From positions 347,040 through 411,039 of the forward strand of contig CP066687.1 in the NCBI GenBank assembly GCA_016432405.1: 64,000 bases of DNA. The letters run 5' to 3'. Under the pieces are notes generated by a model. The model ran no database searches and was not told the DNA's origin. It was given only the letters and a program-made list of their open reading frames with translations. Source of the DNA: Candidatus Giovannonibacteria bacterium. Its GTDB lineage: Bacteria > Patescibacteriota > Minisyncoccia > UBA11713 > 2-01-FULL-45-33. Both the position numbers and the translations under genes were made by a program. This document shows, in pieces, positions 1 to 64,000 of the stretch. Within the stretch, counting starts at the first letter, position 1. Every line of letters starts with the position of its first letter.

Positions 1-1755
1 GAACTTAGGCAGAAGTTTTTGGATTTTTTTTCCGCACGCGGGCACAAAATCGTGCTTTCTTCTTCGCTGATTCCCGACGACCCGTCGGTGCTTTTGACCA
101 CCGCCGGCATGCAGCAGTTTAAGCCCTATTTTTTGGGTAAAGCTGATCCGCTCAAAGATTTTGGAACACGACGCACGGCATCAATTCAAAAATCGTTTCG
201 CACTTCGGATATTGACGAAGTTGGAGATGAAAGCCATCTTACTTTTTTTGAAATGCTTGGACATTTTTCGTTTGGAGATTATTTTAAAAAAGAAACCATA
301 GAATGGACATACAAATTTCTTACCGAAATTCTCAAAATTCCCAAAGAGCATATATCGGTAACTGTTTTTGCTGGAGATAATAAAATCCCTTTTGATAAAG
401 AATCGTACGATGCCTGGTCTAAATTTTTACAGGCAGAAAAAATTAAAAAAGGCCCGCGCGCAGACAATGTTTGGGGACCGGCGGGTCCGGAGGGACCTTG
501 CGGAGCCGCCAATGAAGTTTATGTTGATGATTTAGAAGTGGCCACGCTGGTTTTTATGGAATATTACTGCGCCAAAAATGGAAGTTTAACTCTGCTTCCG
601 CAAAAAGGAGTTGATGTCGGCTGGGGATTTGAACGGTTGGCTATGATAGTTCAGGACAAAAAAAACATTTTTGAAACGGATTTGTTTGAGCCGCTTTTTG
701 AGCTTTTACCAGACAATGTTTCGGAAAAGCATAAAAGAATAATAGTTGACCATATCCGCGGGACAGCGTTTTTATTGGCTGACGGAGTGCGGCCATCAAA
801 CAAAGAGGCGGGGTATATTTTGCGGCGGCTTTTGCGGAGGGTTTTTGTTTACGAATATCAAGCTAAATTATCAAAGCACGTTTTAGACGGAATTTTACAT
901 GACATTATTCACGAATACGGCGAGTTTTATTCGGAGCTTTTGAAAAACGCCGAAAGTATTCACGAAGAATTTAAAAAAGAGCGTGACGAATTTTCAAAGA
1001 CCTTATCGCGCGGGATTAAAGAAGTATATAAATTTGATAAAATCGATGCCCCCACGGCATTTAATCTTTACCAGTCCCTTGGTGTTTCTTTCGAAATCAT
1101 AAAAGACGTTGCCGGAGATAAGGCAAAAAATCTTACTCGAGAAGAATTTGATAAAGAATTTGCCAAACATCAGGAAATCTCGCGGGCGGGGCGGGAGAAA
1201 AAATTCGGAGGGCATGGGCTTTTGCTGGATACCGGGGAGCTTAAAGCCAAAGACGGAGAGGAGCTGAAAAAAGTTACGCGATTGCACACAGCGACGCATC
1301 TTCTACAGGCGGCTTTGAGAAAAGTTTTGGGAGAGAGCGTAAAGCAGGCTGGCAGTGACATCACCGCGGAGCGGACAAGATTTGATTTTGCGTTTGACAG
1401 AAAACTTACTGACGAAGAAATCAAAAAAGTTGAGGATTCGGTAAATTTGGCGGTTAATAAAAAATATCAGGTTGATATGAAAGAAATGGTTTTGGAGGAC
1501 GCTTTAAAATTGGGCGCTCTTAGTGTTTTTTCCGCCAAAGGCGGATCCGCCTTTGGCGGAAAGGAAAAATACCCAGAGAAAGTAAAAGTTTATTCGGTCG
1601 GCGATTTTAGGGCAGACCCGCCGGAGATCTTCTCTAGGGAGCTTTGCGGCGGCCCGCACGTAAAAAATACTTCCGAAATCGGCCGGTTCAAAATTTTAAA
1701 ACAGGAAGCAGTCGGCTCCGGCACCCGCCGTATCCGAGCAGTTGTTATACTATAA
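1..1755 (+). CDS. alaS: Alanyl-tRNA synthetase, compact form (5' end outside window)
   Basis: The reading frame is open from base 1. The N-terminal class II catalytic core (…TTAGMQQFKPYFLG…) is followed by the editing-domain HxxxH (HTATHLLQAAL) and CGGPHV motifs. Confidence 0.9.
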   Translation, partial: ELRQKFLDFFSARGHKIVLSSSLIPDDPSVLLTTAGMQQFKPYFLGKADPLKDFGTRRTASIQKSFRTSDIDEVGDESHLTFFEMLGHFSFGDYFKKETIEWTYKFLTEILKIPKEHISVTVFAGDNKIPFDKESYDAWSKFLQAEKIKKGPRADNVWGPAGPEGPCGAANEVYVDDLEVATLVFMEYYCAKNGSLTLLPQKGVDVGWGFERLAMIVQDKKNIFETDLFEPLFELLPDNVSEKHKRIIVDHIRGTAFLLADGVRPSNKEAGYILRRLLRRVFVYEYQAKLSKHVLDGILHDIIHEYGEFYSELLKNAESIHEEFKKERDEFSKTLSRGIKEVYKFDKIDAPTAFNLYQSLGVSFEIIKDVAGDKAKNLTREEFDKEFAKHQEISRAGREKKFGGHGLLLDTGELKAKDGEELKKVTRLHTATHLLQAALRKVLGESVKQAGSDITAERTRFDFAFDRKLTDEEIKKVEDSVNLAVNKKYQVDMKEMVLEDALKLGALSVFSAKGGSAFGGKEKYPEKVKVYSVGDFRADPPEIFSRELCGGPHVKNTSEIGRFKILKQEAVGSGTRRIRAVVIL

Positions 1756-1790
1756 GTGCGACAACGCAACAATTGCAAACATAACATTTT

Positions 1791-1816
1791 GCTACGATCG
1801 GGAGAAAGTGTTATAT
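1791..1816. repeat. Left direct repeat flanking Cas2-like gene copy 1 (gctacgatcgggagaaagtgttatat); its partner is at 2363..2387
   Basis: Read directly: about 23 of 25 positions match the right copy (gctcgatcggaagaaagtgttatac). It contains the palindromic core ACGATCG and lies in the promoter region of the 1829 gene. Confidence 0.7.
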
Positions 1817-1828
1817 TAAGCATAATAC

Positions 1829-2350
1829 ATGTTTAAGAAAATAATTTTAAAAGGCGTACGTAAACCATCCGTGGCAGAATTGGTGCTTTTGGCGCTGAAA
1901 AGAACAGTAGATTGCCCATTTGAAATACTGATGGAATATAGCAGAATAAGAAATCAGCTTAGACCGGAATTTGTGAGAGTAGCTACAAATCGCTTAAAAA
2001 AACGGAATTTAATCCAAACGGAACGCAGAGGAAGGCAAATTCTTTTTACACTAACCGGAGAAGGTGAAAAGGAAGCAGAAAAAATTAGGTTAAAATTGGA
2101 AATGACTAAATCTAAACCTTGGGATGGAAAATGGCGTATTATTGTTTTTGATGTCCCAGAAAAGTTGCGTGGCAAACGAGATCTATTGCGGCGGGAATTA
2201 ATTAATTTCGGTTTTAAACAACTTCAAAAAAGCGTCTGGGCTTACCCACATTCTTTACCGCAAGAATTTACTGATTTATGGGAAGAGATTGGAATTCTTA
2301 GACATTGTATAATTTTTGAAACCAGTAAGATAGAAAATGCTAGAATTTAG
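1829..2350 (+). CDS. Winged-helix plus Cas2-like domain protein (PaaX-like), copy 1
   Basis: The C-terminal block WRIIVFDVPEKLRGKRDLLRRELINFGFKQLQKSVW follows the Cas2 pattern (hydrophobic-YDV…R…L…G-R-Q-SV). The N-terminal part looks like a wHTH. Paralogs are at 20388..20961 and 55826..56347. Confidence 0.55.
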   Translation: MFKKIILKGVRKPSVAELVLLALKRTVDCPFEILMEYSRIRNQLRPEFVRVATNRLKKRNLIQTERRGRQILFTLTGEGEKEAEKIRLKLEMTKSKPWDGKWRIIVFDVPEKLRGKRDLLRRELINFGFKQLQKSVWAYPHSLPQEFTDLWEEIGILRHCIIFETSKIENARI

Positions 2351-2362
2351 TATAACAATTCT

Positions 2363-2387
2363 GCTCGATCGGAAGAAAGTGTTATAC
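2363..2387. repeat. Right direct repeat flanking Cas2-like gene copy 1
   Basis: gctcgatcggaagaaagtgttatac sits immediately after the stop codon and upstream of the FtsA/PilM-like gene. Confidence 0.7.
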
Positions 2388-2488
2388 AGTTTAGATTACT
2401 TGCAAGGATATAAAATAAAAATAAAAAAAGCTCCATTTTGTTTTCAGCCCTCCTTTCTCTGCTCGCCATCATAGCAATTGCTTAAAAT

Positions 2489-3685
2489 TTGTCCATAGCG
2501 TGCTATAATATTCTCATGCTTTCATGGATTTTTGGGCACAAAAAAAAGACGACGCACATCTTGGCGATTGACTTGGGAACAGCATCAATTTCCGCCGCGG
2601 TCGTCGTGCGCCATGAAAAAGCCGGACCGAACGCCCCGGCCGGGCTCTGCGAGATTAAAAAAGTTTTGAGGCATCCCTTAAACCTTTTGGGCTACCAGCT
2701 TGCCGCGGACGCCGGCAAGCTCCCTTATATTTTAAAAGACGGCTTCATGAAAGTTTTTAAAGACGCTTATGCCGCCTCCCGCCACGCAGACGTTATTTTA
2801 ATCGCGCTTTCCGAGCCGTTTTTTTTGGATAAGAAAACGCAAAGAGAAGAGGCGCGCCCTAACCCGTCTAAGCCGATCAGTCGAGCCGAGATTGACACCA
2901 TCGGAAAATTTTTAAGCGAAGACGTTTTGGTGGCAAACAGGCGGCTCGCGCCGGTCGGGCGGAATATTCTTGCCATGCGAGTGAACGGATACGACATCGT
3001 CGACGCAATCGGGTATAAAGGCAAAACGTTGGGGGCCGAGGCCGTGTTTACTTTAGTGAGCGCGACTTTGAAAGATTACGTAGATGAAGCGAAAGAAAAA
3101 TTTTTCCCCCGGAGCGCGGTTTCTTTTTCTTCCGATACCTGGGTTCTATGGAAGCTGCTAAAATCCACGGAGAATTTGTCCGGTCCGGTTTTGGTTGTGG
3201 ACATCGGCGGAGAAGTGACCGGAGTGTTTGGAGCCGGCAAAAACACGATTGAGCACATGGGCGCCGCCGCTTTCGGCATAAGGACTCTCGCCAGGCGCAT
3301 CGGGGCGGCGCTAAAAATTGGGCCAGAGGAGGTTGAGCCGATTTTGCGCAAGTATACTGCCGGCGCGCTGGATGAGCGTTTGAAAATGAAGGTGGACAGG
3401 GTTTTATCTGCGGCGCTTTTTGATTGGTGGGCAAGCATTAAAAATTTCGCGAGCGCGCCGGCGGCGTTTAAAAAAATATTGCTTTCCGGAGGCGGGGCTG
3501 ACTTCTCCGTTTTCTCCGATTTTCTGAAAGATTGCCTGAAAAAGGATTATGGCGCGGATGTGTCTGTGGAGCTCTTGCGCGCGGAGGCGTTCAATGATTT
3601 TTTGGACCCGGCCGGCGCGCTCTCCGGCGGCGGCGACGTTATTTTAGCGGCTTTGAGCATTTTTGCTGATGCCAAGACAGACTAA
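2489..3685 (+). CDS. Actin-like ATPase (FtsA/PilM-like, ASKHA fold)
   Basis: Phosphate-1 motif ILAIDLGTASISAAVV and a second glycine-rich motif VVDIGGEVTGV. The ORF is 398 aa. Confidence 0.5.
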   Translation: MSIACYNILMLSWIFGHKKKTTHILAIDLGTASISAAVVVRHEKAGPNAPAGLCEIKKVLRHPLNLLGYQLAADAGKLPYILKDGFMKVFKDAYAASRHADVILIALSEPFFLDKKTQREEARPNPSKPISRAEIDTIGKFLSEDVLVANRRLAPVGRNILAMRVNGYDIVDAIGYKGKTLGAEAVFTLVSATLKDYVDEAKEKFFPRSAVSFSSDTWVLWKLLKSTENLSGPVLVVDIGGEVTGVFGAGKNTIEHMGAAAFGIRTLARRIGAALKIGPEEVEPILRKYTAGALDERLKMKVDRVLSAALFDWWASIKNFASAPAAFKKILLSGGGADFSVFSDFLKDCLKKDYGADVSVELLRAEAFNDFLDPAGALSGGGDVILAALSIFADAKTD

Positions 3686-4979
3686 AGAAAGTTTTATAGA
3701 CATTCTCCCCTCAAGCGGCAAGCGCGTGATTTCGGATGTTGTGATTGCGCCAAGAAAAGAAATTACTTCTCAGTTTTTCAAAGAGCCACCGGCGGCGATC
3801 AAGCCCCCGAAGCGCTATTTGAGGACGGGACGCAGGGGCAGGTCCGTTTTTACGATTTTGGCGCTGCTTGCGCTGGCTGCCGTCTTGAGCGCGGTTTTCG
3901 GGAAAGTTGAAGTGACGGTAACCCCGAAAGCGTTGTCTGTCCAAATGGACAAAACTTTGCCGTTGAGCAAATCCCGGGACGGCTTGCCTGACGGCAGCGC
4001 GGGCAATTTTCTGATTTTCAGGACTCTCACGCTGCCGCATAAGGAGAGCGGTTCATTTAACGCCACGGAAGAGAAATTCCAGGACCGGAAAGCGCAGGGT
4101 ATAGTCGCCCTTTTTAACAAATCTAAGGCGCCCCAGATTCTTATCGCTTCCACGCGCCTTGAGGCGCCGGACGGCAGAATTTATCGGATTCCAAAAACTA
4201 TAGTCGTGCCCGGTGCCAAGACACAGGGCGGGCAGGCGGTGCCCGGTTCGCTGGATGTGACGGTAATTGCGGACAAGGCGGGCGCGGAATACAATATCGG
4301 GCTCTCGGATTTTACTTTGCCCGGTTTTAAAGATTCTCCCAAATACGAACTCGTCTTTGCAAGGTCCAAAGCCGAAATATCCGGCGGAGCAAGCGGAAAA
4401 CAAATTGTGGTGGGCAAATCGGACACGGATTCCGCTCTGACGGCACTTATGCTGCGAGTGCGCGAGGCCGCGCCTAAACTTATTTCCGGAAAAATACCAA
4501 AGGAAGAATTTTTAATTGCGGAGTCGGTTGAATATGCAGCCGCCAAAGAGGGTTCGGACCCCGCCCCGGGTTCGCCGGCGGAAAAATTTGATTTCAGCGC
4601 GGAAGGAGAAATCAGGGGGGCAAGCGTTGAAAGGCGGGCTTTAGAGGAGGCGCTTTTGAAGAATTTGCCCGAACTTGCGGCGCTCGAGGGAGCTCCGGTG
4701 CGCGTAAAAAATCTGGACAAACTGCCGATGAAATTAATCGGCTATAAATTTGAAGCGCGCAGTTTTACGCTGGCCGTCCGCGGCACGGCGGAGATTGAGG
4801 CGGTTGTGGACACCCAGACGCTAAAAAGCGCGATTTTGGAGCATGGCGTCAGGGGCGCGATTCTGCGGTTTTCCGCTTTGCCATCAATATCCGGAGTGGA
4901 GGCGCGTTTTAAGCCCTTTTGGTGGCGCAAGACCCCCTCCGACCCCAGCCGCATTGACATTATTTTACAAGGGAGCTAA
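3663..4979 (+). CDS. Membrane-anchored hypothetical protein with a single TM helix after a ~65-aa cytoplasmic N-terminus
   Basis: ORF with TM segment VFTILALLALAAVLSAVFG. It is translationally coupled to the FtsA/PilM-like gene, and could be a PilN/PilO-type partner. Confidence 0.4.
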   Translation: MLMPRQTKESFIDILPSSGKRVISDVVIAPRKEITSQFFKEPPAAIKPPKRYLRTGRRGRSVFTILALLALAAVLSAVFGKVEVTVTPKALSVQMDKTLPLSKSRDGLPDGSAGNFLIFRTLTLPHKESGSFNATEEKFQDRKAQGIVALFNKSKAPQILIASTRLEAPDGRIYRIPKTIVVPGAKTQGGQAVPGSLDVTVIADKAGAEYNIGLSDFTLPGFKDSPKYELVFARSKAEISGGASGKQIVVGKSDTDSALTALMLRVREAAPKLISGKIPKEEFLIAESVEYAAAKEGSDPAPGSPAEKFDFSAEGEIRGASVERRALEEALLKNLPELAALEGAPVRVKNLDKLPMKLIGYKFEARSFTLAVRGTAEIEAVVDTQTLKSAILEHGVRGAILRFSALPSISGVEARFKPFWWRKTPSDPSRIDIILQGS

Positions 4980-4994
4980 GATAGGGACTATTCG

Positions 4995-5222
4995 TTGTTA
5001 ATGCCAGCTTCGCCAAAAGACAAACTTATTAAAGAAGGGCAGGTTATTGAAGCGTTGCCTTCGGCGACGTTCCGTATTTTATTGGGAGACGGCAAGGAAG
5101 TCATTGGGCACCTGTCGGGCAAGATGCGCGTCCATTACATCAAAGTGCTGGTCGGCGACCGCGTTTTGGTTGAATTCAGTCCTTACGACGAATCCAGGGG
5201 ACGAATTGTTAAAAGGTTATAA
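4995..5222 (+). CDS. infA: Translation initiation factor IF-1
   Basis: S1-like fold sequence GQVIEALP…[40 protein letters not shown]. Confidence 0.85.
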
Positions 5223-5248
5223 TTATTTATATTGAGCGAAATCAAAAT

Positions 5249-5362
5249 ATGAAAGTAAGGGCTTCGGTAAAACCAAGGTGCGCGAGCTGCAAGGTCGTCC
5301 GCAGGGGCGGCAGAGTTTTTATCGTCTGCAAAAATCCGAGGCATAAGCAGAGGCAGGGTTAA
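5249..5362 (+). CDS. rpmJ: 50S ribosomal protein L36
   Basis: Not in the ORF track. Hand translation gives [37 protein letters not shown], with the Cys pair zinc ribbon, between infA and rpsM. Confidence 0.85.
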
Positions 5363-5380
5363 ATACTTAAAGATTTAAAG

Positions 5381-5767
5381 ATGGTCAGAATCGCAGGGGT
5401 TAATATCCCGGACAATAAAAAAATTCCCGTTTCTCTCGCCTACATTTACGGCATAGGGAGGCCATTGGCGCGCCGCATTTTGTCTTCCGTGAAAATTGAC
5501 GAAAATAAGCGCGCCAAAGAACTGGCCCCGCAGGAAATAAGCAAACTCCGCGACCTAATTGAAAAAAAATATAAAATTGAGGGGGAACTAAGGCGGGAAG
5601 TCACCTTAAACATTAAAAGGTTAAAAGACATAAAATCCTACAGGGGCGTCCGGCATATGAGAAATCTCCCCGTCCGCGGCCAGCGCACAAAAACAAATTC
5701 CCGCACCCGGAGAGGCAACGTCCGCAAAACAATGATGTCCGGCAAACGCAAACTGGAAAAGAAATAA
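5381..5767 (+). CDS. rpsM: 30S ribosomal protein S13
   Basis: MVRIAGVNIPDNKKIPVSLAYIYGIG…. Confidence 0.9.
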   Translation: MVRIAGVNIPDNKKIPVSLAYIYGIGRPLARRILSSVKIDENKRAKELAPQEISKLRDLIEKKYKIEGELRREVTLNIKRLKDIKSYRGVRHMRNLPVRGQRTKTNSRTRRGNVRKTMMSGKRKLEKK

Positions 5768-5768
5768 A

Positions 5769-6203
5769 ATGGGCAAGAAAAGAATAATTCAAAAAGCGGA
5801 TTTGACTACGGACGAGGGCAGGGCCTCGGCCGTTAGGGTTGCTTCCCCGAAGAAAAAAATTACGGACGGAGTCGTCCATATACTTTCCACTTACAACAAC
5901 ACGATTATTTCCATAAGCGACCAGAGGGGGGACGTGATAATGTCTTCTTCTTCGGGCGCCCTCGGCTTTTCCGGTGCTAAAAAGGGGACGCCGTACGCGG
6001 CGACAAAGCTGGCGGAATTTTTGGGAGACAAAGCCAAGGCCGCCGGTGTGAAAAATTTAAGCGTTTTAGTAAAAGGCGTAGGCGCCGGGAGAGACGCGGC
6101 ATTAAGGTCGCTTGTCGCGCAGGGGTTTGATATTTATTCAATCCGCGACGCAACTCCGGTTCCCCACAACGGCCCGCGTCCGCCGAAACCGAGAAGAGTA
6201 TGA
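5769..6203 (+). CDS. rpsK: 30S ribosomal protein S11
   Basis: HILSTYNNTIISISDQRGDV…GAKKGTPYAA. Confidence 0.9.
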   Translation: MGKKRIIQKADLTTDEGRASAVRVASPKKKITDGVVHILSTYNNTIISISDQRGDVIMSSSSGALGFSGAKKGTPYAATKLAEFLGDKAKAAGVKNLSVLVKGVGAGRDAALRSLVAQGFDIYSIRDATPVPHNGPRPPKPRRV

Positions 6204-6802
6204 GAACAAATTGTAAAACTTGCAGGAGGTTGGGTATGTCTGTTTGCGGGCGCGAGAAATGCGCTTTTAAGCGCAAGCCCTACCCCCCGGGCATTCACGG
6301 AAAATCTTTCCGGCGCGGTCTTTCGGAATTCGGCACGCAGCTTAAAAGCAAACAAAGGGTGAAGTTCCTTTACGGCCTTCGCGAACAGCAGTTTAAAAAT
6401 TACGTGCTTTCCGCTGTTTCCCAGCACGCCATTCCCGCCGGCGAGGCGATAGTGCGGAGCTTGGAATCGCGTTTGGACAACGTTGTCTACCGTCTGGGGT
6501 TCGCCCCGACGCGCGCCGGAGCGAAGCAGGTGGTGAACCACGGCCATATTTTGGTGAACGGCAAAAGAATCAACATCCCTTCCTGCAGGATTAAAATCGG
6601 GGACGAGGTTAAAATACGGCCGGGAAGCGTCGGCAAAGGAGCGTTTTTGAATCTTCCCGTGACCATAAAAAAATACGCTCCTCCGGAGTGGCTGGAGATT
6701 GACAAAGACGCTTTTTCCGGTAAAATAATTTCAGCGCCACTCGCCGATGATTTAATAAGGTCTTACAATTTAAACTCAATAGTCGAATATTATTCGCGTT
6801 AA
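6200..6802 (+). CDS. rpsD: 30S ribosomal protein S4
   Basis: N-terminal Cys-rich segment CKTCRRLGMSVCGREKC followed by the S4 domain. Confidence 0.9.
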   Translation: MRTNCKTCRRLGMSVCGREKCAFKRKPYPPGIHGKSFRRGLSEFGTQLKSKQRVKFLYGLREQQFKNYVLSAVSQHAIPAGEAIVRSLESRLDNVVYRLGFAPTRAGAKQVVNHGHILVNGKRINIPSCRIKIGDEVKIRPGSVGKGAFLNLPVTIKKYAPPEWLEIDKDAFSGKIISAPLADDLIRSYNLNSIVEYYSR

Positions 6803-6813
6803 CAGCTAATTTT

Positions 6814-7737
6814 TTGCTTAATTTTATGGATCAGAGCACGGTTTTGCCAACCCATACCCGCGTCGTTTCCGAAGAGGATTCCAAGGGAACATACGAGATA
6901 GACGGCTTTTACCCGGGCTACGGCCATACTTTGGGAAATTCGCTTCGGAGGATTTTGCTCTCCTCGCTTTCCGGCGCGGCCGTGACGAAAGTAAAAATAG
7001 AAGGGGCGTCTCACGAGTTCGCCACGCTGCCGGGGGTTTTGGAAGATGTCGTTACGATTTTGCTCAATATTAAACAGCTTCGTTTTAAAATCCATACAGA
7101 CGGGCCGGAGACGGCGACTCTGGAAGTCAGGGGCGTTAAAGAAATCAAAGGAAAAGACATAAAATGCCCCACTCAGCTTGAGGTTATGAATAAAGACCTC
7201 TATCTTGCAACCCTTACCGACAAAAACGCCAGTTTCAACGCCGAGTTTACCGTGGAAAAAGGCATTGGGTTCGTGCCCTCCGAAGAGCTGGTCAAAGACA
7301 AGATTTCGGTGGGAACCATAGTGCTGGACGCGATTTTTACTCCCATCCGGCGAGCCACTTACGAAGTTGAAAATATGCGCGTAGGCGACCGCACGGATTA
7401 CAACCGCCTGCGCCTTTTTATAGAAACCGACGGGACAATTTCTCCCCGCGCCGCGCTTAAGGAAGCGCTCCGGATTATGCGCCGGCAAATAGAGCATATT
7501 GAAAATTTTGAAGGCGGCGCCGAGCCCGGCGCGGCGCCGGGCAAAGAAGAGGGCTTCGGCGAGATGAAGCTTTCCCAGCGCACTAAAAATGCGCTAATCT
7601 CCGCCGGCATCAGCACGCCGGAGGAATTGTCCCAAAAATCCGAAAGCGAAATCAGGGACCTAGACGGCGTCGGCGAGAAGGCGGTTGCGGAAATTAAAAA
7701 AGCGCTGGCGAAACTGCAGCTTTCTTTAAGGGAATAA
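6814..7737 (+). CDS. rpoA: DNA-directed RNA polymerase alpha subunit
   Basis: GYGHTLGNSLRRILLSSLSGAAVT; alpha-operon context. Confidence 0.9.
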   Translation: MLNFMDQSTVLPTHTRVVSEEDSKGTYEIDGFYPGYGHTLGNSLRRILLSSLSGAAVTKVKIEGASHEFATLPGVLEDVVTILLNIKQLRFKIHTDGPETATLEVRGVKEIKGKDIKCPTQLEVMNKDLYLATLTDKNASFNAEFTVEKGIGFVPSEELVKDKISVGTIVLDAIFTPIRRATYEVENMRVGDRTDYNRLRLFIETDGTISPRAALKEALRIMRRQIEHIENFEGGAEPGAAPGKEEGFGEMKLSQRTKNALISAGISTPEELSQKSESEIRDLDGVGEKAVAEIKKALAKLQLSLRE

Positions 7738-7749
7738 AAAATAAACGCG

Positions 7750-8094
7750 GTGAAGAAAGCGAGAAAATTCGGAAGAGAAAGAAACCAACGGCGGGCGTTT
7801 TTAAGGAGCTTGGCGGTTAGTTTGATAGCACGCGGGAAAATTAAAACTACGCTCGCCCGCGCCAAGGAGCTCCGGCCGGTCGCGGAGCGACTGGTGACGC
7901 GCGCCAAAAGGAGCGAGAACCCTGTTTTGGCGCACCGCGATGCAAGAAGATTTTTACCGAAAGAGGCGGCCGCTAAACTGGTCAAAGAAATCGCGCCCAG
8001 ATACGGAACGAGAAACGGCGGATACACCAGAATTATAAAACTTAACCGAAGAAGCGGAGACGCATCGCGGATGGCGTTCATAGAGTTTGTGTAA
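7750..8094 (+). CDS. rplQ: 50S ribosomal protein L17
   Basis: RAFLRSLAVSLIARGKIKTTLARAKELRPVAERLVT. Confidence 0.9.
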   Translation: MKKARKFGRERNQRRAFLRSLAVSLIARGKIKTTLARAKELRPVAERLVTRAKRSENPVLAHRDARRFLPKEAAAKLVKEIAPRYGTRNGGYTRIIKLNRRSGDASRMAFIEFV

Positions 8095-8097
8095 AAA

Positions 8098-8467
8098 TAT
8101 GACGAAAGAAATTATAATTGACGCGAAAAACAAAAAGCTCGGGAGGATTGCCTCGGAGGTTGCCAAGGCGCTAAGAGGCAAAACAGACGCCGGTTTTTTG
8201 CCGCACACGGTTGTTTTGCCCAGGGTCATTGTGAAAAACGCCGGCAGCATCGCTTTTTCGGAAAAGAAACTCAAGGATAAAGAGTTTTGGACGTACTCCG
8301 GCTACCCTGGCGGCAGAAAAGTAAAAAGTGCCTGGGAAGTCGCTGAAAAATCCACTGGCTGGAGGAGCGATATTTTGCGCCACGCCGTCTCGGGGATGCT
8401 CCACAAAAACCGGCTTAAAAAATTAATGATTAAAAATTTGATAATTTATAATGGAGAAGACAAATAA
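8098..8467 (+). CDS. rplM: 50S ribosomal protein L13
   Basis: MTKEIIIDAKNKKLGRIASEVAKALRGK… The ATG at 8098 is preferred over the TTG at 8087 given in the ORF track. Confidence 0.85.
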
Positions 8468-8864
8468 AAACGGATACTTTGAAGCGGTTGGACGCCGGAA
8501 AACTTCGGTTGCCCGCGTGCGCCTTTTTAAAGAGAAAAATGCTTTGCCGAATATTTCCATAAACGGCAAGGCGCATTCGCAATATTTTCCTACTTTGGAG
8601 CTCAAAAAAATAGCGGAAGAGGGGCTGGGCGCGGTGCGCGCGGAGGGTGTGTACAGGGTTTCGGCGAAAATTTCCGGCGGGGGAATCCATTCGCAGGCGG
8701 AAGCATTGCGCCACGGCATCTCCCGCGCGCTTTTAAAAGTTGACGCCGAAAACAGGAAACCCTTAAAGAGTTTAGGATACTTAAAGCGCGACCCGCGGAT
8801 GAAGGAACGCCGCAAATTCGGTCTCAAAAAAGCCCGCAAGGCCCCCCAGTGGGCGAAGAGGTAG
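8451..8864 (+). CDS. rpsI: 30S ribosomal protein S9
   Basis: YFEAVGRRKTSVARVRLF… with C-terminal …KKARKAPQWAKR. Confidence 0.9.
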   Translation: MEKTNKNGYFEAVGRRKTSVARVRLFKEKNALPNISINGKAHSQYFPTLELKKIAEEGLGAVRAEGVYRVSAKISGGGIHSQAEALRHGISRALLKVDAENRKPLKSLGYLKRDPRMKERRKFGLKKARKAPQWAKR

Positions 8865-8948
8865 AATGTTACTGAAAAACGATTTTGACCAACTTAATGC
8901 GATCGCGTTAGAATGACCAAAAAAAATTTTATAGGAAGAAAAATAAAA

Positions 8949-8983
8949 TGGCCCCGTCGTCCGCGACGGGGCCTGCTCAATTT
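8949..8983 (+). terminator. Rho-independent terminator after rpsI
   Basis: GC hairpin ggccccgtcg-tccg-cgacggggcc followed by tgctcaatttt. Confidence 0.5.
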
Positions 8984-9195
8984 TGCGAAGATAGGATGAC
9001 GTTGGGGACTATTTTCCAGGTTAGGTTGTAAGTAATACGACACTCAGATTTTTGGCCACCAACTTCAATTGTTCGTTGCGACCAGTGTGGTGTGATATGA
9101 CCCCTCTTTTCGTCGTCGCAAACGAAGATAACATCTCCAATTTTTAAAACTTCTTCGCAACCTTGAGCGGGTTCTATTTGTGCCTTTTTAGCCAT
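8977..9195 (-). CDS. Small hypothetical protein, 73 aa from the MAKK start
   Basis: ORF preceded by aggaggg and an ATG at the reverse complement of 9193-9195. It lies in a GC-richer islet. Confidence 0.35.
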   Translation of the reverse strand: MAKKAQIEPAQGCEEVLKIGDVIFVCDDEKRGHITPHWSQRTIEVGGQKSECRITYNLTWKIVPNVILSSQN

Positions 9196-9299
9196 AATAG
9201 AGCCCTCCTCTCTGTTTCCATTATGAGCAGATAAAGAAGAGCTTGTCAACGATTACAAAATAAAAAAAGAGGGGCGGCAGTTGCCATCCCCCTATGCAT

Positions 9300-9686
9300 T
9301 CAGACCCAGTACCGTTCTGCAGACTTCTGGACACGCCGACTTGCTTCTGCGGTTTTGCGCTCACAGAGCACCTTAAAGTTGCGCTGAACTCTTGCTATGG
9401 CGTTTTCGCTCACCTCGCCACCCGCCTTTCGGCAGATCTCCATCATTTGCGCTAGCACCACGTCCGCGATTTCCCTAGGCCATTGTTTAGGCCGGATTGC
9501 TAGAGCAACATGGCTTGACAGGTTTTTCTTTTCCACCTGTCTAACGCAGAGATCCACTTCATGCGCGCTGCTTATCCGCCCCAATATGTGCCTGCATTCC
9601 TCGGGCGTAGTAAGTTCGCGCATAACGATGAAAACCGTCCCGCTTTCATCTGCCGGGTCCATCCATACTTCAACTTTTTTCCCCAT
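9300..9686 (-). CDS. Hypothetical protein (128 aa), second gene of a two-gene minus-strand unit
   Basis: ORF with no recognisable motif. It starts 17 nt downstream of the 73-aa gene at 9703..9924. Confidence 0.4.
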   Translation of the reverse strand: MGKKVEVWMDPADESGTVFIVMRELTTPEECRHILGRISSAHEVDLCVRQVEKKNLSSHVALAIRPKQWPREIADVVLAQMMEICRKAGGEVSENAIARVQRNFKVLCERKTAEASRRVQKSAERYWV

Positions 9687-9702
9687 AGCTGTCTCTCCTC
9701 CT

Positions 9703-9924
9703 TTAGTTTAATGTCGGTATGTCGATGAATTGTTTCAAGAGCTCGGGATTCTTGCGCACATTCTTCTTAGCGAGAAGAGCGGACTTGGCAACTTGGTCAA
9801 GAATATTGCAAAGCCGATCTTTGTCCAAGCCAGCCGCCTCTTTTTCGGTAAGCCCGCGAAGTCGGAGTACATAAGACCCGGGTTCTTTTGGATGCGGAAC
9901 AAAACAAAGTTCATGGCAGTCCAT
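9703..9924 (-). CDS. Hypothetical small protein (73 aa), first gene of the pair
   Basis: ORF with SD-like aggaggg upstream. Its composition is distinct from its neighbours. Confidence 0.4.
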   Translation of the reverse strand: MDCHELCFVPHPKEPGSYVLRLRGLTEKEAAGLDKDRLCNILDQVAKSALLAKKNVRKNPELLKQFIDIPTLN

Positions 9925-10060
9925 AAAACCCTCCTTTCTGGAGCTTAAAGCCCCTCTGATATCAGCTTATGCCGGAAAATCAAAAAAGTCAAGCTTGCCT
10001 GCCCTGCCTACCGGCAGGCAGGCGGCAGGCAGGTGGGGAAACCAGGGACCGCGAGGCGCG

Positions 10061-10087
10061 TTAGCACTCTTGACTGGAGAGTGCTAA
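10061..10087 (+). promoter_or_regulatory. CIRCE operator (HrcA binding site)
   Basis: Perfect ttagcactc-N9-gagtgctaa inverted repeat, 25 nt upstream of hrcA. Confidence 0.85.
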
Positions 10088-10112
10088 CTTTGATATATTA
10101 CTAATTACGAAT

Positions 10113-10817
10113 ATGATACTGGAACAGAGGAAAGAAAACATTTTGGATTTTATAATAAGGGACTATATTAAGACGGCAACCCCCGTGTCTTCAGGCCGTA
10201 TTTCTTCTCGCGGAGCGCTGGACGCGAGCCCGGCGACAATCAGGTGGGTGATGCAGGCGCTGGACGAAGAAGGGTATCTCTATCAGCCGCACATCTCCGC
10301 TGGCCGCGCCCCGACCGACAAAGGATATCGCTATTTTGTGGAAAACTTAATGTCCGTGCGCGAGCCGGCTTCCGAACTCCGCGGCGAGCTTGACCGCATT
10401 ACTGAAAAAATGAATTTGGAGCTGAACTCGGCTTTCGGCGAGCTCTCCCGCGTTTTGGCTGGGCACCTTAAACTTTTTTCCGGCATAGGAATATTGGACG
10501 AAGAGCGCATTTTCGGGCACGGCCTCCCGGAGGTCTTGAAGGAGCCGGAATTTTTACGGCGCGGCATGGCCGCGCGCTTTGCTGATTTCGCCGAAAACAT
10601 CCACCGCGACATAAAAACATTTTCGGATACGGAGGTTGACGTAAAAGGTTTTGGAATCGTGAGCGTGCTCTTTCGCGACGAAAATCTCGGCGAATGCGTT
10701 ATTTTCTCCGCCGGCCCGCAGCGCATGAATTACGAAAGGGCAGCCTCCGCGGTTCGCTATGCCGCCGAAGACATTAAGAAAAGTAGAAAGACAAAAAATG
10801 CAAAACGAAAAAGATGA
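10113..10817 (+). CDS. hrcA: Heat-inducible transcription repressor HrcA (short form)
   Basis: N-terminal wHTH ILDFIIRDYIKTATPVSSGRI. It is preceded by CIRCE and followed by grpE-dnaK-dnaJ. Confidence 0.85.
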   Translation: MILEQRKENILDFIIRDYIKTATPVSSGRISSRGALDASPATIRWVMQALDEEGYLYQPHISAGRAPTDKGYRYFVENLMSVREPASELRGELDRITEKMNLELNSAFGELSRVLAGHLKLFSGIGILDEERIFGHGLPEVLKEPEFLRRGMAARFADFAENIHRDIKTFSDTEVDVKGFGIVSVLFRDENLGECVIFSAGPQRMNYERAASAVRYAAEDIKKSRKTKNAKRKR

Positions 10818-11310
10818 TATTATAGAGAGTGAAGTCGTGGAGGAGGACGGGCTTGGCGATAAATTAAAAAAACTGCGCGAGGAGCTTAAGGTTTGCCAGA
10901 AAGAAAAGGCGGAATATCTGGCGGGCTGGCAGAGGGCAAAAGCGGATTTTATCAATGCAAGGAAAGACGAGGAGAAAGCCAGGGCAGAGTTTGCAAAGTT
11001 CGCCGGTGAGAGGATTTTGCGGGAGATGCTGGCGGTAGCCGATTCGCTTCTTGCCCGCCGTAGCTTTAGCGAAGGCGGGGAGGACCCGATTTACAATCAG
11101 TTGCTCGATATATTAAAAAGAGAGGGCGTTGAACAAATTGAGGCCAATGGCGGGAGATTTGACCCGATGTATCACGAGGCGCTTGAGCGGGTTGGGGTTT
11201 CTGAAAGAGAAAGAGACGGCGTTATAATTGAGGAGCTGCAAAAAGGATACATGATTTATAACCGCGTCCTTCGGCCAAGCAAAGTAAAAGTGGGAGTTTA
11301 TAAAGCTTAA
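10798..11310 (+). CDS. grpE: Nucleotide exchange factor GrpE
   Basis: Coiled-coil N-terminus and GrpE core. The ATG at 10798 overlaps the hrcA stop codon. Confidence 0.85.
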   Translation: MQNEKDDIIESEVVEEDGLGDKLKKLREELKVCQKEKAEYLAGWQRAKADFINARKDEEKARAEFAKFAGERILREMLAVADSLLARRSFSEGGEDPIYNQLLDILKREGVEQIEANGGRFDPMYHEALERVGVSERERDGVIIEELQKGYMIYNRVLRPSKVKVGVYKA

Positions 11311-11324
11311 CTAATTAAACAAAC

Positions 11325-13193
11325 ATGGCAAAAATTCTAGGAATTGACTTGGGGACGACTAATTCGGCGATGGCGATTGTTGAAGGCGGAGTCCCGAAAA
11401 TACTGGAAAACGCGGAGGGGGCGCGAACCATGCCTTCAATGGTCGCGTTTTCAAAATCCGGCGAGCGATTAGTCGGGCTTTTGGCAAAAAGGCAGGCGGT
11501 GACTAACCCAAAAAACACTATTTTTTCGGTAAAGCGGCTGATTGGGCGGAAATTCAGCGACGCGGAGATTAAACGAGATAAAACTCTTTTGCCTTACGAA
11601 ATCAAAGAATCCGCCAACGGCGGAGTAGAGGTCAAAATCAATGAAAAATGGTACCGGCCGGAGGAAATTTCGGCTATGATTTTGACGAAATTAAAAACCG
11701 ACGCCGAAGCCAAACTCGGCGAAAAAATTGAGGAGGCGATTATCACCGTGCCCGCCTATTTTGACGATTCGCAGAGGCAGGCCACAAAAGCTGCGGGAGA
11801 AATAGCGGGATTTAAAGTTAAAAGGATTTTAAACGAGCCCACCGCCGCCGCGCTGGCTTACGGGCTTGATAAAAAAAGGAACGAACAGATTGTGATTTAC
11901 GATTTGGGGGGAGGCACATTTGACCTTTCGGTGCTTGAAATCGGGGACAACACCATTGAGGTCCGCGCGACCGGCGGGGACACCCACTTGGGCGGCGACG
12001 ATTTTGACCAAAGAGTCATCCAGCATATTGCCTCGGAATTTAAAAAAGAATCCGGGGTTGACGTCACCAAGGACGTCTTGGCGCTCCAGCGCCTAAAGGA
12101 AGCCGCGGAGAAGGCCAAGCACGAGCTCTCAACCGCGCTTGAGACCGAAATAAATATTCCCTTTATTACTTCTGACGCCTCCGGCCCGCGGCACCTGATT
12201 ATGAAATTAACTCGCGCCAAGCTGGAAGATTTGGTGCGCGATTTTTTGGACAAATCTTTTGAAATCACAAAAAATGTCGTCCGCGAGTCCAAGTTTGAAT
12301 TAAAAAACATTGACGAAATTGTCTTGGTCGGCGGGCAGACGAGGATGCCCGCGGTTCAAGAGGGGATTAAAAAGCTTTTTGGGAAGGAAGCCAATCTTTC
12401 CATTAATCCCGACGAAGTCGTGGCCGTGGGTGCGGCGGTGCAGGGCGGAATTTTGCGCGGCGACGTAAAAGACGTTTTGCTTTTGGACGTGACGCCGCTC
12501 TCTTTGGGTATTGAGACCTTGGGAGGCGTGATGACAAAAGTCATTGAAAAAAACACGACGGTGCCAGTCGCGCGTGCGCAGGTTTTCTCAACTGCGGCTG
12601 ACAACCAGACCTCCGTTGAGATTCATGTTTTGCAGGGCGAAAGAGACATGGCGGCGGATAACAAAACTTTGGGCAGATTTATTTTAGACGGCATCCCGCC
12701 TGCGCCGCGCGGTATGCCGCAGGTTGAGGTTAGTTTTGACATTGATGCCAACGGGATTTTGTCCGTCAAAGCCAAGGACAAAGCGACGAATAAAGAGCAA
12801 TCCATAAGGATTGAAGCGTCTACAGGGCTCTCTAAGGACGAAATTGAGAAGATGAAGAGAGACGCAGAACTTCACGCTGATGAGGATAAAAAGAAAAAAG
12901 AATTGGTTGAAGCCCGAAATCGCGCGGATGCTTTGGTTTATACAGCGGAGAAATCTTTGCGCGATGCCGGGGATAAAGTTGAACAAGCAACCAAGGACGA
13001 AGTCAATCAAAAAATAGAAACGCTCAAAAAAGCCAAAGACGGCGACGATGTTTCCGAAATCCGTAACGCTGAAACCGCCCTTGCCCAGTCCCTCTCCAAA
13101 ATCGGCGAAGCGATGTATAAAAAACCGGAAGGAGGCGGCGGGCCAGATGTCAAAGACACGGATTATAAAGACATTGATGGAGATAAAAAATAA
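11325..13193 (+). CDS. dnaK: Chaperone DnaK (Hsp70)
   Basis: [17 protein letters not shown] and the rest of the Hsp70 signature set; 622 aa. Confidence 0.95.
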
Positions 13194-14302
13194 TGGCCAA
13201 GGACTACTACGAAATTTTGGGGGTGAAGAAGGGCGCTTCGCGGGAGGAGATAAAGAAAGCGTATAGAAAACTTGCGCATGAGCATCACCCGGATAAAAAA
13301 GGGGGAGATGAGAAAAAATTCAAGGAAATAAACGAGGCCTATCAGATTTTGGGTAACGAGCAAAAACGCCAGCAGTATGACCGGTTTGGACAAACCTTTT
13401 CCGGACAGGGGCCGCAATGGGGAGGTAGTGATTTTGAAGGATTTGACGGCGGTTTCGGGGATATTTTTGAAGATATTTTTTCCGCCCAAGGCGCTGGCGG
13501 GAGCCAGGCCTTTGGCTGGGAAGATTTTTTGGGCGGGCTGGGGGGTTTCTCCGCCAGAGGCGGACAAGGGCGGAGAGCAAAACGGGGCAGCGATATATCT
13601 TTGGGCATTGATGTTTCGTTTAAAGAGTCAGTTTTCGGCGGGCGGAGAAGCGTGGTTATTGAAAAATCGAAAAAATGCGAAATTTGCAAGGGTTCCGGGG
13701 CGGAGCCGGAAAGTTCACTCAAAAAATGCCAGACCTGCGGCGGCACGGGGACGGTGCGCGAGACGCGCCGTTCGCTCTTCGGCTCCTTTACGGCGCTTTC
13801 GGAATGTACGATTTGCCGCGGGCGCGGGGAGGTGCCGGAGAAAATCTGCAGGCATTGCCGTGGTTCGGGTATTTTAAAAAAATCGGAGACGATTGGCATA
13901 GATATTCCCGCGGGCATCCGCGACGGCGAGGCAATCAAATTCACAGGCATGGGTGAAGAGGTTGCTAAGGGGCAGGCGGGGGACCTTTATGTCCGGATAC
14001 GCGTTTTGCCGCACCATGCTTTCCGCCGCGAAGGATTTGATATTTTAACTGACTTGCATTTGCCGGTATCACGCATGCTTTTGGGAGGGGAAGAAATCAT
14101 AGAAACGCTGGATGGCAAGGCCTCGGTGCGTATTCCGGAGCTTTCCAAAGCGGGGGATTTTTTGCGCCTCCGCGGGAAAGGGGTAGTCAAAGAAAGAGGC
14201 GGTAGGGGAGATTTATTAGTCCGCCTTTTTCCGAAGTTGCCCAAAAAACTTTCGCATCAGGCGAAAAAGCTCCTTTCTGATTTGGAGAGGGAGGGGCTAT
14301 AA
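13193..14302 (+). CDS. dnaJ: Chaperone DnaJ
   Basis: J domain with HPDK, a Gly/Phe-rich region and four CxxCxGxG zinc-finger repeats. Confidence 0.9.
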
Positions 14303-14309
14303 TATATTT

Positions 14310-14804
14310 ATGGCATCATTTTTATCTTTGCTCAAAAATCCGGCATGGGACGCCGTTTTGGTGTTTATGCTGGTGGCCGCTGGATTTTTTTGGGGCGTCT
14401 CCGGCGGCAAGAAAAAGATGGCTTTGGGAATTTTGGCTCTTTACGCCCTGCTCGCTATTTTCCCTTACATCCCGATTGATACTTTCGCCGCCGGCCGCTC
14501 GCCAAGCGAGATTTTTATGTTCCGCGCCGGAATTTTTCTGACGCTTCTTTTGTTGCTTGCGCTTTTTTTGATGCGCTCTTTTAAGGGCGCGACGGGGTAT
14601 TCCGGCGGGCTTTGGTGGGAGATTTTGGTTTTATCAATTTTAGCCGCCGGATTTTTGGCCGCGTCTATCATAAAACTTGCTCCGGAAGATATTATAAAAA
14701 ACAATCTCTTAAACCTCTCGCCGTTTGTTCTGCAAGTTTTTACTTCTTCCGCCTACGCCAAATGGTGGTTTATCCTTCCTGCCTTCGGCGTTCTTTTTCT
14801 TTAA
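14310..14804 (+). CDS. Hypothetical membrane protein (4-5 TM helices)
   Basis: ORF hydropathy only. Confidence 0.4.
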   Translation: MASFLSLLKNPAWDAVLVFMLVAAGFFWGVSGGKKKMALGILALYALLAIFPYIPIDTFAAGRSPSEIFMFRAGIFLTLLLLLALFLMRSFKGATGYSGGLWWEILVLSILAAGFLAASIIKLAPEDIIKNNLLNLSPFVLQVFTSSAYAKWWFILPAFGVLFL

Positions 14805-14968
14805 TTTAGCGGGCCTTTCGGGAGCGGCGCCCGCGGCGCTCCCATTTTTCGGTTTTGGAGCGGCGCTTTCTGTCCAGCGCTTTTTTTGTCAGGTCATCGC
14901 CGTGAAAATACCGCGCCCCTTTCCTTACGCGCTTTTTCATGGTTTTATTTTAGCACCTTTCTAAAGTG

Positions 14969-15041
14969 TCCGCCCACCAGGAATCGAACCTGGAACCTTC
15001 TCCTTAAAAGGGAGCTGCTCTGCCAATTGAGCTATGGGCGG
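14969..15041 (-). tRNA. tRNA-Lys (anticodon TTT)
   Basis: Hand-folded cloverleaf: acceptor ccgccca/tgggcgg, D-stem gctc/gagc, anticodon loop cTTTTaa, T-loop ttcgatt. CCA is not encoded. Confidence 0.8.
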
Positions 15042-15121
15042 ATTTGATAATTCTACACGATTTTTGCGGCCCTTGCAATATCTAGGCGGACGTGCTAAAC
15101 CGAGGTTAGGAGGACCTTTTT

Positions 15122-15925
15122 ATGAAAGCAAAAAATGTGCGGAGCACCGATGTTTTTCAGGTTATCGTTGTTATCGTTTTAACCCTGTTGGTCCTGTTCG
15201 GCGTTTCCTGTGTCCCTGCGGCAACGGTGAGAAGGACAAGCGTTTCCCAGCCCTTGCCTCCGGAACCCGCTCCTGGACAGCCGGGAGCTACGGCGCCGGC
15301 TTATGCTGGCAGGAAAGCCACTATTTCAATGGCGCCTGTGGAAGGCATTAATCTTATCCCGGTGAAGTGGGGCGGGGTAGGGGTTGCCCCGGAAATCAAT
15401 TCCGTATTTGAAAGCGCTCTTGCTGACACCGGACGCTTCCGGACCGTCAGCAGGGAAAAAATTAAAAATGTCCTTGCCGAGCAAGACCTGGCAACCGCAG
15501 GAAGAGTGCGACAAAGCACGGCTGTAAAAACCGGTGAGATCACGGGGTCAGACCTCATGATTATCGCAAAGATTACCGGCTTTGACCCGGGAGATTCAGG
15601 GGTAGGCGCGGCGGTCGGCGCTGTCGGCAGGACTTTGGGAGGTTGGATCGGCGCTTTGGGAGTATTGGCTGGAGGGATTAAAACTTCTAGTCTTGTTATG
15701 GACGTCCAGGTTATGGACGTCCGCACGTCGGAGATAGTTGTCTCCACGACCGTGGAGGGAAGTTCCGTTGACTGGTCAGCCGGAGGAGCGTTCGTTGGCC
15801 GTTCTCTTGGCGCGGGCGTTGCCGGGTGGAAGAACACGCCAATGGAGAAAAATCTGCGCGTTGTGGTGGAAAAAGCCGCCGCGGAGGTTTCCGCTAAACT
15901 TCCGCCGGAGTATTTCAAGCACTAG
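15122..15925 (+). CDS. CsgG-family (curli secretion-like) lipoprotein or periplasmic protein
   Basis: Signal peptide, then the CsgG-like core FESALADTGRFRTVSREKIKNVLAEQDLATAGRV…DLMIIAKITGFD…VMDVQVMDVRTSEIV. Confidence 0.5.
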   Translation: MKAKNVRSTDVFQVIVVIVLTLLVLFGVSCVPAATVRRTSVSQPLPPEPAPGQPGATAPAYAGRKATISMAPVEGINLIPVKWGGVGVAPEINSVFESALADTGRFRTVSREKIKNVLAEQDLATAGRVRQSTAVKTGEITGSDLMIIAKITGFDPGDSGVGAAVGAVGRTLGGWIGALGVLAGGIKTSSLVMDVQVMDVRTSEIVVSTTVEGSSVDWSAGGAFVGRSLGAGVAGWKNTPMEKNLRVVVEKAAAEVSAKLPPEYFKH

Positions 15926-16019
15926 CCGGTTATCCGGCGCGAGCCCCTTGATTTTCAGGGGCTTTTTTTGTTAGGATTTAGGAAGGGTACAACTAATCAA
16001 AAACGAACGGAGGAATCAT

Positions 16020-17180
16020 ATGAGAATATTACTTACGGGTGTAACTGGCCTTGTGGGGTCTTGTTTAGCCCCGCTATTGCAAGAAAACAACGAAGTTTTG
16101 TGTTTAATCCGACCTGACCGCCAAAAAGACGCTCATGCCCGCCTTGTGGAAACGCTGCCTTTCTCGAAAAAGAATATCATGGCTATAAACGGCGACGTGA
16201 CCCTGCCCAAAGCCGGAATGAAATCGGCTGATATAGATAGATGGAAAGGGAAAATAGACAAGATTGTCCACGGAGCGGCTTCAATAAGGTTTGACGAGCC
16301 GCTTTCGGATGAGACAAAACGTGTCAACGTTGGCGGGACGCAAACTATGCTTGACCTTGCGAGAGAATTGGAGGTAAAAGAGTTTCATTTTCTTAGCACC
16401 GTATACGTTGCGGGCAGCGCGCGATCTTTTACGGAAAATGACTTTGATGTGGGGCAGACAACCCGCAACGCATATGAAAAATCGAAGCTTGAAGCCGAGC
16501 GTCTCGTCAGGAATTGGAACGGCGGGAAGTTTTCCGTCCACCGCATGAGCATCGTAATCGGCGATGCAACGAGTGGCTACGTTAAAGAATTCAACGGTTA
16601 TTACGGCTTTTTTGTCGGATTTTGGCGGTTGCGCAACAGCTTGTATGAGCGGTGGTTAACTGGGGGGAAAGACAGGTTAATTCGTCAGGGAATAAGCTTT
16701 GACGAGGAAGGGTTCTTGGAATTGCCGCTTAGCATCGACTGTTCGCCGGTCTCGAAACTGAATTTGGTGAATTCCAACTGGCTGGCAAGGATCTTGAATA
16801 AATTAATCAGCCTGTCGGCTGCGAATCAGACATTTCATTTAGTGCATCCCTCCCCGCCGAGAGTCCAGTGGGTTATCGAGGTTTCTTTAGATTATCTGAA
16901 GATCCGCGGGATACAATATCGGGATGGCAACAGCGCGGCTAGCCAAATGCTGAGAAGGATGCAGAGGGCTCTTGACCGGAAAATCAACCGGTATTTGCCC
17001 TATGTCACGCATGAGCCGATTTTCGGAAGAGACAATCTTCTCCGAACACTCGGGGAATCATATGTTTCTGCTCCGGCTATCAGCGAATCAATGTTGCAAC
17101 GTATGCTGGACTACGCTATTAAGGTCAATTTCGGCCAAAAGAATAAGGAAACCAGCGAATCTGTACGCCGCATCGCCTGA
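16020..17180 (+). CDS. SDR-family reductase with a thioester-reductase / NAD_binding_4-like domain (fatty acyl or aldehyde reductase-like)
   Basis: ILLTGVTGLVGS (TGxxGxxG) and YEKSK (YxxxK). Confidence 0.6.
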   Translation: MRILLTGVTGLVGSCLAPLLQENNEVLCLIRPDRQKDAHARLVETLPFSKKNIMAINGDVTLPKAGMKSADIDRWKGKIDKIVHGAASIRFDEPLSDETKRVNVGGTQTMLDLARELEVKEFHFLSTVYVAGSARSFTENDFDVGQTTRNAYEKSKLEAERLVRNWNGGKFSVHRMSIVIGDATSGYVKEFNGYYGFFVGFWRLRNSLYERWLTGGKDRLIRQGISFDEEGFLELPLSIDCSPVSKLNLVNSNWLARILNKLISLSAANQTFHLVHPSPPRVQWVIEVSLDYLKIRGIQYRDGNSAASQMLRRMQRALDRKINRYLPYVTHEPIFGRDNLLRTLGESYVSAPAISESMLQRMLDYAIKVNFGQKNKETSESVRRIA

Positions 17181-17243
17181 ATGCGGCTTTTTTTTATGCA
17201 CGCCGGCTGTTATAATTAGTCTAATCGCTTGTAAAGAATAAAA

Positions 17244-18872
17244 ATGCTAAATACATTCGCCATTTCCGGAATACTTATAGTCATTACCTGCACTTTAATG
17301 GCTATTATCATGCTTGCTAGGGCAACTGCCCGTTTGCATCTGATCTGGGGCATTTTTTGTATAACAGTTATGTTGTGGGGGCTGGGAGCTTATCAGATAG
17401 GTATCTCAAAAGATCCCGCGCGCGCATTATTTTGGTGGAAATTTGCCTATATTGGAGTAATTTTCATCCCAATAATGTTTACGCATTTTGTATATATTTT
17501 TCTTCAAAAAGAAAATAAATTTTTTATTTTATTTTTTTACGTTTTAGGCGGCGTTTACCTTATTGCAAATTTATTTACGGATTCTTTTATAAACGCAACG
17601 CATTTGATGTTTAATCAAATTTATTTTTTAACGCCAACCCCTCTTTATAACTCATACTTTGCGCTATTTATAATCCTGGTAATATACTCGCACACTCTTC
17701 TTTTCAAGGAGTACAAACGAGCAGTGGGATTGCGCAAGCAACAAATCCAATATTTTTTTATTGGATCTTTTTTGGGATTTTTCGGAGGCAGTTTTAGCTT
17801 TTTGCCGGAATATCATATTAATATCTATCCTTTCATGAATCTAACGGTCTCTTTCTATCCCATAATTATGGGCTTCGCGATTCTTCGCTATAGATTGATG
17901 AATATCAATGTGATTATGGCGCAACTCCTCGTCGCGTCTTTATGGGTATTTATTTCTGTGCGCACGCTGATTTCTGAATTTGGAAGTCATGAGCAATTGC
18001 TGAACATCGCGCTCTTGCTGATTACCATTATTGTCGGCATCCTGCTTAATAACAGCGTTATAAAAGAAATTAAATCGCGCGAAGAAATTGAGAAATTGGC
18101 CAAGGATTTGGAGGCGGCCAACGAGAAATTGCGGAAGTTTGACGAAGCGAAATCGGAGTTTATTTCACTTGCCGGGCACCAATTAAGGACTCCGCTCACG
18201 GTGATTAAGGGTTATACCTCCATGCTTATGGAAGGGACTTTCGGGGAAATAGACAAAAAAGCCCTTGCGCCGATGGAAAAAGTATTTGCGGCCGCCAATA
18301 ACTTGACTAAATTGGTATCGGAGCTCCTGGACCTTTCCCGGATTGAGTCCGGCCGGTTAAAATATGAATTTAAAATGATTTACTTCGACAACATTGTTGA
18401 AGAAGTCGTGAAGGAATTTAAGCAGGTGTCCGAGGAGAAGCGCATCGCCGTAGAATTTGTAAATAAAAATAACAGGACATTCAAAATTTACGGAGATGCT
18501 GATAAGTTGCGCGAAGTCGTTATGAATTTGCTGGATAACGCGTTTAAGTATTCTGAAATCGGGCCGATCGTCGTGACTTTAACGCCCAAAGCCAAAAGCA
18601 TGCTGCTGTCGGTGGCCGACAGGGGCTTTGGCATGCCCAGAGATGAGATGCCTCGGCTTTTTCAAAAGTTCGGCCGCACGGAGATAGCTAAAAAAGAGCG
18701 GCCCGAAGGCATGGGTATAGGCCTTTATTTCGTCAAAAAAATCATTGACGACCACAAGGGCCGGATTTGGGCGGAGTCGCAGGGCCTCGGCAAAGGGAGT
18801 ATATTTTTTGTGGAGCTGCCCGTCAAATATGATTTTCAGGAGGAAAATGAGCGATTTCTTAGCGCGCTCTGA
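17244..18872 (+). CDS. Sensor histidine kinase with N-terminal 6-7 TM sensor domain
   Basis: H box AGHQLRTPL, N box LLDNAFKY, and G boxes DRGFGM and GMGIGL. No response regulator is adjacent. Confidence 0.8.
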   Translation: MLNTFAISGILIVITCTLMAIIMLARATARLHLIWGIFCITVMLWGLGAYQIGISKDPARALFWWKFAYIGVIFIPIMFTHFVYIFLQKENKFFILFFYVLGGVYLIANLFTDSFINATHLMFNQIYFLTPTPLYNSYFALFIILVIYSHTLLFKEYKRAVGLRKQQIQYFFIGSFLGFFGGSFSFLPEYHINIYPFMNLTVSFYPIIMGFAILRYRLMNINVIMAQLLVASLWVFISVRTLISEFGSHEQLLNIALLLITIIVGILLNNSVIKEIKSREEIEKLAKDLEAANEKLRKFDEAKSEFISLAGHQLRTPLTVIKGYTSMLMEGTFGEIDKKALAPMEKVFAAANNLTKLVSELLDLSRIESGRLKYEFKMIYFDNIVEEVVKEFKQVSEEKRIAVEFVNKNNRTFKIYGDADKLREVVMNLLDNAFKYSEIGPIVVTLTPKAKSMLLSVADRGFGMPRDEMPRLFQKFGRTEIAKKERPEGMGIGLYFVKKIIDDHKGRIWAESQGLGKGSIFFVELPVKYDFQEENERFLSAL

Positions 18873-20286
18873 TTATGTTATGCTTACCAGCATGCGCACT
18901 CTGGCCAAAGACGCGGTAAATAAAATAGGCGAGGAAGTTACGCTGATGGGCTGGGTTGCGGCGAGGCGCGACCACGGTAGGATTATTTTTATTGACTTGC
19001 GCGACAGATGGGGGGTGGCGCAGGTTGTATTCAGCCCAAAAAATAAAGAGCTTTTAAAATTAGCGGACGGTCTTCGCTCCGAATGGGTCGTCAAAATTGA
19101 AGGAGCTGTAAGAGAGAGGCCGGGCGGAATGCAAAATCTGGAGCTTCCAACCGGCAACATAGAAATTGAAGCGACTAAACTTGAAATTCTGGCCGAAGCC
19201 AAAACGCCGCCGTTTGATATCTCAAGCGACGGACATGAGATAGGTGAGGACAATCGCCTGAAATACCGCTATTTGGATTTAAGAAGGCCGCGGCTCTTAA
19301 AAAATTTAACGATGCGTGATAAAATCATTGCTTTTATGCGCGAGTGGCTTCATCAAAAAGATTTTATTGAAATAGAAACGCCGATTTTAACAAAATCCAC
19401 TCCGGAAGGCGCGAGGGATTATGTAGTGCCATCGCGGCTCCACACCGGGCAGTTTTATGCCCTTCCGCAGTCGCCGCAGCAATATAAACAGCTTTTGATG
19501 GTTGCCGGGATTGAAAGATATTTTCAGATAGCAAGGTGTTTCCGGGACGAAGACACGAGAGGCGACCGCCAGCCGGAATTCACCCAGCTTGATTTGGAAG
19601 TGAGCTTCGCGAGCCAGGAGGAAATTCTGGTTCTTACCGAAGAAATTTACACTGGAATTATTGAGGCGCTTTATCCTGATAAAAAAATATCGCAAAAGCC
19701 GTTTCCGCGCATTAGCTACACAGAAACGATGGAAAAATATGGCACGGATAAGCCGGATTTAAGAAAAAATAGAGATGACAACAACGAGCTCGCCTTCGCG
19801 TTTATAGTTGGTTTCCCGATGTTTGGGTGGAAGGAAACGGAAAAACGCTGGGACGCCGTGCACCACCCGTTCACGAAAATCCGATCCGCCGACTGGCGGA
19901 CAGAAATAAATAAAGAAAACGCCGGAAATTTAGCGGCCCAGCAGTATGATTTTGTCTTAAACGGCTGCGAGATTGGCGGCGGGTCAATCCGCGAGCATAA
20001 TCCCGAAATTCTGGAGAAAGTTTTTGAAATTATGGGGAACAAAAAAGAAGACATCCGCCGCCAGTTTGGGCATCTTTTAGAATCTTTTGAATACGGGGTC
20101 CCGCCGCACGGAGGAATCGCCTCGGGGATTGACCGGCTGGTCATGATTTTGGAGGGCGAACCGAGCATCCGCGAAGTAATCGCGTTTCCCAAAACCGGCG
20201 ACGGGAGGGATTTGATGATGGACTCTCCTTCGGAGATTTCAAAAAAGCAGCTTAAAGAGCTCCGCATAAAAATTGAGAAAAAATAG
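18847..20286 (+). CDS. aspS: Aspartyl-tRNA synthetase, compact type lacking the GAD insertion
   Basis: Class II motifs (FRDE, GGGSIR/HGG region). The start was placed at the ATG after caggagga, overlapping the kinase stop. Confidence 0.85.
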   Translation: MSDFLARSDYVMLTSMRTLAKDAVNKIGEEVTLMGWVAARRDHGRIIFIDLRDRWGVAQVVFSPKNKELLKLADGLRSEWVVKIEGAVRERPGGMQNLELPTGNIEIEATKLEILAEAKTPPFDISSDGHEIGEDNRLKYRYLDLRRPRLLKNLTMRDKIIAFMREWLHQKDFIEIETPILTKSTPEGARDYVVPSRLHTGQFYALPQSPQQYKQLLMVAGIERYFQIARCFRDEDTRGDRQPEFTQLDLEVSFASQEEILVLTEEIYTGIIEALYPDKKISQKPFPRISYTETMEKYGTDKPDLRKNRDDNNELAFAFIVGFPMFGWKETEKRWDAVHHPFTKIRSADWRTEINKENAGNLAAQQYDFVLNGCEIGGGSIREHNPEILEKVFEIMGNKKEDIRRQFGHLLESFEYGVPPHGGIASGIDRLVMILEGEPSIREVIAFPKTGDGRDLMMDSPSEISKKQLKELRIKIEKK

Positions 20287-20340
20287 TTTTATTTCACAAT
20301 AAATAAATTCGCTACAATATTTAATTTACTAAGGCATTTT

Positions 20341-20363
20341 GACGACCGTTAAGTTGTCTTAGT
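20341..20363. repeat. Degenerate direct repeat downstream of Cas2-like copy 2 (gacgaccgttaagttgtcttagt); its partner is at 20979..20999
   Basis: About 17 of 22 positions match aacggtcgtcaagttgctttagt. Core ACGACCG versus ACGGTCG. Confidence 0.5.
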
Positions 20364-20387
20364 GGATTTAAATTGGTGGAAAAGACG

Positions 20388-20961
20388 ATTAAGTTAATTC
20401 TTTTACGGAACCGGCTTTGGATACTTCTAAAATATGAACAAAATTTAAGAGGTTTTTGTCTTTAAGATCAGATAAAAATTCTTGATTAATCTTATTTTTG
20501 CCAAACCACACGCTTTTCTGCAACATTCTAAAACCTAAAGCCAATAATGCCTCTCTTAGCTAAGCGCGTTGTTTTTTCAATCTTTCTGGTATGTCAAAAA
20601 TTATGATTTTGATCTTATTATCTGACGCCGGCGTGTAATTTATTTTATTGTCTTTAAACCATCGTAGCTTATCTAAGCCCGTAGCGATTATATTCCATAA
20701 AGAACCGCTAATACTTTTCTTTTTCACTATAAATCCTTGTCGTTTTAACCCATTAAGCAATGAATAAAAACACTGTGTTTCAGATGACGACGAATGCGCA
20801 AAAACTTGTCTAGGCATCTGGCCACCGAATAATCTGCTTCTAGCCCTTCTATAAGATTCTGGATAATTAAAAAATTCGTCTAGAATCTCGACTGTTAGCA
20901 ATGCGCCATTTCCCAGTGTTTTTAGAATTAATTCTGCCTTACTGCCTCTTTTCATAAGCAT
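20388..20961 (-). pseudogene. wHTH plus Cas2-like protein, copy 2, interrupted by an in-frame TAG
   Basis: The ORF track stops at …IIIFDIPERLKKQRA. Hand translation of the same frame after the TAG continues LREALLALGFRMLQKSVWFGKNKINQEFLSDLKDKNLLNFVHILEV…, which aligns with the C-terminus of copy 3. Confidence 0.6.
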
Positions 20962-20978
20962 AGTTTACTAAACTAACT

Positions 20979-20999
20979 AAACGGTCGTCAAGTTGCTTT
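20979..20999. repeat. Direct repeat upstream of Cas2-like copy 2
   Basis: aacggtcgtcaagttgcttta. See the partner repeat at 20341. Confidence 0.5.
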
Positions 21000-21091
21000 A
21001 GTATATAATGGGTTGGCCAATTTTTGTTTCAATGATAAGAAAAACGCAGTTTGGTTTGATATTTTTGTTTGCTTAGGATAAGATATCTAAA

Positions 21092-21793
21092 TTGATGACA
21101 TATCAACTTACTTTAGAAAAATTTTCGGGGCCGCTGGATTTGCTTTTGAACCTTGTTGAAGAAGACAAGCTCTCCGTAAATGAAATTTCGCTCGCAAAAA
21201 TCGCGGAGCAGTATATTGCGTATTTAAAATCTTTGGAAGAAATGCCGAAAGAAGAATTGGCGGAGTTTTTGGTAATTGCCTCAACCTTAATGCTGATAAA
21301 ATCTCGCTCGCTGATTCCGGGGATTAAACTTTCAGAGGAGGAGGAGTTGGACATCCATGAGCTGGAAAATAGGTTAAGAACATATAAATTTTTTAAAGAG
21401 CTTTCTTTGCATATTAAAAATTTAAATAAGGAGAATCTGCATCTTTTCGGAAGAGAGGCCTACGCTGGAATGTCAGCAGTGTTTTTTCCACCCGAAGGGC
21501 TAACCCTAGCAATTCTTAAAAAAACCCTGGTTGAGATTTTGGAGGCCGTTCCGCAAAAAGAGGGCCTGCCGGAAGAAGCAATTTTAAAGACTGTCTCTCT
21601 GGAAGATAAAATGGAAGAGTTAAAAAATCGGCTTGAGCGGTTTATGCAGTTTACTTTCTCTGGCGGAGAAGAAAAAACTGATGTTATCGTGAGCTTTCTC
21701 GCCGCGCTTGAGCTTATCAGGCAGGGGTTTATGATATTTGAGCAAAAAAAATTATTTGGCAGCATTGAGCTTAAGAAAAATCACAATGGATGA
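21092..21793 (+). CDS. scpA: Segregation and condensation protein A
   Basis: LEKFSGPLDLLLNLVEEDKLSVNEISLAKIAEQYIAYL. Confidence 0.8.
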   Translation: MMTYQLTLEKFSGPLDLLLNLVEEDKLSVNEISLAKIAEQYIAYLKSLEEMPKEELAEFLVIASTLMLIKSRSLIPGIKLSEEEELDIHELENRLRTYKFFKELSLHIKNLNKENLHLFGREAYAGMSAVFFPPEGLTLAILKKTLVEILEAVPQKEGLPEEAILKTVSLEDKMEELKNRLERFMQFTFSGGEEKTDVIVSFLAALELIRQGFMIFEQKKLFGSIELKKNHNG

Positions 21794-22331
21794 ACTTGCT
21801 AAAAAAATAGAAGCGCTGCTGTTTGTTTCCGGCGAGGGGATGGCGATTTCACGCCTCGCCTCGCTTCTTAAAAAAAATGAAAAGGAGATAAGAGAATCTT
21901 TGGATTGGTTGGAAAAACATTTGGCAGGGGAGCATGCGCTCGCGATTCTCCGTGACCAGGATAGAGTTTCTTTGGTAAGCTCCAAAGAAGTATCCAAACT
22001 GGTGGAGGATTTTGCCAAAGAAGAATTCGCCGGCGAGCTCACGCGCGCCGCGCTGGAGACGCTTACAATCATATCCTACAAAGGGCCGCTGAAACGCTTT
22101 GACATAGATTATATACGCGGGGTGAACTCTTCTTTTATAATCCGCAATTTACTTATGCGCGGGCTGATTGAGCGCGTAAGAGACCAAAAGGACTCGCGCG
22201 CCTTTTTGTACAGAATTTCGGCGGATTTTCTTAAATTTTTGGGGGTTGCCTCAATCTCTGAACTGCCGGAGTACGGAAACTTCTCTCAAAAGCTTGATGA
22301 ATTTCTTAAGACCGCCTCCGAAACGGAATGA
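21786..22331 (+). CDS. scpB: Segregation and condensation protein B
   Basis: IEALLFVSGEGMAISRLASLL. The ATG at 21786 overlaps the scpA stop. Confidence 0.8.
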   Translation: MDELAKKIEALLFVSGEGMAISRLASLLKKNEKEIRESLDWLEKHLAGEHALAILRDQDRVSLVSSKEVSKLVEDFAKEEFAGELTRAALETLTIISYKGPLKRFDIDYIRGVNSSFIIRNLLMRGLIERVRDQKDSRAFLYRISADFLKFLGVASISELPEYGNFSQKLDEFLKTASETE

Positions 22332-23179
22332 AAATGAAGAAACCGACGATTTTTATCTCTGTGCTTTTATTTCTACTTATTTCTTTTTTTGTAAGAGTTG
22401 AGAAAAAAACCGCGTGGCCGGGTGTTTTGCCGCCTTCTCCGGAAATTGAAGCGAAGGCGGCTTTGGCTAAAGATTTGGTAAGCCACGAGGTTTTATTCAA
22501 GAAAAATGAAAAAGAGGCGTTGGCGCTGGCAAGCTTGGCTAAGATTATAAGCGCGCTTCTTGTGCTGGATAAAAATAAGCTGGACGAGGAAGTTGTCATA
22601 TCCCAAGACGCCGTGCTGGCTCCGGAACCGAGTTCTTTGAAGGTGGGGGAGCATTTTAAGGTAGGCGATCTTCTGGCGATGGTTATGGTTGAGTCCTCCA
22701 ATGACGCGATTTCCGCGCTTGTTGAGCACACAATTCAAAAAGAGAGCAAAGACCGCGATTGGTTTTTGGATTTAATGAGGCAAAAAGCGGAAGTATTTGA
22801 CGCGCTTTCAATGAATTTTTACAATATCTCCGGCCTTGATATTTCCGCAGAAATATCCGGCGGCTACGGCTCGGCGGAAGACGTCATGAAAATTGCCGAA
22901 TCCTCGCTCGGCTCGCCTTTGTGGCAGTTCGGGGAAGCGAGAGAAATAATTTCCCGCGAGAGGATAAAGCACGCGCTCAAGCCGACGAATAATCTTGCGC
23001 CGGAACTAACTCCTTTAATCGGCGCAAAAACCGGATACACGGATTTGGCGGGCGGAAATTTGCTGGTAATTGTTGAATATCCTATCGGCCACCCATTGGG
23101 AATTGTGGTTTTGGGCTCTTCGGAGCAGGGCCGTTTCTCTGACGTCAAAAAGATTTTGGAATGGATTAAAAGTCGCTAA
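22328..23179 (+). CDS. D-alanyl-D-alanine carboxypeptidase (peptidase S11, PBP5/6-like)
   Basis: SxxK (ASLAK), SxN (SSN) and KTG (AKTGYT) motifs, with a signal peptide. Confidence 0.8.
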   Translation: MKMKKPTIFISVLLFLLISFFVRVEKKTAWPGVLPPSPEIEAKAALAKDLVSHEVLFKKNEKEALALASLAKIISALLVLDKNKLDEEVVISQDAVLAPEPSSLKVGEHFKVGDLLAMVMVESSNDAISALVEHTIQKESKDRDWFLDLMRQKAEVFDALSMNFYNISGLDISAEISGGYGSAEDVMKIAESSLGSPLWQFGEAREIISRERIKHALKPTNNLAPELTPLIGAKTGYTDLAGGNLLVIVEYPIGHPLGIVVLGSSEQGRFSDVKKILEWIKSR

Positions 23180-23184
23180 GGAAC

Positions 23185-23305
23185 ACTTACCCCTCCCACC
23201 CCACCCCTTGTAAAGGGGAGGGGTTTTTTAGTAAAAGCTCCCCTCCTTACGAAGGAGGGGGCTGGGGGAGGTTATCAAAAAACCCTTATAAAATAAGGGT
23301 TTTTG
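23185..23305 (+). terminator. Cluster of three consecutive terminator-like hairpins
   Basis: cccctcccacccc…ggggaggggtttttt; gctcccctcc-ttacg-aaggagggggc; aaacccttat-aaaat-aagggttttt. Confidence 0.5.
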
Positions 23306-23356
23306 AGGGCTTGACTTTATATCTAAACGGGTGTATAATAAAAGCAGGAAAACGGA

Positions 23357-23806
23357 ATGTGCGCGAAAATCAACGCTCGCAAAAAAGGAGGATTTATGTT
23401 CGCAAAATATCTACCGGTCATTGGGTGTGTCGGTATCGGGGTGTTCGTTGCAACTTTAGTAATCTGGAACCCACTTAGCCGCTTTTTTAAAGAAACCACT
23501 CAAACTCGGGAACAGTTCGCCACCGAGCTCGCCGAAACCAATCGGCAGGCCGATGTGGCAAGTCAGCTTCGGGCGGCGGAGAGAGGCGATTTGATCAAGA
23601 TGAGAAACGGTGCAGTTGCAGCTGTTTGGCGTGAGGTCAAAGAAGAATCCATACTTCTCGCTTGGGGAAGTTGCAATGAAAGCATGACTGAATATCCGTT
23701 GGATTTGCTTTCACGGCGCGCTGATGAGGTGATGAAGTATTACCCCCCGTCGCCTAAGTACGCGGAAGTAGCGGCTATTTATATACGCTGCGAGCGGGTA
23801 AAGTAG
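23357..23806 (+). CDS. Hypothetical protein with an N-terminal TM helix
   Basis: ORF only. Confidence 0.3.
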   Translation: MCAKINARKKGGFMFAKYLPVIGCVGIGVFVATLVIWNPLSRFFKETTQTREQFATELAETNRQADVASQLRAAERGDLIKMRNGAVAAVWREVKEESILLAWGSCNESMTEYPLDLLSRRADEVMKYYPPSPKYAEVAAIYIRCERVK

Positions 23807-23896
23807 TTTTAAGGCCGGTTCTTTGCGGAGATTCTATAAAAAGAGTCTTCGCGAGGGCCGGCTGTTTTTTATTCTAAAAATTGTTAAACTAAAATT

Positions 23897-24967
23897 ATGC
23901 AGCAGGATTTGATTTTGAACATCTATAAGGTGCTCGGGCTGGGAGGGTTTGCGTTTTTTTTGGGTGTGGCGCTGACGCCGATTCTGACGCATTTCCTTTA
24001 TAAATACAAAATGTGGCGGAAGGACGTCCGCACAACCTCTCCCGATGGCTCGCCGACGCCGATTTTTAACCAGCTCCACAAAGAGCGCGAGACGAAGGCC
24101 CCGCGGATGGGAGGCGTCTTAATTTGGGCGACGGTGCTTATTGTCGCCGCGATTTTCAGGGTTTTGCCGGTCGTTTCAGACGACCCGATTTTTTTAAAGC
24201 TTAATTTTCTTTCCCGCGGACAGACATGGGTGCCATTGGGAATTTTGTTTATGGGGGCGATGGTTGGGCTTTTGGATGATTTGACCTTGGTTTTTCAAAA
24301 AGGGGCATACCGCGGGGGCGGGCTTACTTTCACCAAAAGATTTTTTTTAATCACTATTATCGCGGCGTTTGGGGCTTATTGGTTTTATTTCAAATTGGGG
24401 CAGGATTCGGTTTTTGTCCCTGGGGTTGGAGATTTATGGCTGGGAGTTTATTTTATCCCGCTTTTTATTTTGGTTATGTGGGCGACTTTTTCGGGCGGGG
24501 TGATTGATGGCTTGGATGGGCTTTCGGGCGGAGTGTTCGCGGTAATTTTTTCCGCTTACGCCGGCATCGCTTTTTTTCAAGACCAGATAAACATTGCGGC
24601 GTTTTGCGCGGTTATCGCCGGCGCGATTTTGGCGTTTTTGTGGTTCAATATCCCGCCCGCCCGATTTTACATGTCGGAGACGGGCATCATGGCCCTAACC
24701 ACGACTTTGGCGACAGTGGCTTTCTTTATAAACGCGGTCGCCGTTTTGCCGATCATTGCCTTTCCGCTGGTTTTGGAATCGCTCTCCGTGATTATCCAGC
24801 TTTCCTCAAAAAAACTTTTTGGGCGCAAAGTGTTTTTGATTGCCCCAATTCATCATCATTTTGAGGCAGTCGGCTGGCCGGCCGAAAAGGTCGTCATGCG
24901 CTTCTGGGTGCTCTCAATCGTTTTCGCGATTTTGGGCATGATTTTGCATTTTGTAAGCAGGGTTTAA
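23897..24967 (+). CDS. mraY: Phospho-N-acetylmuramoyl-pentapeptide transferase
   Basis: Polytopic membrane protein with DDxxD-like LLDDLTL and conserved MraY/WecA-family loops. Confidence 0.8.
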   Translation: MQQDLILNIYKVLGLGGFAFFLGVALTPILTHFLYKYKMWRKDVRTTSPDGSPTPIFNQLHKERETKAPRMGGVLIWATVLIVAAIFRVLPVVSDDPIFLKLNFLSRGQTWVPLGILFMGAMVGLLDDLTLVFQKGAYRGGGLTFTKRFFLITIIAAFGAYWFYFKLGQDSVFVPGVGDLWLGVYFIPLFILVMWATFSGGVIDGLDGLSGGVFAVIFSAYAGIAFFQDQINIAAFCAVIAGAILAFLWFNIPPARFYMSETGIMALTTTLATVAFFINAVAVLPIIAFPLVLESLSVIIQLSSKKLFGRKVFLIAPIHHHFEAVGWPAEKVVMRFWVLSIVFAILGMILHFVSRV

Positions 24968-24970
24968 ATC

Positions 24971-26515
24971 ATGGCTTTTTCTATTTTGATAAAAAACGGG
25001 ACGGTGCTGGATGGTTCAGGAGGCGCGCCTTATTTGGCTGACGTGGGTATCTCGGCCAATCGCATCGTAAAAATTGGAAATCTTTCAGATGAGGCGGCCG
25101 AGCAAATTATTGACGCCACCAATCTCTACGTAACCCCGGGTTTTGTGGACATTACCAACCACTCCGATGTTTACGGCACGCTTTTTTCCGTGCCTTCCCA
25201 GGAAAGCTTATTGCGGCAAGGGATAACGACGATTTTGCTCGGAAATTGCGGAGAATCTTTGGCGCCGGTGGTAAAGCGCGAGTCGCTTTTTGGGCTTGAG
25301 CGCTGGACAACTGGATTTTCCGTGCCGATAAACTGGAACTCCCTCCCGGAGTATTATGAAAACATAGAACGTCTCGGTGTCGGGGTTAACGTCGCGACAT
25401 TGGTGGGCCATGAAACCCTGAAAAGAAACGCGAATTCCAAAGATGAGCGGCTGTTTCTCTTGGAAAAATCCTTGGCTGAAGGCGCTTGGGGGATGAGCAG
25501 CAATTTTTCTTTCGCGGATTGGAACGGAGACGAGGAGGACGAGCTTCTTGGATTGCTCAGCGCAGTAAAAAAACAAGGCGGACTTTACAAAGTGCATATC
25601 CGCGATGAAGGCAAAAACTTTCTGCCGTCCGTGTCTTCTGTGGTTTCCTTGGCGCGAAAAAGTTCCGTGCGCACGGTGATTTCCCACTTCAAGGCGGTTG
25701 GCAGGGGAGCTTGGACTGACTTTGGGGGAGCGCTTGGAATAATAAACGCCGCCCGAAATGAAGGAGTGGAAATATCTTTTGACGTCTTCCCATATCTTCG
25801 CACGGGTTCAATGCTTGTTTCTCTTTTGCCGACCTGGGCAAGGGAAGGCGGGAGCGAAGATGTTTTAAAAAAACTTGGCGACCCGGCAATAGCGGCAAAA
25901 ATCCTGGCCGAACTCAAATCGGCGACGTTGCACCCGAAAAGAATTCTTGTTGCCTCCGCTCTCAACGACAAAAGCGCCGTCGGCAAGGATTTGGGAGAGC
26001 TTTCGGAGAAAACCGGCATTGAACCGGAGGCGCTTCTGGTTGAGCTTTTGAAAATAAACGACTTGAATGTTTCCATATTTGGCAAAACCTTAAATGAACC
26101 GAATCTGCTTGCGGGCGCAAAATACGCCGGGAGCATAATCGCTTCCGACGGCGCCGGATATGATGTTGCAGAGAGCCGTTTCGGGAACTTGGCGCACCCG
26201 CGGTCTTTCGGCGCTTTCCCGAGGTTCTTTAATTTAATATCTGCCAGGGCGAAAATTCCTTTGGGCAACGCAGTCGCCAAAATGACTTCTCTGCCGGCAA
26301 GGGCAGCCGGGTTCGGCGACCGCGGCCTTTTGAAACCGAAATATATTGCCGACGTCGCAATTTTTCATCCTGAAGAATTTAAAGACCGAGCGACTTATAA
26401 AAATCCTTACAGATACGCGTCAGGACTCCGTTTTCTCTTGATTTCCGGCAAGTTTGCCATTGAGGACGGAGCGGTTTTGCCGGAAAGGTACGGAGTGGTT
26501 CTAAGAAAAAAATGA
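24971..26515 (+). CDS. Amidohydrolase-superfamily protein (N-acyl-D-amino-acid deacylase-like)
   Basis: N-terminal IKNGTVLDGSG…VTPGFVDITNHSD, a typical D-aminoacylase metal-binding start. Confidence 0.7.
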   Translation: MAFSILIKNGTVLDGSGGAPYLADVGISANRIVKIGNLSDEAAEQIIDATNLYVTPGFVDITNHSDVYGTLFSVPSQESLLRQGITTILLGNCGESLAPVVKRESLFGLERWTTGFSVPINWNSLPEYYENIERLGVGVNVATLVGHETLKRNANSKDERLFLLEKSLAEGAWGMSSNFSFADWNGDEEDELLGLLSAVKKQGGLYKVHIRDEGKNFLPSVSSVVSLARKSSVRTVISHFKAVGRGAWTDFGGALGIINAARNEGVEISFDVFPYLRTGSMLVSLLPTWAREGGSEDVLKKLGDPAIAAKILAELKSATLHPKRILVASALNDKSAVGKDLGELSEKTGIEPEALLVELLKINDLNVSIFGKTLNEPNLLAGAKYAGSIIASDGAGYDVAESRFGNLAHPRSFGAFPRFFNLISARAKIPLGNAVAKMTSLPARAAGFGDRGLLKPKYIADVAIFHPEEFKDRATYKNPYRYASGLRFLLISGKFAIEDGAVLPERYGVVLRKK

Positions 26516-26516
26516 A

Positions 26517-27614
26517 ATGAGGAGGGCTGGCTCGTACGATAAAATATTTTTCTTCCTTTCAATTTTTCTCACTCTTTTCGGGCTTTTTATTTTGGCGTCC
26601 GCGTCAATCGGGTTTTCAATGTCCAAATTCGGCTCGCCGTATTATTATTTTCTGCACCAAGTCCTCTACGGCGTTTTGCCGGGTCTCGCGCTGCTTTGGG
26701 CAACATATAAAATCCCCTACGAAAAATGGAAAAAATTCGCGTTGCCCCTTCTGCTTTTAGCGATTTTTCTGATGTCTTTGGTTTTAATCCCCGGCATCGG
26801 GCTTCTCCACGGCGGCGCAAGGCGCTGGCTGGCTTTTGGGGGCGTGTCTTTCCAGCCGGCTGAATTTTTAAAGCTGGCTTACATTATATACCTAGCCGCC
26901 TGGATTGAGTCCAAATCAAAATCCATATCCTCTTTTAAATTTGGCCTCCTGCCTTTTGCCATTATGAGCGCTTTCATCGCTTCTTTTTTGGTTATGCAGC
27001 CGGATATCGGAACTTTGATGGTTTTGATGATTTCGGTTTTGGCCCTCTTTTTTATAAGCGGAGGAAGTTTTAGGCAGATAGCTTTGCTTTCCGCCGTCGG
27101 GTTGGTTATTATAAGTGTACTCGTGGCGGTTGAGCCATACCGCAGAGAACGTTTGAAAGTTTTTTTAGATCGTCAAAGCGATCTCCAAGGAAGCGGTTAC
27201 CAGATAAATCAGGCGCTTATCGCCGTGGGCTCCGGGGGGCTTTTTGGCAGAGGGCTTGGGCTCTCGCGCCAGAAGTTCAGCTATTTGCCTGAGCCGATAG
27301 GGGATTCAATTTTCGCGGTTTTTGCTGAAGAGCTCGGTTTTTTGGGCGCGATTTCGTTCCTCGGAGCGTTCCTTTTATTTTTTTTGAGGGGCATGTGGAT
27401 GGCCAGCCGGGCGCCGGATATTTTTGGAAGTATGCTATGCGCCGGAATTTTATTTTTAATCATGTTTCAGGTTTTAATAAACATATCCGCAATAATCGGG
27501 CTTATGCCGCTTACGGGGATACCTCTTCCTTTCGTAAGCTACGGCGGATCTGCTTTGGCGCTTACTTTAGCCGAGGTCGGCATTATTCTTAACATCTCCA
27601 GAAGAAAAAAATGA
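26517..27614 (+). CDS. ftsW: SEDS-family peptidoglycan glycosyltransferase (FtsW/RodA)
   Basis: 10-TM protein with RRWLAFGGVSFQPAEFLKLAYIIYLA. It lies between mraY and murG. Confidence 0.8.
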   Translation: MRRAGSYDKIFFFLSIFLTLFGLFILASASIGFSMSKFGSPYYYFLHQVLYGVLPGLALLWATYKIPYEKWKKFALPLLLLAIFLMSLVLIPGIGLLHGGARRWLAFGGVSFQPAEFLKLAYIIYLAAWIESKSKSISSFKFGLLPFAIMSAFIASFLVMQPDIGTLMVLMISVLALFFISGGSFRQIALLSAVGLVIISVLVAVEPYRRERLKVFLDRQSDLQGSGYQINQALIAVGSGGLFGRGLGLSRQKFSYLPEPIGDSIFAVFAEELGFLGAISFLGAFLLFFLRGMWMASRAPDIFGSMLCAGILFLIMFQVLINISAIIGLMPLTGIPLPFVSYGGSALALTLAEVGIILNISRRKK

Positions 27615-28732
27615 AAATAGTTTTTACTGGCGGCGGGACTGGCGGACATTTCTACCCACTGATTGCTGTCGCCAGATCTCTCAAAAAGATTGCCGAATCA
27701 GAAAACATAGCGCGGCTGGATTTATTTTTTGTCTCGGATGAACCGGCGGACAAAGAACTTTTGCTGGCCGAGGATATAAAATTTATAAAAATCCCGGCGG
27801 GCAAAATGAGAAGGTATTTTTCCTTAAGGTATTTGCCCGATACCTTCAAGACCGTCGTCGGCGTGTTTTTGGCTTTTTGGAGGGTGTATCTCTTGATGCC
27901 GGATGTCATTTTTTCAAAAGGCGGCTACGCCAGTTTTCCGACCTTGCTTGCCGCGCGCGTTTTAAAAATCCCGGTTATAGTCCACGAGTCCGACGCCGTC
28001 CCCGGTCTTGTAAGCCGCTGGACCGGCGGGTGGGCGAAGCGGATAGCGCTTTCCTTCGCAGAAGCGGCGAAGTATTTCCCCGGCAAAAATGCGGCTGTTA
28101 CTGGTAACCCTGTCCGCCAGCAGATAATCGGCGGGAATCTGGCAGAGGCGGTTGAATATTTTAAATTGGAAGAGGGGACTCCTGTGATTTTGGTTTTAGG
28201 CTCGTCGCAGGGTTCGGAGAAAATAAACGAAACCGCGCTCGCTATGCTTCCTGACGCGGTTAAAAAATACCAAATCATACACCAGACCGGACGAAGCAAC
28301 TTTGAAGACGTCTCCGGGCGCGCGCGGGTTATTTTGGCAAAAAGCGAATATAAAAGCAGATACCATCCATATGGCTTTTTGGGGGAAGGGGAGCTCCGGA
28401 ACGCTTCGCGGGCCGCAAGCATAATCGTCTCAAGGGCCTCTTCCATGATTTTTGAGATAGCCGCTTGGGGGGCTCCCGCGATTTTAATACCGCTTTCTTC
28501 CGCGGCGCAGGACCACCAGCGGGAAAACGCTTACATTTACGCCAGATTCGGCGGAGCCGAAGTGATAGAAGAGACGAACCTTACGCCGCATTTGCTTTTG
28601 TCGGAGATTGATAAGATTTTGGCTGACCCGGAAAAAGTCAAAAAAATGAAACTTGCCGCGCAGGCCTTCGCCCGCCTGGACGCCGCCGATAAAATCGCAA
28701 AAGAAATAATTAAATTGGGAGTCCATGAATAG
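27611..28732 (+). CDS. murG: UDP-GlcNAc:undecaprenyl-PP-MurNAc-pentapeptide GlcNAc transferase
   Basis: FTGGGTGGHFYPLIAV N-terminal signature. Confidence 0.85.
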   Translation: MKIVFTGGGTGGHFYPLIAVARSLKKIAESENIARLDLFFVSDEPADKELLLAEDIKFIKIPAGKMRRYFSLRYLPDTFKTVVGVFLAFWRVYLLMPDVIFSKGGYASFPTLLAARVLKIPVIVHESDAVPGLVSRWTGGWAKRIALSFAEAAKYFPGKNAAVTGNPVRQQIIGGNLAEAVEYFKLEEGTPVILVLGSSQGSEKINETALAMLPDAVKKYQIIHQTGRSNFEDVSGRARVILAKSEYKSRYHPYGFLGEGELRNASRAASIIVSRASSMIFEIAAWGAPAILIPLSSAAQDHQRENAYIYARFGGAEVIEETNLTPHLLLSEIDKILADPEKVKKMKLAAQAFARLDAADKIAKEIIKLGVHE

Positions 28733-30029
28733 TAAGGTGCGCACGCGATTTGCTCCGTCTCCGACAGGGTTTTTGCACGTTGGGGGGCTTCGCACGGCGC
28801 TGTATAATTATCTTTTCGCGAAGCAAAATGGAGGCAAATTTATTTTACGCATAGAAGATACTGACCGCGCGCGCACTGTGGAAGGAGCAGAAAAAAATAT
28901 TATTGAGACATTGCGGATTTTCGGACTGGGTTTTGACGAGGGACCGATTCGGCAATCCGATAATTTGGCAAAATATAAAAAATATTCCAAGGAATTGGTA
29001 GCCAAAGGCGCGGCTTACGAAGACGACAGCGCCGTCAGATTTAAAATGCCGAAGGACGGCGTAACTGTCTTTGCCGACATTATTCATGGCGAAATTCAAA
29101 TAGACAATAAGACGCAGGAAGATTTTGTGATTTTAAAATCGGACGGTTTCCCGACTTACAATTTGGCCCATTTGGTTGACGACCACGATATGGCCATAAC
29201 GCATGTCATCAGGGGGGACGAATTTATCTCTTCAATGCCGAAATACATCGCGCTGCATAAAGCATTCGGCTGGGAGCTTCCTCAATATGCCCACCTGCCG
29301 CTTCTTTTGGACAAAAACCGCGCCAAGCTTTCCAAGAGGGAAGGGGAGGTGGCGGTTCATGATTTTTTGGACGACGGATATCTCAAAGAGGCCGTTTTAA
29401 ATTTCGTTGCGCTTTTGGGATGGCACTCGAAAACCGATCAGGAAATTTTTTCATTGGAAGAGTTAATAAAAGAATTTAAGCTTGAGCGCGTTCAAAGAGC
29501 CGGCGCGATTTTTGATACTACGAAACTAGATTGGATGAACGGAGAATATATACAAAAAAAACCCTTAAAAGATTTGGTGGAATTAAGTAGGGGTTTTTTC
29601 CAATTTTCAATTTCCAATTTCCAATTTTCAAATGAATATTTAAAGAAAATCATCGCGCTGGAACAACCTCGCCTTAAAAAACTCTCGGAGCTTCCGGAAA
29701 AAACCAACTATTTTTTTAAAGAACCGGAATATGATGCCACGCTGTTAAAATGGAAAAATATGGATAATAAAGAAATTAAAAAATCGCTGGAAACCTCAAA
29801 AGAAATAATTTCCAATTTCCAATTTCCAATTTCCAAACACGACATAGAAAAAATATTTTTAGAGCGCGCAAAAAAGTTTAAAGATAGGGGAGAACTCTTA
29901 TGGCCCCTCCGGGTTGCCCTAACTGGCAAAAAGGCCTCCCCGGGCCCGTTTGAGATAATGGAGATTTTAGGAAAAGAAAAAAGCATCGCCCGCGTTGCCT
30001 CGGCTTTAAATATGCTAAAACCCCGTTAG
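28725..30029 (+). CDS. gltX: Glutamyl-tRNA synthetase (compact)
   Basis: RFAPSPTGFLHVGGLRTALYNY (HIGH region) and KLSKR (KMSKS variant). Confidence 0.85.
   Translation: MNSKVRTRFAPSPTGFLHVGGLRTALYNYLFAKQNGGKFILRIEDTDRARTVEGAEKNIIETLRIFGLGFDEGPIRQSDNLAKYKKYSKELVAKGAAYEDDSAVRFKMPKDGVTVFADIIHGEIQIDNKTQEDFVILKSDGFPTYNLAHLVDDHDMAITHVIRGDEFISSMPKYIALHKAFGWELPQYAHLPLLLDKNRAKLSKREGEVAVHDFLDDGYLKEAVLNFVALLGWHSKTDQEIFSLEELIKEFKLERVQRAGAIFDTTKLDWMNGEYIQKKPLKDLVELSRGFFQFSISNFQFSNEYLKKIIALEQPRLKKLSELPEKTNYFFKEPEYDATLLKWKNMDNKEIKKSLETSKEIISNFQFPISKHDIEKIFLERAKKFKDRGELLWPLRVALTGKKASPGPFEIMEILGKEKSIARVASALNMLKPR
29600..29632. repeat. 7-bp-period microsatellite (ttccaat/tttcaat units), in-frame inside gltX
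   Basis: ccaattttcaatttccaatttccaattttcaaa encodes FQFSISNFQFS. A second array at 29808..29837 encodes ISNFQFPIS. Related arrays lie at 48144..48186, 54521..54542 and 57492..57537. Confidence 0.7.
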
Positions 30030-30061
30030 AAATATTATTTCTAATGAGGTAAAATAAGATT

Positions 30062-31306
30062 GTGAAGCCGAAATTTAAAATCATTATTATGGCGGCGCTT
30101 TTGGCGCTGGTTTTATATTCTCTCTCTTTCGCCGCCGAGTCGGATGATTTGAAAAGCCAGATTGACCAGAAAAACACGGAAATCCAGCAATTGGAGACGG
30201 AGATTAAGCAGTATCAGGAGGGTATAGAAGAAGCCGAGTCAACCGCCGATACTCTCAAGGGTGAGATAAAGCGGCTGGATAACGAAATTAAAAAATTAAA
30301 CGCGCAAATCTCGCTCACCCAAACGCGAATCTCAAAAAAAGAGCTGGAAATAAAAGAATTGGGCAAGAACATCACCGACACCTCGGCGTCCATAAAAAAC
30401 CGCCAAGCGGCGCTCGCCAAGATATTGGAAGGACTTAACGCAAGAGAGAGCGAGGGGACTTTGACCGCGCTTTTAAAATATGACACAATGTCGGATTTTT
30501 TTGACGAGCTTGAGCGCATTAAATCTTTAAATGAAAGCATCCGCGAAAATTACGAGGAATTAAAAATGCTGAAACTTAATCTGGAAGACCGCAAACAAAA
30601 AGCGGAGGCGGCCAGGCGGGATTTGAAAAATCTTCAGAACGAGCTTCTGGCGCACCGCGAAATCCAAAAAGACGCGAGGGCAGAAAAAAATAACTTGCTT
30701 GCCGCGACGAAAAACCAGGAAGCGCTTTACCAAAAACTGCTCCGGGACCGCGAAAAGCGCCGCGCAGAAATTTACGAAGAGATAAAGCAGATAGAAAACG
30801 AGCTTAAAAAACAGATAGATTTCGGCTCTTTGCCGACTTTTGGCAGCGGAATTCTTTTAAACCCGATTGATGGGGGAGTGATAACGCAAGAATTCGGCCG
30901 CACGTCGTTTTCCAGATACACCGACGTTTACGGCAACGGTTTTCATAACGGAATTGATTTTAGGGCTGCGGTCGGCACGCCGATAAGAGCGGCTGACGGC
31001 GGCGTTGTTAAAGCCACCGGCAACACAGATTACATTTGCCCCAGGGGCTCATACGGCAAATGGGTCTTAATTGACCACCCAAACAAACTGGCGACTCTTT
31101 ACGCGCACCTTTCTTTGGTGCGCGTAGGCCCTCGCCAAGAAGTAGGAAAAGGTGATATAATTGGATATAGCGGAAACAGCGGTTATACCACCGGTCCGCA
31201 CCTTCATTTTACCGTTTACGACGCGCGCACGGTGCAGTTGAGAAAAAGCCGCGTCTGCGGGGTTTTGCCATATGGAGGATACCTTGACCCCGCAAATTAT
31301 TTATAA
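30062..31306 (+). CDS. M23 peptidase with N-terminal coiled-coil (EnvC/NlpD-like)
   Basis: HNGIDF (HxxxD) and HLHFTVY (HxH). Long heptad coiled-coil. GTG start. Confidence 0.8.
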   Translation: MKPKFKIIIMAALLALVLYSLSFAAESDDLKSQIDQKNTEIQQLETEIKQYQEGIEEAESTADTLKGEIKRLDNEIKKLNAQISLTQTRISKKELEIKELGKNITDTSASIKNRQAALAKILEGLNARESEGTLTALLKYDTMSDFFDELERIKSLNESIRENYEELKMLKLNLEDRKQKAEAARRDLKNLQNELLAHREIQKDARAEKNNLLAATKNQEALYQKLLRDREKRRAEIYEEIKQIENELKKQIDFGSLPTFGSGILLNPIDGGVITQEFGRTSFSRYTDVYGNGFHNGIDFRAAVGTPIRAADGGVVKATGNTDYICPRGSYGKWVLIDHPNKLATLYAHLSLVRVGPRQEVGKGDIIGYSGNSGYTTGPHLHFTVYDARTVQLRKSRVCGVLPYGGYLDPANYL

Positions 31307-31331
31307 ATTATATATAAAAATTCAATAAAAA

Positions 31332-31613
31332 ATGCGAAAACAGGGCTTTATACAAATAATAATCATAGCGGTGCTTTTGGTGATAATATTGAGCTTGCTT
31401 GGGGTTTCCTTAAACTCGCTTTTTTCCAATCCGGTTCTTCGGGAAAACTTCGGTTTTTTGGGGCAGTGGCTGGGGATACTTTGGGATAATTATTTTTCCG
31501 CGATTTTTAACTATTTTTGGAACATCTGGGTCAGCATTTTCTGGCAGCCATTTTTGGATACGATGAAAGGGCTTCAGAAAGGTATAAATCCTTTTACTCC
31601 AACAAACCCCTAA
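31332..31613 (+). CDS. Small hypothetical membrane protein
   Basis: ORF only. Confidence 0.3.
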   Translation: MRKQGFIQIIIIAVLLVIILSLLGVSLNSLFSNPVLRENFGFLGQWLGILWDNYFSAIFNYFWNIWVSIFWQPFLDTMKGLQKGINPFTPTNP

Positions 31614-31657
31614 GCTAAGGGTCGTAAAAGATATAATGTGCGACGTATAATATACGT

Positions 31658-32842
31658 ATGCGAACCTCCTACTCCGCGCTGGCGACGTACCAGCAATGCC
31701 CGCAGAAGTTTAAATTTGAAGTAATAGACAAAATAAAAGCGCCAAAGTCGCCGGAGGCGCTTTTTGGAAGTTCCATGCATGGGGCGCTTAAATTTATGTT
31801 TTCGCGCGACCCTCTGTTCCCCACCCTAGACGAGGTTTTAATTAATTTTTCCGAGAATTGGAAAAATGCCGCAGCCAAAGCGTCCAAATCCTTGGCATCA
31901 GAACTCGCGAAAATCTACGACGAAAGCGGGCGGAAGATGCTCAAAGAGTTTTTTAAATCAAACCCGCCGTGGAATTTCTCCGTCGTGGACACGGAATCAC
32001 GCTTTGAGGTTTTACTGTCGGACACCCAGACCCAGGAAACTCATATTTTGGCCGGCATCATAGACCGGATTGATAAAATCGGCGACGGCGAATATGAAAT
32101 TATAGATTATAAAACGAATAGAAAGCTCCCATCGCAGGAGGCGGCCGACCGGAATCTACAGATGTCGCTTTACCATATGGCGCTTACGCGCAGATGGCCA
32201 AGCATTTCTCCGGATAAAATCAAGCTCTCGCTTTATTTTTTAAAACACGACGAAAAAATATCTTCAAAAAGATCCGCGGAAAATTTAAAGACCACGAGGG
32301 ATTCCGTTTTAAAAACAATCAGGCAGATAAGCCAAAGCCAGGCGCAAGATAACTTCCCCACCATTGTCTCCAAGCTTTGCGACTGGTGCCCCTATAAGCC
32401 GATTTGTCCGGCCTGGAGGCATTTATATGAAAAAACAGAATACCCTGCTCCAGATGAGGCAGCATTGCAGAGCGCGCTTAGGGAATATTTTACAATCAAA
32501 GAAACGGACAATAAAAACGCGGCGCGCGTTAAAGAATTGCAAGAGATTATAAAAACCTATATGGATGCCCAGAAGATTGACCGCGTTTTTGACGAACGCG
32601 GATATTATATTTCAAAAAAACTTCAACAGAGGTTTAAATATGATTTTGACAAGGTAAAAGAAATTTTAACCGCCGCTGGTTTGGAAAGCGCGTGGCAGAG
32701 CATATTGGAAGCGGACGATAAAAAACTAAAGATAATTCTTAAAACCCTCTCCCCCGCCCTCCGTGCCCAGATTGAATCGCAAAAGATTTTAGCAAAAGAA
32801 TTTATCGTTTTAACTCCCTCATCAAAGCCGGCGAAAAAATAA
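31658..32842 (+). CDS. PD-(D/E)XK nuclease with a 4-Cys cluster (Cas4 / RecB / AddB-nuclease-like), standalone
   Basis: N-terminal Cys (YQQCPQKF). GIIDRID and EIIDYKT give the D…ExK core. QMSLY is the RecB-family QhxxY motif. C-terminal CDWCPYKPIC. Confidence 0.6.
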   Translation: MRTSYSALATYQQCPQKFKFEVIDKIKAPKSPEALFGSSMHGALKFMFSRDPLFPTLDEVLINFSENWKNAAAKASKSLASELAKIYDESGRKMLKEFFKSNPPWNFSVVDTESRFEVLLSDTQTQETHILAGIIDRIDKIGDGEYEIIDYKTNRKLPSQEAADRNLQMSLYHMALTRRWPSISPDKIKLSLYFLKHDEKISSKRSAENLKTTRDSVLKTIRQISQSQAQDNFPTIVSKLCDWCPYKPICPAWRHLYEKTEYPAPDEAALQSALREYFTIKETDNKNAARVKELQEIIKTYMDAQKIDRVFDERGYYISKKLQQRFKYDFDKVKEILTAAGLESAWQSILEADDKKLKIILKTLSPALRAQIESQKILAKEFIVLTPSSKPAKK

Positions 32843-32851
32843 AAAGGAGGG

Positions 32852-33358
32852 TCAGAACCCTCCTCCAGTGTTCAAATATACCTCAACTGCGGACGCATGA
32901 CTCCCAACTACAAATAAAACGTCTCCGATGCTGAATGCCATAGTTGGGTCTCGCAATTGCAATATATCCCCCAAAAACCGTAGCTTGGTTTTTTCATTAA
33001 TTGGTGCGTACCGCTCTTGTTCAATCGGATCGGCTGTTTCAAATACTCTAGCAGGAGTAGGCATTTTCATGCCATTCAATACAATTATCAAGTAATTAAA
33101 TAGCACGCCAGCCGAAGTTAAAAAGGCAGATACCCTGATTTCGTCAAAAAATATCCCTAATCCGAGAAACGCGGCCGCAAGAAGGATTTTTCTGGCCTTC
33201 CTGCTTTCTATAAGATCCCCGAGCAGATATACTGCGGCCCCAACCGGCGCAATCAATAGGATATTGCCGATTTTTATGGACAACACATACAGTGTTGATA
33301 TGCAAAAAACAGCAAAACCAAACTCTAGAATTTTTCGTATAACCAACTTTTCCGACAT
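32852..33358 (-). CDS. Hypothetical membrane protein (4 TM helices)
   Basis: ORF only. Confidence 0.35.
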   Translation of the reverse strand: MSEKLVIRKILEFGFAVFCISTLYVLSIKIGNILLIAPVGAAVYLLGDLIESRKARKILLAAAFLGLGIFFDEIRVSAFLTSAGVLFNYLIIVLNGMKMPTPARVFETADPIEQERYAPINEKTKLRFLGDILQLRDPTMAFSIGDVLFVVGSHASAVEVYLNTGGGF

Positions 33359-33451
33359 TTGTTAGCCCTCCTTATTCGGAATTCGGGTTTCTTTACATAG
33401 CTAAGCATATGAACAATAGATTGTCAACAAGATGTGGTACTACCCTCCGCT

Positions 33452-33480
33452 GTCCGACACTTAGTTTCGGACATGACCCC
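33452..33480. repeat. 29-bp element gtccgacacttagtttcggacatgacccc
   Basis: Identical (29 of 29) to the reverse complement of 43783..43810 inside the 16S insertion. It belongs to the CCGAAACTAAGTTTCGG palindrome family. Confidence 0.8.
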
Positions 33481-33562
33481 GGACGATAAAAAATTAAAAA
33501 AGAATTTACGGTGTTGACTTCTTCTACAAGGCCTGTAAACTTGGGATAGAAAGGAGAGTTCA

Positions 33563-34432
33563 ATGAAAATTCTTTTACACGAGGATATTCCTCGCTGGTA
33601 TAGCTTTGAATGGCAGGACAAGCCACCGCGAATACTTGTGTCGATTCACAAACGTTTCTTGGAGCATCTGCGGCCTTATCCAGATGGAGATAGCACCATT
33701 GAGCATCTCAAAGAAGAATTCGGTTTTACAAAGTTTGACTGGAGTTTCCGAAAAGGTTTTGGGTTTGACGACGCGATACGGCTCGTCAAAGATGAAGAAT
33801 TTAAAGTTTTTGAGGCAAGGTTGCCGAAAGTGTTTCAACTGACCGATAAGGTTTGTCGAAATTGTGAAGGCACTGGGCGCGATGAGCTCCGTGGCGGAAA
33901 GTGTCTTTATTGCGAAGGGAAGAAAAAAGAGCACGATTATGTTTGGACTCCAGCTTTCGCTGTTTCGTGCAGCTTGAACCTTTTTCTTGACTCCGCCTAT
34001 TACTTCCAAGAATCTTCTGGAACACCCAAAAAACAGCTTCTGTGCGTCCAATTGCATACTGCTCATGGTATGCATGGTGGAGAGTTGAGCGGTGTATATA
34101 GTCCTTCATTGGTGGAATGGCTTAGAGCGCACCGAGGCCGTATTCCAGAGATGGAAGATGCGATGCGTAGAGCATACGTTAGAATGCTTAGGGCTGATTA
34201 TCTGGATAACTTAAGCTTTATAGCTTCAGTAGAAAACGATAAAGGTTGGCTCAATGTCTCGTGCCCCGGAAGCGCCTGCGGGTTACATCCAACGGATCAT
34301 TTTATGCGCGACGGATATGGTTTTCAATTCAGCTCCCATAACGTGGACACGCCCGCCCAACAATTGACATTGCTAGCAGGGCTGGCGGCTCTCTATAATA
34401 AAGTTGATCAAGATCTCAAGGCAGGGCGCTAA
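33563..34432 (+). CDS. Hypothetical protein with a CxxC…CxxC zinc ribbon
   Basis: Promoter-like TTGACT-N17-TAAACT, SD aaggagag and ATG upstream. CRNCEGTG…CLYCEGKK. Confidence 0.4.
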   Translation: MKILLHEDIPRWYSFEWQDKPPRILVSIHKRFLEHLRPYPDGDSTIEHLKEEFGFTKFDWSFRKGFGFDDAIRLVKDEEFKVFEARLPKVFQLTDKVCRNCEGTGRDELRGGKCLYCEGKKKEHDYVWTPAFAVSCSLNLFLDSAYYFQESSGTPKKQLLCVQLHTAHGMHGGELSGVYSPSLVEWLRAHRGRIPEMEDAMRRAYVRMLRADYLDNLSFIASVENDKGWLNVSCPGSACGLHPTDHFMRDGYGFQFSSHNVDTPAQQLTLLAGLAALYNKVDQDLKAGR

Positions 34433-34475
34433 CGCCTTGCTTTTATTTTTAATTGATGATAAGTTATTAACTAAT

Positions 34476-34748
34476 ATGGCGCATACGAAGGCGGGAGGGT
34501 CAACGCAAAATAACAGGGATTCGCAGCCCAAGTTTCTGGGCATTAAATTATACGCCGGGGAGAAAGCCAAGCCCGGTGCGATTTTGGTGCGCCAGCGCGG
34601 CACGAAATTCATACCCGGAGCGGGAGCCAAAATCGGCAAAGACGACACAATTTACGCAGTGACGGAAGGAATTGTAAAATACGAAACCAAACGAAAAATC
34701 AGGTTTGACGGCTCAAAGAAGCAGATTCACAAAGTATCTGTAGTTTGA
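34476..34748 (+). CDS. rpmA: 50S ribosomal protein L27
   Basis: MAHTKAGGSTQNNRDSQPKFLGIKLYAGE…ILVRQRGTKF. The start was placed at the internal ATG. Confidence 0.85.
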   Translation: MAHTKAGGSTQNNRDSQPKFLGIKLYAGEKAKPGAILVRQRGTKFIPGAGAKIGKDDTIYAVTEGIVKYETKRKIRFDGSKKQIHKVSVV

Positions 34749-35169
34749 TTTCTTCGTTCCCCAGCACTATTTTGGCATCGTGCTTGCCGGTTGTTTTGAT
34801 CGGCTCTGCAATTTTCACCATATCCTCATTTAAATTTGCCGACAGAGGGAAACCTAACACCTTCATCGCGTCCAAAATTTCTTTCGCAGAGACGGCAGCG
34901 TATAATTTTCCATTTTTGTAGGCCTTTTTTCTGACCACTATCCCCTGCTCCGCAAGAACGGTTTTTAAAGCGCGGAATTCTTCGTGAGCATGCTCTCTTT
35001 GCGTTTTTTTGCTTTTTACCTCCGCCTCCGTCTTTTTTATGTTTTCCTCTGTCGCCGGCGCCGCGAGATTTCTCGGGATTAAAAAATTCCGCGCGTATCC
35101 GTCGGAGACGTTTTTAATATCCCCTCTTTGGCCGAGCTTGGCCACGTCTTTTAACATTATGATTTTCAT
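34699..35169 (-). CDS. rplI: 50S ribosomal protein L9
   Basis: MKIIMLKDVAKLGQRGDIKNVSDGYARNFLIPRNLA. Confidence 0.85.
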   Translation of the reverse strand: MKIIMLKDVAKLGQRGDIKNVSDGYARNFLIPRNLAAPATEENIKKTEAEVKSKKTQREHAHEEFRALKTVLAEQGIVVRKKAYKNGKLYAAVSAKEILDAMKVLGFPLSANLNEDMVKIAEPIKTTGKHDAKIVLGNEEIKLQILCESASLSRQT

Positions 35170-36425
35170 TTCCAGTTGTTTAAAATTTCCACTGCGCGTT
35201 CCATAACCGGGTCTCTTCCGGTGTTCGTGTCTTCTTTTGTTACTTTAACTTCAATATCCGGCGCAAGACCGCCCTCGGAGATAGATTGTCCTTTGGGCGT
35301 GAGCCATTTGGCTATGGTGACTTTCAGGGAAGTGTCCGCGGTAAGCGGAACCAGTTCCTGCACGGAAGCTTTCCCGAACGTCCGCTCGCCGACAAGTTTA
35401 GCGATGCTGTGGTCGCGCAAGGCACCAGCCAAAATTTCGGAAGCCGAAGCGGAGCCCTGATTTACCAATATGACTATCGGGGTGTTTTTAAATACGTAGT
35501 ATCCCCTGCTCCGGTGGATTATTTTTTCCGATTTTCCCCCGAAATCTTCCTGCACGACAACTTCTCCCTGCGGCAAGAACCAGCTGGCCATGTCCACCGC
35601 TGCTTCCAGATAGCCCCCGGGGTTGTTGCGCAAATCTATAATGAGTTTGGTGCGGCCTTTTTCAAGCATTTCCCGAAGAGCGTCCCTGAATTTTCCCGGA
35701 GAGTTTTCAGAAAAATTATAAAGCTTGATTATGAAAATATCCCCCAAATCCCTTTCTCCTTCCCCTCCCCTCCCGGCGCCGGCGGTTTTGGTTCCCGTAT
35801 CCACTACCGGTATTTTAATCACATCGCGCGTGATTTCTATAATGCGGCTTTCATCTTCTCCGTTTCTCAAAATAGTCAACTTTACTTTTGTGCCCTTCGG
35901 GCCGCGGATAAGGCCTACCGCCCTTTCAACGCTTAGGTCGGAAGTGATGCGGTCGTCTATTTTAAGAATTTTGTCCCCCGCTTTGATGCCCGCTTTCTCC
36001 GCAGGCGTGCTTTTTAACGGCGCTACGACTATCAAAACCTCCCGCCTTATGGCAATTTCCATCCCTACGCCTTCAAATTCCCCTTTTATGTCACTTTTGA
36101 AAATTTTATTTTCTTCCGGAGCAAAAAACACTGTGTAGGGGTCGCCCAAGGATTTAACCATCCCAGCTATCGCGCCGTAAATCATCTCTTTTCTTTTAAC
36201 TTTGTCTATGTCCACGAATTTTCCCTCCGCGATATTCCAAGCGTGCCAAAATTCCGAAAAGTCAACTTCTTCCCTGTCCGTGCCTATTTGCGGCGTTGTG
36301 TTCACAACGCCGACTAATTTGCTTGCAGCCGGCGTTTTTACGCCAAAATAAAACCCAACAGCGAAGGTTGAGGCCAAAATTAAGGCCGCGATGAACGCTA
36401 AGCCGAAGCGTTTTTTTATGTCCAT
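35166..36425 (-). CDS. C-terminal processing peptidase (S41) with PDZ domain
   Basis: LIIDLRNNPGGYL, a PDZ segment and an N-terminal TM anchor. Confidence 0.8.
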   Translation of the reverse strand: MDIKKRFGLAFIAALILASTFAVGFYFGVKTPAASKLVGVVNTTPQIGTDREEVDFSEFWHAWNIAEGKFVDIDKVKRKEMIYGAIAGMVKSLGDPYTVFFAPEENKIFKSDIKGEFEGVGMEIAIRREVLIVVAPLKSTPAEKAGIKAGDKILKIDDRITSDLSVERAVGLIRGPKGTKVKLTILRNGEDESRIIEITRDVIKIPVVDTGTKTAGAGRGGEGERDLGDIFIIKLYNFSENSPGKFRDALREMLEKGRTKLIIDLRNNPGGYLEAAVDMASWFLPQGEVVVQEDFGGKSEKIIHRSRGYYVFKNTPIVILVNQGSASASEILAGALRDHSIAKLVGERTFGKASVQELVPLTADTSLKVTIAKWLTPKGQSISEGGLAPDIEVKVTKEDTNTGRDPVMERAVEILNNWK

Positions 36426-36469
36426 ATTCGGCTATTATCGCAAAATTTTTTTTGTAGTACAATAGTGTA

Positions 36470-37798
36470 ATGCCGCCGCTTAAAATTTATAATTTTCTAA
36501 GCCGGAAAAAAGAAGTTTTCAGGCCTATAAAGAAAGGGCTGGTCGGTTTTTACGCCTGCGGGCCGACGGTATACGACTACGCCCATATCGGAAACCTCCG
36601 CACCTATATTTTTGAAGATGTTTTGCGGCGCACTCTTGAATACGCGGGATATAAGCTAAAACACGTGATGAATATTACGGATGTGGATGATAAAATAATC
36701 GCCCGCGCGCGCTTGGCCCAAAAAAACATCGGCGATTTCTCCGCGCCGTATAAAACGGCGTTTTTTGGTGACATTAAAAAAATAAATATTTTGCCGGCTT
36801 GGAAATATCCTGAAGCGACCAGGCATATTCCGGAGATGGTTAAGATGGCGAAGCGGCTGCTCCGAAAAAAGATTGCTTATCCCGCGAAAGACGGAATTTA
36901 TTTTGACATTTCAAAATTCAAGTCCTATGGCCGGCTGGCGAACCCGAGGCCGGGCGACAGAAAAGATTTTGTCATTTGGAAGTACGCCAAAAAGAATGAG
37001 CCCTTTTGGAGGTCGCCGTTCGGCCCCGGGCGGCCCGGGTGGCATCTGGAGTGCTCGGCAATGTCAATGAAATATCTGGGAGAGAGTTTTGATATCCACG
37101 CGGGCGGGGTTGATTTACTTTTTCCGCACCACGAAAACGAGATTGCGCAGTCAGAGGGCGCGACTGGCAAAAAATTCGTAAAGTACTTTGTTGAGGGCGA
37201 GCATCTTTTGGTGAACGGCAAGAAAATGTCAAAATCGCTCGGCAATATTTTTACTTTGCGCGATTTGGAGCGGCGAAATTTTAATCCCCTCGCTTTTCGC
37301 TACCTCGTTCTCTCCGCTCATTACCGCTCGCAACTTAATTTCACTTGGGAGTCGCTTAAGGCGGCGGAGAATTCGCTGGAGAGATTGCAGGAGTTTGTGC
37401 TATCGCTTAAATTGACCGAAACTAAGTTTCGGTCAATTACTGACCGAAACTTAGTTTCGGGCAAAGCTTTTCAAAAAGCCATCTGTGACGACCTAAACAC
37501 CCCAAAAGCGCTTGCTGTGGTGTATGCCGTGATGAACGAATATTATACAAATAAGGAAAAATTTGATGCGCGAGCCGTTCTGGCCCTTTTATATGATTTT
37601 GACAAGGTTTTGGGGCTTGGATTGGCCGGTATAGCACCAAAGGCCCCGCCGCCGGAAGCGTTAAAATTGTTGAAAGAGCGCGAGGCGGCAAGAAAATCGG
37701 GCGATTTTAAGAAAGCCGATAAAATTCGTGAAAAAATAAGGCGTTTGGGCTGGCAAATCAAAGATACGCGAACCGGCCCCGAACTTATTCACGCATAA
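36470..37798 (+). CDS. cysS: Cysteinyl-tRNA synthetase
   Basis: CGPTVYDYAHIGN (HIGH) and KMSKSLGN. It contains an in-frame palindromic insertion at 37424..37460. Confidence 0.9.
   Translation: MPPLKIYNFLSRKKEVFRPIKKGLVGFYACGPTVYDYAHIGNLRTYIFEDVLRRTLEYAGYKLKHVMNITDVDDKIIARARLAQKNIGDFSAPYKTAFFGDIKKINILPAWKYPEATRHIPEMVKMAKRLLRKKIAYPAKDGIYFDISKFKSYGRLANPRPGDRKDFVIWKYAKKNEPFWRSPFGPGRPGWHLECSAMSMKYLGESFDIHAGGVDLLFPHHENEIAQSEGATGKKFVKYFVEGEHLLVNGKKMSKSLGNIFTLRDLERRNFNPLAFRYLVLSAHYRSQLNFTWESLKAAENSLERLQEFVLSLKLTETKFRSITDRNLVSGKAFQKAICDDLNTPKALAVVYAVMNEYYTNKEKFDARAVLALLYDFDKVLGLGLAGIAPKAPPPEALKLLKEREAARKSGDFKKADKIREKIRRLGWQIKDTRTGPELIHA
37424..37460. repeat. Dimeric palindromic element gaccgaaactaagtttcggtc-aattac-tgaccgaaacttagtttcgg inside cysS
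   Basis: Encodes TETKFRSITDRNLVSG. A near-identical dimer lies at 50925..50973. Confidence 0.75.
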
Positions 37799-37860
37799 TT
37801 CACTTTTGATTCACCCCGCGGCTATTGCATTTAAGTATTTAAATATTTAAAATGTAGGTA

Positions 37861-39213
37861 ATGGCGCAGGTATTTTCACCTTTCAGCGTTTCGCGGATGC
37901 CCCCGCAGAGTTTGGACGCGGAGATTTCGCTTTTGGGCTCAATTTTGCTGGATGGCGGCACGATTGACCGCGTTGCCGACATTGTGAGCCATGAAGATTT
38001 TTATAAAAAAGAGCATCAGATAATTTTTGACGCCGCGATTTCCCTTTTTCAAAAAAGGAGCCCGATAGACGTGCTTACCGTGGGCGATGTTGTGAAGGCG
38101 GAAGGCAAATTGGATGAGATCGGAGGCAACGCTTACCTTACAACGCTCGTAAACAGCGTCCCGACTGCGTCCAACGCCGTTTATTACGCCGAAATCGTCA
38201 GAAAAAAGAAAATTCTGCGCGACCTAATTTCGGTTTCTCACGAGATTTCGCAAATGGGCTATCAGGAGGGCGAAGACGTGAATCTTTTGATGGACGAGGC
38301 GGAAAAGCGCATTTTCGCGATTTCCCAAAAATCTCTAATTAAGGGTTTTGAACCGGTATCCGGGGCGTTGGAAGAGGCATGGGAGAGGATAGATAAGATT
38401 CATAAAACGGGAGGGCTTCTGCGCGGAGTGCCCACCGGATTTAAGGTGCTGGATAACAAGCTTTCCGGCCTTCAGCGCTCTGATTTCATAGTTTTGGCCG
38501 CCCGCCCGTCCTTGGGTAAAACGGCTTTGGCGATGGATATTGCCAGGCACGCGGCGCTTGAAGAAGGAGTCCCGGTGGGAATTTTTTCTTTGGAAATGTC
38601 AAAAGAGCAGCTGGTGGACCGACTGATTGCGGCCGAAGCGCAGGTGAATTTGTGGGATTTGCGGACGGGCCGGCTTTCCTCGGAGGACGAATTTGAGATG
38701 ATTCGCGATGCCATGGGCAGATTAAACAGCGCGCCTCTTTACATTGATGATGACGTGTCTATTAATATTCTTCAGATGCGCGCCAAAGCAAGAAGGTTGC
38801 AGACGGAAAAAGGCCTCGGGCTTTTGATTGTGGATTATCTCCAGCTTATGGTGCCCAGAATCCAATCCGACAGCATGGTTCAGCAGATTACGGAAATTTC
38901 GCGCTCGCTTAAGGCGCTGGCAAGGGAGCTTAAAGTCCCTGTTTTGGCAATTTCCCAGCTTAGCCGCGCAGTGGAATCCCGCCCGAATAAAAAACCCCAG
39001 CTTTCGGATTTGCGCGAATCCGGCGCGATTGAGCAGGACGCCGACGTTGTCGCATTTATTTACCGCGAAGACAAGGTGAAAGAAAATTCGGACAGAAAAA
39101 ACCAGGCCGATATCATTATCGCCAAGCACAGGAACGGCCCGACTGGCGAGGTTCCTTTGTATTTCAATCAGGAGAAAGCCAGCTTTACCTCCATAGAAAC
39201 CAGTGAATTCTGA
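37861..39213 (+). CDS. dnaB: Replicative DNA helicase
   Basis: DnaB N-terminal domain (LDAEISLLGSILLDG) and Walker A in ARPSLGKTALAMDIA. Confidence 0.9.
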   Translation: MAQVFSPFSVSRMPPQSLDAEISLLGSILLDGGTIDRVADIVSHEDFYKKEHQIIFDAAISLFQKRSPIDVLTVGDVVKAEGKLDEIGGNAYLTTLVNSVPTASNAVYYAEIVRKKKILRDLISVSHEISQMGYQEGEDVNLLMDEAEKRIFAISQKSLIKGFEPVSGALEEAWERIDKIHKTGGLLRGVPTGFKVLDNKLSGLQRSDFIVLAARPSLGKTALAMDIARHAALEEGVPVGIFSLEMSKEQLVDRLIAAEAQVNLWDLRTGRLSSEDEFEMIRDAMGRLNSAPLYIDDDVSINILQMRAKARRLQTEKGLGLLIVDYLQLMVPRIQSDSMVQQITEISRSLKALARELKVPVLAISQLSRAVESRPNKKPQLSDLRESGAIEQDADVVAFIYREDKVKENSDRKNQADIIIAKHRNGPTGEVPLYFNQEKASFTSIETSEF

Positions 39214-39796
39214 TTATCTAGCCCAGCTTAGAAAATTATTTGAAAAGCTTCCTGGAATAGGTCCCCGGCAGGCCTCGCGTTTCATCTGGGCGCTTTTGGA
39301 TTTCGCGCCGGAAGAGAGAAAAAATTTGTCGGAACTCATCGGCGCTTTGGATAAAAATCTGGCCAGGTGCGCCGAATGTTTCAGGGCCGGCAAAACCAGC
39401 TTCTGCTCTTTTTGCGCGAAAGGCGGAAGCCGTGACCGCTCTAAAATCATGGTTGTGGAAAAAGACAGCGATTTGGTAAATATTGAAAAATCAAAAATTT
39501 ACGGCGGACTTTACCACGTTTTGGGGGGCGCGCTTGACCCGCTGGAGGATTCGGCGAGCGCGGCGCGCGAGCGCGTAAAAGCGCTCTACAAGCGCGCAGA
39601 GAGCGCGAAACCAAAAGAAATCATACTTGCGCTCTCTCCTACCAAGCTGGGCGAATTTACGGCAAGTTATATAACAAAAATTTTGGAGCCCTTGAAGATA
39701 AAAACCACCCGCCTTGCCCGCGGCCTCGCCACCGGAACTGACTTGGAATACGCCGACGAAGCGACTTTACGTCAGGCTCTTGACAACCGCAAGTAG
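39203..39796 (+). CDS. recR: Recombination protein RecR
   Basis: HhH LPGIGPRQASR, C4 zinc finger CAECFRAG…CSFC and a Toprim domain. Confidence 0.85.
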   Translation: MNSDYLAQLRKLFEKLPGIGPRQASRFIWALLDFAPEERKNLSELIGALDKNLARCAECFRAGKTSFCSFCAKGGSRDRSKIMVVEKDSDLVNIEKSKIYGGLYHVLGGALDPLEDSASAARERVKALYKRAESAKPKEIILALSPTKLGEFTASYITKILEPLKIKTTRLARGLATGTDLEYADEATLRQALDNRK

Positions 39797-40057
39797 CATC
39801 TCTTGGCGATGCCCTTTCTTTTTGCGGTATCTGGTTTTTGAGTGATATTTGAAAATAGTGACTTTGGGCAGCCGTTTTTCGCCGATGATTTCCGCCGTTA
39901 CTTTTTTGCCTGCGAGATAGGGTTTGCCAATTTCAATTTTATCGCCGTCCGCCAGAAGCAAGACCTTGTCAAAAACAGGATTTTTCTCTACTTGTATTTT
40001 TTGTCCTTCGAAAACAAGATATTGTTTGCCCCCGGTTTCTATTACCGCGATTTTCAT
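39767..40057 (-). CDS. rplU: 50S ribosomal protein L21
   Basis: MKIAVIETGGKQYLVFEGQKIQVEK. Confidence 0.85.
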   Translation of the reverse strand: MKIAVIETGGKQYLVFEGQKIQVEKNPVFDKVLLLADGDKIEIGKPYLAGKKVTAEIIGEKRLPKVTIFKYHSKTRYRKKKGHRQEMLLAVVKSLT

Positions 40058-40068
40058 ATTAATAAAGC

Positions 40069-41112
40069 TTACTCCAACTCTTCTGGCTTGTCCAGCAGCG
40101 CCGGCTCGTATTCGCCGCCACGGCCTGCTATCCGTAAAACGTCTTTGTCTATCTTTTTGAATTCTTTTGAGGCGCTGTTGTATGCACTTACCGTAAGTCC
40201 CAGATTTTTGCCGATTTTATTCATAAAGTCCTCGTAGCTTATGAGATGCTTCCCGAGTTCTTCCACCCGTTTTTTTATCTCTTTTGCCGATTCTTCAATT
40301 TGAAGTGCTTTAAGCCCCTGAAGCACGGTCTGCAGATACGCCAAAAACGAAGTCGGTGAGACGATAATCACTTTTTTTTCTTTGAAAGCGTATTCAATAA
40401 GGTCCCTGGTATTCACCTTAACTGCCCCCACCTGCGCTACCAGGAGGTCATAATAAATCGCCTCGTGAGGTATGAACATAAACGCGAATTCCATTGTCCC
40501 CTCCTCCGGCTTTACGTATTTTGAGGTTTCGTCAATCCGCATCTTAAGGTCGTTCCGGAACGCGCGCTCCAGCCGCTCTTTTTCCGCCGGGTCGCGCTCT
40601 TCGGCAAGCCGGTTATAATTTTCCAGCGAAAATTTTGAGTCAATGGGGATAATTTTGTTTTTGACAAAAACAACCGCGTCCACGATTGTCCCGTCGGGGA
40701 AGGGATACTGCATCTGGTAGCTTCCCGGAGGCAGGACGTTTTTAAGCAGAGTTTCAAGATAATATTCCCCCAGGACGCCGCGCTGTTTGGGGTTTTTTAA
40801 GATGTCCTGCAGGTTCTGGAGCTGGTCGGCGAAATTGACCACCTGCCGGTTTGTTTCGTCCAGCTTGGTGAGCCGCTCGGTGACATCGCGGATGATTTTT
40901 GCCGATTCGCCGAACTGGCTCTGGAGTATTTTGGTGGACTCTCCCATTTTCTGGTCCACTGCCCGCGCAAGCTCGTTTATCTGGTTCTGGAGCATCAGCA
41001 TCGCCTGCCCACCATCGCCTTCGCCGCTCCGTTTTTTCGCGAAAAAATAAAAAATAACCGCCCCTATGGCAATCCCCGCCAAAACCGCGGCCAATAAAAC
41101 AATCTCATTCAT
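40069..41112 (-). CDS. rmuC: DNA recombination protein RmuC
   Basis: N-terminal TM helix, long coiled-coil and the RmuC C-terminal domain (FAFMFIPHEAIYYDLL). Confidence 0.75.
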   Translation of the reverse strand: MNEIVLLAAVLAGIAIGAVIFYFFAKKRSGEGDGGQAMLMLQNQINELARAVDQKMGESTKILQSQFGESAKIIRDVTERLTKLDETNRQVVNFADQLQNLQDILKNPKQRGVLGEYYLETLLKNVLPPGSYQMQYPFPDGTIVDAVVFVKNKIIPIDSKFSLENYNRLAEERDPAEKERLERAFRNDLKMRIDETSKYVKPEEGTMEFAFMFIPHEAIYYDLLVAQVGAVKVNTRDLIEYAFKEKKVIIVSPTSFLAYLQTVLQGLKALQIEESAKEIKKRVEELGKHLISYEDFMNKIGKNLGLTVSAYNSASKEFKKIDKDVLRIAGRGGEYEPALLDKPEELE

Positions 41113-41141
41113 AAAACCAGTTTAGCATAATACATTTATTT

Positions 41142-41213
41142 TTGGACCCGGGGAGAATCGAACTCCCGTCTGCCGCGTGCAAAGCGGCCGTTCTGCCATT
41201 GGACTACGGGCCC
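41142..41213 (-). tRNA. tRNA-Ala (anticodon TGC)
   Basis: Hand fold: acceptor gggcccg/cgggtcc with the G3:U70 Ala identity pair, anticodon loop ttTGCac, T-loop ttcgatt. Confidence 0.8.
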
Positions 41214-41247
41214 TCGGCATAAAGAATACATTATTTATCGGGAAAAA

Positions 41248-41961
41248 TCAAAGCCGGAGGAGCGCTGCGGCGAAATTTCCGGCCAAGAGGCCGAAAATAA
41301 GCGGGTCCAAAGAAGTGAAATAACTTAAAAGCACGGCGAAGGCGCCGACAAGCACTCCGTAGGCGGCGGCGCTTTTTCGGGACGAAAAAGCGGAGGTAAC
41401 CGGTTCAATGAGCATTACTGCCATAAAAAAAATCAATGTCCCGTCAAAAAGCTGTGTGGAAAAGAGCCCCAAAGCATAAACCGCCAAAAACGGCAAAACA
41501 ATGCGCCATTTGTTTATTTTCCATACAATGAATACCCCGACCAGAAGCAGGGTGATTAAACTCAATGTGTTTGTGCCTGCCAAAGACGGCGCCCACCATG
41601 AAATTGACGGTGTAAAAAAATAAAGAATCCCCAGTGAAAACGCGGCTGGGTTGAAAATATGCCGTCCCTTATTCCAGTGGAGCGCCTGCTTGCCAAAAAC
41701 CGCCAAAAACGCCAATGCGGCCGCATAAGCGGCGTTTGCCGCCGGAGCGGCGATTAATCCTAAGATAAGGCCCGAAATCAGAGATGAGGTCGGGAAATAC
41801 CAAATTTTACGCTTTAAAAAAGTCCAGAGAAGGTCAAAAGCCGCGTAAAACGCAACGATTAAAAACCCCCACAAAATGCGTTCAGGTTCGCCCAAAGCGA
41901 AAGCGGCGAGGACCAGCATCAGCGCCAAACAGCCGACCATAAAGGGTTTGATCGGCGGCAT
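41248..41961 (-). CDS. Polytopic membrane protein (6-7 TM helices)
   Basis: The HIFNPAAF motif is reminiscent of NqrB/RnfD-type proteins but the protein is much shorter. Function uncertain. Confidence 0.35.
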   Translation of the reverse strand: MPPIKPFMVGCLALMLVLAAFALGEPERILWGFLIVAFYAAFDLLWTFLKRKIWYFPTSSLISGLILGLIAAPAANAAYAAALAFLAVFGKQALHWNKGRHIFNPAAFSLGILYFFTPSISWWAPSLAGTNTLSLITLLLVGVFIVWKINKWRIVLPFLAVYALGLFSTQLFDGTLIFFMAVMLIEPVTSAFSSRKSAAAYGVLVGAFAVLLSYFTSLDPLIFGLLAGNFAAALLRL

Positions 41962-41964
41962 GGA

Positions 41965-42147
41965 TTATTTTTTGCCTAAAATTCTGAACATTTTGGTGCC
42001 GCATTTCCCGCAAGTTCCTGTCATTGCCCGGCGCTGCACTCCTCCTTTTCCTTTCATCGCCACCTCTCTGGGGTTTGTCATATTGCGTTTGTCGCGGCAT
42101 TTTACGCAATATGCCTGAACCGGTTCGTTTTGCTGGTTTCCAGCCAT
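41965..42147 (-). CDS. Small zinc-ribbon protein (60 aa)
   Basis: CVKCRDK…CGKCGTK, two CxxC pairs. Confidence 0.35.
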   Translation of the reverse strand: MAGNQQNEPVQAYCVKCRDKRNMTNPREVAMKGKGGVQRRAMTGTCGKCGTKMFRILGKK

Positions 42148-42295
42148 AGTATTAAAAAACTGTTATAAATAAGGGTTTTTGGACCTTTACCGCCTTTGGC
42201 GCGGCTTTAAGCCATCTTAGCACAATTTACGAATAAATAAGCGTGAGTTATTCACAAGCGGCTTCAAAATTGCTAGGATTGAAATTAACAAATTT

Positions 42296-42501
42296 GGGTG
42301 TGTAGTTCAGTGGTAGAACGCTGTCCTGACCTGCCCGCCGAACAAACCAAAATTTTGGATGCGTAGTTCAGTGGTAGAACGCTGTCCTGATAAGACAGAG
42401 GTCGGAGGTTCGATCCCTCCCGCATCCATAATCCAAAATTTTGGGTCGGCTTTGGCAGGCGGGTAAGACAGAGGTCCCAGGTTCGATCCCTGGCACACCC
42501 A
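42296..42501 (+). tRNA. Split tRNA-Ile (GAT): exon 1 at 42296..42329, exon 2 at 42464..42501, with a 134-nt insert in the anticodon
   Basis: The exons join to a 72-nt cloverleaf (acceptor gggtgtg/cacaccc, T-stem ccagg/cctgg) with anticodon loop ctGA|Taa. The insert contains a second complete tRNA. Confidence 0.5.
42357..42428 (+). tRNA. tRNA-Ile (anticodon GAT), nested inside the split tRNA
   Basis: Hand fold: acceptor ggatgcg/cgcatcc, D-stem gttc/gaac, anticodon stem ctgtc/gacag, loop ctGATaa, T-arm ggagg-ttcgatc-cctcc. Confidence 0.85.
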
Positions 42502-43373
42502 TAAAATAAAAGCACTTTTTCTTTTGTCCCGGGTCTCGAATTGAAGCTTCCGAGACCAACGCTTCACGTCAAAAATGACGCGATCGACACTTTAATTGTT
42601 GGACGCTCCGACGAAAAGTCGGAGTTGAGTACAAAAATTAAAATTGAAACTCCACGACCAGCTTCCGCTAGCCGTGCCTTGTTACGACTTACTCCCTGTC
42701 ATCCCGCCATCCTTATTCCCCGCTAAGCGGGACTTTTGGGTCGGCGGGACTTCCTTGAGTTGACGGGCGGTGAGTACAAGACTCGAGAACGTATTCACCG
42801 CAGTATAGCTGACCTGCGATTACTAGCGATTCCGTCTTCATGCGCTCGAGTTGCAGAGCGCAATCCGAACTGGGCCGGCCTTTGGTGAGATTAGCTCCGC
42901 CTCGCGGCTTCGCGACTCATTGTGGACGGCATTGTAGCACGTGTGTAGCCCAGGGCATCAAAGGGCCATGCTGACTTGGCGTCATCCCCGCCTTCCTCCC
43001 CGCGGTGCGGGGCAGTCTCTTGTGACACTTGTAACACAAAATAGGGGTTGCGTTCGTTGCCCCACTTAAGGGAACAGCTCAAGCCACGAACTGACGACAG
43101 CCATGCAGCACCTGTCCCGACGTCCTTGTGAGACGCACGCCTTTCGGCGGGCTTATCGTCGGGATTTCAAGCCCTGGTGAGGTTTTTCGTTTAACATCGA
43201 ATTGAACCACATGCTCCACCGCTTGTGCGAGTCCCCGTCTATTCCTTTGAGTTTTAAACTTGCGTTCGTACTTCCCAGGCGGATGACTTAACGCGTTAGC
43301 TTCGCCACTCGAAGGGTCGATACTTCCAATGGCTAGTCATCATCGTTTAGGGCGTGGACTACAAGGGTATCTA

Positions 43374-44003
43374 CAAATTTGTTACAACTCAATTTTACTA
43401 ATCGGTGCTAATTTTTGGAGTCAAGATTGGTGCTTGACAAATAAATTTTTATATGCTATGCTTGATATGGAGGTGATTTATGCTTGTATGGATTTGTGAG
43501 AAAACCGGGCCGCAAGGTTTAGCCCGACTTGTCTACAAAGAGTTCCTCGCGTGGATGCTCCTTGCGTCTTTGCTTGGTCAGGTTTATCTTTTGCTCCGGT
43601 AGAACCGAGGATCAAGCGATAAGAGGGAATGGAATTAAACGCTATTCCCTCTTTTTTATTTCCAAAAATTAGCACCGATTTTTTCTTGAGTGAGCAGAAT
43701 ATTTCTATCTGCTTCTGCATATCGCTATGCAGTTCGGACTATATCATGTCGCCTTTTCGGCGACCTCGGCGTATAGTCTCTACGGGGTCATGTCCGAAAC
43801 TAAGTGTCGGACAGCGGACTTCCCTCGGGATTGTCCTCCGACGCTTCGGCCGGAGGGGTTTCCCCGATATAGCTCCGACGAAAACCTCTCGGTTTTGTCG
43901 GAGTCCGACTTCACTATTAAAATAAATAGTGCGTCGGACCAAGTTTTTTATCCTCGGAATTTATTCCGAGGGGACTAAGCTGCCTTGTAAACAGCATTTG
44001 TTA
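43374..44003 (-). other. Intron-like insertion in the 16S gene at the h24 loop (E. coli position about 788/789)
   Basis: It interrupts the universally conserved GGAT|TAGATACCC block. The 3' two-thirds is dense in hairpins (for example ctccgacgaaaacc/ggttttgtcggag and cctcggaa/ttccgagg). No LAGLIDADG, GIY-YIG or HNH ORF is present. Confidence 0.6.
43407..43673 (+). mobile_element. Cassette with terminal inverted repeats (gctaatttttgg … ccaaaaattagc) carrying promoter, sORF and terminator, embedded in the 16S insertion and antisense to the rRNA
   Basis: TTGACA at 43434-43439, 17-nt spacer, TATGCT. SD ggaggtg and an ATG at 43480 open a 40-codon ORF running to TAG at 43602. Terminator agagggaat…attccctct plus T6. 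Paralog at 56433..56795. Confidence 0.5.
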
Positions 44004-44715
44004 ATCCTTTTTGATCCCCACGCTTTCGTGTTTCAGGGTCAGGAATGCCCCAGCAAGCTGCCTTCGCCTTTGGTGTTCCCCACGATATCAACGGATTTCA
44101 CCCCTACACCGTGAGTTCCGCTTGCCTCTGGCATCCTCCTAGTTTTGCCGTTTCCCGCCCATCTCTCCGGTTAAGCCGGAGTTTTTAAAACGGGACTAAC
44201 AAAACCCCCTACACACCCTTTACGCCCAGTAAATCCGGATAACGCTCGGGCTCCTCGTATTACCGCGGCTGCTGGCACGAGGTTAGCAAGCCCTTATTCT
44301 TAGGGTACAGTCATTTTTTTCCTCCCTTAAAAAAGCAGTTTACGCCCCGAAGGGCTTCCTCCTGCACGCGGCGTCGCTCGATCAGGCTTTCGCCCATTGT
44401 CGAATATTCTCGGCTGCTGCCACCCGTAGGTGTATGGACCGTTCTCAGTTCCATTGGTGGGGGCCAAGCTCTCACTCCCCCTAGCCGTCGTCGCCTTGGT
44501 GGGCCATTACCCCGCCAACAAGCTGATAGCCCGCAGGCCTCTCCCAGAGCCAATCTAAGTGTTTTAATCTCACGATACTATCGGGAATTAGCTCCGCTTT
44601 CGCGGAGTTATGCCCGTCTCTGGGGTGAGTTCCTACGTGTTACTACCCCGTCTGCCACTATCCCGCACCTTTTATTGCTAAAGGGTGCGGGACCGTATGA
44701 CTTGCATGCCTTATC

Positions 44716-44755
<40 letters not shown>

Positions 44756-45058
44756 AATAAGAAAAATTTCTTGCGAAATTTTTCTACTACGGGACAAAAG
44801 AAAAAATGCTCAAAATTTAACTGACTTAATTTTTTGGTGCAATTTTCTAAATTTTCAAGGTTCTCTTTTTGGGTCAAAACTCCTCAACAGGGCTCGGAGT
44901 AAATAAACCCGCGATAAGACCCCAAAGATCCTATCGCGGATTTACTATGCTAATTTTTCAAAATAGATTCAAAATAGATTAAAAGGTATCTGTGCCTCCG
45001 GCCATCTCAATATAAGTTAACCTATAATAATTCCATTATACTCGCCTAAAAAACGCCG

Positions 45059-46291
45059 TCAAGGGTCTGTTTCCACAGCGTTTTCCTTGGCTATTTTGGC
45101 GTATTCCAGAGCGCTTTTCCTGATTTTTCGTTCCATTGTCTTGTAATTTATCTCAACCAGCCCAAACCGCTGCGTAAAACCGCTATCCCATTCAAAATTA
45201 TCCAAAAGCGACCAATAAAAATAACCCCTTACATCTACGCCCTCGGAAGTGGCTTGATAAATCCAGCGCAGCATTTCTTTAATAAACCTTTCTCTATAGA
45301 TATCTCCTGCGTCAGCTACGCCATTCTCGGTAATAAATATCGGTTTTCCATAACGCGCCGCGCGTTTCAAAAGATGATAAATTCCTTCCGGGTAAATCCA
45401 CCACCCAATATCGCTTACCCAATCATTAGGATTTTTTAATTCAATTGGCCCCCAACGGCCTTTGCCTAATTTCAAATTAATAACATCGGTATGGTAGTAC
45501 TGGATGCCAATAAAATCAAATTTATTGTTTAACGTGGCGAAAAATCTCCAATTTCTGACATAATCTAAAATTTTTATCAGTAACCAATTCCACGGCAAAT
45601 TTTTATATGGAGTCATGTGTACAGCGTAATTAGCCGTCCCAACTAATGCTCCGTCGTTAACTTTATGAATAATATCATAAGCTTGACGATGTGCCGCCAT
45701 TAAATTTTTAAATGCGCGATTAGCGCGGGTTAGGTTTTTTACTTGCGGCGGTCTGGAGCCCTGTATATACCCCAACCCCACAAAAGTCCCGGGCTCATTA
45801 AGAGGCATCCAATATGTGACACTTTTTAACGATCGTACGATTTTGTCGACATAGCGAGTGAAATCATCTATTGTTTTTTTGTTTTCCCAGCCGCCTTGTT
45901 TGGCAACCCAAACCGGCAAAGTCCAGTGCCAAAGCGTCACAAACGGCTCAATCCCCCGCTCGCGCAAAGCGTCAATCACTTCCTGATAATGCGCGATTTC
46001 TTTTTCATTAAATTTTCCTTCCTCCGGCTCAATCCGCGACCACTCTATTGAAAAGCGATGCGCGTTGTGGCCGAGCGATTTTGCAATATCAAAATCTTCG
46101 CGGAAACGGTTGTAATGGTCGCAGGCGCGACCGGATTCTTCGTGTCTAGTAACTTTCTCCCACTCCGACCAATCATTATGATTTCCTCCCTCAACTTGAT
46201 GCGCGGAGGTCGCCGCCCCCCAGAAAAACCCCGCAGGAAAAGTCAAACGACTTTCCAACGGGGCAAGATTTTTTGGAGATTGAAGTTTCAT
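45059..46291 (-). CDS. Beta-glucosidase, glycoside hydrolase family 1
   Basis: FPAGFFWGAATSAHQVEGG N-terminal signature, NEP acid/base and ITENG nucleophile. Confidence 0.85.
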   Translation of the reverse strand: MKLQSPKNLAPLESRLTFPAGFFWGAATSAHQVEGGNHNDWSEWEKVTRHEESGRACDHYNRFREDFDIAKSLGHNAHRFSIEWSRIEPEEGKFNEKEIAHYQEVIDALRERGIEPFVTLWHWTLPVWVAKQGGWENKKTIDDFTRYVDKIVRSLKSVTYWMPLNEPGTFVGLGYIQGSRPPQVKNLTRANRAFKNLMAAHRQAYDIIHKVNDGALVGTANYAVHMTPYKNLPWNWLLIKILDYVRNWRFFATLNNKFDFIGIQYYHTDVINLKLGKGRWGPIELKNPNDWVSDIGWWIYPEGIYHLLKRAARYGKPIFITENGVADAGDIYRERFIKEMLRWIYQATSEGVDVRGYFYWSLLDNFEWDSGFTQRFGLVEINYKTMERKIRKSALEYAKIAKENAVETDP

Positions 46292-47274
46292 TGCTTATTT
46301 ATTAAATCTTTTACGGTATTCCACATCTCCGGTTTCCCCTGTTTCTCTTTCATAAAATACCACCATTCCGCGCCCCAAAGATATGCTTTCGGGAAACCGG
46401 AGCGTTCGGCATAATCAATTATTTCATTAAAAATTTCCGGATTCATCACCCCATTATTCCACGGTTCGGCTTGGAGTTCTGAAATTAAAATCTGTTTCCC
46501 CAAAACACGCTCCGCCCACCATGCTTTAATTCTAAAATAATATGCCGGAACCAGCGAGTATTTTATTTCGCCGAACCATTTGTGGGTTACGTATCTATAG
46601 AGAGTTGTCCCAAAAATATCTGACTTCGCCGCAAGGTATGGCCAGGCGAATCCCAGCTCGCCGGAGTCGGTTAGAATAATTGAACGAGTATCAAGCGATT
46701 TAACTAATTTAATTTCTTGATTTAATAAAGAAATCGGAGTCATGCCGCACTCGCCAAACGGAAACAATGGTTCATTTTCAACCTGCCAAGCAATTATGGC
46801 AGAGCTCTTTTTATAATGTTCAACGGCGGTTTTTAAATAAGTTAAAAGACTTTCTTGATATCTTAGACGTCCGACGTCGATAATTAGACTATCGACGTCG
46901 GACGTCCATAGTTTCTGCGCCCACACGGGAATATGGCACTCCGGCCACCTTGGCGCTTTCCGCCCTACAACTAAAATAACCTTTGCGCCGCGCTTCTCTG
47001 CCTCCGTAATCTGCCAATCCAAATCATTAAAATCAAATTTGCCTTCTTCGGGCTCTGTCAAATCCCAATAAGCCACCAGCCGCAAATCTTTTACTTTCAA
47101 ATCATCTAAAATCGCCGAATAATTTTCGCGCCAATTTAACCCCAGTTCTTCCGAAAACTTTTGCGAGAAAGTAACGCCGTAGCTCAAATTTTGTTTTCTG
47201 GGCACGGAATAATTTACAAGCAAATATAAAATTATCAAAATGCCAACTAGCCAAAATAACGTTTTTATGGGCAT
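46288..47274 (-). CDS. Glycoside hydrolase, GH5-like (cellulase/mannanase family)
   Basis: WQVENEP catalytic acid/base motif and a signal peptide. The start was placed at MPIKTLFWLV. Confidence 0.6.
   Translation of the reverse strand: MPIKTLFWLVGILIILYLLVNYSVPRKQNLSYGVTFSQKFSEELGLNWRENYSAILDDLKVKDLRLVAYWDLTEPEEGKFDFNDLDWQITEAEKRGAKVILVVGRKAPRWPECHIPVWAQKLWTSDVDSLIIDVGRLRYQESLLTYLKTAVEHYKKSSAIIAWQVENEPLFPFGECGMTPISLLNQEIKLVKSLDTRSIILTDSGELGFAWPYLAAKSDIFGTTLYRYVTHKWFGEIKYSLVPAYYFRIKAWWAERVLGKQILISELQAEPWNNGVMNPEIFNEIIDYAERSGFPKAYLWGAEWWYFMKEKQGKPEMWNTVKDLINKQ
46866..46907. repeat. Palindromic element gacgtccgacgtcgata-attagac-tatcgacgtcggacgtc inside the GH5-like gene
   Basis: 17-bp perfect inverted repeat. 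It encodes WTSDVDSLIIDVGRL in-frame. Related copies are at 54689..54720 and 58054..58085. Confidence 0.75.
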
Positions 47275-47298
47275 GATATAATTAAATTGTAGTAAATT

Positions 47299-47619
47299 AT
47301 GCCAAAGCCGGCAAAAAATGAAATAAAGGCGTTTATTGATTTTTTCTACGACGCCTGCCAAAAAATCCGCAAGGAAAAGGCGGTTTTTGAGCGCGGGAAG
47401 GACGGCAAACTGGTAAAGCTGGCGCTTAAAAAATTTTCCAGCGTCCAGCTTGAGATGCTGGCGGTTTGGTTTTTGGCCAAAAAGCCCAAGCTTCAGCCCA
47501 AAATAGGCGCTATGCTTTCCAAAAATATGCTGGAGGAGCTTGAGAGAAAGATTAGGCAGGCCATTTTTTGGAAAGACCTGGACATGATTTTTGAAAAATA
47601 TTACCCTAGGCAGACATGA
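47299..47619 (+). CDS. Hypothetical protein (106 aa)
   Basis: ORF only. Confidence 0.3.
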   Translation: MPKPAKNEIKAFIDFFYDACQKIRKEKAVFERGKDGKLVKLALKKFSSVQLEMLAVWFLAKKPKLQPKIGAMLSKNMLEELERKIRQAIFWKDLDMIFEKYYPRQT

Positions 47620-48182
47620 TTTTACAGACCCGCCTGCCGGACGGGCAGGAAGAAAACAAAATATTGCGCAAAAGCGCCGATTCTGTCCAAAGCCAAAACC
47701 TGCCGGAAATTAAGGCGCTCATCAAAAAAATGGCCGCAGCGATGTTCGCGGAGCCCGATGGCATCGGCATTGCCGCTCCGCAAATCGGGGTTTCTCTCCG
47801 GATTTTTTTGGTTGCCAAGGAAGCGGCCGTAAAAAATGCCGAGGAATTGCATGAAAGAATCGGAGATAAAAACAAAAAGAGAAATACAGAGCATTTAGTT
47901 TTCATAAACCCCGTACTCAAAAAATTCTCATCTAAAAAAATAAGGGACGTTGAAGGATGCCTTTCTGTGCGCGGGGTTTACGGCGAGGTGCCGAGGGCGG
48001 AACAAATTACAATTGAGTATTGTGACGAATTCGGGAAAAAGCGTCAGCGCGGCGCCTCGGGGCTTTTTGCGCGGGTCTTACAGCACGAGCTGGATCATCT
48101 GGACGGCATTTTATTTATTGATAAAGCAAAGAACTTGAAACGAATTTCCAATTCTCAATTTCCAATTTCCAATGAAAATTGA
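47616..48182 (+). CDS. def: Peptide deformylase
   Basis: GIGIAAPQIG, EGCLS and QHELDHLDG motifs. The C-terminal tail is built from the 7-bp repeat. Confidence 0.85.
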   Translation: MILQTRLPDGQEENKILRKSADSVQSQNLPEIKALIKKMAAAMFAEPDGIGIAAPQIGVSLRIFLVAKEAAVKNAEELHERIGDKNKKRNTEHLVFINPVLKKFSSKKIRDVEGCLSVRGVYGEVPRAEQITIEYCDEFGKKRQRGASGLFARVLQHELDHLDGILFIDKAKNLKRISNSQFPISNEN

Positions 48183-48186
48183 AAAT
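48144..48186. repeat. 7-bp-period repeat array in inverted arrangement at the def/fmt junction
   Basis: tttccaattctcaatttccaatttccaatgaaaattgaaaatc encodes …ISNSQFPISNEN* and then MKIENLKLKI. Confidence 0.65.
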
Positions 48187-48921
48187 CTAAAATTAAAAAT
48201 TGTTTTTTTCGGCGCTTCGCCGTTTTCATACGTCTATCTTGACGCTCTTAAAAATTCCGGTTTTGAGATTGTCCCGCAAGCCGAGGATGCGGACCTCGGC
48301 GTTATTGCCTACTACGGCAAAATTATACCGAAAGCGGTTTTGGAGCTCCCTAAGTACGGGTTTTTAAATGCCCACCCCTCGCTCCTCCCGCGATGGCGGG
48401 GGGCGTCTCCCGTGCAATCCGCTATTCTGGCCGGGGATAAAATTACGGGTGTAACTATACACATAGCGACGGAGAAGCCGGATGCCGGGCCGATTTTAGC
48501 CCAGAAAAAAATACCAATAGAGCCAAAGGATACTTGTTTAAATTTAACAGGGAAACTCGCCCGGGAAGGCGCCGCGCTTTTAATTCCAACCATTGAAAAA
48601 CAGCTTGCCGGCGAAATCGCGCCAAAAAAACAGGACGATTCCAAAGCGACTTACACCAAGTTGCTTAAGAAAAAAGACGGGGAAATTGACTGGTCAAAGC
48701 CGGCCGACTATATAGAAAAAATGGTACGGGCTTACAGCCCATGGCCGGGGGCGTATACCAGAATGAAGAACGGCAGAATTTTAAAAATAAAAAAGGCAGA
48801 GGTTGTAAATGGAGTTTTAAAGCCCCTCATCGTTCAGCCGGAAGGCAAAAAAGAAATGCCCTGGGAGGCGTTTTTGCGCGGGCACAAAGACGCTATCGAA
48901 ATAACATCGCGGCCCCAATAG
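48172..48921 (+). CDS. fmt: Methionyl-tRNA formyltransferase
   Basis: HPSLLPRWRGASPVQSAIL formyltransferase signature. The def-fmt pair is conserved. Confidence 0.85.
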   Translation: MKIENLKLKIVFFGASPFSYVYLDALKNSGFEIVPQAEDADLGVIAYYGKIIPKAVLELPKYGFLNAHPSLLPRWRGASPVQSAILAGDKITGVTIHIATEKPDAGPILAQKKIPIEPKDTCLNLTGKLAREGAALLIPTIEKQLAGEIAPKKQDDSKATYTKLLKKKDGEIDWSKPADYIEKMVRAYSPWPGAYTRMKNGRILKIKKAEVVNGVLKPLIVQPEGKKEMPWEAFLRGHKDAIEITSRPQ

Positions 48922-49591
48922 CCACTGAGTTTTTGCCAAGCTTAGATTTTTTGACCGGCAAGCCCAGCGTTTTTTGAAGCTTGTCGGAGAAATTTTCTCT
49001 TGCCGCAACTCCACCGCCAATGATAACTTTCTCTGTTTTATAGGTCTCAATAATGCCTTTCAGCTTTTTTGCCAAAAATATTGCGAGTTCGTCGTCATTA
49101 CGGCTATCCCTGATTTCTTTGTACTTTTTTTCCCAGCGCGCCGGGTACTCAAAACTTTTTATTTTTAGAATCTTGCCGTCCTTACTTATCGCGCGGCCGA
49201 TCCCCGTCCCAAGAGTCAGAAAAAGCGTCGTCCGCTTGTCTCTATGTTCGGCCCGCGCGAAACACCTCGCATCGTGGTCAACCTTTACCCCCACACCAAA
49301 CTTTTTGGTGTGGGGGTTTACTTTTGCGCCGCCAAAAAACTCGGCGAAATTAAAATTTCGAATATAGGGCATATTTGTCGCTGAAACAAAAACAGCGCCC
49401 TTTATTCTTCCGGGCACAGCGATACCGATTTTAGAATGGCCCCCAAACAACTTTCTTAGAATTTTTTTAAATCCGCCCAAATTTTTCGGCGTCTTCGCCT
49501 CTCGCGCCGCCAAAACCTTTTTGCCGTCCCACAAAACTGCCCGTATTTTGGACCCGCCGATGTCCAATCCAACAATTATTTTTTTCCTCAT
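48893..49591 (-). CDS. ASKHA-fold sugar kinase (ROK/glucokinase-like), short form
   Basis: N-terminal GLDIGGSKIR. Confidence 0.55.
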   Translation of the reverse strand: MRKKIIVGLDIGGSKIRAVLWDGKKVLAAREAKTPKNLGGFKKILRKLFGGHSKIGIAVPGRIKGAVFVSATNMPYIRNFNFAEFFGGAKVNPHTKKFGVGVKVDHDARCFARAEHRDKRTTLFLTLGTGIGRAISKDGKILKIKSFEYPARWEKKYKEIRDSRNDDELAIFLAKKLKGIIETYKTEKVIIGGGVAARENFSDKLQKTLGLPVKKSKLGKNSVAIGAAMLFR

Positions 49592-49593
49592 TT

Positions 49594-49664
49594 CTGCCGG
49601 GCTTGGATTCGAACCAAGATACTGGGCTCCAAAGGCCCATGTCCTACCATTAGACGACCCGGCA
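49594..49664 (-). tRNA. tRNA-Gln (anticodon TTG)
   Basis: Hand fold: acceptor tgccggg/cccggca, anticodon stem tgggc/gccca, loop ctTTGga, T-arm cttgg-ttcgaat-ccaag. Confidence 0.75.
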
Positions 49665-49672
49665 ATAAAATA

Positions 49673-50701
49673 CTATTTAACATAAGTAGCTATCTTAATC
49701 AACGCGAGTTCCAGGGGAAGGTGAGCGATAAAATCGTCCGCGGGGGCGCGGAGGGCGTCAATCAATTGGCGGACGGCGTATTCGGAGCGGGCTAAGCCCG
49801 CACCAGATTCTTTTTTGAAAAAAGTTATCTCGTCGGATGCAAACTCATGCTCCAGAAGCCGCTCCGTTTTCGGGTCCAAAGCCAAAAATAAAATTGCCCT
49901 GAAACTGCGCAAAAGAAGCTTCCCTAAAAACATTGGGTCAATCCCTTCCTCCAAAATTTTATCCAAAACCTCAAGCGTCTCTTTTGGCTTCCCCCCAAAA
50001 GAAGCGGAGACGAGTTTTTCCACCTCTTCTTCCTCCGGAGCGCCCAAAAGCCCGCGGACGTCCGTTTCTTTGACCGATTTTTGTCCGAGCCCCGCCATCT
50101 GAAATAAAATATTTTCAGCGTCGCGGAGCGAGCCGTCCGCAAAAAAAGCGATTAGCTTGAGCGCGTCTTCGTCCGCGTCAAGTTTTTCTTCCGCTGTTAT
50201 TTTTGTAAGCTCCCGCACAATGTCCGGTATGGATATTTTTCTGAACTGAAAATGCTGCGTGCGGGAGATGACCGTGTCGGGAACTTTGGCAAGCTCTGTT
50301 GTCGCCAAGATAAAAATCGCATGCTCCGGCGGCTCTTCCAGGGTCTTAAGAAGCGCATTGAACGCCTCCTTTGTCAGCATATGCACTTCGTCTATGATGT
50401 AAACTTTGCAGGGCGAGCGAAGCGGCAAAATCCATACTGCTTCTCTTAAAGCCCGCGCTTCGTCTATCCCCCGCGAAGAGGCGGCGTCAATTTCAACAAT
50501 ATCCTCCTCGTATGAGCCGACTTCTTTCGCTAAAATCCTGGCGACCGTGGTTTTGCCGGTGCCGCGCGGGCCGGAAAAAAGATAAGCGTGGGCAACGCGT
50601 TTTTTTGAAACTGCGTTTTTTAAAATGCGGACTGTGCCCTCCTGCCCAACCACTTCTTCAAAGCTTTTTGGCCGGTATTTTCTGTAGAAAACCTGCGACA
50701 T
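49673..50701 (-). CDS. dnaX: DNA polymerase III gamma/tau-type clamp-loader subunit (short)
   Basis: YRKYRPKSFEEVVGQ and Walker A GPRGTGKTT. Confidence 0.75.
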   Translation of the reverse strand: MSQVFYRKYRPKSFEEVVGQEGTVRILKNAVSKKRVAHAYLFSGPRGTGKTTVARILAKEVGSYEEDIVEIDAASSRGIDEARALREAVWILPLRSPCKVYIIDEVHMLTKEAFNALLKTLEEPPEHAIFILATTELAKVPDTVISRTQHFQFRKISIPDIVRELTKITAEEKLDADEDALKLIAFFADGSLRDAENILFQMAGLGQKSVKETDVRGLLGAPEEEEVEKLVSASFGGKPKETLEVLDKILEEGIDPMFLGKLLLRSFRAILFLALDPKTERLLEHEFASDEITFFKKESGAGLARSEYAVRQLIDALRAPADDFIAHLPLELALIKIATYVK

Positions 50702-50702
50702 G

Positions 50703-51359
50703 CTATTTTTTAAACACTATAAATTTAAAACCGGTAAAATTCCAGATAAGCACGGCGATGTTGGCGATAAATTTCGCGTAATTCAGCCATTTTGACGACC
50801 CGACCGTCTCAATGATTGAAGCCGGCGCGTAAGTGGTGAGAACCACAATCAACACGCTGTTTATAATAAGTCCGCCAACGCCAACGGCGAAAAATTTTGG
50901 GAAGTCATGAAACAAGCTGATTTTGTCCGAAACTAAGTTTCGGTCAGTAAGTGACCGAAACTTAGTTTCGGACGTTTCGGACGAAAAAACCCAGAGTTTG
51001 TTCCACAAGTATCCGTTTATCACCGCAATTAAAAATCCGGGCGCATTGACCCAGCCGACAATTATGCCGGCGGTCACGCCTGTAAGATAACTTGTCAGGT
51101 TGAGAACCGCAAAGTCAATCGCCGTGGAAAGAAACCCCGCGGCGGCGTAGCGGCCGAATTGCGAAAAAAACGGTTTCACTCGCGCCCCGAGAAAGTCCCC
51201 GAACCAAACCCCCGCCGCCCAGAGAACCGGCAGTAAAACCAAAGCGGCAAGATTTTGGTACGGGAAAGAAATTTTTAAAAAATACAAAATTGCCAGCGTA
51301 AGCGCCCCGGTCAAAATTCCCGCAACCGCCCCGATCCAATAATCTTTTTTGATAATCAT
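50703..51359 (-). CDS. GtrA-like membrane protein
   Basis: 4-TM GtrA-type topology. It contains an in-frame palindromic insertion. Confidence 0.5.
   Translation of the reverse strand: MIIKKDYWIGAVAGILTGALTLAILYFLKISFPYQNLAALVLLPVLWAAGVWFGDFLGARVKPFFSQFGRYAAAGFLSTAIDFAVLNLTSYLTGVTAGIIVGWVNAPGFLIAVINGYLWNKLWVFSSETSETKFRSLTDRNLVSDKISLFHDFPKFFAVGVGGLIINSVLIVVLTTYAPASIIETVGSSKWLNYAKFIANIAVLIWNFTGFKFIVFKK
50925..50973. repeat. Dimeric palindromic element gtccgaaactaagtttcggtc-agtaag-tgaccgaaacttagtttcggac inside the GtrA-like gene
   Basis: Encodes SETKFRSLTDRNLVSD on the minus strand. Same family as 37424..37460. Confidence 0.75.
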
Positions 51360-53770
51360 AATAATGCCTGATGCCTCCTTCTAATTTCCTCCTCTACTTC
51401 CTCGCGCGGGCGCGAGTATTTGGAGCGCGAGAGCTCTTTTATGTAATCGGCTGTATCCCCGCGGCCGCTTTCCGGAGGCAGAGTTTTTATATTAAAGGGC
51501 TTTGAGGTCTGGCCGTCAATCAGCAATTTGAGATAAGCGCTGAAATTATCAATGTTTAAAAGGTCCTCCGCGGAAAACACCGGCTGGAATTGTTTTTCCA
51601 TATACTCGGCGTCGTCGGAGCCGATTCTAAAAGAGCAGATGGAGCCGACGTTTCCGAAAATCGCCTTTTTAATGTCCTCGTCAAGCTGGCCTATGAACTG
51701 GTGCGCAACTATCATGTTCAATTTATATTTTCTCGCCTCGGAAAGGATTGTGGCAATGGATTTTGTGGTCACGTTTTGAAACTCGTCAATATAGAGGTAA
51801 AAATCGCCGCGCTCTGCCTCCGGTCTGTCCACTCTTGATAGCGAGGCCATTAAAATCTTGCTAACTATAATGAGCCCCAAAAGATTTGAATTGAGCTCGC
51901 CGAGTTTCCCCTTGGATAAATTCAAAAGAAGGATTTTTTTCTGGTCCATAACGCCGCGCAGATTAAAGGCGGACTTTTGCTGGGCGATTATCGGGCGCAT
52001 AATGTCATTGGATAAAAATCCGTCAAACTTGCTCACAACGTAAGTCGCCATGTTGGCAATGGATTGCTCTCCCGAGGCGCGCTCCGCAATCTGCTTCCAA
52101 AAGGTCTCCACGACTATATTTTTGGAGCGCGAGAGCTTAAAGTCGCGGAAGGATTTATCCGCGAAAACCCTCTGGATTTCCAAAAGCGTGTTGCCGCTCT
52201 CCAGGTCTTCCATAACCAGCATCGCCGCGTTTCTGAAGTATTGCTCAAACATCGGCCCTCCGGCAACCGACATATTAAAAAGCTTGTTAAAAATTTCCAA
52301 AAGCTCGTTGACGATTAAACTTTTCTGCTCGGGATAGCGGGGGTCAAACTCCAGCATGTTGAGGCCCATCGGGCGCGCAACATCCCCGGGGTCAAAATAA
52401 ATTACGTCATTTGCGCGCTCTGCAGGAATTAAAGGCAGGATTTTTTCAATAAGGTCGCCGTGCGGGTCCACAATTGCCACCCCCTCGCCGGCCAAAATGT
52501 CCTGACTGACCATGTTTTGCATAAGCGCGGATTTTCCGGTGCCCGTCTGCCCAATGATGTAAAAATGCCTTCTGCGGTCGTCTTTTTTTAGCCGCACTTC
52601 GCGCCCCTCGCCCCGGAATGAGCTTTTGCCGAGCAAAACGCCCTCTTTCGGCAAATTGACCGGCGGAGCGGACTCTTTCGCTTTTAAGGTGCGCACGGAG
52701 GGAGCGGCCTTTTTCAGATATGGAAAATGGTAAATGCTCGCGATTTCCTCAACGTTTAAAATTATTTTGGCTTCTTCGTCAAAAAGGCGGAAAGAAAAAC
52801 GCTCAACCAATTTTCTTAAACGTTTTCCACCAAGCTCTTTAATTTTCAGGCCGTTGCCCTCCGGATTTTCATACTGCAAAAAAGCCCCGGCAAGCCCTTT
52901 CAAAATCTTATCAGCCGAGAGCGCGCTCTCGGCTGAGGCAAGAATGCGTATATTGCATTCAAACGCCGGCTTTGAGGCCTTTTCTTCAAAAAGCTTTGCC
53001 GTTTCTTCGTCGTAACTTGCGCCGCTTTTTTCTTTACCGATCTTTGACGGGGAAAAAATTTTCAAAAACGCTTTCCAAAAACCGCTTTTGCCCAGCGCTT
53101 CTTTTTTACTCTCCCCTTCTTTCATTTTTTTTGCCGCCCCATGCGCGCGGCTTTTGATATTTTCCCCTCCGACTCTCAAAATTATCTGTAAAGCCGCGCC
53201 CTCGCCGAATTCTTTTATGCTGGAGAGAGCCGAAGTTATCGTATCCAACTGATCGCTTCCGGATTTCTGATAGGTTTTTATGGGCAGCAGTTCTGATTCG
53301 GCGGAAAACGCGGAGGCGCCGGCTGTTGCCCCCTCTAAATTGAAAATATTATAATCAGGCCTTCTTTCTATTTTGGCTTCCGGAAAGGCGCCGTGAAGTT
53401 GATTTTGAAGCAGAATTTCATATGCTCTCGGGAAAGCTATGTAGAAAAATATCTCGCTCCCGCGGTTGTGCGCGGCGATCTCAAACGCAAACTGCGGATT
53501 TCCTAAAATTTTGCCGGCGATTCCTCTTCTTTGAACTCCGCCCAAGCCGGTGAGAAAATTTTCCATTTTTAAAATAAAATCCTTCGCCGCCTGCGCCTCC
53601 CCCGCTTTTTCGCCTCTTGCCTCCGGGATACTGACCAGATAAAGTCCCAGGCCAAGCCCGGCGCTTACCCCACTGGAGCGCCTTTCCCTTTTTATCCAAA
53701 TTACGGAAAAAAGCCAGAGCCAGAGCGCCAGCGTTATAAATAAAAAAAGGTAGAAAGCGGCCGGATTCAT
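51356..53770 (-). CDS. VirD4/TraG/TraD-like type IV coupling-protein-family ATPase (two TM helices plus AAA-like domain)
   Basis: Walker A YIIGQTGTGKSAL, IVDPHGDL and Walker B FYLYIDEFQN, then …IVAHQFIGQLDED. 804 aa. Confidence 0.6.
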   Translation of the reverse strand: MNPAAFYLFLFITLALWLWLFSVIWIKRERRSSGVSAGLGLGLYLVSIPEARGEKAGEAQAAKDFILKMENFLTGLGGVQRRGIAGKILGNPQFAFEIAAHNRGSEIFFYIAFPRAYEILLQNQLHGAFPEAKIERRPDYNIFNLEGATAGASAFSAESELLPIKTYQKSGSDQLDTITSALSSIKEFGEGAALQIILRVGGENIKSRAHGAAKKMKEGESKKEALGKSGFWKAFLKIFSPSKIGKEKSGASYDEETAKLFEEKASKPAFECNIRILASAESALSADKILKGLAGAFLQYENPEGNGLKIKELGGKRLRKLVERFSFRLFDEEAKIILNVEEIASIYHFPYLKKAAPSVRTLKAKESAPPVNLPKEGVLLGKSSFRGEGREVRLKKDDRRRHFYIIGQTGTGKSALMQNMVSQDILAGEGVAIVDPHGDLIEKILPLIPAERANDVIYFDPGDVARPMGLNMLEFDPRYPEQKSLIVNELLEIFNKLFNMSVAGGPMFEQYFRNAAMLVMEDLESGNTLLEIQRVFADKSFRDFKLSRSKNIVVETFWKQIAERASGEQSIANMATYVVSKFDGFLSNDIMRPIIAQQKSAFNLRGVMDQKKILLLNLSKGKLGELNSNLLGLIIVSKILMASLSRVDRPEAERGDFYLYIDEFQNVTTKSIATILSEARKYKLNMIVAHQFIGQLDEDIKKAIFGNVGSICSFRIGSDDAEYMEKQFQPVFSAEDLLNIDNFSAYLKLLIDGQTSKPFNIKTLPPESGRGDTADYIKELSRSKYSRPREEVEEEIRRRHQALL

Positions 53771-54198
53771 TTAATTTTTCTGGACTCTAAAAGTTTTTCG
53801 TAATATCTGTCCGCCAGCGTGTCGTGAAATTCATCCAGAATATGCGGATTTTTCAACGCCTGCGCGACTTTCATGGCCGAAGCCATCCCTTTGGTGAGCG
53901 CGAGCTCCACCAGAGAATCAATTATTTCGGCGTGCTCTTTTTCCTGCAGCTCATACGCTTTTTGCTTAGCATCATCGTCCGCAAGCTGGCTTTGCTGAAG
54001 CGGTGTTGGCGATTTTGACCCGGCGGCGTCTTTTATGACTTCTCTAAAAATCTCTTTTTCGTGCTTTTGCTCACCGCTTCCGGCCAGCTCCCTTTTTTTG
54101 GCCTCCAGCCGCTCTTCAAGCAATTTTATTTCCTCGTGTAACCATGATTCAGGCATAATGAAATAATAACATGTTATAATAATTTTATGAAAAACCAC
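53767..54198 (-). CDS. Hypothetical coiled-coil protein, translationally coupled upstream of the VirD4-like gene
   Basis: ORF with ATGA overlap. Charged and helical. Confidence 0.3.
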   Translation of the reverse strand: MVFHKIIITCYYFIMPESWLHEEIKLLEERLEAKKRELAGSGEQKHEKEIFREVIKDAAGSKSPTPLQQSQLADDDAKQKAYELQEKEHAEIIDSLVELALTKGMASAMKVAQALKNPHILDEFHDTLADRYYEKLLESRKIK

Positions 54199-55782
54199 TG
54201 GGTTTTAGTGTTGTTGATATTGGCCTTGGCAGCGTTTTTCCGTTTTTGGGATTTAAAGAGCGCCCCGCCGGGGCTTTGGGCGGATGAGGCAGTAAATGGC
54301 GTCAACGCGCTGCGGGTTATTGAAACTAATCCGCCAGCTGGCGGATGGAAAGTTTTTTATCCGGAAAATTTCGGCCGCGAAGGCCTTTTTATAAACATTC
54401 AATCCGTTTTTGTAAAATCATTCGGCACCGAGCCGTGGGTATTGCGCTTGCCGTCGGCGATATTTGGAGTATTAACTATTTTAGGACTATATTTAATGAC
54501 TTTGGAATTGTTTAGGAATTCGAAATTAGAAATTGAAAATTCTCATGGCGAGTTCATTGCTTTGGCATCATCATTATTTCTCGCCACGAGCTTTTGGCAT
54601 ATTAATTTCTCGCGGATAGGATTCCGCGCGATTATGGCGCCGTTTTTTTTGGTGTGGAGTTTTTATTTTTTACTAAAAGGAACGTCGAGACGTCCGACGT
54701 CCTATGGACGTCGGACGTCCATAATTATTCTCGCCGGCTTCACTTTCGGCCTTGGCTTCCATTCATATATCGCTTATCGCATCGCGCCGGTAATTGCGCT
54801 GTTACCGCTGTGGAAATTTTACAAAAACTGGAAAAATCAGGAAGCCGGACTTCCACTTGGAAGTCCGGCTTCCAAGTACTGCGCTCCGTGCTTTATTGGA
54901 CTTTTTATTTTCGCCGCTTTCATCGCCTCGCTCCCCCTTCTTTGGTATTACGTCCAAAATCCGCAGGATTTTTTGGGGCGGACGGCGGCGATTTCAATTT
55001 TTGACGCTCCCAGCCCGCTCGGACAATTTTCAGAAAATCTTATAAAAACGCTGGGGATGTTCAATATCGCTGGCGATTTCAACTGGCGGCACAATCTCAC
55101 CGGCTCTCCGCAGCTTTGGTGGCCAGTGGGAATTTTATTTTTAATCGGCATATGGAAATCGCTTAAAAAATTACAGTGGCCATATAGTTTTGTGTTGCTG
55201 TGGTTTATAACGATGCTTTTGCCGGTTGCCGTTTCCAATGAATCTTTGCCGCACGCGCTCCGCGCGATTATTTTAATTCCGCCAGCGATGATTTTCGCCG
55301 CCTTGGGGCTAAATTGGCTTTGGGAAAATGTCAAGCCGCAGTTCAGGATTTTTATTTATATTTTTTTGGCCACCGCCGTGCTTCAGGCCTACAGCCAGTA
55401 TTTTTTACACTGGGCGCCGAATTTCAACGTTCATCAGGCATTTCAGACAGAAATTACCGAAAAGGCACGCTGGCTTAAGGCAGAGCCCAAAGACATAAAA
55501 AAATACGTCGTTACCGACGCGGTTGACCAAGCGGACACAACCGGCACGCCGATGTCCTTTCAGCCGATAGTTTTTATCACGGACACCTTTTATTCGCAGA
55601 AACAGGCGGAGAAAAATATTTATTATATTTCTTTAAAGAATCTTGATTACGCGGATTGTTCCCAAAAATGCGAGTTTCTGCCCGTGGAATACCGCCCAGC
55701 TATTTTTAAAACAATCAAACAAAAAATCCCGGGCTTGCGCTTAGACGCCTCTTCGGGATTTGTGGTATTAAAAAATTATTGA
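54187..55782 (+). CDS. GT39/ArnT-family glycosyltransferase (PMT_2-like)
   Basis: N-terminal WADEAVNGVNALRVIE and more than 10 TM helices. Paralog of 56820..58484. Confidence 0.65.
   Translation: MKNHWVLVLLILALAAFFRFWDLKSAPPGLWADEAVNGVNALRVIETNPPAGGWKVFYPENFGREGLFINIQSVFVKSFGTEPWVLRLPSAIFGVLTILGLYLMTLELFRNSKLEIENSHGEFIALASSLFLATSFWHINFSRIGFRAIMAPFFLVWSFYFLLKGTSRRPTSYGRRTSIIILAGFTFGLGFHSYIAYRIAPVIALLPLWKFYKNWKNQEAGLPLGSPASKYCAPCFIGLFIFAAFIASLPLLWYYVQNPQDFLGRTAAISIFDAPSPLGQFSENLIKTLGMFNIAGDFNWRHNLTGSPQLWWPVGILFLIGIWKSLKKLQWPYSFVLLWFITMLLPVAVSNESLPHALRAIILIPPAMIFAALGLNWLWENVKPQFRIFIYIFLATAVLQAYSQYFLHWAPNFNVHQAFQTEITEKARWLKAEPKDIKKYVVTDAVDQADTTGTPMSFQPIVFITDTFYSQKQAEKNIYYISLKNLDYADCSQKCEFLPVEYRPAIFKTIKQKIPGLRLDASSGFVVLKNY
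54689..54720. repeat. Palindromic element gacgtccgacgtcc-tat-ggacgtcggacgtc, in-frame (encodes RRPTSYGRRTS)
   Basis: Identical core to 58054..58085. Same family as 46866..46907. A 7-bp repeat lies upstream at 54521..54542. Confidence 0.75.
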
Positions 55783-55821
55783 ACTATACAAGTACTCACG
55801 ATCGTATAAATTTGTATAGAC
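55781..55821. repeat. Direct repeat downstream of Cas2-like copy 3 (actatacaagtactcacgatcgtataaatttgtatagac)
   Basis: Matches 56373..56413 (actatacacttttacacgatcgttggaatttgtatagac). The core is 22 of 25 identical. Confidence 0.7.
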
Positions 55822-55825
55822 GCAT

Positions 55826-56347
55826 CTATTTAGTATTTATAGTGCCCTTATTTTGTACCGTGAAAATATGAATGTTGGACATTAAGTTCATCTCTTCTAA
55901 ATTTTCTAAGAATTCCTGAGGTAACGGTCGCTCCCCCATCCATACACTTTTTTGTAAAGGCTTAAAATCGTAGGCAACTAGTTCTATTCTTAACCAATCG
56001 CGCTTTCTTCGCTCGCGCTCTGGAACGTCAAATATTACAATCCTTAAAATGCCGTCTTTTTTGGGCAAATCAAATGCGTTATCCGTTTTTGTGTTTTTGA
56101 TAAATTTTTTACCCAAATTCGTTATTCCCCACGTGTTATTTTTTCTTTCCACCAAGCCTTGTTTTTGCAATCTGGTCAAAATAACGGAAAAGGTTTGACG
56201 TTTAAATTGATAGTTTGAATCCAGCCCTAAAAGTTGCCTCCAGGCTCTTGCTTGCGGATACTTTTTTGGAAAAAAAGAATCCAGAGTCGCAAAACCTAAG
56301 TCGCCGATGGTTTTTAGGGTCAATTTAGTAAGATTTAGTTTTTTCAT
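55826..56347 (-). CDS. wHTH plus Cas2-like domain protein (PaaX-like), copy 3
   Basis: LRIVIFDVPERERRKRDWLRIELVAYDFKPLQKSVW aligns with copy 1. Confidence 0.55.
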   Translation of the reverse strand: MKKLNLTKLTLKTIGDLGFATLDSFFPKKYPQARAWRQLLGLDSNYQFKRQTFSVILTRLQKQGLVERKNNTWGITNLGKKFIKNTKTDNAFDLPKKDGILRIVIFDVPERERRKRDWLRIELVAYDFKPLQKSVWMGERPLPQEFLENLEEMNLMSNIHIFTVQNKGTINTK

Positions 56348-56372
56348 GTTTCAATATTGTTCCAATACTACC

Positions 56373-56413
56373 ATACTATACACTTTTACACGATCGTTGG
56401 AATTTGTATAGAC
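56373..56413. repeat. Direct repeat upstream of Cas2-like copy 3
   Basis: See 55781..55821. It is followed immediately by the TIR cassette. Confidence 0.7.
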
Positions 56414-56432
56414 CATTGTGAATTAATCCGGT

Positions 56433-56795
56433 ACTAATTTTCGGAGTCAAGGATTGGTGCTTGACAGGCTAAAATTAGATATGGTAAACTTCAACAAGAA
56501 TAAGGAGGGAAGGAGGGCTAGAGTATGATAGAGATAACAGAGTGTAAGGATAGCATAATCATTATTTCTTGGCATCCAGGACACTTTACAGCAAACGAGG
56601 GCGCACAGCATGACCGTATCAGAGATTTAATGAGGAGGGGCTATAGACTGATTTCCAACGGAGTAACGTCTGAAGGAGCTATCACGTTACAAGCAATTCC
56701 TCCTGTTACCAAAGACTGAAGAATGATATGTCCTGCATCCGTACAGATGGCGCATCGCTTTTATAGATGCGCTATTTCTTTTTCCAAAAATTAGC
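56433..56795 (+). mobile_element. Second copy of the TIR cassette with promoter, sORF and terminator
   Basis: actaattttcggagtcaaggattggtgcttgaca matches the 16S-insert copy. TTGACA is at 56461. SD aaggagggaaggaggg opens a 64-codon ORF at 56525..56719. Terminator gcgcatc…gatgcgc plus T-run. Right TIR ccaaaaattagc is at 56784. Confidence 0.5.
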
Positions 56796-56819
56796 GCTAT
56801 TTAATGATAGAATGAGGGT

Positions 56820-58484
56820 ATGGATAAATATGCCAATGTTTTAGCGGTTTTGATGCTTGTAGCGATGTTCGGGCTGATGCTTGCTTCCAGTTGGAACGAT
56901 TCGGCGATTTTTGACGAGGTGGCGCATATCGGCGCGGGTTATACTTATCTTAAATATCTGGACGGGCGGTTAAATCCGGAGCACCCGCCGCTTCTCAAGA
57001 GCATGGCCGCTTTGCCGCTTTTGTTTTTATCCGCCAGTGGGCGGATTAAAGAAAATATCGCGGCGCAGCCATTTTGGACTATGGAGAATGTAAATGACCG
57101 CCAATGGGCCACGGGTAATTATCTTTTATATGAGGCGGGCAATGACGCGGACCGGATTCTTTTCTGGTCGCGCCTGCCGATGATTCTGCTTACGATATTG
57201 TTTGGCTGGATATTATTTTCTTGGGTAAAAAAGCGCTATGGCGCAGCGGTGGGGTTGCTTACTTTGTTTTTCTTCGCTGTCTCCCCCACTTTTTTGGCGC
57301 ATGGCCGATACGTAACAACAGACGTCGGCGCCGCGCTCGGATTTTTCCTGGGAATAATTTTCTTTTTGCGGTTTTTGGAACGGCAAGATTTAAAGTCAGC
57401 AACTTGGCTCGGTGTAGTGTTGGGGCTTGTCTTGCTTTTTAAATTCTCTTTAGTTTTATTACTCCCGATTTATTTAATAATTTTAATATTTAAAAATTGG
57501 AATTTGATTGAAAATTGGAAATTGAAAATTAGAAATTTAGCGTTAGCCACCATTATCGCGCTCGCTGTAATTTACGCCGCGTATATTCCGCAAATCTGGG
57601 GTTATCCGCATGACCAGCAGATGAAAGACGCGCGCTACATCCTTGCCGGCTATCAGTATCCCTCTTTGGCCAAGCTGGATTTTTGGCTGACCGAACAAAC
57701 GCTCACAAGGCCGCTTGGGCTTTACCTGCAAGGATTTTTGATGGTTGCGCGGCGCACCGCCGGTGGGAACACGGCCTATTTTATGGGTGAAATTTCATCA
57801 AAAGGATGGTGGTCCTATTTTCCGGTTCTGGCAATCACAAAAGAACAGCTGGGGTTTTATATTCTGGCGATAATTGCTTTATTTACGGCGATTAAGAATC
57901 GGGCTCGGCCGGATTTTAATTCGCTCGCGGCTATTATTTTTATAATTTTTTACTGGGCAAGCTCAATTTTAAATCCTCTTAACATCGGCGTACGGCATGT
58001 TCTGCCGACTTTCCCTTTTCTTTACTTTTTGGTTGCGAAAGGCTTAATTTCAGGACGTCCGACGTCCTATGGACGTCGGACGTCCATATATTTAATTAGC
58101 ACTTGGATGATTATAGAAACACTTTTTGCTTTCCCATATTATCTTTCTTACTACAACATTTTGGGCGGCGGCGAAGAAAACGGATATAAAATCGCAACCG
58201 ATTCAAACTACGACTGGGGGCAAGACCTAAAACGTTTGACGTTTTGGGTGAAAGAAAACAATCTAGATAAAATTTATCTTGATTATTTCGGAGGCGGCTC
58301 GCCTAAATATTATCTGGGCGATAAATTTGAGCCGTGGTGGCCAGCAAAGGGCGCACCTCCCCGGGAAAGCTATTTCGCGATCTCTATAAATAGTTTAGCC
58401 GGGTCGGAGAATTTATATCCTTGGCTGAAAAGTAAAAACCTCGCTGCGCGCGCCGGCAGTTCAATCTTAATCTACAGGTTTTAA
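56820..58484 (+). CDS. GT39/ArnT-family glycosyltransferase, paralog
   Basis: WNDSAIFDEVAHIGAGYTYL and more than 10 TM helices. It carries the 7-bp repeat (57492..57537) and the palindrome (58054..58085) at positions equivalent to those in its paralog. Confidence 0.65.
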   Translation: MDKYANVLAVLMLVAMFGLMLASSWNDSAIFDEVAHIGAGYTYLKYLDGRLNPEHPPLLKSMAALPLLFLSASGRIKENIAAQPFWTMENVNDRQWATGNYLLYEAGNDADRILFWSRLPMILLTILFGWILFSWVKKRYGAAVGLLTLFFFAVSPTFLAHGRYVTTDVGAALGFFLGIIFFLRFLERQDLKSATWLGVVLGLVLLFKFSLVLLLPIYLIILIFKNWNLIENWKLKIRNLALATIIALAVIYAAYIPQIWGYPHDQQMKDARYILAGYQYPSLAKLDFWLTEQTLTRPLGLYLQGFLMVARRTAGGNTAYFMGEISSKGWWSYFPVLAITKEQLGFYILAIIALFTAIKNRARPDFNSLAAIIFIIFYWASSILNPLNIGVRHVLPTFPFLYFLVAKGLISGRPTSYGRRTSIYLISTWMIIETLFAFPYYLSYYNILGGGEENGYKIATDSNYDWGQDLKRLTFWVKENNLDKIYLDYFGGGSPKYYLGDKFEPWWPAKGAPPRESYFAISINSLAGSENLYPWLKSKNLAARAGSSILIYRF

Positions 58485-59246
58485 TTTATAGAATGCCTTA
58501 TCTGGAAAGCGCATATCTACATATTCAAGCGCCTGGCGCCTCTCTCCGATTTTTTGTTCCAAAAGCAATTTAAGATCTCTCGCAGTTTTCTCCGGTGGAA
58601 GCTCTGCGGACGCCAAAATAAACCATCCTTCTTTTAAATAAATATCAATTTCGCCGAAGGAAACTCTTATCCTTTTCGGCATCACTGACATATTTTTAAG
58701 CGCGCTCGTAAAATACGTGAGGAAACCAGCTTCTTTCTCGCTTAAAATTCTATCCCCTATTTGAGCCGTGATTTTTTGGCCAAAGGAGAGCTCTGGCAGC
58801 GGACTTTCGCTGAAACGCGGAGTGCGATCTCCCAACTCGCCGGATTGCGTTATATAAAAACAGGTGTTTTCCGCCGGGCAAAAAATAAGCCACGGCAAAA
58901 TCTCCGGAAAATTTATGCTCAAACCGCGCGGAAATATTTTCTTAACCGCAGGCACGCCGAAATCTTTGTCTTTTAAAATATTTTCAATGCTCGCCGTATC
59001 CAGAAACCAAAAGCTGTTCTGCGGCAGAAAAATTTTATTTCGCGCCTCCAAATGAGATTTTATCGCGCCCCTTACGCTCTCTGCGTCCGGATAATTATAA
59101 ATTTTAATTTGAGTTACACGGAACAAGGGTATCCAAAAAAATCCCCACGAGGCGGCGAGCAGAGATAACAGAAAAAAGAAAGAAATTCCCCATCTCCTTG
59201 CTGCCGTTTTCCTCCTTTTCTGCCGATAATAATCCTGGAGGTTCAC
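58467..59246 (-). CDS. Membrane-anchored protein, possibly an FtsQ/DivIB-like (POTRA) division protein
   Basis: N-terminal TM helix followed by a POTRA-like beta-alpha segment. Weak. Confidence 0.35.
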   Translation of the reverse strand: MNLQDYYRQKRRKTAARRWGISFFFLLSLLAASWGFFWIPLFRVTQIKIYNYPDAESVRGAIKSHLEARNKIFLPQNSFWFLDTASIENILKDKDFGVPAVKKIFPRGLSINFPEILPWLIFCPAENTCFYITQSGELGDRTPRFSESPLPELSFGQKITAQIGDRILSEKEAGFLTYFTSALKNMSVMPKRIRVSFGEIDIYLKEGWFILASAELPPEKTARDLKLLLEQKIGERRQALEYVDMRFPDKAFYKLKPVD

Positions 59247-60469
59247 AAATATTTTTGCAGCGCAGCGGGGATTTTTATTTCACCGTCTGGTTCCTGATGG
59301 TTCTCCAGAAGCGCTTCCAAAATCCGCGGCGTAGCGATGGCGGTATTGTTTAATGAATGCACGAAATGAATTTTGCCGGAAGAATCCTTATATTTAATAT
59401 TTAACCGCCTTGTCTGAAAATCATGGAAATATGACGCCGAGTGCGTTTCGCGGTATCTTTTTTCTGATGGAATCCAGGCCTCAATATCGTATTTTTTGAC
59501 CTGCCCCAAGCCCAAATCGCCTCCGCAATTTATAACCACGCGGTAAGGAATTTCAAGTGCTTGCATAATCTCTTCAGAATTTTTAGTAAGCTCCTCATGC
59601 CACCTCACCGATTCCTGGTGGTCTGCGCGGCAAAGCACAACCTGCTCAACTTTAAAAAATTCGTGCACGCGGAAAAGGCCTTTCGCGTCTTTGCCGTAAC
59701 TGCCGGCCTCTCGCCGGAAACACGGTGAAAATGCGACGTATTTTTTCGGCAAATCCTCTTCTCTTAATATTTCGTCTGCATGATAGCCCATCATGGGAAC
59801 TTCGGCCGTACCGGAGAGATATAAATCGTCCTGCGTCTTATAAACGTCCTCTCCCTCCTCCGGCGTAGTCCCGCCAACCCACCCCGTGCCAATCAAATTT
59901 TCTCTTCTTACCAAAACCGGCGCTAAAAATGGCGTAAACTCTTTTTTAACCAGAACATCCAGAGTAAATTGCCAAAGCGCCATAGATAAAAGCGCCGCGT
60001 CGCCCTTCAAAAAATATCCGCGGAAGCCGGAAACTTTCGCTCCGCGCTCAAGGTCGAGCGCGTCGCGCAGCTGCATCAGGTTTAGATAATTTTTTCCGTG
60101 CTCAACTCTTATCTCTCCCCATTTGCGGATTTCTACATTTTCAGCGTCGGATTTCCCCTCCGGCACCGACGGGTCCGGGACATTTGGCACCAGTAGCATC
60201 AGCTCTTCAAACTCTTTTTCCACGGCGCCAAGTTCAAATTCTTTATGGGAGAGCTTGTCTTTTGAAATTTTTGCTTCTTCGGATGCCCCGGTAAATTTTT
60301 TATGTTCCTGCCTTAAATTATCTACCTCTTGAATCATCGCCCTCCTCTTTTCGTCAACCGCCAAAAGCCGGTCAACATCAACAATCACACGCTTCTTCCT
60401 TGCCGCTTCTTTTATTAAATCCTTATTTTCTCTGATAAATTTTATATCCAGCATAGATTCATTTTCCAT
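59243..60469 (-). CDS. serS: Seryl-tRNA synthetase
   Basis: N-terminal coiled-coil arm (MLDIKFIRENKDLIKE) and class II motifs. Confidence 0.9.
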   Translation of the reverse strand: MENESMLDIKFIRENKDLIKEAARKKRVIVDVDRLLAVDEKRRAMIQEVDNLRQEHKKFTGASEEAKISKDKLSHKEFELGAVEKEFEELMLLVPNVPDPSVPEGKSDAENVEIRKWGEIRVEHGKNYLNLMQLRDALDLERGAKVSGFRGYFLKGDAALLSMALWQFTLDVLVKKEFTPFLAPVLVRRENLIGTGWVGGTTPEEGEDVYKTQDDLYLSGTAEVPMMGYHADEILREEDLPKKYVAFSPCFRREAGSYGKDAKGLFRVHEFFKVEQVVLCRADHQESVRWHEELTKNSEEIMQALEIPYRVVINCGGDLGLGQVKKYDIEAWIPSEKRYRETHSASYFHDFQTRRLNIKYKDSSGKIHFVHSLNNTAIATPRILEALLENHQEPDGEIKIPAALQKYL

Positions 60470-60478
60470 AATTTCTGC

Positions 60479-60978
60479 TTATTTTACAAGATAATGCAAC
60501 TGAACAGTATCTTTATTGAGTTTTTTAATTTCAAGCAAGTCAAGTTCATACTCAAATTCCGAAGGAGCAACCACTTGAATACCTTTTCCAAATATCACCG
60601 GTTCAACATCTAAATATATTTCGTTTATAAGTTTTTCTTTCATAAAGGAGGCGTTAAGTGCGCCGCCGCCAGCCAGGAAAACGGTAGTAAAACCTTTTTC
60701 TTCCAACATCCGTAAGATTTCGTTTGGATTAGCATCAGTGATAATAACTTTATCTCCCCACTTATTCTCAATACTTTCGTGAGATACAACAACATTTAAT
60801 AAGTATTCTTCCCCATAACGATGTTCCCGGCTTTTTTGCTGTTTTCAAAAAAACCTTGCAAATCTTCCTGCGAAGTCCATTCAGAATTTCCGTCTTCCTT
60901 TGCTATATAACCATTGGGCGTAATGCCCATATAGAGTATTGTTTTCATTTTAGAATCATTGTTGATTGGCGCCGTCAC
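60479..60978 (-). pseudogene. Dihydrofolate-reductase-family / RibD-C-like reductase, frameshifted
   Basis: The N-terminal part (KTILYMGITPNGYIA…AGNIVMGKNTY*) and the C-terminal part (YLLNVVVSHESIENKWGDKVII…) lie in frames offset by one nucleotide within the ttatta stretch. Confidence 0.55.
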
Positions 60979-61044
60979 CGGGATTTGAACCCGGGTTACA
61001 CGGATGAGAACCGTGCGTCCTGAACCAAACTAGACGATGACGGC
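60967..61044 (-). tRNA. tRNA-Glu (anticodon CTC) with genomically encoded CCA
   Basis: Hand fold: acceptor gccgtca/tgacggc, 11-nt D-loop, anticodon stem cacgg/ccgtg, loop ttCTCat, T-arm ccggg-ttcaaat-cccgg, then g-CCA. Confidence 0.8.
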
Positions 61045-61059
61045 ATGCATGCTGGGAGC

Positions 61060-62343
61060 TTATTCTTTATTCTTCCAATATTTATCTTGTCTGGCAAGTA
61101 AATTTGCCGCTTCCTCTGGATTGGCCATAAGCTCTTCGGTCACGCGCTCCATCCTCATTGACTGCGACCCTTTAACCAAGACAAGGTCGCCTCCTTTTAT
61201 TATTTTTTTAAGATGCGCCGCGGCTTCGCGCGCTTCGGAAAAACTGGCGACTTGTTCTTTCTGCATGCCCTCTGCCAAGGACTCCTCGGCGGCAAAGCGC
61301 GACCGCGGCCCCACGGTCACAAAATAATCCGCGGTCTTCGCCACTTTCTCGCCCACCGCTTTGTGGGCCACAATGGTAAATTTGCCGATTTCCAGCATAT
61401 CGCCGAAGGCCACTATTTTTCTTGAGGCCTCCAATTCTTTTAAAGTATCCAGGGCGGCATGGGTTGCCAAAGGGGATGCGTTGTAAGAATCGTCCAAAAT
61501 CATGCTATTTTTAATTCCGGGAATCAGCCGCATTCTCCCCGGAAGCGGCTCGGCCAGGGAAAGCGCCTCGGAAATTTCAATAAGATTCATCTCGTGCGCG
61601 ATGCCTGCTGCTGCGGCGGCAAGGGCCGAATAAATATAATGTTTGCCGAAAACATTTTTTAATTTGACCGGCACCGAAGCGCCTTTATATTCCATTTTAA
61701 AAGAAATGCCTGCCCCGCCGATGGCGGGGCCCTCATCTGAAATTCTATAATTGGAGGCGGTCACATCCGCGCCCCTGCCCAAGCCGAAGCTTATCACCCG
61801 AGCTCCGGTTTTTGATTTCATATCCAAAACCGCCAAATCGTCAAAATTCAAAATAGCCCAGCCGGCCGCGGGGAGAATTTTTATCAGCTTTGATTTCTCA
61901 TGGGCGACTTCTTCCGGCCCGGAAAAAAATTCAACATGCACGGGCGGCTCCCCCATAGCCGTAACTATGCCGATGTCCGGCTTTACGATATTGAGCATCT
62001 TTTCAAAATCGCGCGGGCGGTCAACACCCATCTCCAGCACTAAAATTTCCGGGAAATTTTTGCTCAAAACTTCTTTAAAACCATAAAAAACATTTTTTAT
62101 CCATCCTAAAGGGCTCCGCCAGGCGGTTTTGAGCCCCAAGACGGCGAGCGCCAGGCCAAGTTCGCTGTTGTAACTTTTTAAGCTTTTTCTCACGCGGCCC
62201 TTTCTTTCCAGCACGGCTGCAACGGCCTCTTTCGTGGAAGATTTGCCCACGGAACCGGTAATGCCTATAATTTCCGGCTTATGCCGCTTTACGGCTATCT
62301 TCGCTTCCCAAACCAATATTTTTGTTAAAATTTTCTTAATCAT
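61060..62343 (-). CDS. murF: UDP-MurNAc-tripeptide--D-Ala-D-Ala ligase
   Basis: Mur ligase P-loop GITGSVGKSSTKE. Confidence 0.85.
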   Translation of the reverse strand: MIKKILTKILVWEAKIAVKRHKPEIIGITGSVGKSSTKEAVAAVLERKGRVRKSLKSYNSELGLALAVLGLKTAWRSPLGWIKNVFYGFKEVLSKNFPEILVLEMGVDRPRDFEKMLNIVKPDIGIVTAMGEPPVHVEFFSGPEEVAHEKSKLIKILPAAGWAILNFDDLAVLDMKSKTGARVISFGLGRGADVTASNYRISDEGPAIGGAGISFKMEYKGASVPVKLKNVFGKHYIYSALAAAAAGIAHEMNLIEISEALSLAEPLPGRMRLIPGIKNSMILDDSYNASPLATHAALDTLKELEASRKIVAFGDMLEIGKFTIVAHKAVGEKVAKTADYFVTVGPRSRFAAEESLAEGMQKEQVASFSEAREAAAHLKKIIKGGDLVLVKGSQSMRMERVTEELMANPEEAANLLARQDKYWKNKE

Positions 62344-64000
62344 CTGTCCGGAGGTATGGTATAGTAATTTATTAAAAACTCAATCAGAGACCTGAAGGTA
62401 TCGGTCATTGATTGAGAGGCATATTTCACGCCCTGCGGGCGTTCTAAAAACATAAGAATCAAAAATCTGGGATTGTAAGCCGGGAAGTAGCCGAAAAAAG
62501 AGTGCAGAAATTCGTCGGAGTACCCCTTGCCGCCGGCGTTGGGCATCTGGGCAGTTCCCGTTTTCGCGGCAATGGAATAATGCGGCATCTTGGCCCGCCC
62601 GCCGGCCAAAGACATGTCTACCACGTCAACAAGCATTTTTGTGATTGTCTCGGAAGTTTCTTTTTTTATAACCTGGCGCTTGAATTTTGGCCCGGCTCCG
62701 TCCTTCAAATATGGCTGCATAAGCTTGCCGCCGTTTGCGACAGCCGAGAGCGCCATTGCAAGCTCAAGCGGCGTCACGGCTATTCCCTGACCGAAAGCCG
62801 CCGTGGCAAACTCAATCTCACGGCCGGATTCCAGATTGCTCAAATCGCCTTTAAGCTCGCCCGGCAGGTCCACGCCGGTTTTTTCTGCGAGTCCGAACGC
62901 GTGAAAATATTCCTTTAACTTCTCGCCGCCGACCTTTTGCATCGCAAAAACCGCGCCGGTGTTCAACGATTCTTCCAAAACCTGCGTCATGGTGCGCTCG
63001 CCGTGGGCTTTGCCGTCAAAATTTCTAATAGTTCTGCCGTTTATGGTCACCTCGCCCTTATCAATATAGGTTGTTTTTGGCCCAACCGCGCCCTGGTCTA
63101 TTGCGGCAGACATGGTAAGCGGCTTAAACACCGACCCAAGCTCAAATATTTTTTCCGCGAAAGGGTTTAAAAAAACGCCGAGATCTTTTTCTTTTTGATA
63201 TTCGTTCGGATTAAAATTGGGGACTCCGGCAAGCGCCTTTATCTCGCCGCTTTTCGGGTCAATAATTAAAATTCCCCCGCTTTTCGCTTTCCATTTGGTT
63301 TTTAATTTTGCTAATTCCGCCTCGGCAACGCGCTGAAGCGATGGCTCAACAGTCAAAACGATGTCTTCCCCCTCCGCAGCGTCTACTTTGAGCTCTTCGG
63401 TAAGCGCGATAAAAAAACCATTGGCGTCCTGGTCGCCGGCAATACTGCCTCCTGCTCCCAGCAAAGCATCGTCATAATATTTTTCAACGCCGTATTTGCC
63501 GCTCGGCTCTTCATTTGAGTCCTCTGCGGAAACAAACCCTAACGCGTGGCTGCTCAAAGCGTCCCCGGTATAATACCGCCATCTTTCTTCCTCAATGCCG
63601 ACACCCGGCAGCTTGAGCGCGGAGATTTTCTCGGCCTCTTCCCATCCTATGCGGCGCTTCAAAATTTCATAAGGGTCGTTTGTCTTTTTTATTATTTTAT
63701 AAAACAATTCTTTGTCTATTGAGGTAATGGAGTCCAGTTTACTTAAGACGCCGTCGGGGTCATCCAGCAGTTTCATGTTTAAATAAATCGTCGCCCCGAT
63801 TTTCGTCGTGGCGGCTTTTACAAGTTCCCCATCCTTTGTTTTAAAATAAATATCCCCCCGTTCCGCGGCAAGCATGCGCTTGAATCCCTGCTGATTTTTC
63901 GCAAGCTCCAGATAATAAGAGTTCCGCACAATTTGAACAAAAAAAAGCCGCCCTGCAGCAGACGCCGATAAGGCGATAATCAAAAAAACCAGGAGAATCA
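62340..64000 (-). CDS. ftsI: Penicillin-binding protein transpeptidase (FtsI/PBP2-like), 5' end outside window
   Basis: SxxK (SVFK), SxN (SLN) and KTGT motifs. The frame is open to the window edge. Confidence 0.8.
   Translation of the reverse strand, partial: ILLVFLIIALSASAAGRLFFVQIVRNSYYLELAKNQQGFKRMLAAERGDIYFKTKDGELVKAATTKIGATIYLNMKLLDDPDGVLSKLDSITSIDKELFYKIIKKTNDPYEILKRRIGWEEAEKISALKLPGVGIEEERWRYYTGDALSSHALGFVSAEDSNEEPSGKYGVEKYYDDALLGAGGSIAGDQDANGFFIALTEELKVDAAEGEDIVLTVEPSLQRVAEAELAKLKTKWKAKSGGILIIDPKSGEIKALAGVPNFNPNEYQKEKDLGVFLNPFAEKIFELGSVFKPLTMSAAIDQGAVGPKTTYIDKGEVTINGRTIRNFDGKAHGERTMTQVLEESLNTGAVFAMQKVGGEKLKEYFHAFGLAEKTGVDLPGELKGDLSNLESGREIEFATAAFGQGIAVTPLELAMALSAVANGGKLMQPYLKDGAGPKFKRQVIKKETSETITKMLVDVVDMSLAGGRAKMPHYSIAAKTGTAQMPNAGGKGYSDEFLHSFFGYFPAYNPRFLILMFLERPQGVKYASQSMTDTFRSLIEFLINYYTIPPDR

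Follow-up and report, generated by a model that had tools for sequence, protein, structure and literature searches.

CPR/Patescibacteria are well known for the insertions that their rRNA genes contain, and these have so far been explained as homing-endonuclease introns or as ORF-less remnants. Group I introns in CPR 16S and 23S genes were reportedly described by Brown et al. in 2015. The locus analyzed here raises the question of what an insert without an endonuclease gene contains when it splits a universally conserved site of a 16S rRNA gene and appears to carry a transcription unit of its own on the opposite strand. The window, which is the whole stretch of DNA analyzed (64,000 nucleotides), comes from a CPR host, since its DnaB is 97% identical to that of Ca. 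Giovannonibacteria RIFCSPHIGHO2_01_FULL_45_24. We propose that the locus probably holds two nested elements, a group I intron and, within it, a mobile or recombining mini-cassette, for which the rRNA gene would be a safe harbour.

RESULTS

A group I intron splits the 785-797 motif of the 16S rRNA gene

The 16S rRNA gene of the window (42640 to 44761, minus strand) matched the Rfam model SSU_rRNA_bacteria (RF00177) over its full length (1300 bits, model positions 1-1533). When the exons were aligned to this bacterial covariance model, 635 nt remained unaligned between GGAUUA and CC(U)UG, which places the extra sequence inside the 785-797 motif. Direct reading of the sequence showed that exon 1 (44004-44761, minus strand) ends with GGAU at 44004, that the intron runs from 44003 to 43374 (630 nt), and that exon 2 (42640-43373, minus strand) starts with UAGAUACCC at 43373. 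The insertion point, GGAU|UAGAUACCC, corresponds to E. coli position 788/789 approximately, after U788. The initial annotation had placed an insert at 43374-44003, with a GGAT| junction inside the conserved 785 region, and both the coordinates and the junction were right.

The insert (43374 to 44003, minus strand) begins with UAACAAAUG and ends with GUAACAAAUUUG, with the omega-G at 43374. The internal guide sequence UAGUCC (43972 to 43977, minus strand) forms P1 by pairing with GGAU|UA, and the 5' splice site is marked by a U.G pair. This pairing is unchanged in the homologous intron of locus L003 and co-varies in that of L009 to GGAU|CG : UGGUCC. RNAalifold analysis of 15 homologous introns placed the 3' half of the catalytic core at 43694 to 43778 (minus strand), with P7 at 43772-43778/43737-43743, P3' at 43765-43770, P8 at 43748-43764, P9 at 43715-43732, and P9.1 at 43694-43712. 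Compensatory changes were found in 17 of the 25 core pairs, and P7 (GACUAUA/UAUAGUC) was invariant. About 30 CPR 16S genes, a subset of the 47 matches to the 3' junction pattern, carry an intron at position ~788 with this P7-P9.1 core and the 3' end GUAACAAAnnUG|UAGAUACCC. The same-site homologues, the core covariation, the P1 U.G pair, and the omega-G thus identify as group I what the initial annotation had called an intron.

The Rfam model Intron_gpI (RF00028) matched positions 43715-43937 with 38.8 bits (E = 2.9e-8), which is below the gathering score of 50, while homologous introns at the same site scored above it (L003, 72.6 bits; L065, 55.1 bits; L064, 52.8 bits; L008, 52.1 bits). The low score of the window intron is due to hairpin insertions in P3 and P6. 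Comparison with L009 revealed P3 as CUUGG..C/GCCGAG, the 5' strand of which (CUUGG at 43939-43943 plus C at 43872) is split in the window by two (C)UCCGAC...GUCGGA(G) hairpins of 66 nt in all (43873 to 43938, minus strand). This double hairpin is missing from L009, a close homologue. A 36-nt hairpin (43783 to 43818, minus strand) extends P6; an identical copy, 36/36 complementary in the repeat search, is intergenic at 33446-33481 (plus strand).

A below-threshold score and several extra hairpins might also be seen in a pseudogene or an assembly artefact, in which the insert would undergo no biological processing. However, the 16S exons are intact across the full model, the leader/trailer processing stem that flanks the gene was found in the repeat search, and the same architecture recurs in many independent assemblies. 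Furthermore, one 16S copy is normal in CPR genomes (PMC11270868). We consider a pseudogene or artefact extremely improbable. By its sequence, the insert is a group I intron that lacks an endonuclease gene and is of a known kind, with same-site homologues in dozens of CPR/Patescibacteria 16S genes. Since it splits the essential 790 loop, it would have to be spliced from the pre-rRNA, and we assume that it is competent to splice.

The window intron contains no homing-endonuclease ORF, as had been annotated. Large ORFs (>200 aa) are found in P8 of some homologous introns and are presumably homing endonucleases, which would fit the literature (PMC11270868). An 80-aa ORF on the rRNA-sense strand of the window intron (43478-43720) was rejected, as it lacks a Shine-Dalgarno (SD) sequence and is conserved in no homologous intron.

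The intron carries a predicted antisense transcription unit between inverted repeats

Inside the 3' terminal stem of the intron lies a 281-bp cassette (43400-43680, plus strand, antisense to the rRNA). It is bounded by perfect 20-nt inverted repeats, AATCGGTGCTAATTTTTGGA on the left (43400 to 43419, plus strand) and TCCAAAAATTAGCACCGATT on the right (43661 to 43680, plus strand), with 2 matches observed versus 0.04 expected. At the base of the cassette, the inverted-repeat stem is lengthened by UUGAGU (43387 to 43392, minus strand), the 3' half of an outer stem that pairs with ACUCAA (43686-43691); the outer stem in L003, L009, L025, and L030 is CUCAAGAA/UUCUUGAG. The predicted RNA fold closes the cassette by the inverted-repeat stem with a z score of -6.5.

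The left repeat is followed by a dyad, GTCAAG-N7-CTTGAC, that overlaps the -35 element; dyad and promoter together span 43420 to 43462 (plus strand) and are kept in all family members. The predicted promoter consists of TTGACA (43434-43439), a 17-nt spacer, and TATGCT (43457-43462), with an extended -10 TG at -15/-14. The pattern TTGACA-N13-15-TGnTAnnnT occurs twice in the 64 kb versus 0.01 expected, and the two occurrences are those of the two window cassettes. GGAGG (43469-43473, plus strand) stands 6 nt before the ATG at 43480 of a predicted 40-codon ORF (43480-43602, plus strand), the product of which, MLVWICEKTGPQGLARLVYKEFLAWMLLASLLGQVYLLLR, has a hydrophobic C-terminal half. A terminator-like hairpin, AGAGGGAAU/AUUCCCUCU followed by T6 (43622-43652, with the T-run to 43660, plus strand), directly adjoins the right inverted repeat with its T-run. 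Its stem is 9 bp long, and a simple terminator scanner missed it because the loop is 13 nt.

The initial annotation had described inverted repeats, a near-consensus sigma-70 promoter, a strong SD with an ATG and a 40-codon ORF, and a rho-independent terminator on the strand antisense to the rRNA. Each of these was located, and the repeats turned out to be longer than first stated. The observation is thereby confirmed and its first interpretation supported, with promoter, ORF, and terminator standing as predictions. The 40-aa product has no homologue, not even a self-match, and no family match, and the shuffle test of this ORF alone is weak (p = 0.12).

A second window cassette shares only its ends and promoter with the first

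An intergenic cassette at 56428 to 56800 (plus strand) is bounded by degenerate inverted repeats (56428-56445 and 56783-56800). It has a predicted promoter, TTGACA-18-TAAACT (56461-56490, plus strand), followed by GGAGG, a 64-aa ORF (56525-56719, plus strand), and a predicted terminator hairpin (56750-56772, plus strand) with a T-run. The sequence at 56433..56795 had been taken for a second copy of the intron cassette. While it does belong to the same family, it is not the same cassette: the ORF and the terminator are unrelated, and the two cassettes have in common the left ~60 nt (inverted repeat and promoter) and the right end CCAAAAATTAGC, and nothing else. The second cassette is overlapped by no obvious antisense gene, and its junction shows a possible TTAAT duplication.

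The 64-aa ORF is an orphan, which matches only itself in contigs of the same organism and in the same context. Exhaustive HMMER searches returned giant repeat proteins of the mucin or chitin-binding type, each matched over a different short stretch, and we judged these matches to be repeat-summation artefacts. Pfam and PHROGs searches with ten cargo proteins gave only sub-threshold matches, which were driven by transmembrane composition.

Cassettes with the same layout recur at non-homologous sites in related genomes

About 17 cassettes with common ends, promoter, and layout were found in related genomes. The loci with this layout are L003, L008, L009 (two cassettes), L013, L020, L024, L025, L030, L064 (four units), and L065. 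The cassettes are 250-735 bp in size; the window holds 2 copies, and L064 holds 4 units. The order SD-ATG-ORF-hairpin-T-run is the same in every member, and the terminator sequences are unrelated. The outer bases of the inverted repeats vary between cassettes, with both arms co-varying (271 of 286 positions Watson-Crick); the polarity of the mismatches (9 versus 6 G.U-compatible) does not separate constraint at the RNA level from constraint at the DNA level.

The cargo is unrelated between cassettes, comprising mostly small membrane peptides, some soluble proteins, and one tRNA-like gene. Most cargo proteins are peptides of 34-76 aa that have basic tails and are predicted to span the membrane once or twice. 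Among the nine peptides scored for hydrophobicity, six have a strongly hydrophobic 19-residue window (maxKD19 > 2.1); at 1.71, the peptide of the window intron is borderline. Hydrophilic cargo proteins occur in window cassette 2, L008, L020, L064, and L065. The SD-ATG ORFs run much longer than those of shuffled sequence (Fisher combined p = 6e-7, 9 cassettes).

The cassettes are located in the P6 loop of the intron in L008, L009, and L020, in the 3' terminal stem of the intron in the window, in the V3 helix and upstream of the 16S gene in L064, downstream of the 16S gene in L024, and in an intergenic region in the case of window cassette 2. The V3 cassettes of L064 and L065 sit at the tip of a ~55-bp stem. 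All cassettes in or near a 16S gene are antisense to the rRNA. The S788 introns of L018 and L046 contain small sense-oriented ORFs without a promoter or a T-run terminator.

Since most 16S-centred loci were retrieved by intron or cassette patterns, the census is biased, and its unbiased part consists of the DnaB-anchored loci and the window. The DnaB-anchored loci cover ~140 kb and one 16S gene; all 4 units lay within that gene or next to it, and the remainder had none. Six genomes contributed the roughly 120 kb that is without a 16S gene. The promoter pattern had no match in the genome contigs and viral contigs searched; in one metagenome scan it gave one true match (L003) and one chance match (L002).

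This distribution bears on whether the inverted repeat could be the intron's own peripheral P9.x stem, with the promoter-, SD-, and terminator-like motifs and the ORF arising by chance in a lineage-specific loop. Group I introns often have long peripheral stems and variable loops, and the 40-aa ORF, with no homologue and a weak shuffle test, would agree with that idea. On the other hand, sites that are not homologous to one another (P6 loop, V3 helix, leader, trailer, and intergenic DNA) have these ends and this promoter in common, the full promoter pattern and the combined ORF test exceed chance, and the order of elements is one and the same in every member. As the layout is conserved in ~17 cassettes of other genomes, it is not a chance pattern; the idea is already largely refuted, and we find it highly improbable.

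Cargo is apparently exchanged at fixed sites

The window and L009 introns are 85% identical beside the cassette and carry unrelated cargo. Similarly, L064 and L065, which encode an identical DnaB protein, have different cargo in the same intron loop. In L064, two units stand in tandem inside one pair of inverted repeats, with the first terminator fused directly to the GGAG of the second promoter. Also in L064, a single 16S gene harbours two paralogous cargo genes, of 74 and 78 aa, at different sites; their pN/pS of about 1.7, on 12 changes, gives no sign of purifying selection. It is from this distribution and polymorphism that we infer the cassettes to be mobile.

At about 12 junctions inspected, no target-site duplication was seen, save the possible TTAAT at window cassette 2. 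Searches for an empty palindromic platform, closely spaced ends, or a circular junction found none, and no linked transposase, recombinase, or integrase was present around either window cassette or in the examined loci. A Y1_Tnp gene occurs in a related genome (L076), unlinked to the cassette.

One mechanism for such exchange would be integron-like site-specific recombination, in which units with the bounds TTTTT|GGAG ... TTTTT|CC are inserted, excised, and stacked on a palindromic platform, GCTAATTTTTGG/CCAAAAATTAGC, by a dedicated recombinase encoded elsewhere. The fused tandem units of L064, the replacement of cargo at a fixed site between strains, the lack of target-site duplications, and the conserved ends around unrelated interiors are all consistent with this mechanism. 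However, the examined loci contain no linked recombinase or integrase, neither the empty platform nor a circular-junction sequence was found, there is a single tandem array only, and exchange by homologous recombination at the conserved ends would leave an identical pattern. We consider such a recombination system quite unlikely.

Cargo expression may depend on rRNA transcription

Every cassette has a canonical SD, yet the host 16S lacks the CCUCC anti-SD at its 3' end, as seen when 3' ends were compared. In case the anti-SD had been separated by a 3'-terminal intron, it was searched for downstream of the 16S gene, and none was found. Loss of the anti-SD is a known trait of part of the Parcubacteria, and the host genes make little use of SD sequences. 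Efficient translation of the cargo in this host is therefore not assured.

The geometry suggests that the cassettes might be regulatory or toxin modules that benefit the host, of the type I toxin-antitoxin kind. The abundant pre-rRNA or the excised intron would be the antisense repressor of a small membrane peptide, so that this peptide would appear only upon a collapse of rRNA transcription, such as that expected in dormancy, under starvation, or after shut-off by a phage. The prevalence of short transmembrane peptides with basic tails would suit such a role, as would the complete overlap of all rRNA-associated cassettes by the rRNA-sense transcript and their clustering at the most strongly transcribed locus. 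Against it, the cargo includes several hydrophilic proteins and a tRNA-like gene, window cassette 2 has no obvious overlapping antisense gene, and the cargo turns over between strains without purifying selection. A role of this kind appears unlikely to us. In the broader form of this idea, the cassettes would be a previously unrecognised cassette-exchange system on hairpin-tolerant sites of single-copy 16S genes, with the pre-rRNA as antisense repressor and the peptides confined to times at which no ribosomes are being made, for example dormancy or an abortive-infection-like response; this we likewise regard as a doubtful proposition.

DISCUSSION

The features of the family favor a nested pair of intron and mini-cassette. 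The cassette would be an autonomous transcription unit on the opposite strand, in which a small ORF is preceded by an SD and a strong extended -10 sigma-70 promoter and is followed by an intrinsic terminator. The family may insert or recombine where an extra hairpin is tolerated, namely, in the intron loops P6 and P9.x, in variable helices, and in the leader/trailer. In the pre-rRNA, the inverted repeats would pair as a 20-bp stem and extrude the cassette as a closed domain, so that the fold of the ribozyme or the rRNA would be undisturbed. The exclusively antisense orientation is plausibly explained by the fact that a sense-oriented terminator would truncate the rRNA transcript. We see the cassette mainly as a selfish or mobile mini-element of a very compact genome, the cargo of which would likely be expressed inversely to rRNA transcription, as the two transcripts converge and can pair as sense and antisense.

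At least part of the "ORF-less" intron class thus appears to hide complete predicted antisense transcription units with interchangeable cargo, several of which can share one 16S gene. Provided that these units are transcribed, the cell's most conserved gene also houses fast-turnover small-protein genes in organisms short of intergenic space, and peptide expression could be coupled to rRNA synthesis. The cassettes would have a bearing on the annotation of small proteins in CPR genomes and on the survival of selfish DNA in streamlined genomes, and they would account for some breaks and chimeras in metagenome assemblies of 16S genes. They also sharpen an existing puzzle, that of perfect Shine-Dalgarno sites in hosts whose 16S rRNA has lost the anti-SD.

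Several known systems resemble parts of this arrangement. MITEs, Correia elements, RPEs, and REP/BIME are short, multi-copy, non-autonomous elements bounded by inverted repeats, which may carry promoters and enter RNA genes as hairpins. The cassettes are like MITEs in that they are small, end in inverted repeats, reach several copies per genome, and have no internal transposase. However, MITEs normally have no complete promoter-SD-ORF-terminator unit with variable cargo, and for the cassettes neither a target-site duplication nor a cognate transposase was found. Integrons are alike only in tandem stacking and cargo exchange; they rely on an integrase and attI, and their cassettes are promoterless with an attC end, whereas the cassettes described here have their own promoter and terminator in loci without an integrase. 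Phage morons are autonomous promoter-ORF-terminator units that are inserted within other transcription units or between them and that often encode a small membrane protein with no known function. The cassettes differ from them in lying outside prophages, in being bounded by inverted repeats, and in their nested antisense position within an rRNA gene. Type I toxin-antitoxin systems (hok/sok, fst, and tisB/istR) combine a small hydrophobic peptide gene that has a strong promoter with an abundant overlapping antisense RNA. In the case of the cassettes, the antisense RNA would be the pre-rRNA or the intron, and the cargo is not all hydrophobic.

Among rRNA introns, the closest relatives are the group I introns of CPR 16S and 23S genes (Tsurumaki et al. 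2024, PMC11270868), which likewise combine a universally conserved rRNA site with a group I fold and occur at one site in ORF-less and LAGLIDADG versions of high similarity outside the ORF. In contrast to the present analysis, that study annotates only Pfam-recognisable ORFs of the endonuclease type, and a term search of the paper found no mention of antisense units, promoters, or inverted repeats. Literature searches likewise yielded no account of MITEs, promoters, or antisense elements in the rRNA introns of CPR bacteria. The cassette family is apparently undescribed, and it is the cassette, not the intron, that is new. The intervening sequence (IVS) of 23S genes in Coxiella burnetii and Leptospira, which encodes S23p, is also a selfish element in an rRNA gene, with terminal inverted repeats that enclose an ORF; the repeats form a stem of roughly 28 bp in the pre-rRNA, the site of RNase III excision (PMC4990558). 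In Coxiella, S23p belongs to one conserved family and is read from the 23S primary transcript, with no promoter of its own described (PMC4990558), whereas the cassettes have an antisense ORF, their own promoter and terminator, and unrelated cargo, and the copy in the window 16S gene interrupts an intron and not the rRNA itself. Finally, IStrons, such as CdISt1 of Clostridioides difficile (PMC13011429), combine a group I intron with an IS200/IS605-type element. As proposed for the window locus, a second mobile element is nested in the 3' part of the intron and is removed with the intron by splicing. The cassette has no transposase or TnpB, is bounded by long perfect inverted repeats in place of IS605-type subterminal hairpins, and is antisense with its own expression signals.

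An S788 group I intron in the 16S rRNA gene

The 16S rRNA gene lies on the minus strand (42640-44761) and matches the Rfam bacterial SSU model over its full length with 1300 bits. In the local alignment, 635 bases were left unaligned between GGAUUA and CC(U)UGUAGUCC, the universally conserved 785-797 motif. Direct reading of the minus strand showed that exon 1 ends in GGAU at 44004, that the insert runs from 44003 to 43374 (630 nt), and that exon 2 starts with UAGAUACCC at 43373. Arithmetic allows three junctions, and only the one after GGAU satisfies the requirements of group I introns: a U preceding the 5' splice site and a G at the end of the intron. The insert coordinates and the junction in the initial annotation were thus correct.

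The scan with intron models that the initial annotation proposed gave a group I match at 43715-43937 (minus; 38.8 bits, E 2.9e-8), although this score is below the Rfam gathering score of 50. The score is low because the window intron, compared with its close homologue in locus L009, contains an extra 66-nt double hairpin of the CUCCGAC...GUCGGAG type in the 5' strand of P3 and an extra 36-nt hairpin in P6. A metagenome contig (L003) retrieved with the cassette-promoter pattern has a same-site intron with a score of 72.6 bits. A second scan of the collections, using the 3' junction pattern GTAACAAA-N1-2-TG|TAGATACCC, returned 47 loci, of which about 30 are CPR 16S genes (Parcubacteria, Saccharibacteria and other lineages) interrupted by an intron at this exact position. 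All these S788 homologues share P7 (GACUAUA/UAUAGUC), P8, P9, P9.1 and the 3' end, and an alignment of 15 introns showed compensatory changes in 17 of the 25 predicted pairs. In P1, UAGUCC pairs with GGAU|UA and contains the canonical U.G pair; the helix co-varies in L009 (GGAU|CG with UGGUCC). The P1 pairing, the core covariation and the same-site homologues of up to 72.6 bits identify the intron claimed earlier as group I.

The window intron is therefore another CPR rRNA group I intron, of a kind already known. According to Tsurumaki et al. 2024 (PMC11270868), 35% of the insertions (≥100 bp) found in CPR 16S genes are group I introns, and versions with and without an ORF share the same conserved sites. 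In some homologous introns P8 carries large ORFs (>200 aa), which, if they encode LAGLIDADG homing endonucleases, belong to the class described by Tsurumaki et al. 2024. Since the 790 loop is essential and CPR 16S genes are single-copy, we infer that the intron is spliced out of the pre-rRNA. A 30-nt leader/trailer complementarity (42502-42531/44790-44819, 83%) flanks the 16S gene and probably forms the stem at which pre-16S is processed, with a trailer of about 110 nt but a leader of only about 30 nt.

The host DnaB is 97% identical to that of Ca. Giovannonibacteria RIFCSPHIGHO2_01_FULL_45_24, of which the host is a close relative. The window encodes DnaK, DnaB, CysRS, SerRS, AlaRS and a PBP, and is an ordinary chromosome segment. 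In loci L055-L058 (DnaB 97% identical), an N6_N4 methyltransferase gene and an MjaV-like restriction gene (6639-8580) lie between the S41 peptidase and CysRS genes, whereas the pair is absent from the window (36425-36470); the gene order past RmuC also differs.

A family of cassettes with variable cargo

The intron contains a cassette at 43400-43680 on the plus strand, antisense to the rRNA. Its inverted repeats (43400-43419/43661-43680) are real, but they are longer than first stated: 20 nt and perfect, with 0.04 matches expected by chance. Between them, the plus strand carries the promoter (TTGACA-17-TATGCT with a TG extended -10), the SD (GGAGG, 6 nt before ATG), the 40-codon ORF and the predicted terminator (a 9-bp hairpin followed by T6), each found in the sequence as described in the initial annotation. 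The 64-kb window contains only two matches to the complete promoter pattern TTGACA-N13-15-TGnTAnnnT (0.01 expected), and both belong to cassettes, the second being the intergenic cassette 2 (56428-56800, plus). The observation of an antisense, inverted-repeat-bounded cassette in the 16S intron was confirmed, and the sequence comparisons support its interpretation.

Using a left-end profile, we found the same architecture in L003, L008, L013, L020, L024, L025, L030, L009 and the identical L028 (two cassettes, L009A and L009B), L064 (four units) and L065/L066, which shows that the cassettes are a family and not a chance pattern. All members have a fixed order: an arm ending in CTAATTTTTGGAG, a dyad, the promoter, SD-ATG, the ORF, a hairpin with a T-run, and the other arm. 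The dyad (GTCAAG-N1-10-CTTGAC) overlaps the -35 element in every member, and the promoter reads TTGACA, 17-18 nt, TGnTAnnnT. The SD is GGAGG (often GGAGGTG; AAGGA(G) in a few members), located 3-10 nt before ATG. Every member has the terminator-like hairpin and T-run, and the hairpin sequences are unrelated. The outer inverted-repeat bases vary by cassette (ATCGGTGC, ATCGATGC, TTCAGTAC, CCGAGCAC, ATCGATGCTG and others), and a change in one arm is always matched in the other, 271 of 286 positions being Watson-Crick.

The cargo is unrelated from cassette to cassette. L003, L009B, L013, L024, L025 and L030 encode peptides of 34-76 aa scored as having one or two strongly hydrophobic segments; the 59-aa ORF of L065 and the 36-aa second ORF of L064 are hydrophobic by inspection, and the 40-codon window peptide is borderline. 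Hydrophilic cargo of 64-93 aa was found in window cassette 2, L008, L020, L064 and L065, while L009A carries a tRNA-like gene (31.6 bits with the Rfam tRNA model) with an aberrant anticodon arm. The SD-ATG ORFs are much longer than in shuffled sequence (Fisher combined p = 6e-7, nine cassettes). No cargo protein matched Pfam or PHROGs, and both window cassette ORFs were orphans in homology searches.

Sites, orientation and turnover

Cassettes occupy the 3' terminal intron stem in the window, L003, L009A, L013, L025, L030, L064 and L065, and the P6 loop in L008, L009B and L020. Outside introns, L064 (16385-16775) and L065 (16078-16470) have a cassette in V3 (helix 17) of the mature 16S, on the tip of a perfect stem of about 55 bp; it is either removed as an RNase III-type IVS or retained in a 16S with an expansion of about 470 nt. 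Another cassette lies 260 nt upstream of 16S in L064, one lies about 200 nt downstream of 16S in L024, and window cassette 2 has a PaaX-like gene on one side and a glycosyltransferase gene on the other. The cassette is thus independent of the intron. Every cassette in or adjacent to 16S, over six distinct kinds of site, is antisense to the gene. The DnaB-anchored loci give an unbiased sample, about 140 kb of non-redundant DNA from seven related genomes; the single 16S gene that it includes has all four units within or next to it, and none was found away from it.

The cassettes turn over quickly. Between the window and L009, the intron beside the cassette is 85% identical and the cassette ends 73-84%, while the cargo is unalignable; L064 and L065 have identical DnaB proteins but different intron-cassette cargo. 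In L064, two tandem units share one inverted-repeat pair, with the T-run of terminator 1 fused directly to the GGAG of promoter 2. The ORF of the first tandem unit has a counterpart in the V3 cassette of the same L064 gene (paralogues of 74 vs 78 aa, 64 identical codons); this pair, the only one of its kind, showed no purifying selection (pN/pS ~1.7, 12 changes), and in-frame indels keep the frame. At 16900-17698, the L065 contig exits 16S at a V1-region cassette and runs into an unrelated coding region. It is probably an assembly chimera because the cassette ends are repeated, which is a practical hazard for metagenome assembly of cassette-bearing 16S genes.

Shine-Dalgarno sequences in an anti-SD-less host

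The 3' end of the host 16S (42640-42660, minus) reads ...GGAGUUUCAAUUU and lacks the CCUCC anti-SD, as do most CPR 16S genes retrieved; part of the Parcubacteria is known to lack it (PMC9297842). The cassettes, by contrast, all have canonical GGAGG(TG) sites. SD enrichment was weak in the window genes (14/58 vs 5/50 in the internal control). The cassettes may be adapted to another translation context, as horizontal spread would imply, or else GGAGG serves a different role.

Proposed working and mobility

The 3' part of the intron is predicted to fold into P9, P9.1, an ACUCAA/UUGAGU stem and the 20-bp inverted-repeat stem, which would close a separate multi-branch domain (z = -6.5). While the sequences show the family with its anatomy, distribution, orientation and polymorphism, the following account of how the cassette may work is our inference. 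Pairing of the arms in the pre-rRNA would extrude the cassette, so that the ribozyme or rRNA helix could still fold; the inverted-repeat-bounded IVS of 23S rRNA (PMC4990558) follows the same extrusion principle. Antisense orientation would be expected if an intrinsic terminator in the sense orientation cut the rRNA short. Consistent with this account, the sense-oriented small ORFs of the S788 introns L018 and L046 have an SD without a promoter or T-run terminator. The cassette terminator, in turn, would stop antisense transcription short of exon 1. Since the cell's most heavily transcribed RNA fully overlaps the unit, we speculate that cassette expression is probably low during high rRNA synthesis, through convergent transcription as well as RNA duplexes.

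We favor the cassette being a selfish, mobile or recombining mini-element, which would persist in a very compact genome at its few sites that are neutral and tolerate hairpins. No target-site duplication, empty site or linked transposase/recombinase was found at the cassette loci inspected. Two mechanisms, site-specific recombination at TTTTT|GG or CC and homologous recombination between the conserved ends, are each compatible with the junction of the tandem units and with cargo exchange at a fixed site.

Other repeats and nested genes

The 36-nt P6 hairpin (43783-43818, minus; UCCGCUGUCCGACACUUAGUUUCGGACAUGACCCCG) has a perfect intergenic copy at 33446-33481 (plus), 10 kb apart, which suggests movement of small hairpin elements between the intron and sites elsewhere. 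GC-rich CUCCGAC-loop-GUCGGAG hairpins occur twice in P3 (43873-43938, minus), once in the 16S trailer (42606-42624, minus), and in introns or trailers of L003, L013, L034 and L064; the related CCUGCC...GGCAGG hairpins are also recurrent. Both types are possibly REP-like elements. A related genome (L076, 13294-13947) has a Y1_Tnp (PF01797) gene.

At 42295-42505 (plus), the anticodon loop of a tRNA-Ile(GAU)-like gene is split between anticodon positions 35 and 36, and a complete but different tRNA-Ile(GAU) gene (42356-42429) is nested there. Bases 42295-42329 and 42464-42505 form the two outer halves, whose acceptor and T stems contain compensatory differences. CCUGCC/GGCAGG arms close the insert of 134 nt, and the inner tRNA has CCAAAATTTTGG palindromes on either side. 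Only the inner tRNA was reported by ARAGORN and Rfam, and the arrangement was found in none of the related loci.

Two PaaX_M/Cas2-like HTH paralogues (173 aa, 38% identical; 1829-2350, plus, and 55826-56347, minus) lie in modules (1781-2386 and 55783-56413) each flanked by a 35-39-nt direct repeat pair with CGATCG-centred dyad symmetry. These modules are a second kind of repeat-flanked gene module, and PaaX_M genes recur in L055, L068 and L080. AT-rich intergenic repeats of the AATTTCCAATTTCC type are located at 29602-29646, 29807-29851, 48143-48204 and 57476-57537. Their GAAATTGGAAATT motif fills the 3' terminal stem of cassette-free S788 introns in many CPR lineages and also flanks the L065 V1 cassette. 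The palindromic families GACGTCCGACGTCC...GGACGTCGGACGTCC (54689-54723, 58054-58088) and CCGAAACTAAGTTTCGG doublets (37405-37465, 50916-50971) each have at least two window copies. The S788 introns L018, L046, L047, L050, L025 and L017 contain small sense ORFs (54-87 aa, GGAG-type SD), none of Pfam-type endonuclease length, in peripheral stems closed by other inverted repeats (in L018, the 21-nt ACTTGTACACTTTGTTGAGAG).

Comparison with known systems

While the window intron belongs with the CPR rRNA group I introns, the cassette resembles several known elements in part but departs from each in a defining feature. ORF-bearing rRNA IVSs, among the nearest resemblances, likewise place an inverted-repeat stem in an rRNA gene, but they are not antisense with their own promoter and terminator. 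In IStrons, too, a group I intron harbours a further element at its 3' end; however, they have a transposase and IS605-type ends, both absent from the cassette. MITEs are similar, but the cassette carries a complete, variable gene and is without target-site duplication. Integron cassettes are promoterless and depend on an integrase, whereas the present cassette has its own promoter and no integrase. There is also a resemblance to phage morons and, for most cargo, to type I toxin genes. Our literature search found no description of such antisense promoter-ORF-terminator units. To our knowledge, this family of nested cassettes is a variant of small mobile elements, in an unusual niche, that has not been described before.

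Follow-up and report, generated by a model that had tools for sequence, protein, structure and literature searches.

Very small hairpin-forming repeats, probably multiplying by copying, in genes of Patescibacteria

Three palindromes lying in protein genes of a 64,000-nucleotide stretch of Candidatus Giovannonibacteria DNA (GCA_016432405.1 CP066687.1:347040-411039; hereafter the window) are probably members of a repeat family that is spread across the Patescibacteria (CPR), whose ultra-small elements form hairpins and multiply by copying. The core of the repeat was found in at least 35 other CPR assemblies, mostly in-frame in essential genes, and it therefore looks like very small selfish DNA that is tolerated by proteins. 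Counted in favour of a mobile family were chance statistics, copies at non-homologous sites, the inverted arrangement of the units, coding context, insertion status, hot spots and co-evolution of the arms. Counted against it were the lack of a recurring candidate mobiliser in the DNA flanking the copies and of a definable target duplication, the replacement of ~17–21 nt at filled sites, a modest copy number and the absence of viral copies. CPR/Patescibacteria genomes are thought to be streamlined and repeat-poor. This family and several sister families sit in-frame in their essential genes, and palindromic insertions dominate the length differences among the orthologs compared here.

Three palindromes in genes of the window

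The window copies span 31–46 nt and are listed with their host genes in Table 1. The long form (copy 1) has perfect arms of 17 nt (46866–46882 and 46890–46906) around a loop of 7 nt. The original prediction had described the two short forms as one 32-bp perfect palindrome; their lengths are instead 31 nt (copy 2, 54689–54719, 14-nt arms around TAT) and 33 nt (copy 3, 58053–58085, 15-nt arms around TAT), and because CATA continues both, the stretch that they share is 35 nt long (54689–54723 identical to 58054–58088). All three copies are intragenic with the reading frame intact, and read-through is predicted from the sequence. The presence of in-frame palindromes in three genes was thus borne out by the sequences and the long ORFs, as were the peptides that had been foreseen: RPTSYGRRTS is encoded twice and WTSDVDSLIIDVGRL once, the latter on the minus strand.

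With one mismatch or none allowed, the 13-mer GACGTCCGACGTC matched the two window strands 12 times in all, compared with 0.01 expected, and none of 100 shuffles equalled this count. The 64 kb contain six 13-mers, every one part of a doublet. Folding of the elements as single-stranded DNA gave energies of -18 to -21 kcal/mol, with z-scores of -5.4 to -8.6. Perfect hairpins in general (stem >=10, loop <=10) were found 19 times in the window against 1.4 in shuffles, with 11–12 of 16 loci inside long ORFs, and TCSGA in general was not enriched (146 in the window, 154 expected). A restriction–modification system recognizing GACGTC, which had been suggested as something to look for, has no support in the window, where the hexamer is not avoided outside the elements (13 sites, 5.9 expected). 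The 16S rRNA gene of the window is 2122 nt long, against a model of 1533 positions; 16S genes of such length are typical of the Candidate Phyla Radiation.

Table 1. Repeat copies, related sequences and host genes in the window
Feature	Position	Strand	Composition or content	Reading
Copy 1 (long form)	46866..46911		GACGTCCGACGTC-GATA-attagac-TATC-GACGTCGGACGTC, then CATAG	WTSDVDSLIIDVGRL (minus strand)
Copy 2 (short form)	54689..54723		(GACGTCC)2-TAT-(GGACGTC)2, then CATA	RRPTSYGRRTS (plus strand)
Copy 3 (short form)	58053..58088		G-(GACGTCC)2-TAT-(GGACGTC)2-C, then ATA	GRPTSYGRRTS
Related variant, same gene as copy 2	54840..54873		GGAAGCCGGACTTCC-ACTT-GGAAGTCCGGCTTCC	QEAGLPLGSPAS
Possible degenerate relative	15697..15735	+	TATGGACGTCC twice in direct order, then GCACGTCGGA	VMDVQVMDVRTSE, in-frame in a 267-aa ORF
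Host gene 1, GH42-like glycoside hydrolase (TIM barrel)	46288..47274	-	copy 1	
Host gene 2, PMT_2/GT39 glycosyltransferase #1	54187..55782	+	copy 2, the 54840 variant and a TCCGCCAGCTGGCGGA palindrome	
Host gene 3, PMT_2/GT39 glycosyltransferase #2	56820..58484	+	copy 3	

The variant that shares a gene with copy 2 has the double-unit architecture and the CACTTG spacer seen in GACGTC-type copies elsewhere. In the possible degenerate relative the direct-order pair occupies 15697–15722; its unit, TATGGACGTCC, matches the window 7 times, against 0.28 expected. A replication-strand bias of this unit was considered and discarded: it lies on the presumed leading strand at 4 of 4 window loci, and the orientation of 24 asymmetric copies elsewhere is unrelated to local GC skew.

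Anatomy, coding context and distribution of the family

The element is built of two inverted, quasi-palindromic 13-mers, GACGTC-C-GACGTC and GACGTC-G-GACGTC, with a spacer of 3–30 nt between them. Each 13-mer (GACGTC-S-GACGTC) is a palindrome about its central base and nearly two GACGTCC heptamers; read as heptamer doublets the two are (GACGTCC)2 and (GGACGTC)2, and the short form is exactly (GACGTCC)2-TAT-(GGACGTC)2. Most copies measure 31–55 nt, spacers and flanks vary freely between them, and solo 13-mers are rare (3 among 149 13-mers in loci). Extra inverted repeats extend the long hairpin by at least one further pair in 78 of 98 non-redundant low-GC copies and by at least three in 24, while a single 13-mer is wrapped in a hairpin of its own, with at least three pairs, in 22–24 of the 98 on each side; the chance level for such flanking pairs is estimated at ~2%. 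At one locus (L017) the private stem reaches 11 bp (ctccatcttcg-13mer-cgaagatggag), and another (L057) has two private stems that differ from each other. The extra stem bases are genome-specific. Those of the Giovannonibacteria window are (C)TATG/CATA(G), and since this stem is complete around one 13-mer only, the window element is slightly asymmetric.

The arrangement of the two units was followed in metagenomes with a scan that took all four polarities, the figures being those of the matches listed and hence lower bounds. On low-GC contigs, among the matches listed, C..G pairs (~33) and G..C pairs (~14) stood beside 7 direct pairs, so that 47 of 54 pairs were inverted. A fixed C..G polarity, for which counts of 69 versus 2 had seemed to speak, was rejected, as those counts came from a scan that required C..G. 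The C..C and G..G matches in metagenomes were not accepted as family members either, being mostly tandem (GACGTCC)n arrays on high-GC contigs and a separate phenomenon.

Open frames of 150 codons or more enclose 79 (81%) of the 98 low-GC copies. Read directly, both 13-mers are free of stop codons in all six frames, and on average 4.6 of 6 frames are open through the whole element (98 copies). Frame use is 33:23:23, giving peptides of the types RPTS.., TSDV.. and DVRR..; such use of every frame rules out that one particular peptide is selected for. The host genes are ordinary and often essential. They encode class I and II aminoacyl-tRNA synthetases, TsaD, SMC/RecN, the RNA polymerase beta subunit, NAD-dependent DNA ligase, TGT, LepA, trigger factor and Mur ligases.

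Reference genomes, one per species, were scanned for the exact doublet. The scan returned 66 loci, 54 of them from 35 assemblies labelled CPR/Patescibacteria (Giovannoni-, Moran-, Uhr-, Ryan-, Wolfe-, Jorgensen-, Nomura-, Portnoy-, Staskawicz-, Terry- and Vogelbacteria, Paceibacterota and Saccharibacteria). The remaining 12 comprise six loci in unclassified 'bacterium' MAGs and six under non-CPR labels, two of the latter being of another kind, namely runs of hexamers at high GC. The 64 kb of the window contain three copies, a modest number; assemblies with exact doublets have one to eight, most CPR genomes are without an exact copy, and many further copies were seen on low-GC metagenome contigs. 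Within genomes the sequence has been copied to non-homologous sites: besides the 35 nt common to copies 2 and 3, two loci in different genes share 47 identical nt (L001 and L039), and a ~95-nt version is present five times in one Saccharibacteria MAG. A viral vector was considered as carrier and dropped, a search of viral contigs (IMG/VR) for the doublet in either polarity having given 0 matches. A known RNA family was likewise set aside, with no relevant match to Rfam covariance models at gathering or E-value thresholds. In the literature, no paper was found that contains the 13-mer or describes such elements in CPR/Patescibacteria.

Host loops, orthologs and paired changes in the arms

The hydrolase that carries copy 1 had been called GH5-like, a label that fits in a loose sense: the gene matches GH42/GH10 models (clan GH-A). 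Copy 1 sits in a hypervariable loop after the conserved motif RWPECHIPxWA, and in an AlphaFold (AF2) model of the protein (mean pLDDT 89.3) the insert falls between a barrel strand and the next helix and is the least confident stretch (pLDDT 66 and 73 in its blocks). It is missing from short GH orthologs and present at the same place in P0006/L197 (72% identity) and P0010/L067 (64%). At the site of copy 2, where the window has TSRRPTSYGRRTS, the 12 orthologs nearest to GT39#1 (63–71% identity) read MRK-QKEW, and so does the syntenic locus L070. Copy 3 is missing from 39 of 40 orthologs of GT39#2, five of them closer (73–81%) than the one that has it at the same codons, P0127/L192 (71% amino-acid identity); around the element this ortholog and the window are identical at 53 of 54 nt (one substitution), and the whole genes at 74.7%.

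The element is thus gained or lost among close relatives and stays a near-perfect palindrome. Most orthologs are without the insert and all three frames are in use in the family, in agreement with the original prediction of repeat insertion as opposed to a conserved protein motif. The sole ortholog that keeps RPTSYGRRTS has nearly identical DNA; the same peptide with divergent DNA was not encountered. That the insertions were recent, as had also been proposed, holds for copy 2 only, copies 1 and 3 being common to orthologs of 64–72% and 71% identity, respectively. Comparison of filled with empty sites pointed to replacement of ~17–21 nt and not to a clean insertion. Identical copies showed neither a target-site duplication nor a common target where they end, and their flanks are too diverged for exact boundaries. 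The peptide KMSDVSYDDS in P0003 was considered as a remnant of the element and rejected, its DNA being suggestive but not convincing.

The three host loops hold other palindrome variants in other species. At the site of copy 2 there is a 75-nt element built on AAACC-S-GGTTT (L192) or the pair GAAGTC-C-GACTTC ... GAAGTC-G-GACTTC (L200); the GH loop holds two GAAGTC-C-GACTTC units (L069) or AACATC-C-GATGTT ... AACATC-G-GATGTT with a further palindrome nested in its loop (L198). At the second GT39#1 site (54840–54873), the window and L070 have GAAGCCGGACTTC-CACTTG-GAAGTCCGGCTTC, and the orthologous site in L199 has GACGTCGGACGTC-CACTTG-GACGTCCGACGTC. These other palindromes in the same loops indicate that the GACGTC family is one variant of a wider set with a T-C-S-G-A centre and a double-unit architecture. 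Among orthologs of GT39#2, four of five indels of at least 9 nt are hairpins.

Where orthologous or same-site copies differ in their arms, the changes are paired and complementary; one uncompensated change (L192) is the exception. In covariation tests on 3–6 sequences each, a long-hairpin model left 96.7% of cells paired, with 4 pairs changed on both sides, and 0 of 500 shuffles reached its covariation score; a model of two small hairpins did worse (93.1% paired, two pairs changed on both sides). For the trio from the GH site, 98.1% of cells paired in the long hairpin, with 2 compensatory pairs, and 85.7% in the small hairpins. A wider reading, which we put forward only tentatively, is that these sequences may form a pan-Patescibacteria class of mobile hairpin elements (~31–46 nt) that are centred on TCSGA, have co-varying GACGTC/GAAGTC/AACATC stems, are moved by a putative hairpin-specific activity, are corrected arm to arm and are a major shaper of CPR proteomes. 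If so, many of the indels by which CPR orthologs differ would be due to such insertions, in essential genes too.

Mobile hairpins, alternative readings and known systems

We infer that the repeat spreads by copy-and-paste acting on a DNA hairpin. Copies would land throughout the genome and survive mainly where the harm is small; with stop-free arms, frame-preserving copies in variable surface or membrane loops would be read through as 10–15 extra residues, and in some lineages elements would decay or be deleted. The arms may be kept complementary by arm-to-arm correction, through template switching within the palindrome, or by selection on the hairpin. Correction of quasi-palindromes by template switching is known from E. 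coli. Candidate mobilisers are an enzyme that recognizes the hairpin and acts in trans, or the repair and recombination machinery of the host. Among 1178 ORFs in ~840 kb of DNA flanking the copies, no transposase or other candidate mobilising gene recurs, RAYT and other Y1 transposases included, and no IS-like sequence was seen in 8-kb stretches around copies. An associated gene was considered and rejected: clustering of these ORFs produced nothing beyond families that are housekeeping or syntenic, and the two clusters that lack a Pfam match comprise the orthologs of GT39#2 and those of the gene next downstream.

The main alternative to mobile repeats is a functional cis-element under selection, in which the GACGTC-S-GACGTC doublet would be bound by a conserved CPR protein or serve it as a hairpin signal, with a role in chromosome organization (parS/matS-like), DNA uptake (DUS/USS-like) or as an mRNA hairpin, and would be intragenic for no other reason than the near absence of intergenic space in CPR genomes. 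The identity of the core across distant CPR classes, the far better conservation of orthologous copies than of their genes and the covariation of the arms are all as such a site would have it; the three window copies also lie within 12 kb, adjoining a GC-skew switch at ~33–44 kb, and in one genome T-runs follow the element, there intergenic, in the manner of a bidirectional terminator. Indeed, 13-mers that are exact across distant lineages and in orthologs with diverged flanks fit a selected function as well as repeated reinvasion. We nevertheless regard a selected site as unlikely, given its patchy presence among close orthologs, the restriction of the exact doublet to only 35 CPR-labelled reference assemblies, the freedom with which spacers and flanks vary, the unrelated palindromes that occupy the same loops in other species, and an orientation unlinked to local GC skew; its density of ~1 per 20 kb is also roughly ten times below that reported for known uptake sequences. 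Growth of palindromes in place, without mobility, is a further reading: template switching during replication (quasi-palindrome correction) would repeatedly create palindromes and lengthen them wherever a site is fragile or tolerant, and the GACGTC copies would be convergent products seeded by a palindromic hexamer. The many unrelated palindromic indels that separate orthologs, the variable inverted repeats that extend single 13-mers (11 bp in L017) and the complementary pairing of arm differences would all follow. Identical sequences of 35, 47 and 95 nt at non-homologous sites in one genome cannot arise in this way, however, and the recurrence of 26 specified bases, unchanged, at ~100 unrelated sites of many lineages would be left unexplained, which makes local growth a quite improbable source of the family; template switching may, on the other hand, account for the perfection of copies after insertion.

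Gene conversion between the GT39 paralogs, as originally envisaged, or conservation of a peptide motif RPTSYGRRTS, could be read from an identical 35-mer in two genes of one Pfam family. BLASTP between GT39#1 and GT39#2 finds the insert region as the sole strong match, with weak similarity elsewhere. The inserts had been placed at equivalent positions, but copy 2 lies at about residue 167, within the PMT_2 domain (71–202), and copy 3 at about residue 410, well past the domain in its own host (118–250); the positions are not equivalent, and conversion between the paralogs is therefore excluded. A third copy in an unrelated hydrolase, in another reading frame, together with even frame use across the family and the lack of the peptide in nearly all orthologs, makes either version hardly credible. 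Hairpin chimeras or other artefacts of sequencing or assembly, which can produce perfect palindromes in libraries, are next to inconceivable here: independent assemblies, made in different projects with different assemblers (the window, MFHD01, Logan SRR22388014 and Logan SRR22388039), have the same element at one codon position, and these copies differ by substitutions and sit in intact reading frames. The alignments thus exclude an artefact of assembly as well as conversion between paralogs and a peptide motif.

As mobile hairpin repeats, the elements are best called a kind already known, selfish palindromic repeats tolerated in genes; unusual are their tiny size, their arms free of stops in six frames and their CPR-wide spread. 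If confirmed genome-wide, they would be a bacterial counterpart to Rickettsia palindromic elements (RPEs) and mitochondrial hairpin elements, would explain many 'CPR-specific insertions' in protein alignments and structure predictions, and would offer a concrete sequence for finding a hairpin-handling enzyme or repair pathway and a marker for tracing DNA exchange between CPR lineages. RPEs, reportedly described by Ogata et al. in 2000, are likewise palindromic repeats located in-frame in protein genes, and they are read through as an extra peptide, as is predicted for the CPR element with its intact reading frames; in both systems the repeats occupy tolerant regions and are patchy among orthologs. 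RPEs are, however, said to measure ~100–150 bp, against 31–55 nt here, which places the CPR element outside their size range and families, and to be confined to Rickettsia, whereas the CPR core is common to many classes; there is no sequence relationship to families RPE-1 to RPE-8, and the double quasi-palindrome with its heptamer build is specific to the CPR family. RPEs are also mentioned in PMC3767692. In behaviour they come closest of the known systems.

In architecture the closest match is the REPINs, pairs of REP elements that RAYT transposases are said to mobilise (Bertels and Rainey in 2011 and Nunvar in 2010 reportedly wrote on them). Both have a short palindromic unit, two inverted units a few bases apart that form a longer hairpin, which for REPINs is the supposed replicative unit, and genome-specific sub-families. 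REPs are reportedly extragenic, unlike the CPR copies with their 81% in ORFs, and species-specific, while the CPR core is conserved across classes; the conserved GTAG head of REPs is absent from the CPR element, and no RAYT, a Y1 HUH transposase whose gene REPs typically flank, was found near copies in the ~840 kb of flanking DNA. The REP/REPIN–RAYT system is treated in a review (PMC3184786). MITEs, which are non-autonomous DNA transposons, have terminal inverted repeats, a target-site duplication and a related full-length IS with the same ends; in the CPR element the whole is inverted repeat. Uptake sequences (Neisseria DUS, Pasteurellaceae USS) are reportedly, like the CPR core, short, clade-conserved motifs that occur in all frames in genes and may form inverted pairs, but at ~1 per kb and mostly as single copies, against almost invariable doublets at the much lower density given above. 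The small dispersed repeats (SDRs) of Nostoc, attributed to Elhai et al. in 2008, are said to resemble the CPR element as mobile repeats on a 21–27-nt scale, with a conserved hairpin, compensatory changes, tandem heptamers and insertions into otherwise conserved sequence; they are cyanobacterial and mostly non-coding, and differ from the CPR element in sequence and architecture.

In size and shape the nearest analogues are hairpin repeats of mitochondria, namely the yeast G+C clusters in var1, the double-hairpin elements of Allomyces and the RHEs of sponges (PMC2800124). Like the CPR elements, these are G+C-rich hairpins or double hairpins of tens of nt in compact, A+T-richer genomes, sometimes lie inside coding or rRNA genes, and owe their supposed mobility to patterns of presence and absence, no dedicated enzyme being known for either. 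They differ in being organellar and unrelated in sequence, whereas the CPR family is common to very distant lineages. Perfect inverted repeats within translated genes are found in the mitochondria of Nematomorpha as well, where the repeats reach 284 bp and both arms encode conserved protein regions (PMC6649704). There too, one sequence is both hairpin and coding; the arms of the CPR element, in contrast, add residues to variable loops, and the family to which they belong is dispersed.

Palindromic units inside reading frames

The window contains a second double-palindrome family, in which the unit TGACCGAAACT(W)AGTTTCGGTCA is present twice per copy, in inverted order, with a 5-nt spacer between the two units. 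Its architecture is that of the GACGTC hairpin family: a quasi-palindromic unit, a spacer and the complement of the unit. The host ORFs of the two copies are unrelated to each other, and the encoded peptides are LTETKFRSITDRNLVSG (37412-37464) and SETKFRSLTDRNLVSD (50925-50973).

Palindromes of the form TCCGCC-N3/4-GGCGGA were matched three times in the window, compared with 0.04 matches expected, in addition to the doublet at 1529. At 54330, the palindrome forms a 12-nt insertion that keeps the reading frame; the ortholog at L070, a syntenic relative's locus, lacks it. Perfect hairpins totalled 19 in the window against 1.4 expected; two that lie inside ORFs are listed with the other repeats in the table.

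Coordinates of repeats in the window and at external loci (L numbers)
Feature	Locus	Coordinates	Context or sequence
TGACCGAAACT(W)AGTTTCGGTCA double palindrome	window	37412-37464	inside ORF, in-frame
TGACCGAAACT(W)AGTTTCGGTCA double palindrome	window	50925-50973	inside ORF, in-frame
TCCGCC-N3/4-GGCGGA doublet	window	1529-1562	
TCCGCC-N3/4-GGCGGA	window	19885-19900	
TCCGCC-N3/4-GGCGGA	window	54330-54345	TCCGCCAGCTGGCGGA, translated NPPAGG
TCCGCC-N3/4-GGCGGA	window	57030-57045	
Perfect hairpin	window	49287-49317	ACCCCCACACCAAA-ctt-TTTGGTGTGGGGGT, inside ROK-like gene ORF
Perfect hairpin	window	52911-52936	TCAGCCGAGAGCG/CGCTCTCGGCTGA, inside ORF of 804-aa ATPase
Bracketing heptamer arrays	L120	4645-4850	
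Bracketing heptamer arrays	L139	1057-1195	
Bracketing heptamer arrays	L173	1303-1442	
Bracketing heptamer arrays	L177	897-1028	
Bracketing heptamer arrays	L187	8226-8359	
Bracketing heptamer arrays	L190	8146-8276	
~95-nt repeat, CAYHFP01	L005	6040	
~95-nt repeat, CAYHFP01	L019	984	
~95-nt repeat, CAYHFP01	L031	5740	
~95-nt repeat, CAYHFP01	L036	1930	
~95-nt repeat, CAYHFP01	L042	5013	

Related repeats in other genomes

On high-GC metagenome contigs (GC 0.68-0.71), TCGTCC leads into approximately four to five tandem copies of the heptamer GACGTCC; 70-150 nt of non-conserved sequence follows, bracketed on its far side by the matching inverted heptamers (GGACGTC) and then GGACGA. This use of the heptamer is distinct from that in the GACGTC hairpin family. 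In the Saccharibacteria MAG CAYHFP01, a palindromic repeat of ~95 nt is present in five intergenic copies, each centred on the GACGTC doublet and bounded on both sides by T-runs; it resembles a MITE or a bidirectional terminator.

Palindromes are nested in the hypervariable hydrolase loop at L198, the locus encoding the hydrolase ortholog P0022. The outer one, a doublet of AACATC-S-GATGTT, is a variant of the unit with compensating changes, and its 32-nt spacer contains a second, G+C-rich palindrome (CCGCCTGCC..GGGCAGG). At L192, from the Giovannonibacteria MAG MFHD01, the orthologous copy 3 has a small ORF with a GIY-YIG domain (88 aa, 10214-10480) ~2.4 kb away; this arrangement was seen only once, and we therefore claim no link to the elements.

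Other features of the window

No entry identical to GT39#1 (54187-55782) was present in the protein collection, where its best match was 71%; the other two host genes, encoding the GH42-like hydrolase and GT39#2, had 100% matches, both from one MAG. The source annotation of GT39#1 may use a different start or call it a pseudogene.

The 16S rRNA gene (42640-44761, minus strand) is 2122 nt long compared with a 1533-position model, and thus carries ~590 nt of inserted sequence, as is typical of CPR 16S rRNA genes. GC skew turns from positive to negative across ~33000-44000, with the cumulative maximum at around 40 kb. The genes and rRNAs there are oriented as expected for converging replication forks, so that this may be the terminus region.

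A motif, GTTAGCACTCT-N7-AGAGTGCTAAC, is located at 10060-10088; the dnaK region, at position ~12 kb of the window, lies downstream of it. The CIRCE heat-shock operator has the consensus TTAGCACTC-N9-GAGTGCTAA, which the motif matches; the site is probably a genuine regulatory site outside the repeat families.

Follow-up and report, generated by a model that had tools for sequence, protein, structure and literature searches.

The window analysed here, a stretch of 64,000 nucleotides from a Candidatus Giovannonibacteria genome, harbors two members of an apparently undescribed family of minigene cassettes that are bounded by inverted repeats. One copy is inserted in the 16S rRNA gene, and the other is found in an intergenic region at 56.4 kb. 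Fifteen such cassettes, 14 of them non-redundant, were recovered from Giovannonibacteria, other Parcubacteria, and Saccharibacteria, and we think it likely that they are mobile, self-contained units that use the loops of introns as safe harbors. The first-pass annotation of the window had described the two copies as a promoter, a small open reading frame (sORF) and a terminator enclosed by terminal inverted repeats (TIRs). The sequences, the coordinates, and the sORFs of 64 and 40 codons with GGAGG in front of them were confirmed, and the observation proved to be real and larger than could be seen at the time, as additional copies with the same ends and the same promoter exist in other genomes. 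In the literature that was searched we found no paper describing such cassettes.

The alignment of 43374..43700 with 56373..56815 shows similarity in two blocks only, and these are the two that had been claimed: a 39-nt block comprising the arm and the promoter, and a block comprising a T-run and the second arm. The left block, TAATC(C)GGT(G/A)CTAATTTT(T/C)GGAGTCAAG(G)ATTGGTGCTTGACA, is located at 56423-56466 and at 43398-43439; between its two versions there are two substitutions and two indels of a single base, and each version is followed by a spacer and a -10 element that are loosely similar. The right block begins with the T-run and continues with CCAAAAATTAGC(A/G)C. A search of the window finds the dodecamer CCAAAAATTAGC at 56784-56795 and at 43662-43673, and its reverse complement at 43407-43418. 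Shuffling the window 100 times gave no match to the 23-nt core of the left block. A chance match between generic promoters was considered as the cause of the similarity and rejected on the basis of the shuffles and of the pattern and profile searches. The upstream 60 bp, which had been reported to align as well, do not do so significantly (shuffle P = 0.31), and neither the downstream flanks (P = 0.98) nor the cargo interiors (P = 0.74) of the two copies align. The statement that conservation resides in the promoter and the ends and not in the ORFs was correct, and it now holds across 15 cassettes including those from other genomes.

Copy 1 and the gene that houses it have the following features:

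42640-44761, minus strand: 16S rRNA gene, interrupted between GGAU and UAGAUACCC at E. coli U788
43374..44003, minus strand: predicted group I intron, 630 nt long, inserted at E. coli U788 of the 16S rRNA gene
43400..43680, plus strand: cassette copy 1, filling the loop at the tip of the last 3' hairpin of the intron
43400-43419 and 43661-43680: arms of copy 1, a perfect inverted repeat of 20 bp
43420-43438, plus strand: -35 hairpin
43434-43462, plus strand: promoter, with TTGACA (43434-43439), a 17-nt spacer, and TATGCT (43457-43462)
43469-43473, plus strand: ribosome-binding site GGAGG
43480-43602, plus strand: sORF of 40 codons, GGAGG upstream
43621-43659, plus strand: terminator with a 12-bp stem, followed by a U-run

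Its sequence and predicted pairing identify the 16S insert as a group I intron, located at E. coli position 788. In a permissive scan the Rfam model Intron_gpI matches it with 38.8 bits (E=2.4e-8; the gathering score is 50), and this match, at 43715-43937 on the minus strand, covers the model from end to end (positions 1-253). At its end the 5' exon reads ..GGAU (44007-44004), which together with the next UA pairs with the guide UAGUCC (43977-43972); in the P1 helix so formed, the exon-final U788 is wobble-paired with a G of the guide sequence. The last base of the intron is a G (omega-G, the complement of c43374), and the joining of the exons after removal of the intron restores GGAUUAGAUACCC. 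The exon-anchored genome scan (16S exon plus omega-G) returned 113 loci, from Parcubacteria, Saccharibacteria and, unexpectedly, Actinobacteria MAGs, and about 100 of the 113 have inserts of 270-1400 nt at position 788 with the exon-plus-omega-G pattern. The window's 16S intron contains no endonuclease ORF.

Copy 1 is antisense to the rRNA, and the hairpin that carries it lies between P9 and the 3' splice site. In the predicted fold of the intron, the arms of copy 1 form a perfect 20-bp helix that closes off the insert. The promoter reaches 10/12 in the promoter scanner and has a TG upstream of its -10 element, and the 40-aa ORF includes a transmembrane-like segment (KD17 = 1.95). The terminators of both copies, which had been proposed from the letters alone, were borne out as hairpins with U-runs after them: that of copy 1 folds at -16.5 kcal/mol (z = -4.4) and that of copy 2 at -16.9 kcal/mol (z = -4.86). 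A simple terminator scanner missed both because their loops are 9 nt long.

Copy 2 has the same plan:

56425-56803, plus strand: cassette copy 2 as a whole, outside rRNA genes
56425..56445, plus strand: left arm, AATCCGGTACTAATTTTCGGA, a degenerate inverted repeat of 56783-56803
56446..56490, plus strand: promoter module (hairpin, -35, and -10)
56503-56517, plus strand: double GGAGG ribosome-binding site
56525-56719, plus strand: orphan sORF of 64 codons, GGAGG upstream
56745..56783, plus strand: intrinsic terminator with a 12-bp stem, then a T-run
56783..56803, plus strand: right arm, TCCAAAAATTAGCGCTATTT, located at the right-hand boundary of the block that the 'empty' relatives lack

This copy is matched by the nhmmer family profile at 56426-56491 (E=1.9e-12) and is the sole non-rRNA member among the 15 cassettes, and the first chromosomal, non-rRNA member of the family to be seen. 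Its promoter is intact. The hairpin GTCAAG-GATTGGTG-CTTGAC overlaps the -35 element TTGACA (56461-56466), and the complete promoter, TTGACA-18-TAAACT (56461-56490), again scores 10/12 and has TGg before the -10 element (56485-56490). The inverted terminal repeat that had been ascribed to both copies is perfect over 20 bp in copy 1 and degenerate in copy 2, whose arms appear to be decaying. The 64-aa product is hydrophilic (KD17 = 0.86) with a predicted soluble alpha/beta fold; the single-sequence model is fairly confident (pLDDT 79.6) and has a predicted beta-beta-alpha-beta-beta topology, for which the structural search gave no significant match. The sORF is annotated as a gene on Logan contigs; these are all 100% identical, and the lack of population variation among them is uninformative. 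Rfam, run on copy 2 at a permissive threshold, returned noise only.

Pattern and nhmmer profile searches of the fetched loci yielded the family. A strict scan for the promoter block produced no match in genome contigs and one match in the metagenomes, L013, which is the 16S gene of a related organism with a homologous intron and with exons about 97% identical to those of the window. The arms and promoter of this cassette are nearly 100% identical to those of copy 1, the part from the ribosome-binding site to the terminator is unalignable, and the cargo is a third, unrelated ORF that encodes a two-helix membrane peptide of 57 aa. The cassettes are distributed over the following sites:

Last P9-type loop of the position-788 intron: window copy 1, L013, L110, L095, L061, L051a
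P6a loop of the position-788 intron: L065, L085, L051b, L084
P5 loop of the position-788 intron: L098, L072
A different 16S insertion, near position 1400: L094, L132
Intergenic, non-rRNA site: window copy 2

The cassettes measure about 250-400 bp. Each arm is about 20 bp long and has the core (A/T)AATTTTTGGA(G), which is common to the family. A hairpin with a conserved stem and a variable loop of 4-9 nt overlaps the TTGACA in 13 of the 15 copies; the stem sequence differs in L051a and L132. TTGAC/TA hexamers are present in every one of the 15 copies, separated in 11 of them by 17 nt and in the other four by 16, 18, 18, and 19 nt, and a TG precedes the -10 element in nine. The 3' part of the frame consists of a GGAGG-type ribosome-binding site, the cargo, a hairpin with a T-run, and the second arm; for the terminator hairpins, folding energies of -16.5 to -18.8 kcal/mol (z = -4.4 to -5.3) were computed. 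The independent insertion events or contexts number about seven, not 14, and several of the Giovannonibacteria copies in the P9 loop are probably derived from one insertion. Sampling was biased towards 8-kb windows around 16S genes, and for this reason the apparent preference for rRNA introns may be overstated. In viral contigs, a 16-mer of the arm gave single chance matches only and the arm-plus-hairpin pattern none, and BLAST of the cassette against phage and plasmid collections returned no match. A phage contig (L038) contains an identical 19-nt -35 hairpin in a promoter context, without arms; one or two such occurrences are expected by chance.

Among the 14 non-redundant cassettes, 13 carry an ORF of 34-76 codons as cargo and one carries a tRNA-like RNA (L051, 6071-6143), which ARAGORN reports as 'tRNA-???' with a 3-nt anticodon loop. 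The cargo frames contain no stop in 781 codons, compared to 20-56 stops in each of the five other frames; the chance of stop-free cargo frames is about 10^-17.5, and we therefore conclude that these frames are maintained open. The earlier idea that the functional unit is the transcribed RNA or the promoter itself is weakened by the finding that 13 of the 14 have a ribosome-binding site and an open frame. Pfam gives no match for any cargo, and searches with the 64-aa and 40-aa ORFs of the window returned only the query itself, spurious matches to repeat proteins, or nothing. Since there are no cargo homologues or Pfam matches, coding is judged from the open frames and the ribosome-binding sites only. 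Nine of the 14 cargoes have a strongly hydrophobic segment (Kyte-Doolittle average of at least 1.9 in a 17-residue window) and five are hydrophilic; the ORFs often encode predicted membrane peptides of one or two helices, which suggests that they may be type-I-toxin-like or other small membrane effectors.

This composition raises the question of whether the cassettes are addiction modules of the type I toxin-antitoxin kind, in which membrane toxins would be the cargo, the antisense pre-rRNA or the excised intron would act as the antitoxin, and introns without an endonuclease would be stabilized. Type I toxins are poorly conserved, and type I toxin-antitoxin loci (hok/sok, tisB/istR, fst) are often located on or near mobile DNA. 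The cassettes resemble them in that small, poorly conserved hydrophobic peptides, including the 40-aa ORF of copy 1, are encoded opposite an antisense RNA, and each of the copies in rRNA is antisense over its full length to an RNA that is highly transcribed; the window's intron, having no endonuclease ORF, would also fit. However, we consider this explanation unlikely, as about a third of the cargoes consist of hydrophilic peptides, including the 64-aa product of copy 2, or of RNA, there is no dedicated gene for an antitoxin sRNA, copy 2 has no evident antisense partner, and the 5' UTRs are short and simple, unlike those of typical type I toxin mRNAs.

The gene next to copy 2 forms part of the following module:

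55784..56411, minus strand: PaaX-like module, with the gene at 55826-56347 (wHTH and Cas2-like domain)

This gene had been called Cas2-like. In Pfam it scores 56.7 bits (cut-off 24) with PaaX_M, the central Cas2-like domain of PaaX, versus 22.2 bits with CRISPR_Cas2, which is below the cut-off of 23.8. The direct repeats that had been noticed on its two sides (55784-55819 and 56376-56411) do exist, and each is itself a palindrome of about 36 bp, CTATACAA-N7-CGATCG-N7-TTGTATAG. The PaaX-like gene with its palindromes is a separate mobile module beside the cassette. Orthologous loci were located via the downstream PMT_2 gene. In three related genomes (L152/153, L154/155, and L156) the tandem PMT_2 genes abut or overlap, and there is neither a PaaX-like gene nor a cassette; the block that they are missing extends from the left PaaX palindrome to the right arm of the cassette. 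L157/158 possess the PaaX-like gene (78.5% identity) and, at the same site, a cargo-less element of about 95 bp in inverted orientation. This element consists of an arm, 16-25 nt, TGTCAAGCACCAATCTTGAC, and a second arm, and its -35 element points at the PaaX-like gene. Between copy 2 and this element the promoter hairpin is nearly identical (one inserted base), and the outer arms and the surrounding spacer have diverged. The five genomes compared are about equidistant, with L157 closest to the 'empty' L154. The presence and absence of the block at the PMT_2 junction, together with the element in L157/158, indicate that the block of PaaX module and element is an insertion, of which the two parts may have arrived together or separately, and the inverted, cargo-less state of the element in L157/158 indicates that inversion of its interior or loss of its cargo can occur.

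According to the first-pass annotation, the PaaX-like gene, its repeats, and the cassette could be modules of one composite mobile element, of which the 16S copy would be a derivative that lacks the protein gene. Locally this may stand, as two lineages have both the gene and the element, at the same place and with the promoter in L157 facing the gene, and three lineages have neither, the missing block spanning both. Elsewhere it fails. The 113 16S loci, which hold the other 13 non-redundant cassettes, contain no PaaX/Cas2-like gene, and conversely no cassette is found near the PaaX-like genes at 1829-2350 and 20404-20961 of the window or near that of L154. The similarity outside the arms is not significant, and the supposed derivative is, on the evidence given above, an ordinary group I intron with about 100 counterparts at the same rRNA site, in a habitat, the intron loops, that is the main one of the family. 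We thus regard a composite origin as quite improbable, and the composite 'Cas2 element' is at best a local juxtaposition.

Inside rRNA genes the cassettes are found at four insertion sites and are antisense to the rRNA in 14 of 14 cases. When the arms of 12 copies are aligned, 11 of the 20 arm pairs have compensatory changes on both sides and 96.7% of the cells are paired, values that none of 500 shuffles reaches; in slid registers the pairing drops to 30-48%. The mismatches in intron-resident arms, three out of three, correspond to G-U pairs in RNA of the rRNA sense and to A-C on the cassette-sense strand, and with three events this support for an arm stem in the rRNA-sense strand is suggestive only. 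One could assume that the cassette is nothing but a peripheral RNA domain of the intron, in which only the rRNA-sense structure matters and the expression signals are coincidental. The 20-bp helix that the arms form in the intron fold, the wobble pairs that fit the rRNA-sense strand, and the -35 hairpin, whose conserved stem and variable loop are typical of constraint at the RNA level, are all compatible with this assumption. We nevertheless find it very improbable: the -35 and -10 hexamers are retained in all copies at a spacing of 16-19 nt, ribosome-binding sites and open frames occur far beyond chance, T-runs follow the hairpins on the antisense strand only, and the frame persists with an intact promoter outside introns, both at 56.4 kb and in L157.

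The arms appear to travel with the cassette. Arms of the type CCGAGCAC(A/T)A(T/A)TTTTTGGA are shared by L085, in P6a of the position-788 intron, and by L094 and L132, in the insertion near position 1400; the type AATCGGTGC occurs both in the P9-type loop and at the site outside rRNA. In compact relatives of the intron (L107, L077, and L112) the position of the cassette is occupied by a short hairpin only, and the cassette looks like an insertion in the intron. An exact empty allele of the intron loop was not found, as every intron with the CTCAAG...CTTGAG helix carries a cassette. The intron of L065 has an intact LAGLIDADG_3 gene on the sense strand and an antisense cassette in another loop, which suggests that the cassette is independent of the endonuclease gene. 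No transposase was found, and the window and the fetched loci contain no autonomous partner with the same TIRs.

Homing endonuclease genes classically reside in intron loops, degenerate ORFs have been reported in CPR rRNA introns (PMC11270868), and antisense endonuclease genes with promoters of their own exist in nuclear rDNA introns (PMC9548176), but the idea that the cassettes are decayed endonuclease genes once residing in these loops is scarcely credible, as no cargo matches LAGLIDADG, GIY-YIG, HNH, or His-Cys in Pfam, the N-termini and bodies of the cargoes are mutually unrelated, one cargo is a tRNA-like RNA, and in L065 the intact endonuclease gene exists alongside the cassette. The likeness to endonuclease genes is one of lifestyle: an independent unit in the terminal loop of a peripheral helix that can hitch-hike with the intron and, as in the nuclear examples (PMC9548176), is antisense to the rRNA and has its own expression signals. 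However, the cargo of the cassettes is small (34-76 aa), has no endonuclease domain, and is different in every copy, and the cassettes have their own inverted-repeat arms and also occur outside introns.

The explanation that we favor, that of mobile, self-contained minigene cassettes in intron loops, would work as follows. In gene-dense genomes the loops would be safe harbors and possibly vehicles. The arms would pair in the pre-rRNA and form a long closing helix, so that the insert would be kept from disturbing the folding of the ribozyme; such pairing would account for arms that are perfect and co-vary in introns and that decay in the copy outside introns. In rRNA only the antisense orientation would be tolerated, because a one-directional terminator would otherwise stop rRNA synthesis, and this orientation would also follow from the need of the cargo for its own promoter. 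The promoter of the cassette would transcribe the cargo, ribosomes would translate its ORF, and the terminator would halt antisense transcription before it reaches the core of the intron or, in copy 2, the downstream PMT_2 gene. The analysis directly shows the membership of the family, its anatomy, the bias in orientation, the covariation of the arms, the open frames of the cargo, and the presence or absence of the block at the orthologous site; the transcription and translation of the cassettes, the insulation by the arms, and their way of moving we infer.

Several known systems share part of this organization. Correia elements of Neisseria are promoter-bearing MITEs with TIRs of about 20 bp, sigma-70-type promoter elements, and no transposase. 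Like these, the cassettes are small, have TIRs and a promoter but no transposase ORF, form a long hairpin when transcribed through, and are dispersed over several unrelated contexts. They differ from Correia elements and other MITEs in being complete expression units with a variable ORF or RNA, in residing mostly in rRNA intron loops and there always antisense, and in an apparently low copy number per genome. Target-site duplications flanking the TIRs, for which the first-pass annotation had recommended a search, were seen in none of the copies inspected. Integron cassettes have no promoter and are bounded by attC sites that are used by the integrase. The conserved frame around highly variable, often tiny orphan ORFs is common to both kinds of cassette; however, each of those described here comes with a promoter and a terminator, and there is no sign of an integrase. 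A third likeness is to the intervening sequences (IVSs) of 23S rRNA, of the S23p type, which are located at the tip of a helix of the rRNA transcript, have a long closing stem, and sometimes contain a small ORF (PMC11270868). IVSs, however, are inserted in a helix of the mature rRNA and are excised by RNase III, whereas the cassettes are in introns, antisense, and equipped with a promoter and a terminator. Copy 1 is in an intron and copy 2 outside the rRNA gene, and neither is thus inside a helix of mature rRNA.

A bolder interpretation is that the cassettes are plug-in expression units with exchangeable cargo, and that the copies in rRNA introns serve as an addiction or regulatory device. We hold this to be doubtful. 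If it were the case, then the mRNA of a small membrane toxin would be kept in check by massively transcribed antisense pre-rRNA or by the excised intron, and introns without an endonuclease would be stabilized in the single rRNA operon of CPR bacteria. Alternatively, the release of the toxin would be coupled to the shutdown of rRNA synthesis.

CPR bacteria are known for their intron-laden rRNA genes. rRNA introns like that of the window were already known from them, and the fullest survey of CPR rRNA insertions that we found annotated only ORFs with Pfam matches, so that such introns were classified as ORF-less (PMC11270868). Under this scheme the 630-nt intron of the window would count as ORF-less. 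The findings on mobile, self-contained cassettes indicate that many of these 'ORF-less' CPR introns harbor a conserved antisense minigene that has its own promoter and whose cargo changes quickly, and the cassettes would add, within the intron, a second layer of mobile DNA. They are also a caution that real genes go unseen when annotation pipelines mask rRNA genes. For organisms whose genomes are minimal, the cassettes are a source of candidate small proteins and of one tRNA-like RNA. They may provide a natural example of an insulated expression cassette that is embedded in an essential RNA gene, and they suggest a testable link between rRNA transcription and the expression of an antisense gene.

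The P9-loop cassettes of two loci from other genomes, L013 and L095, have in common an extra 24-nt insert, GGAGCCTGCCCCGCTCTTTTTTGC, which separates the left arm from the -35 hairpin (155-180 in L013; offset of approximately 70-95 from the exon junction in L095), but their cargo ORFs are unrelated. This argues for the cargo having been replaced inside a closely related frame. The cargo may also take a form other than an ORF: in locus L051 (6071-6143, the same as 3353-3425 of locus L103) its place in the cassette is taken by a tRNA-like RNA whose acceptor stem is extended and which has D and T arms as well as an "anticodon" loop of 3 nt. The L051 intron harbors two cassettes, the second of which is located in P6a and has the variant arms GTTCAAATTTCTGG.

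Inserts at position 788 of the 16S rRNA gene are also found in Actinobacteria MAGs (Solirubrobacterales, Acidimicrobiia), and the insertion site is therefore not CPR-specific. Such inserts are present in loci L039, L041, L045, L053, L057, L071, L073, and L075, among others; their 3' end (CACTTCTGTTACTTTC...) is conserved and distinct. An identical copy of the 19-nt -35 hairpin sequence TCAAGATTGGTGCTTGACA occurs on a phage contig from IMG/VR (IMGVR_UViG_3300043399_000364; locus L038, 4863-4881), with TATAAT 16 nt downstream; a ribosome-binding site and an ORF of 74 aa come after it. No cassette arms surround this sequence on the phage contig, and the match is probably a coincidence, because about 1-2 matches on phage contigs are expected by chance.

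The window contains further palindromic repeats and a nested tRNA:
43795-43830 (intron P6a tip) and 33450-33480 (intergenic region), REP-like palindromic repeat GTCCGACACTTAGTTTCGGAC
37405-37460 and 50916-50971, REP-like GACCGAAACTAAGTTTCGGTC doublets
54689-54723 and 58054-58088, REP-like 35-nt palindrome GACGTCCGACGTCC.., identical copies, one in each tandem PMT_2 gene
42297-42330 and 42464-42501, + strand, tRNA-Ile(GAU)-like gene split in two (nested-tRNA region 42297-42501)
42356-42429, second, complete tRNA-Ile(GAU)
The first tRNA is split within its anticodon, and the approximately 133 nt between its halves, which hold the complete tRNA, are closed by a stem of about 10 bp (CCTGCCCGCC/GGCAGGCGGG) and contain AAAATTTTGG twice.

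At the site orthologous to the window's intergenic cassette, loci L157 (2270-2350) and L158 (1630-1715) carry an inverted, cargo-less mini-cassette composed of an arm, a short spacer, the -35 hairpin, and an arm. Its opposite arm contains AAAAAT 18 nt from TTGACA, and the two motifs could form a promoter directed at the PaaX-like gene. Genes of this type, encoding a wHTH and a Cas2-like domain, occur three times in the window, each with flanking sites:
1790-2388, PaaX-like gene
20339-21003, PaaX-like gene, probably broken
55784-56411, PaaX-like gene
Each is flanked by two palindromic sites of approximately 36-38 bp with the layout half-site-N7/8-CGATCG-N7/8-half-site. In related genomes two PMT_2 genes lie directly against each other where the window has the 55.8-kb copy inserted between them, and the PaaX-like gene thus has the look of a separate mobile module.
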